Source: Eledone cirrhosa (lineage: Eukaryota). Taken from it: DNA of 64,000 bases. The stretch is taken from assembly GCA_964016885.1 (NCBI GenBank), contig OZ024740.1, forward strand, positions 361,336,001 through 361,400,000, read 5' to 3'. Below the pieces are notes generated by a model, which was not told the DNA's origin, made no database searches, and saw only the letters and a program-made list of their open reading frames with translations. The translations under genes and the position numbers were made by a program. Of this stretch, positions 1 through 64,000 are shown piece after piece (position 1 is the stretch's first letter; the number at the start of each line of letters is the position of its first letter).

Positions 1-318
1 AAGTTTGGTATATATTTTATCAATCGATTTTTTTTTTTTATTTTTTTTTTTTTATTTTTTTTTTTTACACTCAGAGAGAGAGAGAGGCTTCTATCTAGTT
101 TCTGCCTTCCAAATTCCACTCACAAGGCATTGGTCAATCAGAGGATATAGTATATGACATTTGCCCAAGGTGCTACTCAGTAGGACTGAATCCAGAACTA
201 TGGTTGTGAAGTGAACTTTTTAACCACAATGCTATGTCTGTATATAGATAACTTCAGAGTGACTTTTAATAAAGATACAGGTGGCCACCAATATCATGTA
301 TATTTTTTTATATATTCA

Positions 319-554
319 CTAGCAGATGTACCCGGCGTTGCTCGGGAAATGAATGACAGCCTGAATTGTTCAAGGTCGTTTATGGCTGAGCTAGTAATTT
401 CTGAGTGCATGTCAGCTAATTGGCTAGCCAATGAGAGGTCGCCTCAATAGCACGTGCCAAATCGGCCTAGTACTTCAAAAGTTAAAAGGAGCCTAGTATT
501 TGTACAAAGACAGACACACACACACACAGACCGACTTACTTTTATATATATAGA
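319..554 (-). mobile_element. Non-autonomous mini-Helitron (~236 bp)
   Basis: Minus strand starts A|TCTATATATATAAAA (554) and ends CCCGAGCAACGCCGGG hairpin + TACATCTG + CTAG|T (319). It sits between A and T with no TSD, the canonical Helitron termini. Confidence 0.8.
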
Positions 555-827
555 TGACACTTTATTTCACATTGCTCCAATTCACTCAGCTGGGGAAAAA
601 AATGAGTTGTAACTATAATTCAAAGGGCTGGTCATGTCACACTGAATCTCCCTGAGAACTACTTTAAAGTTATTTCTGTGGAATGCTCAACAACTTGCAT
701 GTTAATTTGATGTGCAGGCTGTTCAGTTGTTGAAATCAACTGGAACAGACAGTAGTCCAACACAAACAGGTATACTTTCACTGCTCTCAGATGAACCAGG
801 GATGGAAACTTTGGATTATAAATTTAA

Positions 828-1023
828 CCCTTTAGCATTTAAATTGGCTGTATCTGGTCAGAATTCTCTCACCTCTTTCTCTTCAAACCAGTTGTAACTG
901 GCTGCTTCTACTTATGTTAGGGTATTGTTCTCAAAATAAATATCAAAATCTCATAGATTCGATATGTGAGATAAAGGGTTATCTTGAAAATACAATAGTA
1001 AATATAATGTAAATGCTAAAGGG
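828..1023. mobile_element. piggyBac-type MITE
   Basis: TTAA|CCCTTTAGCATTTA...TAAATGCTAAAGGG|TTAA: 14-bp TIRs and TTAA TSD. Confidence 0.8.
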
Positions 1024-1765
1024 TTAAGTGAACTTTTTTTTTTTAATAGCATTAATGTCAGCATTCTCTCCCATTGTTTTGATACACCTGTATAAAACAT
1101 GGTGTGCAGCCTAGTGGTTAGGGTATTGGTCTCAGGTTGTGAGTTCCAGGCAGTGAATTGAGTCCTTTGGTAAACCACTTCATTTCACATTGCTTTAGTG
1201 GATTTAGCTGGAAAAAAAAAGATTCCCAGCAGTAGCTGGAGGTTAACCCTGTAATGGACTAGTGTCCTGTCAAACTAGGGGGCTTGTACTTTCTCATTTA
1301 ATGCCAGTGAAACCAGGATCATTTCCAGGCTGAGAACTTCTGGACTCAAGATATCAACCTGCCCAAAATCACCACTGATTCTATGAAACAAAACCAATCA
1401 TTTCAAGGGTACCTACTTAAATTAAAATCTTACAATGTTTGATATAAGAACCTTGTGTTATATTACTAATACCACTATGATATTCTGTAATGACTTAGCA
1501 GAAAATATCTAAAAATGAATTTGCTAATTCAAAATTTAATTCAAACATTTATACTAACTTTATTAGTGGAGAGATCTTTGTAAAGATTTGCAATTTTGGA
1601 GTAAAGATTTTAATTTGAATGTGATAGTGGTAGTGGTCTTTTACACTTTTCAAGGATATGTTATTATTGAAATAATAATTTTAATAAATCTCACCACATT
1701 CTGCCTTAATTAATTTAAATACAGTGTCTCAGAAACATGTTAATGAAAGGGTTAACTTGTTTTAA

Positions 1766-1915
<150 letters not shown>

Positions 1916-2009
1916 TAGACAGATTTGTTGTTTTTTCAGTTTCATCCTTTTCATACTAACCCACCTGAAATCACCCTTAGTTCTATGATACAAAAATTGC
2001 TTGTTTTAA

Positions 2010-2632
2010 CCCTTTTGTTACTGACCTGCCTAAGTCTGGCTCTGGTTCTATGAAACAAAACCATTCATTTTAAAGGATTCTTAAGATCTACCATAATATT
2101 AATAAATCCCTCAAAATTCTTCATTAATTAATTGTAGTAGTCTTGCTATTTCTTTTTTGTTGGTGTAATCTACTGCAATGGGGTGGCAATTGACAAAATC
2201 ACCATCTCTACATCATTTTTCTATGCTTGCATGGATTAGACAAAATGAAATATATCAGAAACCTCCAGTGAGGGATCAAACTTGTGACTTATTGATTACA
2301 AGACCAGCTCTCTAATTATTCAGCTATGGGGGCAACTTTTTACTATTTAGTTCAAGTACAAGCAAGAAAAAAAATGTCATTGTTGTTGTCAAGTAACTCC
2401 AGTCAGCTCTTTGTCTTAATTGTAGGACATGCCTCTGTTAAGTAAGTTGACACCAAATTGTCTTGTTACCATATTTTAAATAAAACACACTGCTAATAAT
2501 TTTTAAATAAGTTAGAAAATATTCAAGATTTTGGAAGGATTTAGTAATCTAATTAATGTTCTTGTTATTAAAGATGGTGTTTGGAACATAACAAAGGTTT
2601 TTAGAACTAGGGGCAGTTTGGTATCAAAAGGG
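2010..2632. mobile_element. piggyBac-type MITE (intronic)
   Basis: TTAA|CCCTTTTGTTAC...GTATCAAAAGGG|TTAA. Confidence 0.6.
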
Positions 2633-3244
2633 TTAAGGTTGATTTTGAAGCACTGAAATAGAGAAAGTATATGGATGTTTCTACTTGTGATCATAAGGTT
2701 GTGGGTTTGATTCCTGGAGTGAACGGTGCATTGTGGTCTTGTTCAAGATGCTTCATTTTATGCTGCTTTTCATATAAATTCAGTAAATCTATGAGATGCA
2801 ACCTCATGGAAAGCTAGCTAAACCTGTAACATGTTAGGACTGGAGTCTCTTGTCATTAAAACACTCAAGAAACCTCCTATGAGGTGCAACTAAACCTGCA
2901 TAGGTGTGAGCTGTAGATTTAATTTAATTTTTCATTTCACTGAAATAACCATAATATGCTGGCCTGGAAGTTCAGTAATATTTTCAGTCATAGCGATGGT
3001 TGTAACAGGAGCAATACTCTGGCTTGGTGAAAGTTCAGAGGTATTTTCAATCAAAGCGATGACATACTTTATTTCTTGCCAGTTTTCATATTTATCTTGT
3101 AACATCCTGTAAGGGTTTAGCAGAAAATATCTAAAAACAGATGTAATTCAAATGTTTATAGTTTCTTTATTTACTAGTGGACAAGTGATTGTGAAAATTT
3201 GCAGTAAACTAAAGATCTGTATACTTAATATGCTGCAGTCATAG

Positions 3245-3514
<270 letters not shown>

Positions 3515-4361
3515 TAAAGGGATTTAGTTCATTATATCAACACCACTACTTATTTTTTCAAGTCTGGTCCTTATTTTAATGAACTTTTTGTTGAACTGTT
3601 AAGTTATGGGACATCAGCAGTAAACAGAAATGGAGATACACACTCGTCAATTTGTCTGTCACAGTTTCTGTCTATTAAATTTCACTGACTAGGCATTGGT
3701 TTATCTGAGGCTATAGTAAGACACACCCAAGGTACCCCCCAGTGGGACTGAATCTGAAACCACATGGTTGTAAAGTGAACTCTTTAACCACACAGTAATG
3801 CCTATTCATTTAGTTTTTAATAGCTTTGTTGGTGTTATTGAGAGCAGGTTGAAATCTTGACCTTTTGAGGCCTTGTACTTTGTCAAACAATATTGTATAT
3901 CCAACAGAAAGGTCAGAAGTTCAATTCCTGACACCAGCATTAGATTGGGAACATATTCAAATCATTTAACTCTCAGTAGCAGTTTACTTAGCTGTGAGTA
4001 GCTGTACTCAAAGGTATGCCAGCTCTTTTCCTCAGCTCAGGATTCAATGTATCCTTTGTGGTTTCAAGGAGATTTGACTGCTGTTTCTAACTCAAAGTAG
4101 GTGTTGCTGGTAGTATAGTACACTGCAGGAGGCTGTTGAATTAAGTGAGTTCCCATTGGACACAAAACATGTAAAATAGTCTGTTTTCTTCAGAGAGGTA
4201 TTTATGTATTATTCAATTAATGTTACAGAAGCTACAGATAAACACCAACCTTATGAAAACATTGCCTAACTGACCAGCTACAGAGAAACTGTGTTCCAGA
4301 AAGGATTAGTTAGCTGACCACATACCATTTTAACTCGTCTGATTCAAACCAACATTATTAG

Positions 4362-4482
4362 TCTGAGTTCAAATGCCGCCATGGTTAATTTTGCCTGTCA
4401 TCCTTACGTGGTCGATAAAATAAAGTACCAGTAATGCACTGGACTAATTGCTGGCCTTGTGCTAAAAGTAGAAACAATTATT
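4362..4482 (+). mobile_element. SINE family A fragment (other copies ~6590-6796, 8725-8876, 8895-9072, 15843-15915(-), 23455-23641, 23655-23868, 27131-27252)
   Basis: Recurrent CTGAGTTCAAATCCCGCCGAGG (B-box-like GTTCAAATCC)...CATCCTTACGGGGTCGATAAAATAAAGTACCAGT...GTAGAAACAATTA. Confidence 0.8.
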
Positions 4483-4753
4483 AAGCTGATATCTGGAAAA
4501 AAATATTCTCATATAGAATTATAATGGCTAGTTTTAATTCATATACATGTATTTTAAAATGAGAGATTTTGTATCAGCACTGGGTGGGTTGATATGAAAA
4601 TGGTTTCTAAGGTTGGGAGAAGTTTACTGTTACACCAACATTAGTTTTTGTCCTTGTCACAGTCGAAGAGTATATATAAATACATATATATTTCTTTTTG
4701 ATGTGTATGTATGAATATAATTGTGAAATGAAGATATATAAATATATTTTTAG

Positions 4754-4921
<168 letters not shown>

Positions 4922-6259
4922 TAGGGAGAATGAGATCACTAAGTTACATTATACTTACTTGTACTTGTTGCCGTGTACTCAAGGTTGGTTGAGTTGGCTC
5001 CAACCAGTGCAGCTACAGTAGTCACTCATGCATGGTGATTACAGATGTCCTAACAGAAATACTGTCAGCCAATCATAATTCTAATAGTGGACACCATATA
5101 TGCTGGCTCCAACCATTGCATCCCTACCATTAAGAACAGAGGACACCAATGCTGGATGCCATATATGCAAGGATTAGATGTTAGTTCAAGATCCAATTTT
5201 GTCAATCCACACTTTTAGTTGTCTTCTTTGCTGTTTACACCTTTCTGTAGAGGGTCCCATGCAAGGCTGCATTGCAGATGAGTTCACCTAATTGTTGGAT
5301 AGAATTAATATGGTAGCTCTAGATTTGGTAACACTAGAACTGAGTTGCCACTGCCCTAAAAAGTGATTTGACATAGTCTATGTTAGCTGAACAAACTCCC
5401 TGCCATTTGTGTCATTAGGTGTGGTATTGCTAGAGCTGGACTGAGCTCCCATTGCCCCCCCAAAATTGCTCCATATGGTTTGTATAACATGATCACTTCT
5501 GCTGAACAAACTACCCCCTCATTCCTCATCATGGCACAGGCCTCACTAAGTAGGGTTGGCTGTGAAAGTTAAGATATGGTGCTATAACCTTCCAAACAGG
5601 TTGCCTAAAAATTTAATGTCTGCTCTGGGATCTGGCAACTACTGGTAATGCTGAGTCCTGAATCTGTCAGTAGCTTTATGTCCTTTATGAAATCCAAGAC
5701 ACGTCTTACCTAATATTCAGCAGCTACTGACCTCTTTAATGGAAATTTTCCCTCTTCCAAGATATTTAGAAGTTTTCTTTGTTGGCACTTTCACATACAG
5801 TCTGTTTCCTCTTTATTACTATCTCTGAGGTTGTCACAATGATGCAGTGAATGAGAATTAGAGGTCTGCTGTACATTTAACAATTTTGATAAACTATCCT
5901 TGGTTCTTATTTCAAAGTGTTTATATTTATCTGAAAACTTTCTATCATAATTTTATGTAAGAATCTAGTGATTTTCCAAATGACAGCTTAATAAATAGTC
6001 ATTTAATCTATTCCCTCCAAATTAATGGTAATGAAGGGGTTAATATTGCCAACTGATTCTTGAATGCTTGTTAGCATAGTTCACTGACATGTTTTTTGTA
6101 GGACAGCATTATCCAATGTCTCTATCTTTTTTTAAAGATTGAAATGTGTGTTTCTAGGGTGATCTGATTACAAAGCACAATGTTGATTGGTTAGGATGTA
6201 ACTGGAAGCATTTAACCTCTATAATTCAGCTATTTGTTTTTTTATTTATTTTATTTTAG

Positions 6260-6398
6260 GTTTTAAAAGTCGTGATAGTGTACCGAAGTTGGTTGATGAC
6301 TATATGAATAAAAAACTATTGCTGGATGAGTTTGTTTCTCATAAATTGAGTTTCAAGCAGGTCAATGAAGCATTTGACCTTATGCACAAGGGTGAGAG
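6260..6398 (+). CDS. ADH5: ADH class III exon
   Basis: tag|GT...GAGAG|gtaagt; [46 protein letters not shown]. Confidence 0.96.
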
Positions 6399-7621
6399 GT
6401 AAGTTCAGTCCATTTTGTTTTTCTATATTAATTTTGGAGTTGCACGGACTCAATTTGAAATTGCATTCAAATGTGGTTGACATTTTCATTATCATATTTC
6501 AAACATTGCCTATAAATGTTTAACTATTTTGAAAATAATCAAGCATTTGGAGAGATTTAGTTATGTAAATAACTTTCTCATTAAGTGGTGTGAGGTTGGT
6601 GGATTCGCAGTACTGATGGTGTCGGACAACATGCTTTGCGACCCTTTATGTTCTGAGTTCAAATCCCGCCGAGGTTAGCTTTGCCTTTCGTCCTTGCAGA
6701 GTTGATAAAATAAGCACCAGTAATGCACTGGGGTCGATGTAATCGAGTTTCCTCTTCCCCCAATTGTTGGCCTTATGCCTAAATCAGAAACCATTAAGCT
6801 GGTGTTTGGTGCATAACTTAATGATTCTTACTCAAAATTATGATGGAAGGTTTTAAAATATAAATACTTTCATTACCATATATCTAATGAAAAATTTGGA
6901 GGTATTTTGTTAAATGATTTTAATTAAAGTGGTAGTTCTAACAAAAACGTTTTTATATAAAATTATGTTGGCAGATTTTAATTTAAATGTGAACCTTTTA
7001 GATACATGGTTTTGCTCCAGAGAACCAGAGGCAGTTTTGGTCAAGTTGGTAATCAAATGGTTAAAATAAACAGCATTATATCAGAACCAGGAGCTGTTTG
7101 GAGCACAATTTAAAGATTCTTACATAAAACTATGATGGAAGGTTTTTAGATAAATATAAGCATTTTAAATAAACAGACTTGGGCAGTTCAGGTGATTTGG
7201 TATCAAGAGTTAAAATATATAGTTATATTCACTTTTGTTTTACTGTTGAAGAACGTGTTGTACATCTAGTCAGTTTCCTTCAATTGATATCAAATTAACA
7301 TTTACAATGTAAGGTTGTTTGCCCAAGCCTTTCTCTACTGCAGCTGCCTTGAAATTCCTTGCATTCATGTCCACACCAATGCAATTTTCTCTTTTGCACT
7401 GCATATAATTCCCCTTATGCTCAGTTTTTCCTTCAACTTTTCATTGTTCATGCTCACTAACGTTACAGATGCAGCAGAGCATGCTAGCTTTTGTACACCC
7501 ATATCACTTCTCTTTACTCAGAAGAGAATTCCTTTGTTGCCAACAAAGGTAATAATAGCTCCTTAAACTTCTGTTGTCTTGATATTATTGACATTGACCT
7601 GACATTTTCTTTTTCTTTCAG

Positions 7622-7655
7622 TATCCGTTCTGTGTTAGACATCAATCAGTGCTGA
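7622..7655 (+). CDS. ADH5: ADH class III terminal coding exon
   Basis: Polypyrimidine tract + cag|T ATC CGT...TGC TGA gives (S)IRSVLDINQC*; AATAAA at 7758-7763. Confidence 0.92.
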
Positions 7656-8668
7656 TATTAAAAGTTGAAAATATTTGCGAAAAGTTGCCCTCGTTAAAGT
7701 CTTCAATGTGGATCTACCTGGTTTCTAGGGTAACCAAAATATTCCCTAACTTCATTCAATAAAAATATTATTTCTCTGATATGGTTTTTTTTATTTTTTT
7801 TTTATAAAAAAAAAAAAAATCATTATCAATATTTGAAAATTGTAGCAATCAGGTTCCTGCTATTCTGATTTGAAATCGTTTAATTAGTGGTCTCTCATTT
7901 GCACGTAAGTTTAACTGGCATCTCAGAAGTACTTTCTCTTGGGTGTGTTAATAATTGGAGGTCCCACTCTTATCAAGATACCATTTATCTATTGTGAGGA
8001 GGTAGGATTTAAACACAGAATGTACTGCCAATCCACCAATTTGGCCTGCACTTTATTTATCAATCCCAAATGTACAGAAGTCAAATTTTCCTCAGTAGTA
8101 TTTGAACTAAGAACAGAGAGACAAAAAAAAAAAAAAAAAAAAAAGAATTCTACTAGATGTGACGGCGTCCGGTAGATAGTACTAGCAATTGAAGAATTGT
8201 TTCTTTGGTCTGATCTGACGAGTTCCGCCCAACTCGGTAAGCAAATGAAGTCTTGAGATATTGTCGATTTAAATAAATTATTTTAATATTATTCACGTCA
8301 TTGAAGGGGGGGGGGGGGGTAACTCTAAAATCAAACCAACAATATCTTTTAACGTTCATTTTCCACTCATGGGTGAAACATGTCAAGTTGAAATAATTCA
8401 AGTCAGATCACATCTTGCTCATACGGATATGAATTTTGGCTTGGTCTCTATGACTGAATGATTTTTGTCGTCATCAGCACAGAGATTTGGAGGGAGCACG
8501 TCCAGTTTTCCATACTTGTATGCAGGAGAGGTATCTTCAGAGTGTGGATGGCAGGAAGTACGAGTGGGGTATTGGGAGGGGTAGAGAGACGACTAGCATG
8601 GGGCTAGTGTCCTCTACTGGCTTGTTTCATCTTGTGCATATAGGAAGGCAAGCCTGTATCATCTTTAA

Positions 8669-10016
8669 CCCTTTAGCATTCGCATTAATTTTCAAACGTC
8701 ATGTTTATCTGTTCGCATTATTTTAGGGTCGGACGCCATGCTTTCCAGCAGTTACGTTCCTTTACGATCTGAGTTCAAATCCCGCCGAGGTTGACTCATC
8801 CTTACGGGGTCGATAAAATAAAGTACCAGTAATGCACTGGGTAATTGCTGGCATTGTGCCTAAAGTAGAAACAATTAATTTGAGTTAATCATGATGGTGG
8901 TGGATTGGCAGTATCGGTAGAGGGTCGGACGCTATGCTTTGATGCATAGTTATGGCTCTTGCCATTCTGAGTTCGAATCCCGCCGGTTAACTTTGCTTTT
9001 CATCCTTATGGGGTCGATAAAATAAAGTACCAGTAATTGCTGGCCTTGTGCCAAAAAGTAGAAACAATTATTTTGAGTTAATCATACTCAAGAAAGTTAT
9101 CAATTTTATTTGTTTGTAATTTTCTATGTGCAGTCTTGAAATTTTGTCAGGTGTTTAAATATCAATAATTTACAATTATATAATTTTACCTGATTTTTTT
9201 TTGGTTAAATTTAACTTTTATGGGCAGGTGAAATTAATTAATAGGGGCATTTGAATTATCAACCAGGTGCAAATACTGGTTTAATTTTAAATACGTTGTT
9301 TTTGGCATAATATTTGATATATAAGGATCACTAAACCTTATATCAGTGTTCCAGTAATTCCAGTCTTGGAAATTGTTTTATACCAAACATAATATTTACG
9401 GTAAAAAATGCTTGCATTTCCGCAGCATCTGTCGGTCACCAAACAGGGTTTTCCTCGATTTGATATCTGTTGTTGGGCATATCAATTAATCTCTTCTGCC
9501 ACAACTTCGAAGAAAGTTTGTGGTAAAAACAAAAATAAATAATCCAGTGCTTTAGCATTAGGAGCTAATGTGTGTTGTGGACCAGATATTGGTGTGGTAT
9601 TTTTCAACCACGTTGCTGTAATAATTTCAATGGCAGCCTGGAGATCTTCGTTTTCACTTTCAAAACAACAATCATCGTCAGATGAAATTTCAGAAATGTA
9701 AACATGATTCATTTGAAGATAAATCACTAATATTATCTTTTGTTTCTTGTTCATTCTGAATGTCATCATGTGTAAAACCTTCAAAATCGGTATCGCTACT
9801 TTTATAAGCCATGTTGATACAAAAAAAAACAAAAAAAAAACACGTTTTAAGTTGTTTCACTATATTAAGTGTTAATTTTTGCGGTAAGGGTCGAATTGAC
9901 GAGATTTTGATGATGGTTTGTTTATTTTTAGAACAATTTTTTTTTAGTGTGGGTGTTATCGGGCGATTTGAACAAATGAAGGGGAAATAATTTTGGGCAG
10001 TTTGAACACTAAAGGG
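8669..10016 (-). mobile_element. piggyBac deletion derivative with degenerate transposase N-terminus and nested SINEs
   Basis: Ends CCCTTTAGCATTC (8669, after TTAA) and GAACACTAAAGGG (10016, before TTCA). The minus strand encodes an acidic N-terminus and GPQHTLAPNAKALDYLFLFLPQTFFEVVAEEIN*YAQQ, resembling a piggyBac transposase. Confidence 0.65.
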
Positions 10017-10832
10017 TTCAGCTTTTACCACTTCATCCCAAATTCAAATAAAACGATTGCATTAAACTAACATTTTTGAAGGCAGTGTGTAGCACATTGC
10101 ATATGAATGATGACAGGGGAGAGAAAATCTTGAGCAGACAACTATACATTGTCAGTTTGGTATAAATCAAAGGAATCTAGGAAGTACAACACTTTCCGAC
10201 AACAGTATATAACAGCATTTGTGTATTTTAAATCTTGATATATTACCCCTGGTTCTATGATACAATGCTGTTTATTTTAACCATTTTAATACTAACTTGC
10301 CCCAAACCACCTATTTAATAATCCAATGACAGGCCCTTAAAGTTATAGTTTGCACCAACCACGAATACCTATATAAGAGATGATCGAGTTTAGGATTCTT
10401 TTATTTATTAGGCTGCTGGAATAGGACAGGTCTGTGGCTAATGTTTAAAATATTACAGGAACACATCAACCCACCTTGACATAAAAAGAAAAATCCCAAG
10501 AGGTAAAGTATATTAAACTAGCACACACCAATTGAGTCACGACAGCCAATCTTGCAACATAAAATATTCTTTATTGTTATTTTAAAATCTCATAGTACAC
10601 AATTGAATAATATAGAATATAAGGGGTGAGATGGGGAAGAAAGAAAAAGAAAAGCAACAGGTATAATGTTAGAAAAGTACATTAATAGTGGTATAAATTA
10701 AGTAAACCGTTACCAAAAGTGAAAATAAAAATAGAATGGTCCGCTACATATATGCCATGGTTACTAATTTATCTAGGAAAGGAAAGTTTTACATAAATAA
10801 TAAAAACCAAACTATTGTACTCTTAGCTGTTT

Positions 10833-11683
10833 CTAGCACACGGGGCAGGATGCAGTGGTCGATGATAGCAAGCGATTCGGAGATGATTTCAGTCTTGCTT
10901 TCTTCACTTCCTCCATCAAGTTGGCCATATACCGGATCTCTCTTTGCAGATCTTCAACCTTTTCTTTTAATTTTGCATTTTCTGCCAACAGTTCTTCCTC
11001 TTCATTTAATCTTGTCTTAACTTCAGCTTTCATCTTCTGCCGATATCGGATGGCAGCATTCTTGTTCTGGAGCTTCTTCTTATCTTTCTTGCTGAGTTGC
11101 TGCTCTACCCCTGCAGTGCCATTGCATGGCGATGATGGTGATGGTGAAGATGATGCTGGTTCGGTACTTTTGCTTGAGTCATATGGACTATAGTTGTTGT
11201 TCTTTGTATGGCACGACTTAGATCGCTTAGCTTTTCCTTGAAATTTCTCTGGCTTTATGTGTGGAGTATTTGAGAACGATAAGGGAGAGCCAGGCTGAGA
11301 TGAGAAGCTACTTGAAGGAGAACTAATATCAAAATTAGATGAGTCAAGACCTGATGGGCTGCTAGCTGAGGATGAAAATGCATCTAAGCTGTCACTTTCA
11401 CACTTCAGCAATTGCACATCGAGTACTTGTGACTCTTCTGTTGCTATGCCAGTATTAAGTATGCTTTCTAAATCATTACATGATAATGGTGAAGACATAA
11501 GTACGTCACAGCGTTGGTAATCAAAGGGTGGAAATGTATTCATACCCTGGTCCAATGGAAAAGAGTCAAGGAAAGCATCACCAATAGAAAACATATTTCT
11601 ACCACTGTCATCGCCAACAGAGGCAGCAAATTCAGAGTGTAAAGTTTCTTTATTGGTGTGTGTTTCATCACAAAGAAATGTAT
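10833..11683 (-). CDS. ATF4: ATF4/CREB2-type bZIP transcription factor, last coding exon
   Basis: tttacag|AT acceptor; Ser-rich region, then KKDKKKLQNKNAAIRYRQKMKAE...LLAENAKLKEKVEDLQREIRYMANLMEEV (ATF4/5 basic region and zipper); AATAAA(-) at 10570-10575. Confidence 0.93.
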
Positions 11684-12808
11684 CTGTAAAGAGAGAGAAA
11701 AGAGGTGTTTGAGTGCATATGTGTTATGGAGAATAAAAAAGTATTTTTATTCATAATTGGAGAGGTGTTGGACAACTAATCATATAGTAATGAACAGAAT
11801 CACTACTGATGTCTCTATGAATAATACCTACCTTTGTTCAAGAAACTTGTAACTCAGCACACCAAGCAGAATTTTGGGTTTTCTGCATTAGGGATTTTAA
11901 CTAAACTATGTTCTTCATTTAACAGTTATAACATTTTGTTATAGGTGGTACATTAACTCTTTATTGAATGTACCAGAAACCCTATTAAGAATTTTGAGGG
12001 TTTTACTAAAATCATCATTTCATTACTAAGATATTAACATGGTTCTTATGTTGGAAGATTTTGATTTAAATGAGTGGTTTTGTTTCACAGAACCAAAGCC
12101 AGTTTTAACTCAGTTGATATCAAAAGGGTTAATATGCAACAAATGCTGACAATTCTCATGCCAAATCCAACTGTGTGTAATCACTCAACAGAAATATTCA
12201 ACATCTCGATCTCACTGTAGGTAAATTATAAATTATTATCACAGAGTGAACATGCCTTCTTGCTCATTACAACTAAGCAGTTAAACAGTTCTCTGAATGT
12301 AGTCAGTCTTCAAAGTTAGAGAACTATGGAGGGGGAAAACAGTGATGCTACATCTGGGGTTTTCTGAGCTAAGTTCAATCTTGCACATATTTGGTATTAA
12401 TTTTTCTCTCTAGATTATTCTTGCTGTATAGAAATTCGAGAAGTCATCATTGTCCGTTTTCTGTGCTGGCAAAGTTTGGATGCAATTTCGGTGGAGAATG
12501 TGGGAAAATTCATTTGAATAAAAGTAACCTTTGCTATATGAAAAGGTTGGGAACCACTGGTCTCCTCAGTCGATCAACTTTCGTCAAATCGGACTGAAGA
12601 AACAATGTTTCTATTGGTCTTTCCAATTGCTAGTACTATCTGTTGGTCTCAACTCCAGGTAGAAGGAGCAACATGAAATAAAGTGTCTTGCTCAAGGACA
12701 TAATGCATCGCCCCCGGTCTGGGAATCAAATTCACAACCTCACGATTATGAATCCAATTCTCTAACCACTCAGTCACGTGCCTTCACAACTGGTCTAAAA
12801 GAACTTAC

Positions 12809-12980
12809 CTAAGTTAATCACCGTTTCTTTAAGAAAGGATGTTGGATCTGACAAAGAATCAGCAAAAGTACCGATGTCCATTAAGTCACCTTTCGTTGGA
12901 TACATGTCCGGTTTTTCTGCGGCCCACGAGACGAGTCCGGAATCGTTCAGTTCCATATCCATGCTTCTCTCTGTTATCAT
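12809..12980 (-). CDS. ATF4: ATF4 first coding segment (exon 2 spans 12809-13033); full CDS ~340 aa
   Basis: ttgcag| acceptor at 13033; MITERSMDMELNDSGLVSW...TVINL G|gtaagt. The phase-1 junction joins in frame to exon 3 (172+851=1023 nt). Confidence 0.85.
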
Positions 12981-15900
12981 TTATATGAGATATCTCGGTG
13001 GCAAATGCCAAAACACAATCATATTGAATAATCCTGCAATAAAAAAGAAAAAAAAAACATTTGTATGAACAATGCTTTTATTGCTTGTAGTGCTGAGGCA
13101 CTGACAGCCTTAAACAGATTTAGTCAACCAAGCCGACCCCAGTACTTACTGCTCAAAGTCTGAATTTTATCAATCTCTTTTCTGTTGAACTGCTAAGTTA
13201 CAAGAGACAGACATATACACAAACTCCTGCCTACCAAATTTCACTAACAAGGCATTGGTCAACCAAACACTTGCCCAAAGTGTTACATAGTGGGATTGAA
13301 GCAAAGTCCATAACCACACAGCCATGCCTACATCTATGTTGAGATTTGATTTATCTCGTTTCCTTATAATCCAATTCTAATTCTGTAAGCAGGTTTTGGT
13401 ATTCTAGAGAACATTTTAGAACAAGATGTTCAACATTTTCGTTATGTCATAAGAAGCAATTAAAACGGTGGTTGGCGCTAGGAAAGGCACCCGACTTCAA
13501 AATTCAGCAGCGAAAATGGGCTTAAAAACATCTTGCTGTATCTCCCATGCTGGGTTTTGGTTTTAGTCAAGTGCTTTTATTGAAAAAAATATCAACACCA
13601 CAATTTCCTCCATCTATATATTACTCATAATAATCACTTCAGTCCAATTCCTCCCAGCATGGCAAAGTGGATATGTTAAAAAAACAAACTCAGTTTCAAT
13701 TTCCTTTTCTATAATTTCACTTTTATTGAATTTATTGTTTTAACCCTTTAGCATTTACATTACTCTATATATACTATATTTTCACTGTAAATCCTTTGGC
13801 AGATTCCCTCCACCAGACTAATGAATTTTACATTGACAGCCTACAGATTCTCCCAATCTACTGAAGGAGAAAGCACCTTCCAGCCACCCTGGATAACCAC
13901 TTACATAGGCCCAACCCATCAGGTTATTTATAACCTGTCTTCATCTCAGACAACACCAGGAAGGTGATTGTATACTTTCCTGCGAGTTCTGGTGCAGATA
14001 TTGATGATCTACGGCCTCAGCACCACAAGGATGGTATCTCCCAAGCTCTTTGAGAATCTAACCCAACTTCATATCAGCACACTGTAAAACTGTTTAGATT
14101 CCTTCCCCTCTATTGCAGTTCATCCCTCATCAGTGAGGTGCTCTCTTGGAGCCCCAATTACTGACCAAGTCGTCGTGTCCATCTTTTGATCCAAGTTGGC
14201 TAACCTCAAACAGCTTTTAAAAAACCTTGAGGCTATTGAGCATCACCAAGGTTTTTTTTAATACTTAGGATTGATGGTCTTCAGCCCTGACAAGCTCCGC
14301 ATCTTCGTTGCACCCAGAGTAGGAGTTGATGTATGTTACTGTGGTAGGCCACTTGCCACTTGAATGCTAGTTACTTCACCAAGCTAAACCTAATCGTTAA
14401 GCAGGCCCTAGCTCGGATACATATCCCCTCAGTCCTGGAACCGGCTGGATTATCCAGAATTGATGGGAAGAGACTAGATTATCTCACACTTTATCCCTGG
14501 GTAAGGGGTAGCTGTCCCATTTGGGACACCAGTCAATTTTGTTGTCCCTTCCCCACATCCTAGATTCCACTATAAATTTTAGGGTCAATGCTTCCATTGC
14601 CGAAAGGAATAAAATCGTAAATGTTGCGAGCGTGTTGGCTTGCCTCAAAAGATTCCGATGACCCTTGTGAACGATTGACGCACTTAGTGCTCTTTTTTTT
14701 TCTCTAGCTTTGTTTATATATTTTTGCGTATTATATTTACAAGGCTTCTAGCAATAATTAATTGTATATATTATTTGTATTTATATTTTCATTCTGTAAG
14801 ATTTTAAAACAATTTGTAACGTTATTTATACAGTATATATTTCATAATTTCCTACCTATAAAATATAAAACACACGCACACTTCTTTCGACATTGACAAG
14901 TGAAACGACACCCATTATCGTCAGTCAGTACAACCAACCAGCCTTTTTAAACGACTTATACTTGTTGAGTTGGTTGGTATAAATCATGCGTCTAGATATA
15001 CATTAAATCTGTGGAAGAGCGAACATTGTTCCTAGCTCACAGGTTTAATCATGTAAAGTGAAGAAAAAAAAAAGTCGGTTCCATTTTATTGTATTTCATT
15101 TAGTTTGGTTGATTATATTGAGATTTCAAGGTTGCATATTATACACATGTGAGTGCTGCTAGTAGCTGGCCATTTTCTGTTAATATTAAAGTAATATTTA
15201 CTCAAAACAGCCACAGGCGCTGAATCGATGTGATACCGACTACTCGCTGTTTTATATCTCGTCATTATTGCGCATCGTAAAAATACATACGATCTTAATT
15301 TAATACACTATCGTTTCATCAGACCACGGAAGACTGTTCAGTGAAACCAAGTCCATCATTAAACAGCAGACAACTTCAATTGTATTGTAAAAGCGGAAAT
15401 CAATAGCTCTTTGATGTTGAGACCGAGATCGTTTAAGCCTTACAGCCACGACCATCCAATCTGGTTTTCAGAAATGATAACCAGGATTACATTATCCAAT
15501 GTAGCATTTCGTTTTTAAGATAAGATGTTTGAAGATGATTTGACTGTTACTTTCAGCAGCTCGGTGGTCTAGTGCTTTGTGGTTAAGTAACATTTTAATT
15601 CATTGTTAAATAAATGACCTTGCGGTTAATTAGTTAACTTCGCTATCATACAGTTCCTGCTTTGATTCTCAGTGCAACACAAGCCATGCGAGTGAAATTG
15701 GGTAGACAAAGTATGCGAAAGACCGCCGTGTGAATTGTGTAGTTCCTTTCTCACTTAAAATTTGAGACCCTGAAATGGTTATTAGGCACTGAGTCTTCCT
15801 CGCTCGCTCTCTCTCTCCACACACACACATATATATATAATAATTGTTTCTACTTTTGGCACAAAGCCAGCAATTACCCAGTGTATTATTGGTACTGTAT

Positions 15901-17644
15901 TTTATCGACCCCGTAATGGTTGCTGGCATGTAATTACATTTGTTTCAAAATGGTTTTATTCAACATTTGGTATATTTGCGCAGCTGATTTAAACATAGGT
16001 CGACACTGCTTGAGCAATATGATCAAAAGCATTAAATTGGTGACTATATCTTATTTCTGGCAACAATTCCTATAGGTTGATGATGTAGTCTAGCAGCAGG
16101 TCAATCGTGATCTAGTCTTTTCTTAGAGACGGCCACGTGTGATTCCAGAGAGATTTTACTGTTTTTTGTAACAGCTTGAACGACCACGCAGAGGTTACCT
16201 CAACACATGACGTGGTATAATTTTAAATTACTTGTCTATTTACTTTATTCGAAAGTCACATAACTGAAAACCAAGCCAATCCTAGAGCCAGAGGAACTAC
16301 AAATTTATATATTTAAAAGTAAATGTCATCTAATAAACACTGTACTTGCTGAATAGAATGACAAAACAGCATTGATGACCATTCTTTGATTTATTCGATA
16401 ATTTGAGTACGATTTACTGAACTAAAGAAAATTATGTGTGTGTCTAGCTAACATACGGTACCGAGATTACACACCCACACAATTATATAGGCCAAATTGA
16501 AACATCGAAGTCACTATTACTTTTCTTTTCAGAAAATAAACTTTACACTGTATACAGTGCTCGTTCAGGCAATGTTTAAATGTTTTAAGTACAATGGCAG
16601 TTAAAAGAAGAGAGGGAAGTCGTTAACTTCGAAGAAAGAATGACACGTGTGCAAGCTAACAAGTACACTAGTTTAACTGATATACGCTCTATTTCATTGA
16701 AAGCCACTTTCCATTGTCGGAGGGCATTAACCTTGTATGTCTCGCATAAATTATCACACACACACATATATATCTATATCTTGAGACAAAGATACTTTCT
16801 GACGAAGAAATTTAATTAAAATTACTAAGAGCATTTTCGAGTTAATATTTTTCATAAAACGAATGAAATAAAGGAAACCACAGATGTCTAAGTAGACATG
16901 AATGCTTAAGAAATAATTTTATTATAAAATTTAATTTAATTTATAACAATATTTTCGAAGCTGTAAATCTTTGGTCATTTTAACAAAAATTATAGAAATA
17001 ATATAAAACTAGAACATTTCGCTAACTTTTGTTAGGTGCACTGAAATACATTTAAGACGTAATAAGGACAAGCAGACAAATCAATTCTTCATCATTTTCA
17101 TTCGATATATGTGTATTATTGAAGCCACTACTATTTTTGAGTTTTAATTTCTTTTTAAATTAGATAAATGGATTGACAGGTAGTTTGATTGATCGATAAA
17201 TAATCAGTCTACAACTCGTTCTGAAATCTATAGCAGTATTCGATTTTTCTCATCGGGGAACTGTCTGATGTGTAAAATAACTATAAGAGAAATCATCATC
17301 ATCGTCGTAATAATTCACTTCTTTATTTTATCCCAGCCGACACAAATTGACTAGATCGAATGCTATCATCCCGGAAAGCATGAAAGACAAAGATGATCAC
17401 AACGGAATTTGATCTCTTAACGAGGCTTTTCGCCCCTTCTAGTATGGTACAATGCCCTAATATTAATCATAACGATTTCTTTATTTATATTACAATAAAG
17501 TAATCGATTGTGGTATTGTAATTACTGAGTTGAAAGTAAACAGGAAGATAATCAATGAAGTAAATTTTTGATTTTGATAAATTCTTACCATTTGTTCTTA
17601 ATAGAAACAATAGATAAATATATATTAAAAAATACTTACGCCAT
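12886..17644 (-). promoter_or_regulatory. ATF4 uORF2 (spliced, 50 codons), overlapping the main ORF out of frame
   Basis: ATG GC (17644-17640)|G ATT ATT...AGG TGA (13033-12886) = MAIIQYDCVLAFATEISHINDNREKHGYGTERFRTRLVGRRKTGHVSNER*. Confidence 0.75.
13790..14640 (+). mobile_element. Degenerate CRE-like non-LTR retrotransposon fragment (restriction-like endonuclease region) in ATF4 intron 1
   Basis: [33 protein letters not shown] resembles the RPDGxTxxPW...WD motif; a related copy lies at 50760-51230. Confidence 0.6.
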
Positions 17645-17741
17645 TATGCAAAGGTAAACTTCGCAACTGGAAAGTTGCAACAGGGAAATTAGTGAGACAT
17701 TTTTCAGATAAACTTGTTTAGGAAATTGTAGGTGACTAAAT
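17640..17741 (-). other. ATF4: ATF4 exon 1 (5' leader) with uORF1 (ATG TCT CAC TAA, 17700-17689) and the uORF2 start
   Basis: Inr-like TCATTT (A at 17741) ~30 nt below TATATAAA; donor GGC|GTAAGT at 17640; alternative donor ATG|GTAAGA at 17589. Confidence 0.75.
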
Positions 17742-17764
17742 GATAAGATTATTGCGACTTCTAA

Positions 17765-18049
17765 TTTATATAGCCAGATCCACACATTTCATATATTGAA
17801 AAGTTCTATAAAAGACAACAAAAATTGTAAAAAATATACATAATTGATAATAATAATTCACAAATAACGATAAAAGAAATACTTTTTAATCATGTAATAG
17901 GGCAATATACTTAGAACTATGTTTTCTTAGCGTATTTATATCTAAATAGTTCGGTATTCATGAGAGATTGATCATTTACACGGGCTGATGCAATACTTCC
18001 TTTATTTTGATTGGTCAATTCGTGCCTCACCCAAAAAAGAATTTCGTCA
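17765..18049 (-). promoter_or_regulatory. ATF4 promoter: TATA box, C/EBP-ATF composite site, CCAAT box, CRE half-site
   Basis: TATATAAA 17772-17765; TGATGCAAT 17986-17994; CCAATC(-) 18014-18009; TGACG(-) 18049-18045. Confidence 0.7.
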
Positions 18050-18079
18050 AATACATTCTTCTGTCTGTCTATCTGTGTG

Positions 18080-18145
<66 letters not shown>

Positions 18146-18608
18146 AATGAGAGGTATAGAGATTGTTTTAGCGAGAAGCTAACAGCATTCTATAACATAA
18201 TATATATATATATATATATACGCGATATGTATAAGATATTCTCACTCTCTCTCTCTCTATATATATTTACTTCTCTGAATAAGATATTTTAACAATCTAT
18301 TTTCATTGAGATGTGTATATTTGTGACAAATTTTATAATATGTATAAATATATACATATACATAGTGGTAGTAAAAAACTCAGAAGACCTCCCACCACCA
18401 CCACTCAAGCGAGTGTTTCGGTCCTTAACTTATACTATAAATAAAGTTTATTACACTTAATATGTATGTCTGACCATTGGTTTCGGGTTCGATTTATGAC
18501 ATTCGGACAAAAATACACACTTCAACAGCATCCTAATAAATATTGCCTGTAATCAAAGTGTATACATTTTGGGGGACACCCTTTATATATATATACATAT
18601 ATATAAAT

Positions 18609-18688
<80 letters not shown>

Positions 18689-18732
18689 TAACAACAAAGA
18701 GCGCTTAGAACATAGGTATATCTTTGTTGTTA

Positions 18733-18782
<50 letters not shown>

Positions 18783-18822
18783 TAACAACAAAGAGCGCTT
18801 AGAACATAGGTATATCTTTAAT

Positions 18823-18868
18823 TGCTAACAGTGTTTCGTCCACACTAGAAGTGGGACTCTTCAGAGCA
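18823..18868 (-). ncRNA. Type I hammerhead ribozyme
   Basis: TGCT-CTGAAGA-GTCC CACT tct AGTG t GGAC-GAAAC act GTT-AGCA; next to a duplicated ~45-bp end motif and (TA)n. Confidence 0.7.
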
Positions 18869-19583
18869 TAAAGAGTAAATACATAGTATACAAGCATTGA
18901 CAAAGCCAAAACAGAAGAATATATGTGGGGATACCATAAGTTGGGAGGAGTTTAAAGAGTAAAGTAAAAGGAGTAAAATAAGAAAAGAGTAAAATAAAAA
19001 TAAAAATAAAAATAAAAATAAAAATAAAAATAAAAATGTTATCACTCACAGTTGGGCAGGGTTCCGTTAACATACAGCTACATACAAGTATACGCATAAG
19101 CATGAGCACCCGCATGCACCTACACACAAGCACCCGTATGCAACACATACAGTATACACTAATACAAATAACATATCATAGACGGATGGGCACAAGTTAA
19201 GAGATAGAGATAGATAAAAAATAGATAAGAGGTAGATAAAAAATAGATAAAAAATAGGTAAACAATAGATAAAAAAAATAGGTAAGAAATAGATAAAAAA
19301 AATAGGTAAAAAATAGATAAAAAATAGATAAAAGATAAAAAATAAAATAAAATAAAATAAAGTAAAGTAAAATATACACCAGAAGATAAATAAAACAATA
19401 CACCCAAAAAAAATGGAGTAAAATATACACCATAAAGGAAGGTGTGGGTAAAGATAAGACTGGCAAATGCATAAGCTATCAAGCTATGTTCAACAAGTGA
19501 TATACGTACAACATATAAAATACACAAAAATATATACAAAAATATATATAAAAAATATATATAAAAGAGACGTATATATAAGG

Positions 19584-19615
<32 letters not shown>

Positions 19616-19856
19616 CAGTCCAAGTAATGCATATTTATAAAAATGTAACTGGGGGTAAAAAGATGTAATAAGGGTAATCAAGATGGTAATTATTAGGGCA
19701 TGTAATAATAATATTATTATAGAAATCCTAAGGTGACACTAGTGTTGACTCATGAGCCAGGGAGTGTAACTTGGAGTTACTATAGGTTCACCCGGGTGAG
19801 CACTCGATGTTTAGGTTCATTTCTGTGTCGAGGTGTAGAGCTATACAGGAGTGTAT

Positions 19857-20054
19857 TATAGTGAAATAAAATAACAAGGACGATTGGTTACTCCTTCATT
19901 ACGTTTATTGGTTAGTGACGCGCGTTTCGCCACTGATCAGCTCAAGGTTCGATTTGATCGAACAGATCGAACCTTGAGCTGATCAGTGACGAAACGCGCG
20001 TGACCAACCAATAAACGTAATGAAGGAGTAACCAATCGTCCTTGTTATTTTATT

Positions 20055-20062
<8 letters not shown>
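19857..20062. repeat. ~206-bp spacer-less palindrome carrying hammerhead 3' halves
   Basis: Arms pair around 19959/19960 with few mismatches; GAAACGCGCGT(C/G) in each arm; followed by (TA)n. Confidence 0.9.
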
Positions 20063-20135
<73 letters not shown>

Positions 20136-20137
<2 letters not shown>

Positions 20138-20500
20138 CCCTAAAATGGGAGAAATTAGCTAAAACCCAAAGCTTTTCCAGGAGCCAAAATTTCTGCAAAT
20201 TGTGTAATCTTGAGATTTATTACATAATCACACACAAGAAGAAACTGCTGAATAACAGAATTGAACGAACATTATTCTGCCGTCACAAAACTAAAACCCT
20301 TTTTTCCCACTACAAGCCGAATATTACATAAAAGAGGGACATCCCCCAACTATATAAACCTTAATCTAGTTAGAAAAATATAAAAACAATCTCTTCTCAA
20401 CATATATTAATAACTTTAAATTACCACACTAATAATGGAAAGATATGCTGATGAGAATAGGTGCAAATATGCGATAATGAATGTCTTAAAACGTCCATAA
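20136..20500 (+). mobile_element. PLE 3' fragment (endonuclease C-terminus + degenerate hammerhead)
   Basis: TLKWEKLAKTQSFSRSQNFCKLCNLEIYYII...LLNNRIERTLFCRHKTK, homologous to 55716-55901; TATG-CTGATGA...AAAACGTC-CATA at 20444-20499. Confidence 0.7.
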
Positions 20501-20596
20501 GTATGTATATATATGTGAAAATGTATATAAATAAGTAAATATATATATGTTTGATGTGTATAGTTAAATGTAAGTGTATTCATGTATTAAAGTGCT

Positions 20597-20681
<85 letters not shown>

Positions 20682-21237
20682 ATATGTGTATATAGATGTG
20701 TATGTATGTGTATGTGTGTACACATGGACTAGAGTATGTATGTATATATGTGTGTGTCTATACGTGTGTATATAAAGATAAGTTGAGTATGAAAATGTAT
20801 ACACATGAGCGCGTATGTATGTACGTGAATACATGTGTGTATATATATGTGTATGCATGTGTATATATATGTAAGTATGAATATGTGAATTGTGAGTATA
20901 TGTATTTTGTAGAGGTGTGCAAATATATTTGTGTGTGAATGCGTGGGTGAAAGGATACGTACACTTGAAAGAAAAATTTAAGTCTGAATGTTAATTAAGT
21001 GCAAACACAAAACCAACCACGCATATCTTTACTATCTCTAATCCTTCTATAGATTTAGAAAAATAACCAATAATATATTCTATAAAAAATGTCAAAACAA
21101 CAGATGGGAATCTAATTACTCACTGCCACCAAGAATTCTCACTGCTATCGAAAAACCACTCCTTCAACTATTCTTCTAACAACTTCACCCCTCCCTCCTA
21201 ATATTCTCTATAAAAACTAAATAGGTCCTCAGTAATA

Positions 21238-21357
21238 TTATTCTGATGAAATGACAGTAAATAATAACATTGAAATATTGAATGTCTGCATAACTAAAAG
21301 TTTGTAGATAGCAGCTGTTTTAGGTTATGTAACTGTTATAGAAACACGTGTCAATAA
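21238..21357 (+). ncRNA. Type I hammerhead ribozyme with long stem II
   Basis: TTATT-CTGATGA-aATGACAGT...(91-nt stem II region)...ACTGTTATa-GAAAC ACGT GTC-AATAA. Confidence 0.8.
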
Positions 21358-21391
21358 ATTCCTTTCAACTAAACTGTATCCATTCAAATCT

Positions 21392-21420
<29 letters not shown>

Positions 21421-21426
<6 letters not shown>

Positions 21427-21972
21427 CAAATAACGAAACGAAATTAAATTTCGTTTCGTTTGTAACTCACTTTTGTATACATATGTGGATGTACATTTTT
21501 AACTTAATTGTTTAAGCGTCAGTCATACAAAAGTGAGTTACAAACGAAACGAAATTTAATTTCGTTTCGTTATTTGTTTTTATCGTCTCCGTTGATCCGG
21601 TACGTACTCACACTCTATGCAAATTAGTCTGCCCACTACTAATTTTCATAGAAAAAGCATATAACGATATGTGCTTTTACGATTCTCTAGAAAGGCCGGG
21701 AGATAGGTAAATATTGCTGATGAGTTGTAACAACAACGAAACTAGTTCAATATTCCTTGTCTGGCTTTCTGGAGAATAGAGGAAAGGTGTTTCCTCAAAA
21801 ACCAGTATGACTCTAAAAACCGGTTTGTCTGTGTGTTTACATACAGAATAGCTGGACACTCACAGTAAAGTGACCAGTGAAAAAATCGGTACATCTACAT
21901 ATGTATACGTGTGTGTATTCATATGCATACTAGTATTTCAGTATACATATGTGGATGTACATTTTTAACTTA

Positions 21973-21977
<5 letters not shown>
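21421..21977 (+). mobile_element. Non-coding hammerhead element A (retrozyme-like): 466-bp unit + 37-bp terminal redundancy + inverted 5' piece
   Basis: Direct repeats 21475-21511 / 21941-21977; inverted repeat 21421-21478 / 21525-21582; ATGCAAAT at 21617-21624; flanked by (TA)n. Confidence 0.75.
21710..21754 (+). ncRNA. Type I hammerhead ribozyme (minimal stem III)
   Basis: AATATTG-CTGATGA-GTTGT aaca ACAAC-GAAAC TA GTT-CAATATT; perfect 7-bp stem I and 5-bp stem II. Confidence 0.88.
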
Positions 21978-22043
<66 letters not shown>

Positions 22044-22102
22044 AATATATATATATTCAATGATATTAAATAAATGGAAACTATATTTATAAAACCATAT
22101 TT

Positions 22103-22161
22103 ATTCTATTATATATATTTCAAGGGTACCAAAACTTTGGTACGCCCTCATCAGATAAAAT
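22103..22161 (-). ncRNA. Type I hammerhead ribozyme
   Basis: ATTTTAT-CTGATGA-GGGcGTACCAAAgtTTTGGTACCCTt-GAAAT ATAT ATA-ATAGAAT. Confidence 0.8.
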
Positions 22162-22257
22162 ACAAAGTTTGTTTTATAAATATTGACATAGCCAGGAAGA
22201 TCTTAACGGTTCAAGTTTTTCCTGGATAGATTATATATTTGTTAAATATCCCTTTTG

Positions 22258-22335
<78 letters not shown>

Positions 22336-25089
22336 AATATTGCTTTTTGCTGAACTCCTTATTGTAGAGTTTTTTCGGTATGTTTTTGACTGTTATTTCA
22401 TGTAAACAAACATTCGTCTCATTCTGACGCCACCAGCCCTGTCTCCACGTGTGCGTTTTATTTTTATAATTACGCATGATGTCGAACTAGCCTGCTTTTA
22501 AATTCCCTTTTTGGCATATTATAATCAGTGAGATTTGGTTATCGTGTTGAGCTCTGCTGATGATCGAATCCAACCGTGACCATCCCCACTGAAAGTTTCG
22601 TGAAATAGTCTTTTCAAGACTATACAGACCATTTGTAGTCTTTCCAAATTGAAGTATGAGTATTTTAGACTTTATTTTATCATGAGTTAAGGCTCTATTG
22701 ATTTTTCCCTGAATTTCACTAAATTCTGTTGGATGAATCTATATCCTGATTCTTTTTGAATTGAGTTTGAATTATTTTTCCTACATCTTACGTTAACTAT
22801 TTTCCCATTTTGACGCTATAGTCACTTATATATTATGGAATACTGTGTGCTTCTTGCTCATAATAATTTCTATACTTTTCATTTATATATATATATATAT
22901 ATATATATCGTTTCTGAATTTGTTTAGCAAGATTCTTTATCTGTAAACGTGTGTTGAAACCGATATTGTTATACTTCAACCTCAGGCGTCCTCGGACCAA
23001 GTACTGCCGAGGTCCTCCGTAAAATCAGAACGTCAACAGCCCGTCTGAGGAAGGCACTCCGCTGGCCATTGTCTGCAGAAATGCCTTTGCAGTTTTGTCC
23101 GCGGGGCGCAGCCGAAACACTAAGCATAGTACTTGTCACCCTCTCTCTTTCTTTCGTGGTTTATTTCCCATGCAGCCAGATCTACCCTTCTTTATCCTCC
23201 ACTTCTTTTAATTATTTTGATTTTATCTTTTTTTCTTCACATTTCCATCATTGTATAACTTCTTTTTGTAAAATATAGTTGACATAATATGTTTATGTAT
23301 AACAGATAAAATAAAATAATCTTTATTTTTTATTTATTTATATAATTTGTCCGTCACTCACTGAAAGGGAGATGACTGAGGAAAGAAGGGGGTGAAACTA
23401 TAGAAAACAGCGACCATCGTTCTAAGGTGCACTACACTTGTGTGAATATGTGTAGCGAATTGGCCAGTATCGGTAGAGGGTTGGACGCCATGCTTTCTAG
23501 CATAGTTACTTCCCTTTACGGTCTGAGTTCAAATCCCGTCGAGGTTAACTTTGCCTTTCATCCTTACAGGGTCGATAAAATAAAGTACCAGTAATGTACT
23601 GAGTAATTGCTGGCCTTGTGCCAAAAGTAGAAACAATTATTGAGTGAGTATAGGGCGGTTGATTGTCAGAATCAATAGAGCGTAGGACACCATGCTTTGC
23701 GGCATTAAGTTACATTCTGAGTTCAAATCCCGTCATGGTTATCTTTGCTTTTCATCGTTACGGGGTCGATAAAATAAAGTAACAGGCACTCACTGAGGTC
23801 GATTTAATGCCCCCCCCCCCCAAAAAAAAAAATTACTGGCCTTGTGCCTACATCAGAAATCATTATTGAGTGTGTTTCGTGTGAGTATATACGCGTATGT
23901 GTGTTTATATTTTATATACTCATATCAATGTATACATAAGAACAAAATATTATCTTGGTTATATAAGTTAGTTATGTATAGTTTTTTTTTCCAAAACATT
24001 TTGTAATGAAAGAATTATATGTGTGAATGTGTTAGGGTTATACAGTCTTCTATGTATATATATATACGTGAGTGAATTAATATACAATATAAGCTTTCTA
24101 TATGAACCTCTTTTCGCCCACATTCTTAATATATTCTTTATTCTCACGCAGTTTTCTTTCTTTCGCCCTTTCCTCTATCTCGATAAATATGTGTATATAT
24201 AGAACTCTATTTATAGGCATTCATCTGTCTTTTCTATTACTTGGGGAAAATCCCCACTCTAAAAGTTTGTATACATTTCTTATTCACACGAATAGATGTG
24301 TGTGTGTGCGTGTGTATATATATATATATAAGTATGTATACGTACATACATATATGTAAAGGAAAGGGATGTTTCTCTTTGTCGAATAAATAAATGAACA
24401 ATCAAGTCTAACAATCATTTTATTTAATGCAATAATTTAGTAAATTTCCTACAACGTCAATATTTTGAGGAGCGGATCTTTCCACGTCTGTTCATGTCCG
24501 TGGTCCAAAAAGAGTGAGTGAACCTGTGGCTGTGTCCGGGTGTATTTTTGCCTCCGCTCCCTGAAGGGTTGTTAAGGGGAGGCAACTGCTAGTTGCCAAG
24601 CGACCATCTCAGCCACTACATTCACCTCGGAGCAGATTTTTTGTCGAAAAATCGTTAACAATGAAGCGAAGGTAGTTTACAAAATGTAGAAGAATGTATC
24701 AACAAATAATAATAAATAGGTTCATGTCTGCGAGCATTAACACAGGAAAAAAAAAAACAAAAAAAAAAAAACGTACAGTAAAAGATGAAAAATGCATGAA
24801 AAGATAACACTCTCCGCAATAAAGGGGCCCCAGATGCGATAAACAAGAAAAAAAATGTTTTGCTAGGCAATGAAAATGCCATATGTAGCATAGTTATAAA
24901 AATGCACTAAAAAAAAAAATGGACTGTGTCAGAATTGACAACAGTCGTAATGTTACGCAAAATATAATATATTGACACTGCCGTAGGCAGTCAAGAATCA
25001 AAAAGTAACAAAATGCAATGTACAACAAAAACAATTGAAAGGAAAAAAACAAACAAAAAAATACAATTCAGTTTATATTACTGCATAGC

Positions 25090-27130
25090 TTACGGGGCCA
25101 ATGCACCCTTCGACCAGAACGGGTCGTAGTTCTGTGTGTTGATGGTGGGGGGGGGGGGGGGAGAAATAGGCCTGTGTGGCAAAGAAAAAGAGGGGGGCAT
25201 TTGAATTTCAAGTGTCATTGTGTCATTGTCCAGGTTTGCTCGTTTGAGACGATCAACGGAAACCGTTTCCCTGGAACCCCGAATGTCCAGTGTGAAATGT
25301 TTGTCTGTGCGAGCAAGCACACGATAGGGTCCAGAGTACGGCCGTTGAAAAGGGGGTCTCACAGCGTCGTCTCTAACGAACACATGGGTCCACAAGGCAA
25401 TATCCCTTGGGACGGCAGTTTTTACAGTCTGCTTCCTAGTGCCCATCAGTGGTAGATCCTTGAAATAAGAGTGAAGCCGGGACACGTAGGAAGCGGGGTC
25501 CTGCGAAGTCAGGTCAAAAGGGGCCAGCATTTGCCCCGGTAACGCCAGAGGCGTACCATAAACTAATTCGGCAGAGGAGAACCCAAGGTCCACCTTTACT
25601 GTCGACCGAATACCCAACAATACAATGGGTAGGTACTCGCTCCAACGTGAAGAGTCCATGGAAGCCCTTAAGGAGGCTTTGAGCTGCCTGTGGAATCTTT
25701 CCACCATTCCGTTTGAGGCTGGGTGGTAAGCCGTGGTTCTTATTCGAGTAGCCCCCAGGATTTGGGTTAGTTCTCGGAAGAGGTTAGACTCAAATTGACG
25801 ACCACGATCCGTTGTTATGGTCGTTGGTACACCGAAACGAGCGATCCACGAAGATACGAGAGTACGGGCTGTGGTTTCGGCGGTGATATCTGTTATAGGG
25901 ACGGCTTCAGGCCAACGCGAAAAACGGTCAACAATCGTCAAAAGATACGAAAAACCACGACTAACCGGCCACGGGCCGACGATGTCCACATGAATGTGAC
26001 GAAATCTTGCATCGGGGCAGGTGAAGGTTCCGAGAGGAGCCTTAACATGTCTATGAACTTTCGCTTGTTGGCAAGCGACACAGGAACGACACCAAGCAGC
26101 AATGTCACGTCTCATACCAGGCCAGAAAAATCTGGCTGTTATGAGTTTTACTGAGGCTGATACTCCTGGGTGAGAAATGCCATGTAAAGCGAGAAACGCA
26201 GTTCGTCGATGTTCCACTGGGACTAGAGGTCGTGGTGAGTCCAACGAAACATCACACAATATCTGTCCGTCAGCAGTTGAGATCGGAATGTATTTCAGTT
26301 TGCAATGTACAAACTCTGGCGATGTAACATCCAACGATTCGAGAGTGGGTTGGGCAGCTGCCATTCGATGTAAATCTATCTCCTCGGAAGACGAAATCGA
26401 TGCGATCGGCAGGCGAGACAGCGCATCGGCTGCTGTATTCAAAGAACCCGGAATATGTTGAATGTCGTTCGTGAACTGTGAGATGAAGTCCAGATGTCTC
26501 GTTTCTCTGGGCGAGTATTTGTCTGCCTTAGTTCGAAGAGCAAACGTCAAGGGTTTATGATCAGTGAAAATGGTGAATGTTCTACCTTCAAGTACATGAG
26601 CAAAATGTTTCACTGATAAATAAATTGCTAATAGCTCCCTTCCAAAGGTGCTATAGCGAGTTTCGGCAGGCTTTAACTTCCTCGAAAAGAACTCGAGTGG
26701 TTGCTGTACCCCATCACACTTCTGCTGTAAGACTGCGCCCACGGCGCTATCCGAAGCATCAACACAGAGCGATAGCTCGGCGTTGGGTACTGGGTGGGCG
26801 AGCAAAGACACGTTCGCTAACGCCTTTTTCACTTTTTTAAAATCATCAAGCTGCGTTTTATTTAAGGAAATGTCCATATTCTTACGCCGGCAACCCTTAA
26901 AAATCTCTGTCAACGAGAACAGCAATTTGGAACAACCAGGTACGAATCGCCTATAAAAATTTACAAGGCCCAGGAATTGACGCAATTGTCGCAGTGAACT
27001 TGGCGGAGGCAAACCCGATACTGCCTTAACCTTCTCAGGAAGAGGTCGAATACCATCGGCGTCAATCAGATGGCCTAAAAATGTTAGTGAAGTCGAGCCT
27101 AAAACACACTTGGAAGCATTAATACTGTAA
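25090..27130 (-). CDS. Gypsy pol 3' part: RT thumb, RNase H, integrase (HHCC, DDE, GPY/F)
   Basis: [33 protein letters not shown]...[31 protein letters not shown]. Confidence 0.93.
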
Positions 27131-27252
27131 ACGATCTGAGTTCAAATCCCGCCGAGGTTGACTTTGCCTTTCATCCTTACGGGGTCGATAAAATAAAGTA
27201 CCAGTAATACACTGGGTAATTGCTGGCCTTGTGCCTAAAGTAGAAACAATTA
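27131..27252 (+). mobile_element. 5'-truncated family A SINE inserted in Gypsy RT
   Basis: 122-bp match to family A; removing it restores the pol frame (...[17 protein letters not shown]...). Confidence 0.9.
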
Positions 27253-28346
27253 TATCTCTGTAAACGACGAAATACGAGATCCAGATGCTTTGAATGCTGC
27301 TGCGGGGAAGAACTAGCAATCAACACGTCATCGATATACGTGTACACAAAATCCAGGCCCCGAGTAATATCATCCATAAATCGTTGGAAGGTACTTGCAG
27401 CATTTCTAAGGCCGAAAGGCATAGTGAGGAACTCGAATGATCCGAAAGGAGTGGCAATAGCAGTCTTTGGGATATCCTCCTTGTTAACCGGAATTTGATT
27501 ATAAGCGCGGATCAAATCAAGCTTAGAAAAGATTCTGCAACCCTGCAATGACGATGCAAAATCCTGCAAATGCGGGATTGGATAACGGTCAGGCACAGTA
27601 ATCGCGTTTAAGCGTCGGTAGTCACCCGTCGGTCTCCAATCCCCAGAAGATCTAGGTACCATATGTAGAGGCGATGCCCAAGGACTTGTGGAGCGCCGAA
27701 TTATTCCCAATTCCAGCATGTGGTCGAATTCAAGACGTGCAGCTTTCAACTTCTCTGTAGATAATCTTCGAGGACATGAGAAAACAGGTGGACCTGTAGT
27801 GGATATGAAGTGTTCAATCGCATGATCCGGGCTAGTTATTCGTAACTTTCCTTGCGTCAACTGAGGGAATGAATGTAACAGGCTTTGATACTGGTTGCCC
27901 ACTTCAGCCAAGAAAAAGGAAGGGCTGACAGTGGCGACGTCCGGCTCTGAACCCTCGAAAGAAAGGCCTGTTTTAGCATCAACAAGGCGTTGTCTGCGAA
28001 TGTCCACCAACAAGGAAAAATGGTGGAGAAAATCCGCTCCCAAAATGGCGTATGGCAAGTCGGCGATAGTAAACTTCCACTTCAAATCACGCCGCAAATT
28101 TTTTAACCGAAGAGGAAGCGAAATTTGCCCATACGTTCGAATGGCCGTGTGGTTGACTGCTCGTAGATTTATATTTGCTTCGGCTGGGCTTTTTTTGAGA
28201 TAACTGACTGGCCAAATACTCAGCGACGCGCCAGTATCGACAAGGAAAAATTTTTTTGACCACAGGTCGTATACGAAAAGATGGCGGTTCGGTCGGTTTT
28301 CCCAGAGTTCACTAGCCGCTCCTAGTGGCTCTGCTTTGCGTTTCCC
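27253..28346 (-). CDS. Gypsy pol 5' part: protease and RT (-1 frame relative to gag)
   Basis: [41 protein letters not shown]. Confidence 0.93.
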
Positions 28347-29107
28347 GATCTCTTGTAATCACAGGGCGTGCGACAACGTTGCGCCCTACTGCCGAAGTTA
28401 GCATGATACCAACACAACGAAGAATTATTGTTGTCTGCGTTGTAGTGCTGGCGATGAATAGAGGACGGCGGCGAACGATACCTCAAACGTTGAGAAGGCT
28501 CTCTGTGATGTACCGTCAAATCTTCTACCTTTTTGGTGAGAGCTTCAATCAACTCCAACAGTTTGCCGTCGGCCACAGAAGAACTGCGTGGAGGGACGCA
28601 AGTTGAAGCCACATAAGGATTATGCTGATTGCTGTTCGAGTCCACCTCAAGTATCTTATCCGCGGACGCGGCAAGTTGCTCTAATGAATCCTTCTCTAAA
28701 CTATTGACCAATATCCTTTGCGCACTTGGTGGTAGACGTGAGAAAAAAAGTTGCTTTATGAAGGGGGTGTCAATCCCCTGGGAGTCGCTCAACTCCCGCA
28801 AATGTCGCAAATAGGAGCTCGGCTTCCTGTCACCCATTTGAGCATCGTCCAACAACTCCCGAAAACGGCTCTCTACCGACTTGGTATTTCTGCGAAGAAT
28901 TTCTTTTTTTAATGAGCCGTAGGTAACGTCGGCGTCTAAATCCGTCACAACGTCCTTCACCGAGAATGCCAAGGAAACAGGTAGGCCATTGATCAGGACC
29001 TTCAGCTTATGCTGTTCCTTTGTCTTCGTCAATTCAAAGAAACATTCCAGCTGCGCAAACCACAACTTGATGTCGCCTGCGAAGGAGGGCAAGTGATGTT
29101 GACTCAT
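28322..29107 (-). CDS. Gypsy gag (261 aa)
   Basis: [10 protein letters not shown]...[12 protein letters not shown]...[18 protein letters not shown]. Confidence 0.92.
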
Positions 29108-30062
29108 GGTGCCACGTATTTGATGACTTTTTGGTGTTGGTCAATAGTTAGCCAGGTGTTGCTGCTGATTGCTGGTAATTGGTGGTAGCCGTTTTGAAAT
29201 ACTGCTAATTTTTTTTCTTTAAAAAAAAAATATTCTAAAGAAAATTTTAATAATAAAAAAAATCATTTTCTATGAAAATTAATGGTAAGAATATCCAAGA
29301 TGGCTGATTTAAAAATGTGTCCGTGATGAAGAAGCCGTCATGTGGCACGATGCAGCCAATCAGATGGCTGGGATTGGAGAAGACAAGCTGAACGCGGGAA
29401 AACGAAATATCTCCATTTGTAATTTCCACAGAATGTTGGAAGCAAAATTCTATATCCAGAGAAATCCTTTATTTTTTTTATTTTTTTATTTTTGTGTGTT
29501 GTATTTTTGTGTTTGTCTGTATGCGTGCTACAACAAATGGAATATAATGAATTTTATGGACTTACGCTAAGTGATTCGGACATTCCAAATGTTAAGCCAT
29601 TCCACATTGCCGTTAAAAAGAATTTCGGACTCCAATAGGCTGCGTTTTCATTCTTTATCGCCAGGGTCGCCAATAAAGGAAAGGGATGTTTCTCTTTGTC
29701 GAATAAATAAATGAACAATCAAGTCTAACAATCATTTTATTTAATGCAATAATTTAGTAAATTTCCTACAACGTCAATATTTTGAGGAGCGGATCTTTCC
29801 ACGTCTGTTCATGTCCGTGGTCCAAAAAGAGTGAGTGAACCTGTGGCTGTGTCCGGGTGTATTTTTGCCTCCGCTCCCTGAAGGGTTAAGGGGAGGCAAC
29901 TGCTAGTTGCCAAGCGACCATCTCAGCCACTACATATGTATACAGACGTACAGTAGTATGTATAACGGCGGCGAAGATTCGAAACCGAATCTGAGCTTTC
30001 CCGCCTCTGGGACAAGCCGTGGTAAGTTGTTTACGCTCAAGAGACTAACCCCTTGGGAGAGG

Positions 30063-31830
30063 CTAAACACAGTCCTTCGGAACAACCCCATTCTGTATGA
30101 CTTGGTTTACTATCCGGGTGACCATAGTGTGTCCCACTATTCCAGATGCTTTCAGCATTTCAGCAACTATTTCCGAAGGCTCAGCTGCCTTACCCGTCTT
30201 CATATCTTTGATTGCCTTACTTATTATACTACTTTCAACTCGCACTGCTGGTCCCTCTATTGGATCGATGTGGGGGAGACTGTCTTTCTCCCATTTATTC
30301 TCCTCATTTAGTAGCCTTTCGTAGTGACACTTCCAAGCTACCTTCTTATCAGCGTCAGTGATGGCAAGTACACCATCATCATTAAGTACTCACTTCTCCC
30401 CGACAATATCACGGTTTTCCTTGACACATTGCCTAGCAATCCTGAACACCTCACGTTTTTGGTCCTCGCGTTGTAGAACATGCTTGAACTTTCTTTCCTC
30501 TGCTTCCCTTCTTGCGAAGTACACTTGTCTCCTAGCTTCCCTCCTGGCCACTTGATAGTCTTCTCTACTTCCCCCATCTCGCCATACTGCTTTTTGGCCT
30601 TAATTGACTCCTCCACCTTACTGTTCCACCACCACGTTACTCTCCTCCTGCCTATAGGCCTGCTCCAGCCGCAGACTTCATCTGTCGCCATCAGCAGGTT
30701 TGCTTTCAGGAATTCCCACTGTTCCTCTATATTGTACGACTCTAATTGCTCTTGCTTACTGTCGAAAGCATCAAGTAATATGCTTTTAAATTTATTACTG
30801 GTTGTGGGGTCCTTTAGCTTCCATATTTTTCTCCTGAGGATAGTCCTCTTCTGTTGTTGAGAACGTCTCGTCCTGACTGTGAGGTCGCTAATTATCAGTC
30901 CATGTTGGGAGGTGCATTCTTCATGGGGGGAGGGATTTAGTGTTTACAACAAACACTCTGTCACGTCTTCTGGTAAGGATATAATCTACCTGGCTGGTAT
31001 GTTCCCCTGATCTGTAGGTGATCAAGTGATTGTCTCGTTTTTTTAAGTTAGTGTTACAGATAGTTAGGTTATTTGCAGCACAGATTTTCAGGATTCTGGA
31101 GCCTTCCTCATTTCTAGTACCAAACCCATAGCCTCCATGGATTCCGTTATAGCCGTCACAATGTTGTCCAACGTGACCATTTAGGTCGCCAGTAATAATT
31201 ATATAGTCACTGTCGGTTATTTGGGAGGTAGTGTGCATCAGTGTTTCATAGAATCTGTCTTTTATAGCGCCAGGCAGTCCGGATTGGCGTGCGTACGCAG
31301 ATATTACTGTCACAGTAGTTCTATTTAGAACAAGTCTTATTTTAATTATTCTGTCGTTCACTCTATTTATGTCTATTATTTTATCCACCCATTTTTCTGC
31401 TAACATGATTCCTACCCCACCCAGCCCATTGTCATTTCCCACCCAGAAAAGCTTATAGCATCGTGTTTTACCCACAACGAATCTAGCAGACCCGCCCCTC
31501 CACCTGGTCTCTTGGATACAGCAAACATCAACCTCCTTACGTTCAAGCATTTCTACAACCTCGTTAGAGCGACCTTTTAAGGTGCCTACATTCATGGTAC
31601 CAACTCTGAAGTTTTGGATTGCGTTTGGTGGGTGGGGCGTGGGGTGGGGCGCGGCCGAAACAAAGAGGAGGAGTCCTTGCCCTTTCGTCCGGCAGCATGA
31701 GGTGAATTTGTCGTTATCTTTGGCATTGTCTCTGAGTGTCCAGATTCTTCAGACTCTCCAGAATTCCTTAGTCCATCCATCATATCGAAAAGCAACCAGA
31801 AGTGATAGCATAGGCCGCTGACTTATGGTT
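30063..31830 (-). mobile_element. RTE-clade LINE, degenerate (APE endonuclease + linker; RT lost)
   Basis: 30921-31595: MNVGTL...IQETRW...GDLNGHVG...QVDYIL; frameshifted TWWWN and KTGKAAEPS segments. Confidence 0.9.
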
Positions 31831-31889
31831 GGTCCAAATAATAATGGTGGAGAGTGGGGGCGGGCGGGAGGGGTATAGGGTAGTTAGCG

Positions 31890-32760
31890 AGCGAAGAGAA
31901 GGTTTTAAATAAAGCATATAACAGTAACAAGCGATATACTGGGATTTTAGAATACACAAGATTATTTAGAACAGCCAGACAGAATTATAGAATAGCATTG
32001 AGAAAGTAGGATTGGATTCTGGGCGATTATACAGATATATGGAAGAATGAACCGAAGGGTGGGGAGACAAGAAGAAAATGGTGTTTTTACATTACATTTC
32101 GTAGAAGTGGACTGACCATTAATAAGAGTTGACAAATTCTGAGATTCGTACCTCGTAACAGGTTTATTTATATTTGGTGCGAGTAGGGAGTGATCGAGTG
32201 AGAGAGAGAGAGAGACCAACAGGCACGTATGTGATAAAGAGGGGGGGGGGGGGGCAGAGATTTAGAGGGACTAGGGAGGCCATTTTTATGAATCCTGGAA
32301 AATTTCGGCCAAAATTAAGATTAAGCGAGGAGAAGGTTTTAAATAAAGCATATAACAGTAACAAGCGATATACTGGGATTTTAAAATACACAAGATTATT
32401 TAGAACAGCCAGACAGAATTATAGAATAGCATTGAGAAAGTAGGATTGGATTCTGGGCAAGTAGGATTGGATACAGATTTATGAATAAAATTCTTTTCTT
32501 TGATTTTTCTCTTGATTTCACTTGGCCTGTGTAATTTGTAGAATGGAAATATTATAAATATTTTCTGACCACATGTTGCTAGATGGTTACTCAGGGGTAT
32601 CTGACGGACATTTGGGTCTCTGATTTTCTGTCGGTGCACCCGTGCACGTTCCGATAGTGCATTTCCAGTTTGACCGACATATAGTTCTTCACAATTCGGG
32701 CATTTAATGCAGTAAATTAGATTTCTGCTTTTGCAGTTCATATTTGCATTTGGGAATATT
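31890..32760 (-). mobile_element. PLE 3' end (GIY-YIG with CCHH) plus pseudo-LTR repeat
   Basis: NLIYCIKCPNCEELYVGQTG...RARVH...HLATC; ~130-bp direct repeat ~31890-32022 / 32325-32458. Confidence 0.85.
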
Positions 32761-33265
32761 TTTCAAAATTCCAACCCAAGCTAAATGAATAATAATTCTT
32801 AGGGGTATAAAAACCCTAGAAAATGCTATTTTCATCATTTCTAAAAATAGCAAAACAATTGATGCTTTGAATAGGGCCAAATAGAAGTCGTTAGACATGC
32901 CCAACCAACCGTAATGCCTAAACCAATCACCTTCAGTAATCCAGTGAAACTACACACCGATTGGTCGAAATACAGTTTGCAAAATTTAGCATTCTGTAGC
33001 CGCTTTTCACTGTATATAAGGCACAACATTTACCCATCTCATTACAGTTGAAAATTGTAAACTTGACTGTCACCACAGAATATGAACCTGAAGATTGCGA
33101 AAACATGAAATTACTTGTTCAATTAACACTTAATATTGTACCATGCTATTTCATTCTAATACCATTATAATTTTAAAGGATTGTAAATAAAACGAGTAAA
33201 TCAGACAAAGTTAGAATTCCTTTTATTAATATAATCTTCTATACACAATCATACACACCCGTGTA

Positions 33266-33347
<82 letters not shown>

Positions 33348-33535
33348 CTTTAAGGTATTTTGTAGTATCTCTGTTCAGAAACACACCACTTATATTAAAT
33401 TTATCTCCCTGGAGCTTTGTAAAAGTCTGAGAGATTGGCTACATATATGTTTTATATATTTTTTTTGTTTAGATGGAAGACAAAACAAAGAAGATGAATA
33501 CAAAGATGAAGAAGAGAAAGATAAAGATGAAGAAC

Positions 33536-35240
33536 CTCACTGCACCGCACTGCACAACACCACACTGCACCACGCCGCACTGCACCACACCACATCGCAG
33601 TGCACCGCATCACATCACACCACACTTCACCACACCACATAAAACATACAACACTACACCACACCACTCCTCACTACAACACAACACACCACTCCTCACT
33701 ACAACACACCACACTACTCCACACCACATAACACCACACTACTCCACACCACATAACACCACAACACAACACACCACACCTCACTACATCACACCACATA
33801 AAAACACACCTCACTACATCACACCACACTACTCCACACCACATAACACCCAACATTTTTTTCTCATCTTTTTTTCATGTGTTATCAACTAATCGGAACT
33901 CCAAGATGTTTGTTATTGACTCTCTCTTCATGGAAAACTTAGGTAGATGCACTTCTCTCATTTAACCCCAGAGTTTTCTCTAAGATTTTTCGTATGTTTT
34001 CAACGAATATGACCTCCAAACCAGTTGGAAATAATTAGTTGTTCTAGGAAAAAGGAGGGGCAAAGCAGGTGGAAAAACCATTGTCGTTTTGTAGATATAT
34101 ACCCTAATGATTTTTCTTCGGTCTCCTTTTGAGTGCTATCAACTAATCTGATCTTTTAGTTGCTCTGAATCAATTTTTTTTTCTGGGATTTGGAAACTAA
34201 AACTAAATTAAACATAAAATTAAATCTAGCCCCAACCCTAAACTATAAATCTAAACCAAACCAAGCTAAATCTAAATATAAACATTACCCCAACCCTTAA
34301 ACTAAACCCTAAACATTACCCCAACCCTAAAACTAGACCCTAAACATTACCCCAAACCTAAAACTAAACACTAAACTTTACCCCAACCCTAAAACCAGAC
34401 CCTAAACATTACCCCAAACCTAAAACTAAACCCTAAACTTTACCCCAAACCTAAAACTAAACACTAAACTTTACCCCAACCCTAAAACTAGACCCTAAAC
34501 ATTACCCCAACCCTAAACCTAACCCAGGGAAATAAGTTGGTTGGAAGCATCTAGGAGGTCAGATTAATTAATAGCACAGGAAATAGCACAGGAAATAGCA
34601 TAGGAAATAGCACAGGAAATTAATAGCACAGGAAATATACCGAAAATGATTAAGTCCCACAACATGTGAGTGGGGTGTAGATCTGCAAAACTCTTCCCCT
34701 ATCCTTCCTCTTTCTCCAAAGCTAGTTGTTTTTGACTGGTTTGGAAGTCATATTCACTGATAACGCATGAAAATAGAATCAAAGAAAAAATTCCGAGTAA
34801 GCAGGGGTTATCCGGGTGAAGGGGAAACCACCTCACTCCGCCGTTTTCCTGGGGGAAAAGTCAGTCTTGGAGATTGGATTAGTTGATAGCACATGAAAAA
34901 TAGGATGAAAAAATTTCACATCACATCACACCACACCAGATCACACCATATCTCACCACATCACACCACACCACATCACGTCTCGTCTCACCTCATTTCA
35001 CCACGCCACGCCACATTTCATCACATCACATCACATCACATTTCACCACGCCACGCCACATCACATGCCATCACACCACATGCTACCACACTCCACTACA
35101 CCATATCCCCCACCCTACATTGAACCACACTCCACTCCACCACACTCCACTACACCACACCACACCACTGTCCACTACACTACACCACACCACTGTCCAC
35201 TACACTAAACCACACTACACTACACCACACCACACCACTG
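33536..35240. repeat. (CACCA)n-type degenerate pentamer arrays, 31-bp CCCTAA-rich minisatellite (~34283-34520) and 12-bp TAGCACAGGAAA repeat
   Basis: Visible periodicities; diverged inverted repeats at ~33860-34190 / 34540-34912. Confidence 0.8.
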
Positions 35241-35608
35241 TCTATTCGACTGTTTTCTATTTCGTAGGTATGTCCAGTTACTGTAAGAGAAAGAAAGTTA
35301 TTTCAAAGGATCTGAGTAAGTAAACACTTCATTGACCATCATTTTAAGCAGAATCTTAGTGTAGTTTTAAATTGACCTTTTCATATGATTACACCTCAGT
35401 CTTAAGTTAATCACCTGTAGATGGATGCTACATGTAATGTTAAAATTAGTTAAACACTGTTTCCCCCTTCTCATCACATGTGGATGCTACATGTGTATTG
35501 TTAACATTAATCTAACGTTGTCCCCCCCCCCTCCCCCGCCTCACCATATCATACCACACCACATCACACCATGTTGTACCACACCAGACCACATAACACC
35601 ATGCTATA

Positions 35609-35669
<61 letters not shown>

Positions 35670-35741
35670 CTCCCCACTCGTTATATTAACTGTATCTCCT
35701 CGGTGTTTCGTGAAAGTCTGAGAGATCAGCTATATATTTGT

Positions 35742-36775
35742 GTGGGCCCCGTTTGTGAGACGAACCTTTCCCAGACTCGTCTCACTCACCGAGCTGCAAT
35801 CCTGGGTCAAGCAAAGACCGAGAAAACTGGGCGCCTGGCACACTGAGTGTGCCCAGGCGCTCACGGCCCTCTGGCAGGTCGACCCGGTTATCAGTGGAGA
35901 CTCCACCGCGACATTCTATAGAGGGCTGGTATGCAGCAGGTGCGACGACGCCCTTGGAGAAGCCCTAGACATGGAGGAAGACGAACTGGCCAGCCTGTTC
36001 GGTAGGACATTCAGCCCGGGACCTATGGACAACTTCCAGAAGTCCCTGGCTTGGCAGTGCTACCGAGGGGCTCTACCCGTTCGAGAAAATCTCTACAGAC
36101 ACGGGCGCCCGGGTAGGGACCCCGCCAAAAAGATCTGTCCCAGATGCGTGTGTGACGAGGAAACCGTTGCACACGCATTGGTACACTGCTCGGGCGTAGC
36201 CAATCTGTGGAGCTATGTCGAACGACTGCTATCACGGGTGGGACCGATCCGGTTGACAACCGAGGCCATTGTAACGATTAAGCCGCCTCCCCCATTCAAA
36301 AATGAAGGTGAGGCGGTGTTTCTGTGCATAATAGCCATGGTGAAAGAGGTTGTATGGTGGACACGTCTGAAGGGACTCAGGTCAGGCACCTTTCTCTCTG
36401 GCCAACAACTGATCCATTTCTTCCGATATCATTTCGGAAGAAGGTTCAGGATGGAGAGAGATGCTCAACCCCAGTCGTTTTTATGAAAGGTGGGTGAAAG
36501 TGGCAAGAATGGCCCGTGTGAATGGGCCTTCTCTCTACATCAGCCTGTAGGTGGAAAAAAGGAAGGAACGAGGGAGCACCCTCTCTCTGTGCTCCTGCGG
36601 AGAAGGGGTTGCACACTTTTTTCGGGGGTGTGTGTGCGACCCCCCCAAACTCCCTATTGAGGACTTTATTGTTAATTTTATATTTGTTATTTGTTTTCTT
36701 TACTTGCCTTTTTGTGTAAACTCCCCCCTTGTATTTGTCCCCTTCTTTTGCGCCCTAGTGGCAATAAATAGAAAT
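35742..36775 (+). mobile_element. 5'-truncated Tx1/L1-clade retrotransposon
   Basis: zf-RVT-like AWQCYRGALPV...CPRC...ETVAHALVHC; AATAAA near 36763; 12-bp TSD CTATATATTTGT (35730-35741, 36776-36787). Confidence 0.88.
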
Positions 36776-37659
36776 CTATATATTTGTTTACAATTTTTTT
36801 TTTATATTTAGATGGAAAAGAAGAAAAAGACGACGAAGCAGACGACTAAAATGAAAATGACAACAAAGACAAAGAAGACACGGGAAACGAAGATGACGAA
36901 AAGAAGAAGAAAGTATGATCTCAGTTCAATCTAAACCTAATGATTTATAGATATTATCTTAGTTCAGTCTTAACCTAATGACCTGTAGATACGATCTATT
37001 TAGGTTTAACTTAAACATTCAAAGATATTTGTATATACTTTTGTTGATGTTTGACATTGTTTTTTAGTTATGAAATAGTTTATAAGCTACATTATAGGAT
37101 CACAGTGCATGAGCACACTGCTCTTTAAATTAACTTTATCTCCTCAGCACTTTGTAAAGTCTGAGAGATAGGCAACATATATGTTTTACATTCTTTGTTT
37201 TTGGTATTTAGATGGCAGAGGAGACGATAAAGGCACAGAAGAAGTCAAAAGCACAGAAGAAGTCAAAAGCACAGAAGAAGTCAAAGGCACAGAAGAAGAC
37301 AAAGGCACAGAAGAAAACAAAGGCACAGAAGACAAAGAAAATGAACAAGAAGAACAATTATTATTACTATTATTATTGTTATTATTATTTGTATTATTAT
37401 AATCAAACTAAGCCACACTACCTCAACCTATACCATACCATGCCACACCACACTGACAAACATTATCCAACACCACACTACGAAACACTGTACGACCTCA
37501 CATCAGACCATGCTATGAAACAATATACCATACTACACTATACAACAAGAGACAACACGACACAAGACTATGAAACACTATACTTTACCACACTATATCA
37601 CACCACTCAAGTTAGAGAGGATCAACTTTTATCCTGGAAAGTAGAAAACCTAACTTTAA

Positions 37660-40600
37660 AAATAACACTTACCCTAACACTTGCACTCACACATGCTCTA
37701 ACAGTGAACTTAGTGCTAACATGAAAACTAACACAAACACAAAATCTGAAAACTAACATTAAATAGAAAACTAATACAAACACTAACCTGAACACTAACA
37801 CTAAAACTGACACTAACACTAACCTGAACATCAGCACTAAAACTAACACTACCGTAAACACTAATACAAACACTAACACTAACCTGAACACTTACACTAA
37901 AACTAACATTAGCACAAACATTAGCCTGAACACTAGCACTAAAACTAACACTACCATAAACACTAACACTGACTTGAGCACTAACACTAAAAGTAACACT
38001 AACACAAACACTAATCTGAAAACTGATACTAACCAGAAAACTAAGCTAACATTAACTTCAATACTAAAACAAACACTAATGCTAACAGAGATACTAACAC
38101 AAATATTAACACAAAAACAAACACTAACACAATCTCTAACACTAACCTCAACACTAACACTAAAACTAACATTAACTTGAACACTAACTCTAACCTGAAA
38201 ACTAAGCTAACATTAACCTGAACACTAACATAAACACTAACAGAAATACTAATGCTAACATTAACGCTAACCTTAACACAAAAACAAAGACTAACGCTAA
38301 CACAATCACTAACACTAATGGAAACATCAAACACTAATGCTAACAGAGATACTAACACAAATATTAACACAAAAACAAATACTAACACTAACACAATCTC
38401 TAACACTAACCTTAACACTAACATTAACTTGAACACTAACTCTAACCTGAACACTTACACTAAAACTAACACTAACAGATACTAACACAAATATTAACAC
38501 AAAAACAAACACTAACACAATCTCTAACACTAAAACTAACATTAACTTGAACGCTAACACTAACCTGAAAACTAAGCTAACATTAACCTGAACACTAACA
38601 CAAACACTCATGCTAACACTAACAGAAATACTAATGCTAACATTAACACAGAAACAAAGACTAACGCTAACACAATCACTAACACTAATGGAAACATCAA
38701 TCACTAATGCTAACAGAGATACTAACACAAATATTAACACAAAACAAACACTAACCGTAACACTAAAACTAACATTAACACTAACACTAACCTGAACACT
38801 TACACTAAAACTAACATTAACCTAAACACTAGCACTAAAACTAACACTACCATAAACAGTAACACAAACACTAACACTGATCTGAGCACTAACACTAACA
38901 CTACCATAAAAACTAACACAAAAAAACACTAACACTAACCTGAACACTAACACTAAAACTAACACGAAAACTGATACTAACCAGAAAACTAAGCTAACAT
39001 TAACCTCAACACTAAAACAAACACTAACATTAACAGAAAAACAAAGACTAGCACTAACACTAATGGAAACACTAACACAAACATTAACACAAAATAAAAC
39101 ACTAACGCTAATGGAAAAAATAACACTAACACTACCGTAAACACTAACATGAACACTAACACTAAAACTGACATTAACACGAACACTACCACTAAAACTA
39201 ACACTACCATAAACCACTAACCTGAGCACTAACACTAAAAGTAACACGAGCCCTAATCTGAAAACTAACATTAACTAGAAAACTAAGTCAACATTAACCT
39301 GAACACTAACACTAACCTGAACACAAACACTAACAAAAATGCTAGCACTAATACAAAATCAAACACTAACACGAACACTAATGGAAACACTAACACTAAC
39401 GCCAACGCTGACACTGACGAAGATGGCTATGCTGACACAAACGCTAGCGCAAATATTGACACAATCGCTTACGCTGACACAAACACTAACGTGAATACTG
39501 ATGCAGGTGCAAAGGCGAATGTTGACAAAGACTCTGACGCACACGCTGATGTAAATGCTACACAGACTCTAACGCTGACGTGGACACTGACACAAATGCT
39601 CACGCTGATGCAAACACTAAAGCAAAGGCAGACACTAATGCAAACACAGACGCAAATGTTGATTCAGATGTTAAAGCAAACGCAAATGCTGACGCAAACG
39701 ATGACAGCGATGCTAATGTGAACCTTAACGCAGACGTAAACATTGACGTAGAAGCTAAAGGAAACACTGATGCAAACACTAATGAAAATGCTGTGGCAGA
39801 CGCTGACACACGTTAACACAGATGCTAACGTAAACACTGACGCAGATGCTAATATAAACACTGACGCAGACGCTAACATAAACGCTGACATAGATGCTAA
39901 TACACGTAGACACAGACGCTAAAGTAAACGATGACACAGACGCTAATGTAAACGATGACATAGAAGCTAACGTAAACGCTGAACAGACGCAAATGTAAAC
40001 GCTGACGCTGATGTAGATGTAAATACAGACGCTGACGTAGAAGCTAACACAAACGCTGACACAGACACTAATGTAAGCGCTGACGTAGAAGCTAATGTAG
40101 ATGCTGACGTAGAAGCTAACGTAAACGATGACGTAGATGTTAACGTAGAAGCTGACGTAGATGCTGACGTAGAAGCTAACGTAGAAGCTAACAAAACGCT
40201 GACTAATTGTTAACGTAGAAGCAGGCGTAGAAATTAGCGTTTACCCTTACCGCCGAAGCTGATCTCCAAAACGCAATTGCTGAAGCCAAAGCTAATGCTG
40301 ACGCTGACTAAAATGTTGAGGCAGTTTTGCTGGCGCTGACGTGTATGCTGACGCTAACGCAAATGCTGATGCGGGCGCTAGGGCTAAGGCTAACGCTAAC
40401 GCAAATTCTGAAGTTATACGCTTACATGGGATATGCAGACGCTGCAATGATGCGGACACCACAGGAAAGGTTGATGGAAACGCCAATGCTAACGGAAAAC
40501 GCTGACGTAGACGTTACGGAAACGCTGACGTAGAAGCTAACGTAAATGCTGACACAGACGCTAACGTAAACACTGACGTTAACTGAAACGTTGACGCTGA

Positions 40601-41310
40601 TGTAGATGTAAATACTGACGCTGACACAGACGCGGTCGGAAACGCTGACGTAGAAGCTAACGGAAATGCTGACGTAGAAGCTAACGGAAACACTGACACA
40701 GACGCTAACGGAAATGCTGACAAAGATGTTAAAGGAAACACTGTCGCAAACGCTAATGCTAATGTGAATGCTGATGCTGTCGCAAATGCTAACCCCTACA
40801 CAAATGCAAACGCTGATGCTAACACTGACTCAAGCACTAATGCAAATGCTGACGTGCACGCTGATGCAAACGCTGACACTGAGGGAAATGCTGACACTGA
40901 CACAAGTGCTGACGCGGACGCTAATGATAATGCTGACTCAGAAGCTGACGTAGACGCAGGCACTGAAACAAACACTAATGTTGACTCAGACGCTTAGGGA
41001 AATGTTGACACAATCACTATCACCAATGCAGACGCTGACGCAAATGCTGACACTTACGCAAACACTAAGGCTAATCCAAACACTAACGCAGATGCTAACA
41101 CCAGTCTACATAGACACTAACACAAAAGCTTACATAAACGCTTATGCAAATGCTAACGCTGATGCAGACAGTAACGCAAACAGTAACTGTAAGAGTAACA
41201 GTTACAGTAATACTAACAGTGATGCTAACAGTAACACAGCCACTAACAATAAACTTACCATTAACAGTAAAACTTACCCTAACACTAACCCTAAATCTAA
41301 CATTAACCCA
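37660..41310. repeat. 3.6-kb degenerate hexamer satellite (ACTAAC to GCTGAC/GCTAAC)
   Basis: 6-nt periodicity throughout; produces spurious LTLT/ANAD ORFs. Confidence 0.9.
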
Positions 41311-41399
41311 GAGAAAAAAGTCATTTGCAATCACATTTAAGGTCACTCTTTAAGATATAAAAATAGGCATTACATTTTAATGATTTTAATTTAAAGAGA

Positions 41400-43310
41400 A
41401 TCACGCTATACGATGCAACACAATAACACACCACACCACAGTAACTTACACTACACCAAACCAGATTATACCATACCTTGGTAATTTATGATAGGTTTCC
41501 ATGTTATAACTACACCAAACTAAACCATACCAAACTACACCAAACCAAACCACACCATTTTTACACATTATCAATGTATATAACATGGAAACCTATCATT
41601 TACAATAGGTTCCCATGTCATAACTACAACAATCCAAACCACACCATAACAAACTACACCATTCTACATCACACCATGCTTTTGATCTCAGTGTGAAAAA
41701 TTTTCTTCCTGTTTCTTTTTTTTGTGTGTGTTCTTACCACCCAATCTGACATCAAAGGTGCTGCAATTGACTATTTTTCGCACATATTATCAATAATTAT
41801 GACATGGAAAACTGTCGAAAATGACTAGCTTTGTAGAAAAAAAAGGGAGGATGTGGGTGGAAATACCATTTACAAAGCTAGTCATTGTTTTATTGCAGCG
41901 GAAGTAATATTTTTTGTTAATATGCTAAAAACATAGTCCACTGCGAGCATCTTGGAAGTTGTATTAGTTGATAGCACATGCAAAAGTGAAGGAAAACATT
42001 TTTTTCTTACATAAAACAAAGTTGAAATTTAATTCCTTACTTATAACAAAGCACACCACACCACATTAATCTACCCCAAACCACACCATATCAAACAGCA
42101 CCATATTATGGTAAATTTATTACAGAACACCTACTCCTACCATTTACATCACACCATGGTATGGACATCAATGTGACAAATTTGCTACCTGCTTTTTTTT
42201 TTTTGTGTGGTTACCACCCAAACTAACATCAAAGGTGCTTGCAAATGACTATTTTCCCACATTATCAATGAATATGACATGGGAATCTATCGTTTAGAAT
42301 TGGTTTCCATTTCATAACTTCACCAAACCAAACCAAACCACACCATACTAAGTTACACCATACTACATCACACCAAGCTATTGATCTTGGTGTGAAAAAT
42401 TTTCTTCCTGTTTCCTTTTTTTTTTTTTTTGTGTGTGCTTACCACCCAATCTGACATTAAAGGTGCTCCCAATTGACTATTTTTTTTCCACTTATCAATA
42501 ATTATGACATGGAAACCTGTCGAAAATGATTGTCTTTGTAGAAACTTCACCAAACCACACCATACTACATCACACCAAGCTATTGATTTTGGTGTGACAA
42601 ATTTTCATCTGGCAATTTTTTTTTTTTCTGTACTTACCACCCAATTTGACATAAATGGTGCTCGCAAATTACTAATTTATGCACATATTATCAATGGTTA
42701 TGACATGGAAACCTAATGAAAATGACTAGCTTTGTAGAAAAAAGAGGAAGGATGTGGGTGGAAATACCATTTACAAAGCTAGTCATTTTTTATTGCTGCG
42801 GAAGTCATATTTTTTGTTAATATGCTAAAAGCATAGTCCACCGTTAGCATCCTGGAAGTTGATAGCACATGCAAAATTGAAGGAAACATTTTTTTTATAA
42901 CATAAATCAAAGTGGAAATTTAAATCCTCACTTATAACAAAGCACACCACAGCACATTAATCTACCCCAATCCACACCATATACATCACCATAACCATAC
43001 TTCACCATACGGTAAATTTATTACAGAACATCTACTCCTCTCATTTACATCACACCAATGCTCGCAGTTGACTATTTTTTTCACATATTATGAATGAATA
43101 TAACTTTGAAAGTTATCGTCAATGATTAGCTTTGTAGAAAAATGAAGGCAGAAAGTGGGTGGAAAAACCATTCACAAAGCTAGTCATTTTTAATTGCAGT
43201 GGAAATCATATTTGTTGTTAATATGCTAAAAAAATAGGCAATTGCAAGTATTTTGGAGGTCGGATTAGTTGATAGGATATAAAAAAACAAAGGAAAACAA
43301 ATATTGTCTA
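41400..43310. repeat. Diverged tandem repeats related to 33860-34912
   Basis: Repeated ACTAGCTTTGTAGAAAAA...CCATTTACAAAGCTAGTCAT...GTTGATAGCACATG blocks at ~41820, 42720, 43120. Confidence 0.75.
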
Positions 43311-43419
43311 TATGTTCCTGTGGAAAGACGGGTCTTCTGTATTACTGTGTGACGCCAGAGGTCATGGTCGTGTCATTGCCCTTGAGAGGTGCAATTGGGA
43401 AAGGTCGGCTTAAAAATAT

Positions 43420-43990
43420 TTACATCTGCGTTCACAGATTGATTTTTTTTAGTTTCAGAAGATCCCATTAAGGGTGAAAGCAGCCGATTCTTTGCTTAAA
43501 CTTTAATCTGTTATTTTAATAAATATTTGCTCTACGGTTCTTATATATTTGATATATATTTATCCTTAACGAGCCCTCTTTGGATGTTAGTCTTCAAATT
43601 TATTATTATTACTATTTGGCTCCCTTGACTGAGTACTCTATTGACTTATATTCATCATGCAGAAACATCTGAATATTTCTGCAAAGAATATACCCGTACC
43701 AAGCAGGAAGAAATACCTAAAACTACGTCTCCACGAACCAAAGTATCGTCTTCCTGTCTTCCTTCGGTTGCAACGTTTTTCGAAATATTTACTTCTGCGT
43801 TGACAGATTGATATTTTTTTTAGTTTCAGAAGATCCCATTAAGGGTGAAAGCAGCCGATTCTTTGCTTAAACTTTAATCTGTTATTTTAATAAATATTTG
43901 CTCTACGGTTCTTATATAATTGATATATATTTATCCCTATCGAGCCTTCTTTGGATTTTAGTCTTCATATGTATTATTATTACTATATAT
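43420..43990. repeat. Direct repeat pair with an inverted relative at ~63000-63235
   Basis: GTTTCAGAAGATCCCATTAAGGGTGAAAGCAGCCGATTCTTTGC at ~43452 and ~43823; reverse complement at ~63060-63140. Confidence 0.8.
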
Positions 43991-43999
43991 ATATACATA

Positions 44000-44370
44000 C
44001 ATACATATTGAGAGCATGGGCCATGCAATCGAAAGGTTGTGAGTTCAATTCTCACACCGGGTGATGTGTTGTTTCCTTGAGCAAGACACTTTATTTCACA
44101 TTGCTCCAGTTTACTCAGCTGTAGAAATGAGATGATAGGACTGGGGTCCCTATCATTCCACTGCAAAGTGGTCGTGGAGGTGCCACGGCAAAAAAACACC
44201 CAGCCCACACTGTAAAGTGGATGTGGAGGTGCCACGGGAAAAAAGCACCCAGCACTCACTGTAAATGAGGTTGGTGTTAGGAAGGGCATCCAGCTGTAGA
44301 AATCAAGCCAGAATCAGTTCCCGTCCCACCCTTGCAAGCAGGGAAAAAGTGGATGTAAAATGAAATGATG
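44000..44370 (+). mobile_element. SINE family B (inverted copies ~44780-45150 and 51600-51870; relatives ~1100-1320 and 12590-12790)
   Basis: GTGAGTTCAATTC...TTGAGCAAGACACTTTATTTCACATTGCTCCAG...GTTAGGAAGGGCATCCAGCTGTAG. Confidence 0.8.
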
Positions 44371-44371
44371 A

Positions 44372-44700
44372 ATGCTCCCAGCTGTGGTCACCCCCATAGT
44401 ATCAAACTAACCATGGAGCTTGAAGCAATCCAATGAAGCTACACCAAGAAGGTTGCCACGATGGAGATAAACTGGGAGAGTCTAAAAGAACTGAAACTCT
44501 ACTCCTCGGAATGAAGACGGGAGAGATATGCAATGATATACATATGGAAAATCCTGGGAGGGACTAAGACCAAACTTTCGCATCTAGAGCTGGACGAATT
44601 CTCGAACAGGACATCACTGTGTGGTACCAAAGGTCCCGTCTTCCACATCTAAAATCAGGAGCAGCTATTGCAATAGCCTGGAGTTCAAAGGCCCTCAACT
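44372..44700 (+). mobile_element. CR1-clade LINE 3' fragment
   Basis: CSQLWSP...LEAIQ*SYTKK...WESLKELKLYSSE*RRERYAMIYIWKIL. Confidence 0.7.
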
Positions 44701-45534
44701 TGGTTTTCAAAATTTAAATTTGTGTTTCCTATTCATCAATGCTTCAAGCAAGCTATAAAACTCTGTTATATTTCATCATCATCATTTTATGTCAGTTCTT
44801 CTACGCTAGCATGGGTTGTCCTGTTGTGGGCAGTGTCCGGTCGGCTGACCTTATCTTGCTCATACGGGAACTGATTCTGTCTTGATTTCTACAGCTGGAT
44901 GCCCTTCCTAACACCAACCTCATTTACAGTGAGTGCTGGGTGGTTTTTTTTTGCCGTGGCACCTCCACGACCACTTTGCAGTGGAATGATAGGGACCCCA
45001 GTCTTATCATCTCATTTCTACAGCTGAGTAAACTGGAGCAATGTGAAATAAAGTGTCTTGCTCAAGGAAACAACACATCATCCGGTCCGAGAATTAACTC
45101 ACAACCTTTCAATTGCAAGCCCAATGCTCTAACCACTGAGCCATGTGCCTTCTATTGTTGGCAATATTAGGTCAGGTGACCATGTCTTTCTCATAAAGAA
45201 CTGATTTTGGCTTGGTTTCTACAGCTGAATGCCCTTCCTAATGCCAAGCTCATTTACAATGAGTACTGGGTGTTTTTTGTTGTGATTCCTCCACGACTAC
45301 TTTACAGTGTGGACTGGGTGTTTTTTACCGTGTCACCATCACGACCACTTTACAGTGCTTTCGGCCTGTTCTCATGAAATATATATTGGCGGGTGGGATG
45401 GAGTGGTGCATACTGTATGTATGTTTCAGCCTTGGCCTGGTTCCGTGGGAAGTTGGAGTTTCTGTATTACCTCATAACGCCAGAGATCTTGGTCCTTTCA
45501 GAGGTGCAATTGGGCAAGGTCGGCTTTTATAACT

Positions 45535-46115
45535 TCATCTCAAGTCTTTCTGGGACTTTATGTAACTGTCATCCTTCATACGAATCAAATGTCCATACCA
45601 ACATAATCTCTTCTCCTGCACACATTTGATTCCTCTTATGCCTAGTTTCTCTTTCAGTTTGTTTATGCTTTGCTGTTCGCGTATATTACTATTACACATC
45701 CATCGGAGCATACAAGCTTCATTCCTTTCTAATCTACGCCCAGCTCTCACCTCACTACCATGCAACATTGCCGTTCATATGCACACATCATACATTCTAC
45801 CTTTTATTCTGAGGGAAAAGCCTTTTGTATCCAGCTGTGGCAGTAGCTCCCTCAACTTCTTCCATCCCGTTCTTTCAGAACACCCCCCCCCCCCCTTCCC
45901 TGCTAATTCGGTATTGTTTTTACCAAGTCCTCCCAGACTTTGATGTCACTTGTTTTCAGTGATTGTTTGCTGCTTACTGTCCTGGTGCAACTGCTACATG
46001 TAAAGCCTACATTCTTAACTAAACTTCCTGAGATCTCACTACATCTCTTGTGTACCCATAGTTTGCATATGGAGCAGAGGATGGAGTTTCTACCTACACC
46101 TCTCCTACATAATGA
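45535..46115 (-). mobile_element. RTE-like LINE 3' fragment
   Basis: CSLCRRGVGRNSILCSICKLWVHKRCS and MLHGSE...LERNEACMLRWMC...RLCWYGHL. Confidence 0.75.
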
Positions 46116-46154
<39 letters not shown>

Positions 46155-46178
46155 CACACACTCACATATATATATATA

Positions 46179-46470
46179 CTAGCCGAATTACCAGCGCCTT
46201 GCTGCGTTTCACACATTTTTTTTGTAAGAAAATGATGATTGATTTTAAATCAGTGATATAATTTATGGAGAAAAACTCAATATTACTCAATGTAAAATAT
46301 AATTCATCATAAATTGGAAAACATCAAAATTGCATTATTAAATCTTATTTTTATTTTGTTTCTTGTAAATAATTTTTTTCAAAATATCAATTGAAAACTT
46401 TTGTGTATAGGCATATCTTGTCATTTGCCTATGTTTTAAGTTTCATATAAATCGAAAGGGAAAAGTTTGA
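46179..46470 (-). mobile_element. Helitron-type 3' terminal segment
   Basis: Minus strand CAGC-AAGGC-GCTG hairpin + GTAATTCGG + CTAG|T at 46179, the same layout as the element at 319. Confidence 0.6.
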
Positions 46471-48713
46471 ATGGCGATGATGGTGATGGTGAAGATGATG
46501 CTGGTTCGGTACTTTTGCTTGAGTCATATGGACTATAGTTGTTGTTCTTTGTATGGCACGACTTAGATCGCTTAGCTTTTCCTTGAAATTTCTCTGGCTT
46601 TATGTGTGGAGTATTTGAGAACGATAAGGGAGAGCCAGGCTGAGATGAGAAGCTACTTGAAGGAGAACTAATATCAAAATTAGATGAGTCAAGACCTGAT
46701 GGGCTGCTAGCTGAGGATGAAAATGCATCTAAGCTGTCACTTTCACACTTCAGCAATTGCACATCGAGTACTTGAGACTCTTCTGTTGCTATGCCAGTAT
46801 TAAGTATGCTTTCTAAATCATTACATGATAATGGTGAAGACATAAGTACGTCACAGCGTTGGTAATCAAAGGGTGGAAATGTATTCATACCCTGGTCCAA
46901 TGGAAAAGAGTCAAGGAAAGCATCACCAATAGAAAACATATTTCTACCACTGTCATCGCCAACAGAGGCAGCAAATTCAGAGTGTAAAGTTTCTTTATTG
47001 GTGTGTGTTTCATCACAAAGAAATGTATCTGTAAAGAGAGAGAAAAGAGGTGTTTGAGTGCATATGTGTTATGGAGAATAAAAAAGTATTTTTATTCATA
47101 ATTGGAGAGGTGTTGGACAACTAATCATATAGTAATAAACAGAATCACTACTGATGTCTCTATGAATAATACCTACCTTTGTTCAAGAAACTTGTAACTC
47201 AGCACACCAAGCAGAATTTTGGGTTTTCTGCATTAGGGATTTTAACTAAACTATGTTCTTCATTTAACAGTTATAACATTTTATTATAGGTGGTACATTA
47301 ACTCTTTATTGAATGTACCAGAAACCCTATTAAGAATTTTGAGGGTTTTACTAAAATCATCATTTCATTACTAAGATATTAACATGGTTCTTATGTTGGA
47401 AGATTTTGATTTAAATGAGTGGTTTTGTTTCACAGAACCAAAGCCAGTTTTAACCATATATCTTGAGGCAAAGATACTTTCTGACGAAGAAATTTAATTA
47501 AAATTACTAAGAGCATTTTCGAGTTAATATTTTTCATAAAACGAATGAAATAAAGGAAACCACAGATGTGTAAGTAGACATGAATGCTTAAGAAATAATT
47601 TTATTATAAAATTTAATTTAATTTATAACAATATTTTCGAAGCTGTAAATCTTTGGTCATTTTAACAAAAATTATAGAAATAATATAAAACTAGAACATT
47701 TCGCTAACTTTTGTTAGGTGCACTGAAATACATTTAAGACGTAATAAGGACAAGCAGACAAATCAATTCTTCATCATTTTCATTCGATATGTGTGTATTA
47801 TTGAAGCCACTACTATTTTTGAGTTTCAATTTGTTTTTAAATTAGATAAATGGATTGACAGGTAGTTTGACTGATCGATAAATAATCAGTCTACAACTCG
47901 TTCTGAAATCTATAGCGGTATTCGATTTTTCTCATCAGGGAACTGTCTGATGTGTAAAATAACTATAAGAGAAATCATCATCATCGTCGTAATAATTCAC
48001 TTCTTTATTTTATCCCAGCCGACACAAATTGACTAGATCGAATGCTATCATCCCGGAAAGCATGAAAGACAAAGATGATCACAACGGAATTTGAACTCTT
48101 AACGAGGCTTTTCGCCCCTTCTAGTATGGTACAATGCTCTAATATTAATCATAACGATTTCTTTATTTATATTACAATAAAGTAATCGATTGTGGTATTG
48201 TAATTACTGAGTTGAAAGTAAACAGGAAGATAATCAATGAAGTAAATTTTTGATTTTGATAAATTCTTACCATTTGTTCTTAATAGAAACAATAGATAAA
48301 TATATATTAAAAAATACTTACGCCATTATGCAAAGGTAAACTTCGCAACTGGAAAGTTGCAACAGGGAAATTAGTGAGACATTTTTCAGATAAACTTGTT
48401 TAGGAAATTGTAGGTGGCTAAATGACAAGATTATTGCGACTTCTAATTTATATAGCCAGATCCACACATTTCATATATTGAAAAGTTCTATAAAAGACAA
48501 CAAAATTTGTAAAAAATATACATAATTGATAATAATAATTCACAAATAACGATAAAAGAAATACTTTTTAATCATGTAATAGGGCAATATACTTAGAACT
48601 ATGTTTTCTTAGCGTATTTATATCTAAATAGTTCGGGCTGATGCAATACTTCCTTTATTTTGATTGGTCAATTCGTGCCTCACCCAAAAAAGAATTTCGT
48701 CAAATACATTCTT

Positions 48714-48829
<116 letters not shown>

Positions 48830-48956
48830 TGTAGGAGGTGAGTTTTATTGTAGTACAATAAAGCAATGAAGATATCGGATAAGAAGCACTCTACAGCTTG
48901 TAGGACTGGAGTATACATAATATATAAAATCAAAAGATGGTTAAAAGAGTTCCATG

Positions 48957-49027
48957 TATTTTATTATGCGCATTTCAAAAACAAATATCATCATGCAATA
49001 ACATTTGTGTTTTCATCAGATAAAATA
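48957..49027 (-). ncRNA. Type I hammerhead ribozyme (mirror copy)
   Basis: Reverse complement of 49146-49216. Confidence 0.85.
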
Positions 49028-49145
49028 GGAAGACATGATATGAAGGTTAAAAAACACTTGTGAATAGTGCAGTTTTAAATCAACATATGTTGATTTAAAA
49101 CTGCACTATTCACAAGTGTTTTTTAACCTTCATATCATGTCTTCC

Positions 49146-49216
49146 TATTTTATCTGATGAAAACACAAATGTTATTGCATGATGATATTTGTTTTTGAAA
49201 TGCGCATAATAAAATA
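49146..49216 (+). ncRNA. Type I hammerhead ribozyme
   Basis: TATTTTAT-CTGATGA-AAACACAAAT...ATTTGTTTTT-GAAAT GCGC ATA-ATAAAATA; 8-bp stem I, palindromic GCGC loop. Confidence 0.85.
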
Positions 49217-49464
49217 CATGGAACTCTTTTAACCATCTTTTGATCTTATATATTATATATACGCGATATGTATAAGATATTCTCACTCTCTCTCTATATA
49301 TATATTTACTTCTCTGAATAAGATATTTTAACAATCTATTTTCATTGAGATGTGTATATTTGTGACAAATTTTAATTATGTATAATATGTATAAATATAT
49401 ACATATACATAGTGGTAGTAAAAAACTCAGACCTCCCACCACCACCATTCAAGCGAGTGTACCC

Positions 49465-49897
49465 ACTAAGAGTGAGAAATGAAATTTCGTTTCATTTTTT
49501 CCGTTTATAATTTTCGGTGCACCCGGCCGATTAACTCACTCGATATGCAAATTAGGCTGCTCAGCTGTTCAATCATCTGGCAGGAAGGTATATGTTGCTG
49601 ACGATAGCTAATAAGCTTGAAACTTGTACAGCGTTCCTTAGTCAGTGTTGAACAAATGAGCAACGATGGTTGCTAGACACTGTATGGCTTAATTCGGGAT
49701 GTTTGTTTACAAACACACCGAGCATTATAATAAATGTTCGGTGAATCCATACGTACATATATATATATGTGTGCATGTATGTATATATATACATACTACT
49801 GTACGTCTGTATACATATATGTATGTACGTATACATACTTATATTTAAGTAACAGCCGTACTAAGAGTGAGAAATGAAATTTCGTTTCATTTTTTCC

Positions 49898-49904
<7 letters not shown>
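49465..49904 (+). mobile_element. Non-coding hammerhead element B (retrozyme-like): 395-bp unit + 45-bp terminal redundancy
   Basis: Direct repeats 49465-49509 / 49860-49904; ATGCAAAT at 49545-49552; ends in (TA)n. Confidence 0.75.
49592..49634 (+). ncRNA. Type I hammerhead ribozyme (minimal stem III)
   Basis: ATGTTG-CTGACGA-tAGCT aata AGCTt-GAAAC TT GTA-CAGCGT. Confidence 0.78.
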
Positions 49905-49951
<47 letters not shown>

Positions 49952-50127
49952 CCAAAGATTAATATGGTTCGTTGATTACTCAACGAATACAATATTACAA
50001 TAGATTAGAAGCACCCAACTGCAGATTTTCCTGGAGTTTTTAATATTATTCAAAATGTTAATGAACTACTGCCAATACTGGAATTGAATAATCAAAACTG
50101 TAGCGGTATGTCACATATCAAATCATA

Positions 50128-50192
50128 TATTTTGTCTGATAAAAACGTACTTAAAAACACCATTGTACCTTTGAAATATGTATAATAAAATA
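50128..50192 (+). ncRNA. Hammerhead ribozyme with a core mutation (CTGATAA)
   Basis: TATTTTGT-CTGATAA-AAACGTAC...GTACCTTT-GAAAT ATGT ATA-ATAAAATA. Confidence 0.65.
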
Positions 50193-50759
50193 TATATTTT
50201 GATTATGAGAATATTTTTGAATTAACATTTTGAATAATATATATATATATATATGAAAGTTTATTTTATTTTCCGAAGTTCACAGTGTGTGTGTATATAT
50301 ATATATGTACAAAATGACAAAAGACCAAGGTTAACAACTTGAATCGATTCTTTAATTTCTACGTCCGTTTCAATATGATTACAATAGTACATGCATATGC
50401 AACCAATTGGAAATAATTAACTACCAGTGAAGACAACAATATGTTTTTATATTTAATTGCTTGCTTTAAGCTCAGTGTTTGATATGGGGTCTATTCTTAT
50501 TTTTTTATTTGAACATTTTTTATTACAGTTGTATAAATTTGCAGTAGAATAACGTTGCAAATATGTTTTAAATATATACATAAATAATATAACAAATGCG
50601 TAAATAACACCAAATACTGCTTGCCATTCATTCAGAAGGACAAATAGGCCTAAACCTTGTATAATACACAATAATATAAATTCATGAACAAAAATGATAA
50701 AGGAAAGAAAAAAGAAGGAAAAAAAAGGGGGGGGGGGGGGTTGCAATTCACCACCAATT

Positions 50760-51230
50760 GTGACAATCTGCAACACCTCACACCTTGGGGGTTAACTGCA
50801 CATTGTCAGGCAAGCCAACACGCTCGCAGCATACCCACGGCTGATGGTGAGGTTAAGGCGCTGAAATAACCAGGCACCCTCGTGGGCATCACCTGACACC
50901 TTAGTAAGGTGAGCCGCCAATGAAGACAAGAACTTCGCTGTCAGCGGCCCAACTCCACCAAACATCTCGAATGCCACAGGCTGGAAAAAATAATTGTTTG
51001 ATAAGTACTGGTATTTCCGAATTTTATTCTGTTGGCAGAGGAAGCAGTGACCCCCCACATTCACTGCGGAGAGGGCAAAAGAGTCAGACTGTGACGTCCC
51101 AGATGAGACACCTACCTCTCACCCAGGGCAAAAGGGTAAGACCATCTGTTCTCTTCCCATCACTTCTGGATAAACCAGCCGGCTCCAGAACTGTCGAGAT
51201 ATTAACCCAAGCAAGGGCCTGTCTGAATTT
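50760..51230 (-). mobile_element. CRE-like non-LTR 3' fragment
   Basis: [34 protein letters not shown] and FFQPVAFEMFGGVG...FQRL. Confidence 0.7.
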
Positions 51231-51252
51231 GGTAAACTTTGTTCCTTTTCAT

Positions 51253-51363
51253 GTTTCTTGAAGATATGCAGTTATATCTATTATGTATAGTGTCACTAAT
51301 TGCATTTCTGATTGTTTTCATATGCACAGACTATTGTAACAGTATAGAAACGGATGTAGAAAT
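51253..51363 (+). ncRNA. Long-stem-II hammerhead, probably inactive (TTGAAGA); diverged inverted half-copy at ~50309-50420
   Basis: GTTTC-TTGAAGA-TATGCAGTTATA...TGTAACAGTATA-GAAAC GGAT GTA-GAAAT. Confidence 0.55.
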
Positions 51364-52090
51364 TAAAGAAGGAATTTAAATTGTTAACCTTGGTCTTTTG
51401 TCATTTTGAATATTAATGCTCTGCTACCTGAACTATCCTCAACAACAAGAACCTTAACTTTCGAAGACTTATTCATCTGTTTCAAATGCCTTATGAGATG
51501 ACGGTTTTAGTGTGCATAGAGCTTCACTCACCATACCAAAATTAATACTGGAATACTTTACTACAATCACCTATATTATATTATATTATCATCATCATCA
51601 TATCATTTTACGTCCGCTTTTTCCCTGCTTGCAAGAGTGGGTCAGGAACTGATTCTGGCTTGATTTCTACAGCTGGATGCCCTTCCTAACACCAACCTCA
51701 TTTACAGTGAATGCTGGGTGCTTTTTTGCCGTGGCACCTCCTCGACCACTTTGCAGTGGAATGATATGGACCCCAGTCCCTATCATCTCATTTCTATAGC
51801 TGAGTAAACTGGAGCAATGTGAAATAAAGTTTCTCGCTCAAGGAAACAATACATCACCCGGTCTGAGAATTATATATATATATATATATATATGTAGATA
51901 AATCTACCAAGAGTTTACGGTAGTGTCCAATCCGTATGAAGAACTCAATGTAATCCGGATCTCATGGAAAGAAGAGATGCAATGAAAAATCACTTTCGGT
52001 GAAAGATAAACGGAATACAGAGTCAAGATAAAATATTAAAAAAATAATGAATAAAACAATGAAACAGTTCCTTATATTAAACAAAAAAAG

Positions 52091-52245
52091 TTCATTATTT
52101 AACGATCGTTTCTAGGATATATATGTGTTAGAATTGGCATGCATATTCAACAGATCTATGTACAAAATTATACAAAATTATACAAACTATCAAAATTAAA
52201 TATACATACCAAACACATATATATGCCGTCTTCAGAAATAATGAA
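52091..52245 (-). ncRNA. Long-stem-II hammerhead in a PLE pseudo-LTR; 3'-half inverted copies at ~53565-53725 and ~58495-58660
   Basis: TTCATTATTT-CTGAAGA-...ATATATATGTGTT...AACACATATATAT...-GAAAC GATC GTT-AAATAATGAA; 10-bp stem I. Confidence 0.78.
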
Positions 52246-52839
52246 ATATATTTATTGATAATAACAACAATTCAAAATTTCAGGTCTGTTTGGGAACAGA
52301 GTTCAAATTGACCAATGAAAATACAAAAAGTTTATACAGTTAGGTGTGTGTATATACATGTAAGTAACTTCGTTCACAGATATGCATAAAGATATATGTT
52401 CACATGCATACGCATGCCAAAAAGATGTATGTAAATACAAAAATTCAAGGCTAATGTCTCTGTAAGTTTATAATCTACAGATAAAATGCGTATACACACA
52501 TAAATATAAAATAAATATATACACACATTCATATACTCACACATATTCGTACATTCACACACACACGCGCGTATACGCATAAACATACACATAACCACGA
52601 ACATACATACACACATACACCCCCCACACACATATATATGTGTATATACTATTATCATAAGCATATGGACATTAATGCACGCACATAAACAATGCCACAC
52701 ATATTTAGATCCAGATACAGAAATTAGGTGGGGGGGGGGGAGGTCAATATTCAACGGTGTCAGCAGACTGCCTATTTATAAATGTATCTATAAACTTAGA
52801 AATAAAAAGAAAAGAAAAAGAAAAAAGAAATATATCAAG

Positions 52840-54530
<1,691 letters not shown>

Positions 54531-54532
54531 AC

Positions 54533-55192
54533 AATCATACACCCTTATTTGCATGCGCACATATGTATTTTTATACTCACATACAAACACCCAAACATAC
54601 ATACCTACCTACATATACATACATACATCCACGCTTACAAATACAAATAATAATAGTAGGGGGGGAAGGGGGGGGGATTATAGTAAATATAGGTTTCAAG
54701 AAACATAGAATATTAATCTGCATTTAGATCATAATATGTGTTTACATAGTTTCAGTATTAGGAAATGTAAGAAAGAAGGCAAAATTATGCATTTCAATAT
54801 AAGTATACCATTAATTATAGGTTAACTAAACTAAAGATAGTTAATATATTGATTTCTAAGGTGTATACTACTTAGGTTTATAATATTTGAAGCAGAATTT
54901 TGAAGTTAAATAGTAGTAGAGTATTAATTATAGTATAACTAAATTAAAATTATTAACGTTATGGTATCAATATTAGGAAATGAATTTAGTAATAGGGAAA
55001 AAACAAATAAAGTATTACATCGGTAGTAGAATATAAATTATAGGTTAACTAAATTAAAAATTATATATTAATTTCTATAGTATATGTTAATTAGGTTTAT
55101 AATAATTAAAACAGATATTGTATTTTATCTATAGTAGAATATAATTATAGGTAAACAGAAATTAAAATTAATACATACACATATACATATAC

Positions 55193-55229
<37 letters not shown>

Positions 55230-57790
55230 CATATATATACATACATATACATATTTTTTCAAAAATTGCAAAGAATATATTAACTAGGTATACATCCAAA
55301 ACCTATCTCATTCTATGATTACATGACACTCTGCAATCCATCTGTATTAGGATACTAATTTTAAGCCAATTAAATTAAATTTTTAGGTTGACCAAATTTA
55401 AAACCAAATTATAAATATATTTCTAAAATGTACATTAATTAGGTCTATAATACTAAAAATTATTTCTCTGTCATTGAATACACGATATTTTGTTATATTT
55501 TATCTGTAAAGGAATTTTAATAAAAGGTTAAATAAATTAAAATTAATCTATAAATTAATTTACTAAGTATATATTAGAAATATTTAAAAGTTTTTCACAA
55601 TTTATGATTACACAATATTTTATAATCTCATCTGTAGTAGAATTTTAATTAAATTAAATTTATAGGTTAACTAACATTTAAATTAAATTATATATTAATT
55701 TCTAAAATAATGTTATTAATTAGGTTTATAATATTTAAATGTTTTTCTTAGTTTATGATTACACGATATAATTAATTCCTGTCGTTTATTTAATAGGATA
55801 TCCTTAGATTTCATTATTTCAAATAGTTCTTGGGAACATAATCTACATTCATTTCTATTATTTTGATAAGGGGTGGCTCTTTTGAGCACACTCCAGGTCA
55901 AATCATATTCTATATTCTTATTTTTATAACTATTGATTTTTTCTGCTAGAGATGTTGTATTAGCCAGTGCGGCATTTTAAAAAACTATGTTTGTGGGTAT
56001 TAAACCTTACCTTAAAATTGTTAGAAGTAGCTCCTATATATGAGCAAATAGAATCTTTAGTTTTAACATTACATTTATAAACTATGTTGTTAACAAGACA
56101 ATTTCCTTTTAATGGGCAGTTTGCTTTGTTTCTACAGTTACAACCTTTCGTTAATTCTGTATTTGAGGAGATATTATGGTTAGTTTGATGTATTGGTGGT
56201 ATACTTATGGTTTTCTTACATTTATATGCATTATAGGCACTTATATTTTGTTTTATGTTATTTGTTGTTGAGTATGAGAATTTAACTGTAGACCTATTTA
56301 AGATTTGATGGTATTTGTGGTTTGGCGGGAAGTTTTTCTCTAGGATATAAAAAAACTTTTTAGCAATATTATCCTTAATTTGTAAATTAAATGGAGCATT
56401 ATACCAAGTAACCCGTCTATTACGGTTTCTATGTTGTTTATTATTTTTATAGGTTGTATCATGATGTTTACTAGGAGGATTAATGTTAATGATCTCACCA
56501 CGCACATTTTTAGTTATATTTGTAGATTTAGGTGTTTTATCTTGTTTATTAGGAGTTTTATTATTAACATTTATTAGAGTTGTATGATGAGTAGTTTTTT
56601 GAGAGTTACTATACTTTATATTAGAAGATTTGGTATTTTGGGGTATAGTGTGGGTGGCATTTAGGTGTGTACTTTTCATTTGGTGTTTGTTGGTAATATT
56701 AGGTTGTATGTTTTTAGTATTTTTAGTAGAAGGTATATATTCTAATCTATTTTTGTGGCCACTTCTATCTAGAGCTTCGTTATAGAAGGTCGCATTTTTA
56801 TCAAATACATCTTGGTTAGAAGAAAAAATAAGAAAACACGTTATTTTACCACTCTGGGAAAACACTTCCCAGGTAATTAACTGGTTTAAAAATATTAGAT
56901 GTAAATCTTCTGCTTCATTTCTACAATTTGATATAGATAATTACTATTCTTCTATATCACCTATACTCCTGAACAAAGCATTGATATTTGCTAAAAATAG
57001 ATCTAACTTAACTTTGGATGACATTAATATTATTACACATGCTAGACTAACACTTATTGAATTTCAGAATGAATACTGGACCAGAAACACATATAGTAAT
57101 CTATTTGATATTACTATGGGTTCAAGCGATTCCGCCCAAATTACTGATCTTGTGGGCCTCTTTCTCCTTTTCAACATAAATGCCTCCTTTCCCCACCTTA
57201 AAGGTGGTTTATATCGTGATGACTGTCTTCTTCTTTCCAACAACCTTAGCCTTTCAGAAATAGAAAAAAAACAAAAAGCATATTAGAACTTTCCTTAAAG
57301 ACTATTATAGTCTTCATATTACTTTTGAAAAAACAAGTAAAGTAGTAAATTTCCTAGATATAACTTTAGACTTAGCTACGGGTATCTACCAACCTTACCA
57401 TAAACCCAACCAAAACTTACACTACATACACTCACAATCTAATCACCCTAAATCTATCCTTAAAAACCTTGCATATAATATATCACTTAGAATTTCTAAC
57501 CTTTCTTCTAACCAAGATGTATTTGATAAAAATGCGACCTTCTATAACGAAGCTCTAGATAGAAGTGGCCACAAAAATAGATTAGAATATATACCTTCTA
57601 CTAAAAATACTAAAAACATACAACCTAATATTACCAACAAACACCAAATGAAAAGTACACACCTAAATGCCAATACAGATGGATTGCAGAGTGTCATGTA
57701 ATCATAGAATGAGATAGGTTTTGGATGTATACCTAGTTAATATATTCTTTGCAATTTTTGAAAAAATATGTATATGTATGTATATATATG

Positions 57791-57827
<37 letters not shown>

Positions 57828-58652
57828 GTATATGTATATGTGTATGTATTAATTTTAATTTCTGTTTACCTATAATTATATTCTACTATAGATAAAATAC
57901 AATATCTGTTTTAATTATTATAAACCTAATTAACATATACTATAGAAATTAATATATAATTTTTAATTTAGTTAACCTATAATTTATATTCTACTACCGA
58001 TGTAATACTTTATTTGTTTTTTCCCTATTACTAAATTCATTTCCTAATATTGATACCATAACGTTAATAATTTTAATTTAGTTATACTATAATTAATACT
58101 CTACTACTATTTAACTTCAAAATTCTGCTTCAAATATTATAAACCTAAGTAGTATACACCTTAGAAATCAATATATTAACTATCTTTAGTTTAGTTAACC
58201 TATAATTAATGGTATACTTATATTGAAATGCATAATTTTGCCTTCTTTCTTACATTTCCTAATACTGAAACTATGTAAACACATATTATGATCTAAATGC
58301 AGATTAATATTCTATGTTTCTTGAAACCTATATTTACTATAATCCCCCCCCCCCCCTTCCCCCCCTACTATTATTATTTGTATTTGTAAGCGTGGATGTA
58401 TGTATGTATATGTAGGTAGGTATGTATGTTTGGGTGTTTGTATGTGAGTATAAAAATACATATGTGCGCATGCAAATAAGGGTGTATGATTAATTTTGAT
58501 AGTTTGTATAATTTTGTATAATTTTGTACATAGATCTGTTGAATATGCATGCCAATTCTAACACATATATATCCTAGAAACGATCGTTAAATAATGAACT
58601 TTTTTTGTTTAATATAAGGAACTGTTTCATTGTTTTATTCATTATTTTTTAA

Positions 58653-58660
<8 letters not shown>
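54533..58660. mobile_element. Rearranged PLE (Hydra-clade-like): RT piece (+, ~56870-57672), linker/EN (-, 55716-56825), inverted duplications
   Basis: FDITMGSSDSAQITDLVGLFLL, GLYRDD; CNCRNKANCPLKGNCL, IVY...YIG, CRLC...CNH; inverted pairs ~56655-56825 / 57505-57672 and 54533-55346 / 57673-58491. Confidence 0.85.
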
Positions 58661-58691
<31 letters not shown>

Positions 58692-58724
58692 AAATGTGTG
58701 TAATCCTTGGTACAGTTAGGTATA

Positions 58725-59580
58725 TTAAGACAGGGGGGAAGAAAAAATGGCTTCACTTGTGCTTTCAACAAATTTATTTTCTTCACAAAATCCAAAAAGA
58801 ATTTTTTTCCGGATTAGAAAACAAATTTTTTCTTAAAAAAATTATTTTATAAATTAAGTTAGGTCTTAGGAGTTCTTGGTTAACGTAGGAGGTATTGTTT
58901 CGTTTTTAGAATGACCTTTCACGCTGAGGTGCGCTTGTCAAACTGATGTGTATGTGGTGTGTTGTTCTATATATAGGGATTTAACATGTCTGTGGTGTGG
59001 TGGGTTTTTTTTTTTTTTTTTCTTTTTAATTTTTTTTCTCCCCCTTTAATAAGTGTATGGGTGTAGGTGTGTTGAAAAAGTGTTAATAGCAGTAATGAGT
59101 TGAGACGGTGAGTAGGGTTGGGTGGGGAGAAATGTAGCAAGTGCGGCCTGCCCCGGTCATTCTCGAAAAATTCCTTTATTCAGGGGAAAAAGCTTTTAGT
59201 ATTCCTTTGTGTTGAGAATGGTCATAGGCACACCGCACCTGCCAAGTTTGTAAACAATTATTTTTTTCTGAAGAATTTTACTACGTCCATCCCAAAATTA
59301 GTCCTTTGTTCAACACACACATATGTGCGTATATACGTACATACACACACGGGCATATGTAGGAATATATAGGCACACACCATCAATCACGCACCCATGT
59401 ACATATACGTCCACATACATACACAAAAACATATAAAGACATATAAAAACACATATACACATACGTACACACACGAATATGTACTCATACCTCCACATGG
59501 GTATATATATATATACATACATACATATACATACATATACACACATAAAGATACATAACTAAATATACATATATACCCAT

Positions 59581-59672
<92 letters not shown>

Positions 59673-59730
59673 CCGTATATATACCTCCGTTCACACATAC
59701 ATGCCTACACACACACACATACACACATAC

Positions 59731-59762
<32 letters not shown>

Positions 59763-59764
59763 GC

Positions 59765-59823
<59 letters not shown>

Positions 59824-59916
59824 CATATATACATACATATATGTACACATAAACACATACAGACACATACACACATATACATACATATACACATATATAT
59901 ATATCTATATATATAT

Positions 59917-59989
<73 letters not shown>

Positions 59990-60050
59990 TACATACATAC
60001 ACATACACATACAAGTACATACATACACACATACATATATACACATACAT

Positions 60051-60127
<77 letters not shown>

Positions 60128-60210
60128 TATACATACACACACATACATACACACACATATATATATATATATATATATGTGTGTACACACAAGCACATAA
60201 AGACACATAT

Positions 60211-60249
<39 letters not shown>

Positions 60250-60403
60250 TATACATACATCTACATACATACATACATATACACATACAGAAACATATAC
60301 ATATGTACACGCATATATACATATATGCACATACATACACACACACACATATATATAGATACATACATATACATACACACACATATAAACATATATCTAT
60401 CTA

Positions 60404-60449
<46 letters not shown>

Positions 60450-62908
60450 AACATACACATACATACATATATATATATACATATATATATACACACATAC
60501 ACACATATATATATATATATATACACACACATACAAACATACACACATCCATACATATATATACACACACACACATACACACACCCACATACATATATAC
60601 CCACACACATATATGTGTGTGTCTCATCGTTCACTCAGATATTCATGTGTATACATAAGAAGAGGGGGTAGTGAAATGGAATTTTACCTCCGAGTGTTAA
60701 TTCATTTTTTCGTGTTCAGTAGTGGTTTAAATTTTTCAATGAAGAATTCTTCTTTATATCTGCGGAAATGTTCGTTATCCGACCATATCTTGAAGAAAGG
60801 GAAGATTGTGAATTTTCCCTTCCCGCATGATGCAAAGTGTGCGCTACATGTGGTATTTCTGACTGTGGGGTCTTTAATTTGTTGTTTATGTACCCGGACT
60901 CTATCATGTAATCCCGTTCCGGTTTCCCCAATGTAATACTCTTTACACTGTGGACATGTTGCGCAATATATTAGGTTTTTCGTTTTGCAGTTCATGTTTG
61001 CATTGACCTTGAAATTATCATGGTTTTTGAAGGACAACTGTTTGCCCTCTTCGATGAGTTCACAGGTTCCACATCTAGGGTCCCCGCATTTCGTCACTTG
61101 CATTGATTCCATGTTGGTCGTAAATTTTGCCTTGGTAATTAGTTTTTTAAGGCTGGGTGCTTGGCGTCTGCTATAAATTATCTGTGTTTTTTAAGAGTGC
61201 ATTCATTTTGGTAGATTGCTGTAGAATCGGGAGATACTGCTTAGCAGTTTTCACAATGTTGATGTTCCCTGGGTTGTGAGTGATGACAAAAGAGATAGCA
61301 GGGTTTTCTTTTTTATGTTGTGGGTTTGGTTTTCTCAGTGTTGTTATTGGGATGTTCTTAGCCTTGGAGATGGCTGCGTTGATGAGTTTCATCGGGTATT
61401 CTTGTTTTTTAAGGAAGTTTTTCAGGTCACATAATCTTTTTTCTTGTAGTACGGGGTGTGTTGCTATAGTGCAGATGCGCCTTGCCATGTTGAAGGGAAT
61501 GTTCCTTTTCGTATGTGAGGGGTGTGCTGACCGGAAATTTAAGTATTGGTGTGTGTCAGTGGGTTTGCAAAATAGGTCCGTTATGATATTTTTCCCTTCT
61601 TTAATGATGAGGATATCTAGAAAGGGCAGTTCCTTTTCGTTACATTCCATAGTGAATTGTATAGCTTCATGAAGCCTGTTTAAAATCGAATAAAATTTTT
61701 GTAGGTCTGTTTGGCTTCTGTTCCAGAAGATGAAGCAGTCATCTAGGTAACGTTTCCAGTTTTTATTAATGTAGAAGGCGAAGTCGTGACTGAATGTTAT
61801 CTGTAGTTGGGAATATAATTTTTCCTCTAAGTGACCCATAACGAGCGTTGCATATGTAGGGGCCGCTTTGGTACCCATGGCTGTTCCTTTTATTTGTAGA
61901 TAAAGTTCGTTGTCAAAGAGGAAGTGGTTGTTTTCCAATACTAATTTAAGTCCTTCCAAGATGAATTCTTTGGGGAATCTTTCTGAAATGTGACTTGAGT
62001 GTTTTGTAATCCAGAAGTCCACAGCTTCAATCCCTAGGTCGTGTGGGATGTTAGTGTACAGGCTTATTACATCAAAACTGACGAGGATTGTATCCTGGTG
62101 TACTTTTTGGGGGATATAGTTAAGGAATTCCATATCATCTCTGATGTAGCTTGCAACTTTTTTACATAGGGGTTTGAGTATGATGTCTAATAGGTTGCTT
62201 AGACGTTGTGTGCTTGAGGCTGGGCCAGCAATAATGGGGCGTAATTTTAAGTGTGTCGGTTTTGGTGTTTCGATGTATGATGTATTTTTCCCTTTTATGT
62301 TGTTTTGGATTTCTATGGATTTGTGAATTTTTGGTAATCCATAGAAATTGCTGGTTTTCATTTCGAAGTTGGTTAGGTAATCTACTTCTTTCGGTGTTAG
62401 GTTGTTTTGGTACTTTGTTGTTAGTTTGCCTATTTGGTTCCTCGATTTCCTTTCTTCGTTTTTAGTGATTTTCCTGTAGAAGTTTTCGTCATTCAAGTGT
62501 GCTAGAACCATATCTTTGTAGTGGTTTGTGTCCATGATGACGATTGCTCCACCTTTGTCCGCTTCTTTTATCATTATTGAGGAATCCCTTTGTAGCTTGT
62601 TCAATGCTAGGGAAAAAAACCAAAAAAACCCCCCACCACACCACAGACATGCTAAATCCCTATATATAGAACAACACACCACATACACATCAGTTTGACA
62701 AGCGCACCTCAGCGTGAAAGGTCGTTCTAAAAACGAAACAATACCTCCTACGTTAACCAAGAACTCCTAAGACCTAACTTAATTTATAAAATAATTTTTT
62801 TTAAGAAAAATTTTTTTTTCTAATCCGGAAAAAAATTCTTTTTGGATTTTGTGAAGAAAATAAATTTGTTGAAAGCACAAGTGAAGCCATTTTTTCTCCC
62901 CCCCTGTC

Positions 62909-62915
<7 letters not shown>
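58725..62915. repeat. ~290-bp inverted repeats (~58725-59010 and ~62610-62915) bracketing a PLE and microsatellites
   Basis: TTAAGACAGGGGGGA...GTGGTGGG and its reverse complement; both outer ends lie near (TA)n. Confidence 0.85.
60702..62610 (-). mobile_element. PLE (Naiad/Neptune-type) RT + Zn-knuckle + GIY-YIG, 5'-truncated
   Basis: EADKGG, FYGLPKIHK, LRPII, SFDVISLYT, GTAMGT, RYLDD, PFLD; CGDPRCGTC, NLIY...YIGETG; frameshifts near 61140-61190. Confidence 0.93.
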
Positions 62916-63000
<85 letters not shown>

Positions 63001-63733
63001 TAATAATAATAAATTTGAAGACTAAAATCCAAAGAGGGCTCGATATATAAGAACCGTAGAGCAAATATTTATTAAAATAACAGATTAAAGTTTAAGCAAA
63101 GAATCGCTGTTTTCACCCTTAACGGGATCTTCTGAAACTAAAAAAATAAATCTGTGAACGCAGAAATAAATATTTCGAAAAACGTTGCAACCGAAGGAAG
63201 ACAGGAAGACGATACTTTGGTTCGTGGAGATGTTCCCTGGCAATGAACGGAAAAAAATGAAGATAATACGTTATTATTTGGAGGGGTGAGAACAATTACA
63301 CGCAAAGACAAAACCACGTTTATGGTATAAAGGAAGTCGTAGACTAATATTCTATGTAGGTGGTTCGTGGAGACATTTCCTGTCAATGAACGGGAAAAAA
63401 AAGCGAAGATAATACGTCATTATGTGGAGCGCTGAGAACAATTACACGCATTATATAAATGAAATCGTAGACTAAAATTCTATTTAGGAAACCGAATGAT
63501 TCTCGGCTATAGAGTTAAGAATAATGTAAATACATTACAGATGTAATTGAAATCAACAATAATTAAATATATACATGCACGCATCCATATACGTACATAC
63601 ATATGCATACGCGAAAACACCCGCCATGGGTATGCATATACAAGCATGTACACAAAAACACGAGCACACATACAAAAACCCATGCAACACCTGTACCCAC
63701 ACACGTAAATGTATACACCAAATACACATAAAC

Positions 63734-63764
<31 letters not shown>

Positions 63765-64000
63765 CGTGTATACATATAATTATATAAACGTATATAAATA
63801 TACACACACAAATACGTATATAATGCGCGCACACACATACCTACAGGTAAATACACATATGTTCACTAAACGTACATCAACCAAAACACAAAGTACACAT
63901 ATACACACACCCTACATACACACACAAACGCAAAATACATGTACACACATAACCATATACACATGTACCAGTATACATATAATATATACACCTATAACAA

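Follow-up and report, generated by a model that had tools for sequence, protein, structure and literature searches.

A highly repeated hammerhead unit in octopod (TA)n repeats, probably a Penelope-dependent retrozyme, with an octamer box conserved in a sister element

We analysed a 64,000-nt stretch of Eledone cirrhosa DNA, referred to below as the window. Between two (TA)n arrays it contains a short non-coding unit with a hammerhead motif, unit A, bordered on the left by an inverted copy of part of itself and on the right by a repeat of its own start:

21395..21419, no strand: left (TA)n target array (tandem-repeat finder, TRF, and sequence)
21420..21478, minus strand: 59-nt inverted copy of 21525-21583, an exact reverse complement
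21475..21940, plus strand: retrozyme unit A, 466 bp, a circular permutation, 35% GC
21543..21571, plus strand: hairpin-forming AT palindrome shortly upstream of the main end, also kept in unit B
21583, plus strand: main 3′ junction of the family to (AT)n and predicted priming site, from contig ends; corresponds to 49902 / 49507 in B
21606..21632, plus strand: conserved box ACTCAC-N4-TATGCAAATTAG-N-CTGC, with the octamer at 21617-21624
21639..21650, plus strand: A-specific near-complement of the box (11/12), pairing with it in the predicted RNA and absent from B
21699..21770, plus strand: type I hammerhead (strict descriptor and Rfam)
21941..21977, plus strand: 37-nt terminal redundancy, an exact repeat of the start of unit A
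21978..22040, no strand: right (TA)n target array

The first-pass annotation of this DNA had described a 466-bp unit without coding potential, 37 bp of terminal redundancy and a (TA)n setting, all of which were borne out by repeat comparison, TRF and an ORF check; the AT palindrome it listed was located at 21543-21571. The longest ATG-started ORF in unit A is shorter than 23 amino acids on the ribozyme strand and reaches 50 amino acids on the other. Neither a tRNA gene nor an LTR pair was found in unit A, and tRNA-type boxes were absent from it in a short-motif scan. A miRNA identity of the palindromes was rejected, because their Rfam matches fell below the gathering score and were those of generic hairpins.

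Absent from that annotation and added here is the exact 59-nt inverted copy at 21420-21478, which overlaps the start of unit A by 4 nt (GTAT). Since 21583 is the main end of the family (see below), we read this left segment as a short inverted copy anchored at that end. A second junction to (TA)n, at 21977, lies upstream of the main junction, by 72 nt when counted along the unit. Inverted 5′-truncated copies, extensions of 30-40 bp and (TA)n targeting are described as standard Penelope features in the available parts of two studies (PMC8557442; PMC3846280). Judged by its sequence anatomy, locus A is a Penelope-type head-to-head insertion in (TA)n, and to this extent the claimed link to Penelope enzymes is supported. 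The AT hairpin at 21543-21571 would be a candidate recognition signal for the reverse transcriptase (RT).

Other repeats in the window also border on (TA)n. A hammerhead-like element at 18643-18880 (minus strand, core at 18864), which fails the strict descriptor, has its end repeated in (TA)n arrays together with a small inverted piece, and TTAATTG precedes (TA)n there as at the right end of A. A 206-bp palindrome (95%) at 19857-20062 ends in (TA)n and holds no hammerhead by the strict descriptor. Frames of a Gypsy-like LTR retrotransposon (gag, protease/RT and RNase H/integrase, classed by eye) occupy 25090-29140 on the minus strand, flanked by direct repeats of ~265 bp at 24357 and 29674 that are 98.9% identical.

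Part of the A stretch is contained in 20 of the 24 listed public sequencing runs, which carry 17 organism labels and come from 16 studies. No RNA data set is listed as containing it, a fact without bearing on expression. Family variation and junctions were taken from four of these runs, X1, X5, X9 and X23 among them. Run X1 yielded 1,155 variant contigs and depth in 30/30 bins of A, with summed depths at variant sites above 100,000 in most places, a summed depth being no copy number. Its 1.38 Gb of contigs and its (AT)n junctions suggest that X1 represents genomic DNA of a highly repeated family. Among the best 15 of 51 loose ends in X1, the best supported was at 21583, where 12 contigs leave the unit into (AT)n, while 2 contigs end at 21975 and pass into (AT)n. 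The 12 contigs mark 21583 as the main end of the family, and a second recurrent end lies near 21511/21977. No dominant shared flank was found among these best 15 of 51 loose ends, and the share of X1 running on into unlike sequence was 0. At 21596, 21700 and 21885 the copy in the window has bases that disagree with almost all of the X1 depth, which suggests a young insertion.

One contig of run X9 joins 21940 to 21475, going back 466, a joint that de Bruijn assembly can produce from a terminal redundancy of at least 31 nt. The window copies A and B comprise ~1.1 units each. Horizontal transfer is not claimed: depth in X9 is only 2.5-17 per listed contig, and trace carry-over of a very repeated sequence is the simpler account. 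The raw reads of X23 gave 0 matches in 1,938 Mb, a result that carries no weight as a test. In run X5 (88 Mb of contigs, with the same organism label as X1), the dominant variant at 21554-21788 is a minority in X1, where the X5-dominant alleles 21681A, 21688C and 21700T reach 13%, 19% and 16%; this variant is partly common to X9.

A sister element, B, lies elsewhere in the window:

49465..49902, plus strand: element B, a 395-bp unit with 43-45 nt of redundancy, followed by (TA)n
49534-49560, plus strand: box of B
about 49580-49646, plus strand: hammerhead of B, predicted cut after 49628, triplet GUA

A and B are collinear, with 273 of 385 aligned columns identical (71%; z 15.9 against shuffles), and on this alignment they are homologous. 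B ends at the position equivalent to 21583 of A. A joint fold of the two contains 75 pairs, 14 of which have changes on both sides, as seen in two sequences only; in stem II, three of the four alignment-predicted pairs are changed on both sides between A and B.

Next to B stands a partial duplicate of an ATF4 locus, at 46467-49460, matching 11122-12109, 16775-18120 and 18205-18416 at 99.6%, 96.4% and 92.7%. It omits about 4.7 kb, stops 4 nt before B and stands head-to-head with it. The deletion shows no clean splice signals, and capture by Penelope machinery is possible. The window also holds an ATF4-like bZIP frame (Pfam), whose named homologues are in Octopus vulgaris (55%) and Argonauta hians (53%).

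The octamer box announced by the first-pass annotation (ACTCAC..CTGC) is present at 21606-21632. That annotation had let its reading depend on conservation of the octamer among copies, and the octamer is kept in both A and B. The longest word that A and B have in common is the 12-mer TATGCAAATTAG, at a homologous place in each. The octamer alone occurs at chance level in the window (7 seen versus 5.2 expected). In shuffles of A and B, it appeared in both units in 2 of 5,000 trials, and any shared 12-mer appeared in 112 of 5,000. What exceeds chance is thus the conservation of the box at a homologous place in B, not the presence of an octamer alone. Within the octamer, 21623 is the only variable position listed (1% in X1 and one low-depth X9 contig). 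The box is paired in the predicted fold of A and mostly unpaired in that of B, a difference in pairing state that makes the constraint look, in these models, like one on sequence rather than on structure.

We searched public sequences with the hammerhead pattern and obtained 25 loci (24 metagenome, 1 genome and 0 viral). None of them held a homologue of A or B beyond the hammerhead, and the exact box pattern had 0 matches in public metagenome and viral contigs. L002 and L018, two of these loci, come from public metagenomes and consist of ~320-bp hammerhead units in tandem; we take them to be satellite-2-like from their size and their hammerhead type. A related box occurs on the opposite strand in 3/3 units of each, about 205 nt upstream of the next hammerhead, with one copy in each matching at 11/12 positions. 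It is the only 12-mer, with one mismatch allowed, that B shares with L002/L018 outside the hammerhead, and one of two for A; the 12-mer comparison of A and B with these arrays found no second shared block that could stand for a proximal sequence element (PSE). By chance, such a match arises in 17 of 20,000 trials for one 322-nt unit, and at least one match arose in 128 of 400 shuffles of all 25 loci. Among the 25 loci the box match is confined to one related pair (L002/L018), plus a variant in L001/L010. Because of this chance level, and because L002 and L018 form one family, the match is suggestive only.

Several of the other loci have features of their own. The variant in L001/L010, TATGCTAATTAG, lies about 520 nt downstream of the hammerhead. 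L001, L007, L010, L011, L013, L019, L020 and L022-L024 form a type I hammerhead family of metagenome contigs with a common TACACACAG stem I; L007 has a 987-nt period and a stem II like that of B. Locus L025 (1-393), a contig of a Vibrio assembly, contains a 346-bp terminally redundant unit with a Hammerhead_1 match of 34 bits and tRNA-like A/B boxes by eye, and is probably an animal retrozyme-like contaminant.

From its sequence, the box is a candidate snRNA-type distal promoter element, and its place on the opposite strand in L002/L018 would fit an element acting at the DNA level. We take it to match the POU-factor octamer, and the promoter of newt satellite 2 reportedly includes an octamer as well. 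An internal snRNA-type Pol II promoter is attributed to newt satellite 2 in secondary citations (including the review PMC6765202, available in part), and our literature search found no work connecting an octamer with a retrozyme or with newt satellite. Two related candidates were discarded. The stretch 21859-21873, which presumably resembles a PSE, is not conserved in B. A Pol III promoter of the U6 type is unlikely, since runs of T terminate Pol III and both A and B contain T5-T6 runs.

Alternatively, the box could be a signal in the RNA, bound by a Penelope protein or a host factor near the priming site, with transcription arising by read-through. We regard this as possible, if on the unlikely side. 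Its distance from the main junction is kept (34 nt in A and 38 nt in B), while that from the hammerhead is not (100 nt and 53 nt), and a 2020 review states that retrozymes seem to be without promoters (PMC7761336); both points favour an RNA-level role. Against it stand the word on the opposite strand and at another distance in L002/L018, the different pairing states in A and B, the match to the POU-factor octamer and the snRNA-type Pol II promoter cited for newt satellite 2.

The hammerhead of A consists of the core CUGAUGA (21717-21723), stem II (21724-21737), GAAA (21738-21741) and a CUAG tetraloop (21742-21745), with the predicted cut after U21747. It matches the whole of Rfam model HH9 with 37 bits (E 1.7e-8), short of the gathering score of 52, and an Rfam scan of the window at gathering level gave no match. 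With the strict hammerhead descriptor, the window contained 5 hammerheads and none of 100 shuffles contained any. Cleavage is predicted at a GUU triplet, and stem III comprises a single A-U pair closed by the palindromic tetraloop CUAG, with a predicted ACUAGU self-duplex of -4.8 kcal/mol. A type I hammerhead is thus present as claimed, and its likeness to that of newt satellite 2 is supported by the salamander-type weak stem III; ‘perfect’, the word used in the first-pass annotation, is too strong for a GUU triplet and a one-pair stem III. The hammerhead of B scores 13.7 bits on HH9, weaker than that of A, and in stem III it lacks the palindrome (duplex +0.3 kcal/mol). Both hammerheads are canonical, with a stem I of 6-7 bp and a distal stem.

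The GUU triplet and the one-pair stem III with its palindromic tetraloop make it likely that A cuts only as a dimer. Its single hammerhead would probably not release a full monomer by itself, and the A copy is likely to be a dead end whose source loci would have to be tandem. All 27 substitutions listed from the public runs leave the catalytic core and stem III untouched; 22% of X1 depth carries a stem II mismatch at 21736, and this mismatch, with the GUU triplet, means that cleavage may be weak. In the axolotl, HHR_Amex1 has a stem III of the same type, and its cleavage is poor in monomers and good in dimers, according to the available part of PMC7229834. Eight of nine Xenopus retrozyme dimers stayed uncleaved in vitro in the part of a recent preprint at hand (Li et al. 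2026, bioRxiv 10.64898/2026.07.22.740005).

Two further hammerhead elements were noted in the window. Element D (48911-49262) is a 352-bp near-perfect palindrome (98.9%) with two head-to-head hammerheads and a TGCGCA stem III. Element E (22040-22260, minus strand, core at 22154) is a hammerhead fragment directly to the right of A, between TA arrays; its stem III is TATATA, and it resembles D as well as ordinary Penelope 3′ ends.

The two segments of locus A lie within 13 nt of each other on the template (21511 and 21525). Twin priming, known from L1, leaves abutting segments, and by analogy those of A are what twin priming would leave. Together they require a continuous template of ~575 nt across the cleavage site, where a linear monomer freed by cuts on both sides would have no more than 302 nt upstream of the main end; B, too, spans its own cleavage site. 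The template would thus have been a circle or a multimer that stayed uncleaved, or else it arose from a jump. The long segments equal one unit plus ~40 nt (503 = 466 + 37 in A and 438 = 395 + 43 in B) despite different end sites, which favours a circle (n=2). The circular template proposed in the first-pass annotation is strengthened in one respect, in that the copy spans the cleavage site and could not be templated by a linear excised monomer. The terminal redundancy cited for it is by itself no proof of a circle, as short terminal extensions and inverted 5′ copies are general among Penelope-like elements, Naiads without hammerheads included, in the accessible text of PMC8557442. A 2014 study (PMC4209133, available in part) had proposed circular templates as the source of copies longer than one unit.

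Linear templates would lead to a different account, in which A is a short repeat mobilised by Penelope from uncleaved multimers or by template jumps, with a weak or vestigial hammerhead and no accumulating circle. Uncleaved multimers would also template copies across the cleavage site, and the GUU triplet, the one-pair stem III, the stem II mismatch in part of the family and the inactivity of most Xenopus dimers in the available part of Li et al. 2026 point the same way. We nevertheless find this account improbable: core and stems are kept between the families of A and B, which are ~30% divergent, with two-sided changes, and one unit plus ~40 nt with different end sites in both elements is easier to obtain from a circle (n=2).

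Enzymes of the Penelope type occur in this genome, as frames in the window show:

60705..62766, minus strand: Penelope-like RT frame (61174-62766) and GIY-YIG frame (60705-61190) (Pfam)

Homologues of these frames that combine RVT_1 and GIY-YIG reach 67% identity. No DNA similarity was found between the frames at 60705-62766 and A, and no partner element with sequence in common with A was found within the window. No RT/GIY-YIG frame or other coding sequence adjoins A or B, so that neither copy is joined to a coding Penelope element, an arrangement that the first-pass annotation had named as counting against a retrozyme. It is quite unlikely that the unit is the pseudo-LTR or 3′ region of an autonomous Penelope-like element, its copies being truncated products and no independent replicon, given this lack of neighbouring coding sequence, a unit that closes on itself with depth in 30/30 bins and no dominant shared flank among the best 15 of 51 loose ends, and canonical A and B hammerheads with a distal stem, where D and E are without that stem and look like ordinary Penelope ends. 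Elsewhere in the family, rare copies joined to such a frame may exist, the loose ends shown being 15 of 51.

Some further observations concern Penelope-like sequences in the window. The RT has a DKG motif and a CxxC linker, lies in a different frame from the GIY-YIG and is, we assume from these motifs, Neptune-like. Among named homologues, the closest belong to oysters (62-67%), owing perhaps to sparse annotation of cephalopods or to transfer. Another GIY-YIG fragment lies at 32403-32762 (minus strand). A Penelope-like element at 54533-58491 has an inversion in its interior and is bounded by 820-bp inverted ends (99.5%), both of which carry ATGCAAAT (54547 and 58470); three of its frames have no Pfam match.

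Taken together, A is a highly repeated non-coding hammerhead unit and probably a non-autonomous, Penelope-dependent retrozyme, predicted to spread through circular RNA; most likely it is a cephalopod member of the animal non-LTR retrozymes, of the salamander satellite-2 type. In the proposed cycle, head-to-tail source loci would be transcribed, probably by Pol II since the T5-T6 runs would stop Pol III, and the octamer box would possibly help as an snRNA-type enhancer. Two neighbouring hammerheads would then pair via the ACUAGU palindrome and cut after U21747, freeing a 466-nt monomer that a host ligase would close into a circle. Ligation by RtcB has been reported in vitro for axolotl and mussel retrozymes (PMC7229834, in the part available). 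A Penelope-like RT/GIY-YIG enzyme would nick (TA)n and prime just downstream of the AT hairpin, at 21583, and the second target strand would finally prime at the second site (the equivalent of 21511), resulting in the head-to-head copy.

Unit A is predicted to be highly self-paired, with 69% of its bases paired. Its raw fold has a z of -12.5, and values down to -18 occur in TA-rich control windows; when the alternating purine-pyrimidine arm is left out, z is -7.4 versus a best value of -5.4 among 30 control windows. Of the 27 within-family substitutions, 10 preserve a predicted pair, 8 disrupt one and 9 fall at unpaired positions, so that structural conservation is not clean. As modelled, the overall fold is plausible, its details being unproven.

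A bolder proposal is that an internal octamer, bound by a POU factor, drives Pol II transcription in retrozymes as distant as those of octopods and salamanders, and that octopod circles have a fixed priming site (AT hairpin plus U-rich end) from which a Penelope enzyme would copy one lap plus ~40 nt. We offer this conjecture tentatively and consider it unlikely to hold in full. If true, the Penelope transposition cycle, so far unsolved, would gain a cis-code that can be mapped, and the abundance of retrozyme circles would be accounted for. The findings on A and B bear on two open questions, the high transcription of animal retrozymes and their copying by Penelope enzymes, whose cycle is called undefined in the available part of Craig et al. 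(PMC8557442). The octamer box, the hairpin and the (AT)n junction, kept in two divergent families, are three short elements open to mutation, candidates respectively for the promoter, the signal recognised by the enzyme and the priming site. The box is the most testable point, given the view that retrozymes seem to be without promoters (PMC7761336).

The first-pass annotation knew of no such element in cephalopods, and no description of cephalopod retrozymes was found in the literature searched, a scope outside which most subscription papers, Repbase and Dfam lay, so that the family may already be annotated. In the giant squid genome paper, 235 Hammerhead_1 matches are listed and not analysed. 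Compared with the animal non-LTR retrozymes, as described in the available part of PMC7229834, A is alike in being a non-coding, low-GC unit a few hundred bp long with a type I hammerhead, in its predicted self-paired fold and in its coexistence with Penelope-like elements. The shared features found in A are the type I hammerhead (37 bits, below gathering), the size, a GC content below 50% and the many copies. At 466 bp, the unit is slightly above the range of 150-450 bp given there, and the fixed (AT)n junction and the inverted 5′ copy are not among the features described in that part of the paper; its main text contains 0 mentions of octopus or cephalopod. With salamander and newt satellite 2 and HHR_Amex1, as far as the sources at hand describe them, A has in common a one-pair stem III that ends in a palindromic tetraloop. 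Its host is a mollusc, whereas a stable stem III is ascribed to most invertebrate hammerheads (PMC7761336). Beyond the hammerhead and the box, which stands on the opposite strand, A has no sequence similarity to the ~320-bp arrays L002/L018.

The retrozymes of the Xenopus study (Li, Clavereau and Pollet 2026, bioRxiv 10.64898/2026.07.22.740005) include dispersed monomers, span 51-972 bp and are linked to Penelope pseudo-LTRs, like A. In the part of this preprint available to us, a Penelope origin of retrozymes is argued, 35 species are covered with no mollusc among the groups named, the pipeline requires tandem repeats, and an analysis of promoters or priming sites is not among the contents. 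EN+ Penelope-like elements (Craig et al. 2021, PMC8557442; Arkhipova et al. 2013, PMC3846280) share with A the inverted 5′-truncated copy, the 30-40 bp extension and (TA)n; A differs from them, as described in the accessible parts of these papers and of PMC4209133, by having no RT/GIY-YIG frame and a canonical instead of a minimal hammerhead. Hammerhead repeats of the Schistosoma SM-alpha type likewise combine promoter and hammerhead in one unit, and their single copies lose propagation (PMC6765202, in part). Their promoter is of the Pol III type, whereas A has T5 runs and, by short-motif scan, no tRNA-type boxes. The kind of element represented by A has thus been described before, and its Penelope link has been published; A adds a member from a cephalopod, an invertebrate case of the salamander-type stem III, an octamer box that is conserved and junctions at fixed sites.

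What the first reader, a model, noticed from the sequence alone, without database searches (positions are those of the whole stretch)
49465..49904. Candidate retrozyme B: diverged relative conserving only the putative functional motifs
Seen: a 395-bp unit with 45-bp terminal redundancy, ending in (TA)n. It is otherwise poorly alignable to element A, yet keeps the same ordered motifs: GAAATGAAATTTCGTTTC palindrome, CCGG, ACTCAC, TATGCAAATTAG.CTGC, AGGTA.AT.TTG-CTGAnGA, GAAAC-NN-GT, then TTCCTT. Stems I and II differ in sequence but still pair. Inference: selection on promoter and ribozyme across a diverged family; the different start point fits circular permutation.
Basis: partly seen in the sequence, partly recalled or inferred. 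Interest (0 to 1): 0.78.

Follow-up and report, generated by a model that had tools for sequence, protein, structure and literature searches.

The report
Decayed cephalopod hammerhead retrozyme copy
This is one damaged copy of a very numerous non-coding repeat in a cephalopod genome that carries a hammerhead-shaped RNA motif predicted to cut itself, and it was likely pasted into a TA run by the enzymes of Penelope-type jumping genes, so it is a new member of a known kind (animal retrozymes) and not a new system.

Summary
The anatomy is real: a 395-bp unit, an exact 45-bp terminal repeat, a (TA)25 run, an octamer and a type I hammerhead with its predicted cut after A49628. A descriptor finds only A and B in the window, against 1 hit in 200 shuffled windows. 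B is not merely a motif-level relative of A: they align colinearly at 187 of 266 columns and through the AT-rich tail, and 6 of 7 changed stem pairs still pair. Public reads show B belongs to a very high-copy family whose copies often end at B's 3' register in (TA)n. This copy is decaying: it lacks about 29 nt next to the octamer and has seven private substitutions (four CpG transitions), one breaking the palindromic helix III. The U·U at the base of stem II is family-wide and has an axolotl precedent. Best reading: a solo non-LTR retrozyme copy, likely written by Penelope machinery. Cleavage, circles and promoter activity are untested; newt satellite 2 is the precedent for an internal promoter. 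B's left end abuts the breakpoint of a partial ATF4-locus duplication, so the 45-bp overlap may not be the original end.

The parts
49465..49904 (+). Element B: one 395-bp unit plus 45 bp (1.11 units), one hammerhead, no ORF of 120 aa or more; 36% GC
49465..49509 (+). Left copy of the 45-bp terminal redundancy; other family copies continue further upstream with the unit's own tail, so 49465 is not a fixed family end
   Evidence: 78 X1 contigs with such loose ends; X4 record 9 runs 64 nt of tail then 49465-49569
49476..49497 (+). Near-palindrome (16 of 18 nt self-complementary) that folds as a hairpin just inside the fixed 3' register; 16 of 18 identical in A
49544..49560 (+). Octamer block (ATGCAAAT at 49545-49552); 16 of 17 identical in A; candidate promoter element and 5' arm of an RNA hairpin
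49567..49569 (+). Site of a copy-specific deletion of about 29 nt (3-nt microhomology) that removes the 3' arm of the octamer hairpin and a second palindromic hairpin with a TATA-like centre
   Evidence: tables 5, 5c, 7; homologous hairpins in A
49577..49645 (+). Type I hammerhead: helix I 49592-49597/49629-49634 with a GUAU/UCC internal loop, core 49598-49604 and 49619-49622, stem II 49605-49618 (basal U-U, AAUA loop), 2-bp helix III 49622-49627
49626..49629 (+). Predicted cleavage triplet GUA; cut would fall between 49628 and 49629, 276 nt upstream of the element's right end
   Evidence: sequence and established hammerhead numbering; cleavage not tested
49625..49625 (+). Private substitution that breaks the 6-nt palindrome of helix III (about 99% of family reads carry the palindromic letter, as A does)
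   Evidence: X1 1,058,798 of 1,060,715 summed depth; X20 7774 of 7803 and 10605 of 10969 reads; self-duplex -4.8 kcal/mol in A, none in B
49745..49859 (+). AT/GT-rich self-complementary tail of the unit, homologous to the same part of A
49860..49904 (+). Right copy of the 45-bp repeat; its end is a recurrent family 3' end
   Evidence: 99 X1 contigs run into (TA)n at this register; A's inverted arm ends at the same register
49901..49950 (.). (TA)25 target microsatellite
49461..49464 (.). 4-nt filler between the end of a duplicated ATF4-locus segment and B's left end; no target-site duplication
46467..49460 (.). Partial duplicate of the ATF4 locus (11122-12109, 16775-18062, 18218-18416), 19 substitutions in 2440 aligned nt, ending 4 nt before B
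21420..21977 (+). Element A, the in-window relative: 466-bp unit, 37-bp direct redundancy, 59-bp inverted left arm, (TA)n on both sides, canonical hammerhead at 21699-21770

Best explanation
B is a single, decaying genomic copy of a very high-copy, non-coding repeat of about 424 nt that carries a type I hammerhead fold and likely moves as a non-LTR retrozyme: RNA from intact tandem copies is predicted to cut itself into units, likely circularises, and is likely reverse-transcribed into (TA)n runs by Penelope-type enzymes. Shown: the anatomy, the abundance, a recurrent 3' end at (TA)n that lies 276 nt from the predicted cut site, homology to A round the whole unit with compensatory stem changes, and lesions private to B. 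Inferred: (1) intact family members cleave, mostly as dimers through the palindromic helix III; (2) the template is a closed circle, because a copy with an intact ribozyme in its middle and overlapping ends cannot come from one cut linear unit without ligation or a template jump (about 0.6 for the circle); (3) a Penelope RT with GIY-YIG nuclease primes at the fixed site and stops or is truncated at a variable point; (4) after insertion this copy was methylated and decays neutrally, so it likely cuts poorly and cannot make unit-length RNA with only one ribozyme.
For: Descriptor: 2 real hits against 1 in 200 shuffled windows. A vs B: 7 of 11 helix I+II pairs changed, 6 stay canonical, 4 by changes on both sides, P about 0.02; slid controls give 0-1 such pairs. 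Family reads: 7,908 contigs of X1 and 33,934 of 12,467,656 reads of X19 laid on 581 nt. Position 49595 (T to A or G) tracks 49631 (G to T): 37/32% in X1, 95/93% and 39/43% in the two X20 mate classes. Ten of 11 core positions show no variant at 3% or more; variation falls on N7, loop 2 and stem pairs. The family helix III is palindromic, as described for metazoan type I hammerheads that work as dimers (PMC4209133); a U-U at the base of helix II with a 2-bp helix III occurs in axolotl HHR_Amex2, which cleaves 22% as monomer and better as dimer (PMC7229834). Recurrent end in (TA)n (99 X1 contigs; A's inverted arm); partial tandems, inverted arms, end extensions and microsatellite bias are described for Penelope-like elements. 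Penelope-type RT plus GIY-YIG frames lie in the same window. Four of 7 private substitutions are CpG transitions (Fisher P 0.004, crude).
Against: Nothing here shows cleavage, a circle or an RNA. B alone folds with helix I pairs at probability 0.02 and a 10 kcal/mol gap to its best fold, and scores 13.7 bits against HH9. Covariation rests on two sequences (35 of 500 shuffles reach it) and on marginal read frequencies that also reflect subfamily descent; in the two low-depth runs the frequencies do not match (X16 22/86%, X5 3/15%). Core invariance is weak by itself (1 of 11 core against 10 of 43 other positions variable), and G49603 has a variant in 842 of 9895 reads of one X20 class. No tandem array of this family was seen; continuity across the unit junction rests on one contig (X4 record 9) and one joint of 57 reads from 2 starts. 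No sequence link to the Penelope flanks in the window. No inverted arm and no target duplication at B; its left end may be a later breakpoint.
Confidence: 0.72

Rival explanations
1. Same element and same Penelope helper, but no circle: the overlap arises from an uncut multimeric transcript or from a template jump on a linear RNA, as proposed for Penelope pseudo-LTRs.
For: Partial tandems are typical of autonomous Penelope-like elements too. An overlap of 45 nt needs only one junction. The basal U-U and 2-bp helix III predict slow monomer cleavage, which leaves uncut multimers.
Against: Coral, mussel and axolotl retrozymes of this anatomy accumulate as circles. The unit folds far better than shuffles (z -6.0), though much of that is the AT-rich tail.
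Confidence: 0.14
2. B is a solo pseudo-LTR, the 5'-truncated 3' end of an autonomous Penelope element, and not an independent replicon.
For: Penelope pseudo-LTRs carry type I hammerheads and occur mostly as single truncated motifs; a 2026 preprint derives retrozymes from them.
Against: Family copies continue upstream into the unit's own tail and not into coding sequence. The ribozyme is of the canonical kind (6-bp helix I, loop-loop motif), not the minimal kind typical of metazoan pseudo-LTRs. No significant match to the flanks of the window's Penelope element: scores 31 and 27, reached by 16 and 153 of 300 shuffles.
Confidence: 0.07
3. A DNA-level repeat (satellite or foldback element) in which the hammerhead look is an inherited relic and not needed for spread.
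For: No activity shown; Rfam scores under the gathering threshold; B's best fold is not the hammerhead.
Against: All 11 core letters are kept between A and B at about 70% identity, with compensatory stem changes; one-sided fixed ends at (TA)n and no terminal inverted repeats.
Confidence: 0.04
4. This locus itself is kept by selection for the host, for example as a regulator near the duplicated ATF4 piece.
For: It abuts a partial duplicate of the ATF4 locus and retains the octamer.
Against: A 29-nt deletion and seven private substitutions, three in the ribozyme, with a CpG-decay pattern; the ATF4 duplicate lacks the first coding exon and the bZIP end.
Confidence: 0.03

Closest known systems
Metazoan non-LTR retrozymes of mussel, coral and axolotl (Cervera and de la Pena 2020, PMC7229834; parts 2-4 of 6 and passages read, supplement not readable)
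   Same: Non-coding unit of 150-450 bp, GC under 50%, canonical type I hammerhead, very many copies, coexisting with Penelope-like elements; mussel units are 350-390 bp; axolotl HHR_Amex2 has the same U-U at the base of helix II with a 2-bp helix III.
   Different: This copy is 1.11 units with one ribozyme, not a tandem; it has a fixed 3' end at (TA)n and an octamer block, neither mentioned in the parts read ('octamer' 0 occurrences); cephalopods are not mentioned in the main text.
Solo (monomer) non-LTR retrozymes (Li, Clavereau and Pollet 2026, 10.64898/2026.07.22.740005; part 1 of 5 and passages read)
   Same: Dispersed single units seen as offspring of active tandem copies; proposed Penelope dependence.
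   Different: No mollusc sampled ('mollus' 0 occurrences); they report homology to Penelope pseudo-LTRs in Xenopus, which was not found against this window's Penelope flanks.
Newt satellite 2 (Coats, Zhang and Epstein 1994; paper not held; title and one citing sentence seen in PMC2220036)
   Same: A hammerhead repeat of about 330 bp with an internal snRNA-type promoter; that this promoter includes an octamer is recalled, not read here.
   Different: Promoter activity was shown in the newt; here only a motif is seen, no proximal element was tested, and the motif doubles as a hairpin arm.
Penelope-like elements and their pseudo-LTR hammerheads (PMC4209133, parts 1-2 of 4; 10.1101/2021.04.23.441226, passages)
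   Same: Partial tandem, inverted arm (in A), end extension, microsatellite targets, palindromic helix III.
   Different: No RT or nuclease frame; canonical and not minimal hammerhead; G10.1-C11.1 is replaced by U-U in B's family.

Membership tests
non-LTR retrozyme | Canonical type I hammerhead (core, helices I-III, loop 1/loop 2 motifs) | tested here: met
   basal U-U has a precedent; Rfam score under gathering
non-LTR retrozyme | Unit of 150-450 bp, GC under 50%, no protein | tested here: met
   395 bp here, about 424 in the family; 36% GC; no frame of 120 aa or more over the element
non-LTR retrozyme | Many copies in the genome | tested here: met
   7,908 contigs of X1 and 33,934 reads of X19 laid; copy number not counted; runs are of 'organism A', not shown to be the window's own species
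non-LTR retrozyme | Tandem units, each with a ribozyme (active form) | tested here: inconclusive
   This copy has one ribozyme (the solo class). Family junction seen in one contig and one joint; no array could be looked for
non-LTR retrozyme | Self-cleavage | not testable with these tools
   needs an assay
non-LTR retrozyme | Expression as unit-length linear and circular RNA | not testable with these tools
   no run on record as RNA was offered
non-LTR retrozyme | Coexistence with Penelope-like elements | tested here: met
   RT at 61171-62766 and GIY-YIG at 60702-61190, minus strand; GIY-YIG piece at 32400-32762
non-LTR retrozyme | Target-site duplication longer than 4 bp, when present | tested here: inconclusive
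   longest shared word 5 nt, far from the junctions; left flank is rearranged
Penelope pseudo-LTR derivative | Sequence homology to the pseudo-LTR of an autonomous element | tested here: not met
   only two flanks of one in-window element tested; other Penelope families untested
Penelope-type insertion | Microsatellite target and partial tandem with fixed 3' end | tested here: met
Penelope-type insertion | Inverted 5' arm (frequent, not obligatory) | tested here: not met
   absent at B; present at A, 59 bp
newt satellite 2-type self-promoted repeat | Octamer inside the unit upstream of the ribozyme (feature recalled) | tested here: met
   49545-49552 and 21617-21624; 7 octamers in the window's two strands
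newt satellite 2-type self-promoted repeat | Proximal sequence element and promoter activity | not testable with these tools
   no host snRNA promoter to compare; no expression data

The most novel reading that the evidence does not exclude
Cephalopod retrozymes carry their own snRNA-type promoter inside each unit, written on one arm of an RNA hairpin: the octamer arm stays fixed between A and B's family while the opposite arm drifts and the mismatches move, and an octamer-to-TATA-like distance of 42-43 nt is kept. They would then be self-transcribing RNA circles with the same layout as newt satellite 2, across molluscs and vertebrates, and B would be a natural deletion mutant of that promoter.
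Probability: 0.3. Interest if true: 0.55.

Novelty: new member of a known kind. Interest (0 to 1): 0.3.

Why it matters
As a locus it is one dead copy among very many. As a family it extends non-LTR retrozymes to cephalopods, where I found only an Rfam count of 235 hammerheads in the giant squid genome paper and no paper describing a retrozyme (search 'retrozyme' + 'cephalopod'; unreadable supplements may list one). Its fixed end at (TA)n supports Penelope-driven mobilisation, which the papers read propose but do not show. How animal retrozymes are transcribed is open; the fixed octamer arm gives a direct test. The junction with a 7-kb-span ATF4 duplicate hints that such insertions may cause or mark local gene duplications.

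Tried and rejected
Whole-genome scan: no genome held. Collection scans found no family member: 69 metagenome loci matched a hammerhead-like motif; by eye most look like chance or protein-coding matches and about ten like unrelated hammerheads; best BLAST hits were 38-43 nt over the core only; 0 of the 69 loci had a same-strand octamer within 250 nt upstream, a poor control. Genome contigs 0; viral contigs 0. No RNA holder listed; runs X1 and X16 are of unrecorded kind, so their depth was not read as expression. Small shares in organisms B-O: three were laid (X4 9 contigs, X8 10, X5 8) and carry the same majority letters as organism A; real presence and cross-contamination cannot be told apart, so no host range is claimed. 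The paralogue at 18363-18416 was tested as an empty site and is not one: sequence beyond 18416 is unrelated to B's right flank. The 4.7-kb gap in the ATF4 duplicate is not a clean splice junction, and the copy keeps intron sequence, so it is not a processed pseudogene. Short matches of B to 59246-59316 and 63243-63261 were tested as Penelope end homology and rejected. miRNA-family hits over the AT-rich tail are low-complexity hairpin matches under gathering. The drop at 49550-49553 and the T49552 variant in RAD runs coincide with read ends and were treated as a library artefact. The pair list for A was mis-indexed and was redone. 49657 was dropped from the private changes because about 27% of X1 depth shares B's letter. 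No covariance model was built: only two full sequences were in hand. One search's tables are truncated (29 variant rows, 28 joints, 400 loose ends not shown); one search's variant table is complete.

Full report
Observation. 49465-49509 equals 49860-49904 exactly and extends on neither side, giving a 395-bp unit, and (TA)25 runs from 49901 to 49950. The octamer lies at 49545-49552, the hammerhead core at 49598-49604 and 49619-49622, and the triplet GUA at 49626-49628. A relaxed type I descriptor hits only this motif and element A in the window's two strands, against one hit in total in 200 block-shuffled windows. The bare CTGANGA word is not informative: 38 matches against 19.6 expected. Rfam is lukewarm: nothing at gathering level in the window, 37 bits for A and 13.7 bits for B against HH9.

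Host and setting. The window's ATF4 exon has cephalopod proteins as its best named hits, 55% to Octopus vulgaris and 54% to Argonauta, so the host is a cephalopod and, by inference from that distance, probably not an octopod. The window also holds Penelope-type RT and GIY-YIG frames. No genome is held.

Relation to A. The claim that only motifs are shared is wrong. B and A align colinearly: nhmmer E 3e-10, local score 91 against a best of 40 in 300 shuffles, 187 of 266 columns identical, including 71 of 105 downstream of the ribozyme, and the AT-rich tails align as well. All 11 core letters are kept. Of 11 pairs in helices I and II, 7 changed; 6 stay canonical, 4 through changes on both sides (P about 0.02). 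With two rows the shuffle control is reached by 35 of 500 shuffles, while slid controls give at most one such pair. A has a 466-bp unit, a 37-bp direct overlap, a 59-bp inverted left arm and (TA)n on both sides.

The family behind B. Of 21 runs listed I laid seven. On 49380-49960, 7,908 contigs of X1 and 33,934 of 12,467,656 reads of X19 were laid, with depth confined to the element (49742-49960 was skipped as repeat). The unique left flank had no depth in X1, so these runs are not shown to be the window's own species or individual. Ninety-nine X1 contigs run into (TA)n at the register of 49509/49904, and A's inverted arm ends at the same register: a recurrent 3' end, 276 nt downstream of the predicted cut. 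Upstream of 49465, 78 X1 contigs continue with the unit's own tail; because the right repeat was masked, only X4 record 9 (64 nt of tail, then 49465-49569) and one X19 joint (57 reads, 2 starts) show the junction running on into the body. So 49465 is not a family end.

B is damaged. Family reads carry about 29 more nt at 49567-49569. Near-fixed differences mark seven private substitutions: 49509, 49510, 49566, 49593, 49625, 49640, 49685. Four are CpG transitions (4 of 32 CpG sites against 3 of 245 others, Fisher P 0.004; 49509, a transversion inside a CpG, was counted with the others), the usual trace of methylation and neutral decay. Three hit the ribozyme: 49593 turns a Watson-Crick pair into a wobble, 49640 opens a distal pair, and 49625 destroys the palindrome of helix III, which about 99% of family reads and A keep; the A hexamer self-pairs at -4.8 kcal/mol, B's does not. 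Metazoan type I hammerheads with such a helix III are described as cutting as dimers (PMC4209133). In one search's complete table, 10 of 11 core positions have no variant at 3%, U49605 and U49618 are invariant, and 49595 tracks 49631 in the deep runs (37/32%, 95/93%, 39/43%) but not in two shallow ones. These figures are marginal frequencies, reflect subfamily descent and exclude reads under 80% identity, so they support but do not prove selection. The basal U-U is not decay; axolotl HHR_Amex2 has it and cleaves 22% as a monomer and better as a dimer (PMC7229834).

The octamer. The block 49544-49560 is identical in A at 16 of 17 nt, and 49545-49550 show no variant at 3%. Seven octamers occur in the window's 128 kb, so one within 150 nt upstream of a given motif has a chance of under 1%; A and B count as one event. 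In A the block is the 5' arm of a 14-bp hairpin followed by a second hairpin with a TATA-like apex (z -6.3). By eye, the letters that B lacks would form the matching 3' arm and second hairpin, and those letters vary among reads (tables 5c) while the octamer arm does not; the octamer-to-TATA-like distance is 43 nt in A and 42 by counting on the read letters. This asymmetry suggests a constraint on sequence beyond pairing, which could be a promoter or a protein site on the RNA. An internal snRNA-type promoter is reported for newt satellite 2 (citing sentence in PMC2220036; original not held; its octamer is recalled). Nothing here tests transcription.

The left junction. B's left flank is the end of a partial duplicate of the ATF4 locus: three blocks with 4 of 988, 13 of 1259 and 2 of 193 substitutions, missing 12110-16774 with the first coding exon, and stopping 4 nt before B. 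The paralogue is no empty site and there is no target duplication. Either the insertion and the duplication were one event (a template switch; I put it near 0.15-0.2) or a later rearrangement removed B's left part. In the second case the 45-bp overlap is a remnant and says nothing on where the enzyme stopped.

Mechanism. Shown: anatomy, abundance, recurrent end at (TA)n, homology and compensation with A, private lesions. Inferred: intact tandem copies are transcribed, cut as dimers, ligated to circles as shown for mussel and axolotl units, and copied by a Penelope RT primed in (TA)n at a fixed register. A copy with an unbroken ribozyme in its middle and overlapping ends needs a circle, an uncut multimer or a template jump; the data do not separate these. 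Partial tandems, inverted arms, end extensions and microsatellite bias are described for Penelope-like elements. No homology to the window's own Penelope flanks was found, so the helper is unidentified.

Known and new. This fits the non-LTR retrozymes (PMC7229834; preprint 10.64898/2026.07.22.740005), in the solo class. Searches found no paper describing one in cephalopods, only an Rfam count of 235 hammerheads in the giant squid; the supplement of PMC7229834 could not be read and two readable files of PMC4209133 name no cephalopod. Earlier scan notes (unchecked AI notes, no independent support) describe many such families in this genome, among them a 422-nt two-armed one with ends 59 nt apart, which matches B's family size and the position of A's second end when mapped on B (about 49845, by eye). 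Verdict: a real feature, a new member of a known kind, this copy decayed; interest 0.3.

Noticed in passing
46467-49460 versus 11122-18416: Partial duplicate of the ATF4 locus (0.8% substitutions), lacking 12110-16774 with the first coding exon and cut before the bZIP domain; its right end lies 4 nt from element B. Order of events unresolved.
   Followed up: partly
48911-49262: Perfect 176-bp inverted repeat with no spacer (99%), present in the duplicate but not in the original, at the (TG)n/(TA)n tract; insertion or assembly foldback not decided.
   Followed up: no
18643-18864: Another element in (TA)n with direct and inverted 83-bp pieces and a hammerhead-like core on the minus strand at 18833-18864 (long stem II); it did not pass the 5-bp helix I descriptor.
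   Followed up: no
60702-62766 (minus) and 58720-59021: Penelope-like element (RT, Cys-rich linker, GIY-YIG) with an inverted copy of its 5' part nearby; a degenerate minimal hammerhead-like stretch near 63100-63150 on the minus strand.
   Followed up: partly
55960-57701: Second Penelope-like RT fragment with a 695-bp inverted repeat around it (54659-55353 / 57667-58361); no Pfam hit at E 0.001, assignment from recalled motifs.
   Followed up: no
25090-29140 (minus): Ty3/gypsy-like gag-pol frames (protease, RT, RNase H, integrase motifs by eye), broken into three frames.
   Followed up: no
37700-41340: Long degenerate 6/12-nt repeat array with frames rich in Asn-Thr and Ala-Asp-Ala-Asn; coding or satellite not tested.
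   Followed up: no
32 reads over 49575-49660: At least one more subfamily, common in the RAD runs, with linked changes at 49584-49586, 49591, 49595, 49602, 49612, 49631 and 49639, and a shorter variant that skips from 49685 to the unit's tail.
   Followed up: partly
L040, L049, L004, L007, L012, L027, L036, L060: Unrelated hammerhead-like motifs with the same palindromic helix III in metagenome contigs; L040 has two identical copies 592 nt apart, like a retrozyme dimer.
   Followed up: no
46180-46466: The left junction of the ATF4 duplicate interrupts a 290-nt AT-rich piece that begins at a (TA)n run and recalls a Helitron-type end (recalled resemblance, untested).
   Followed up: no
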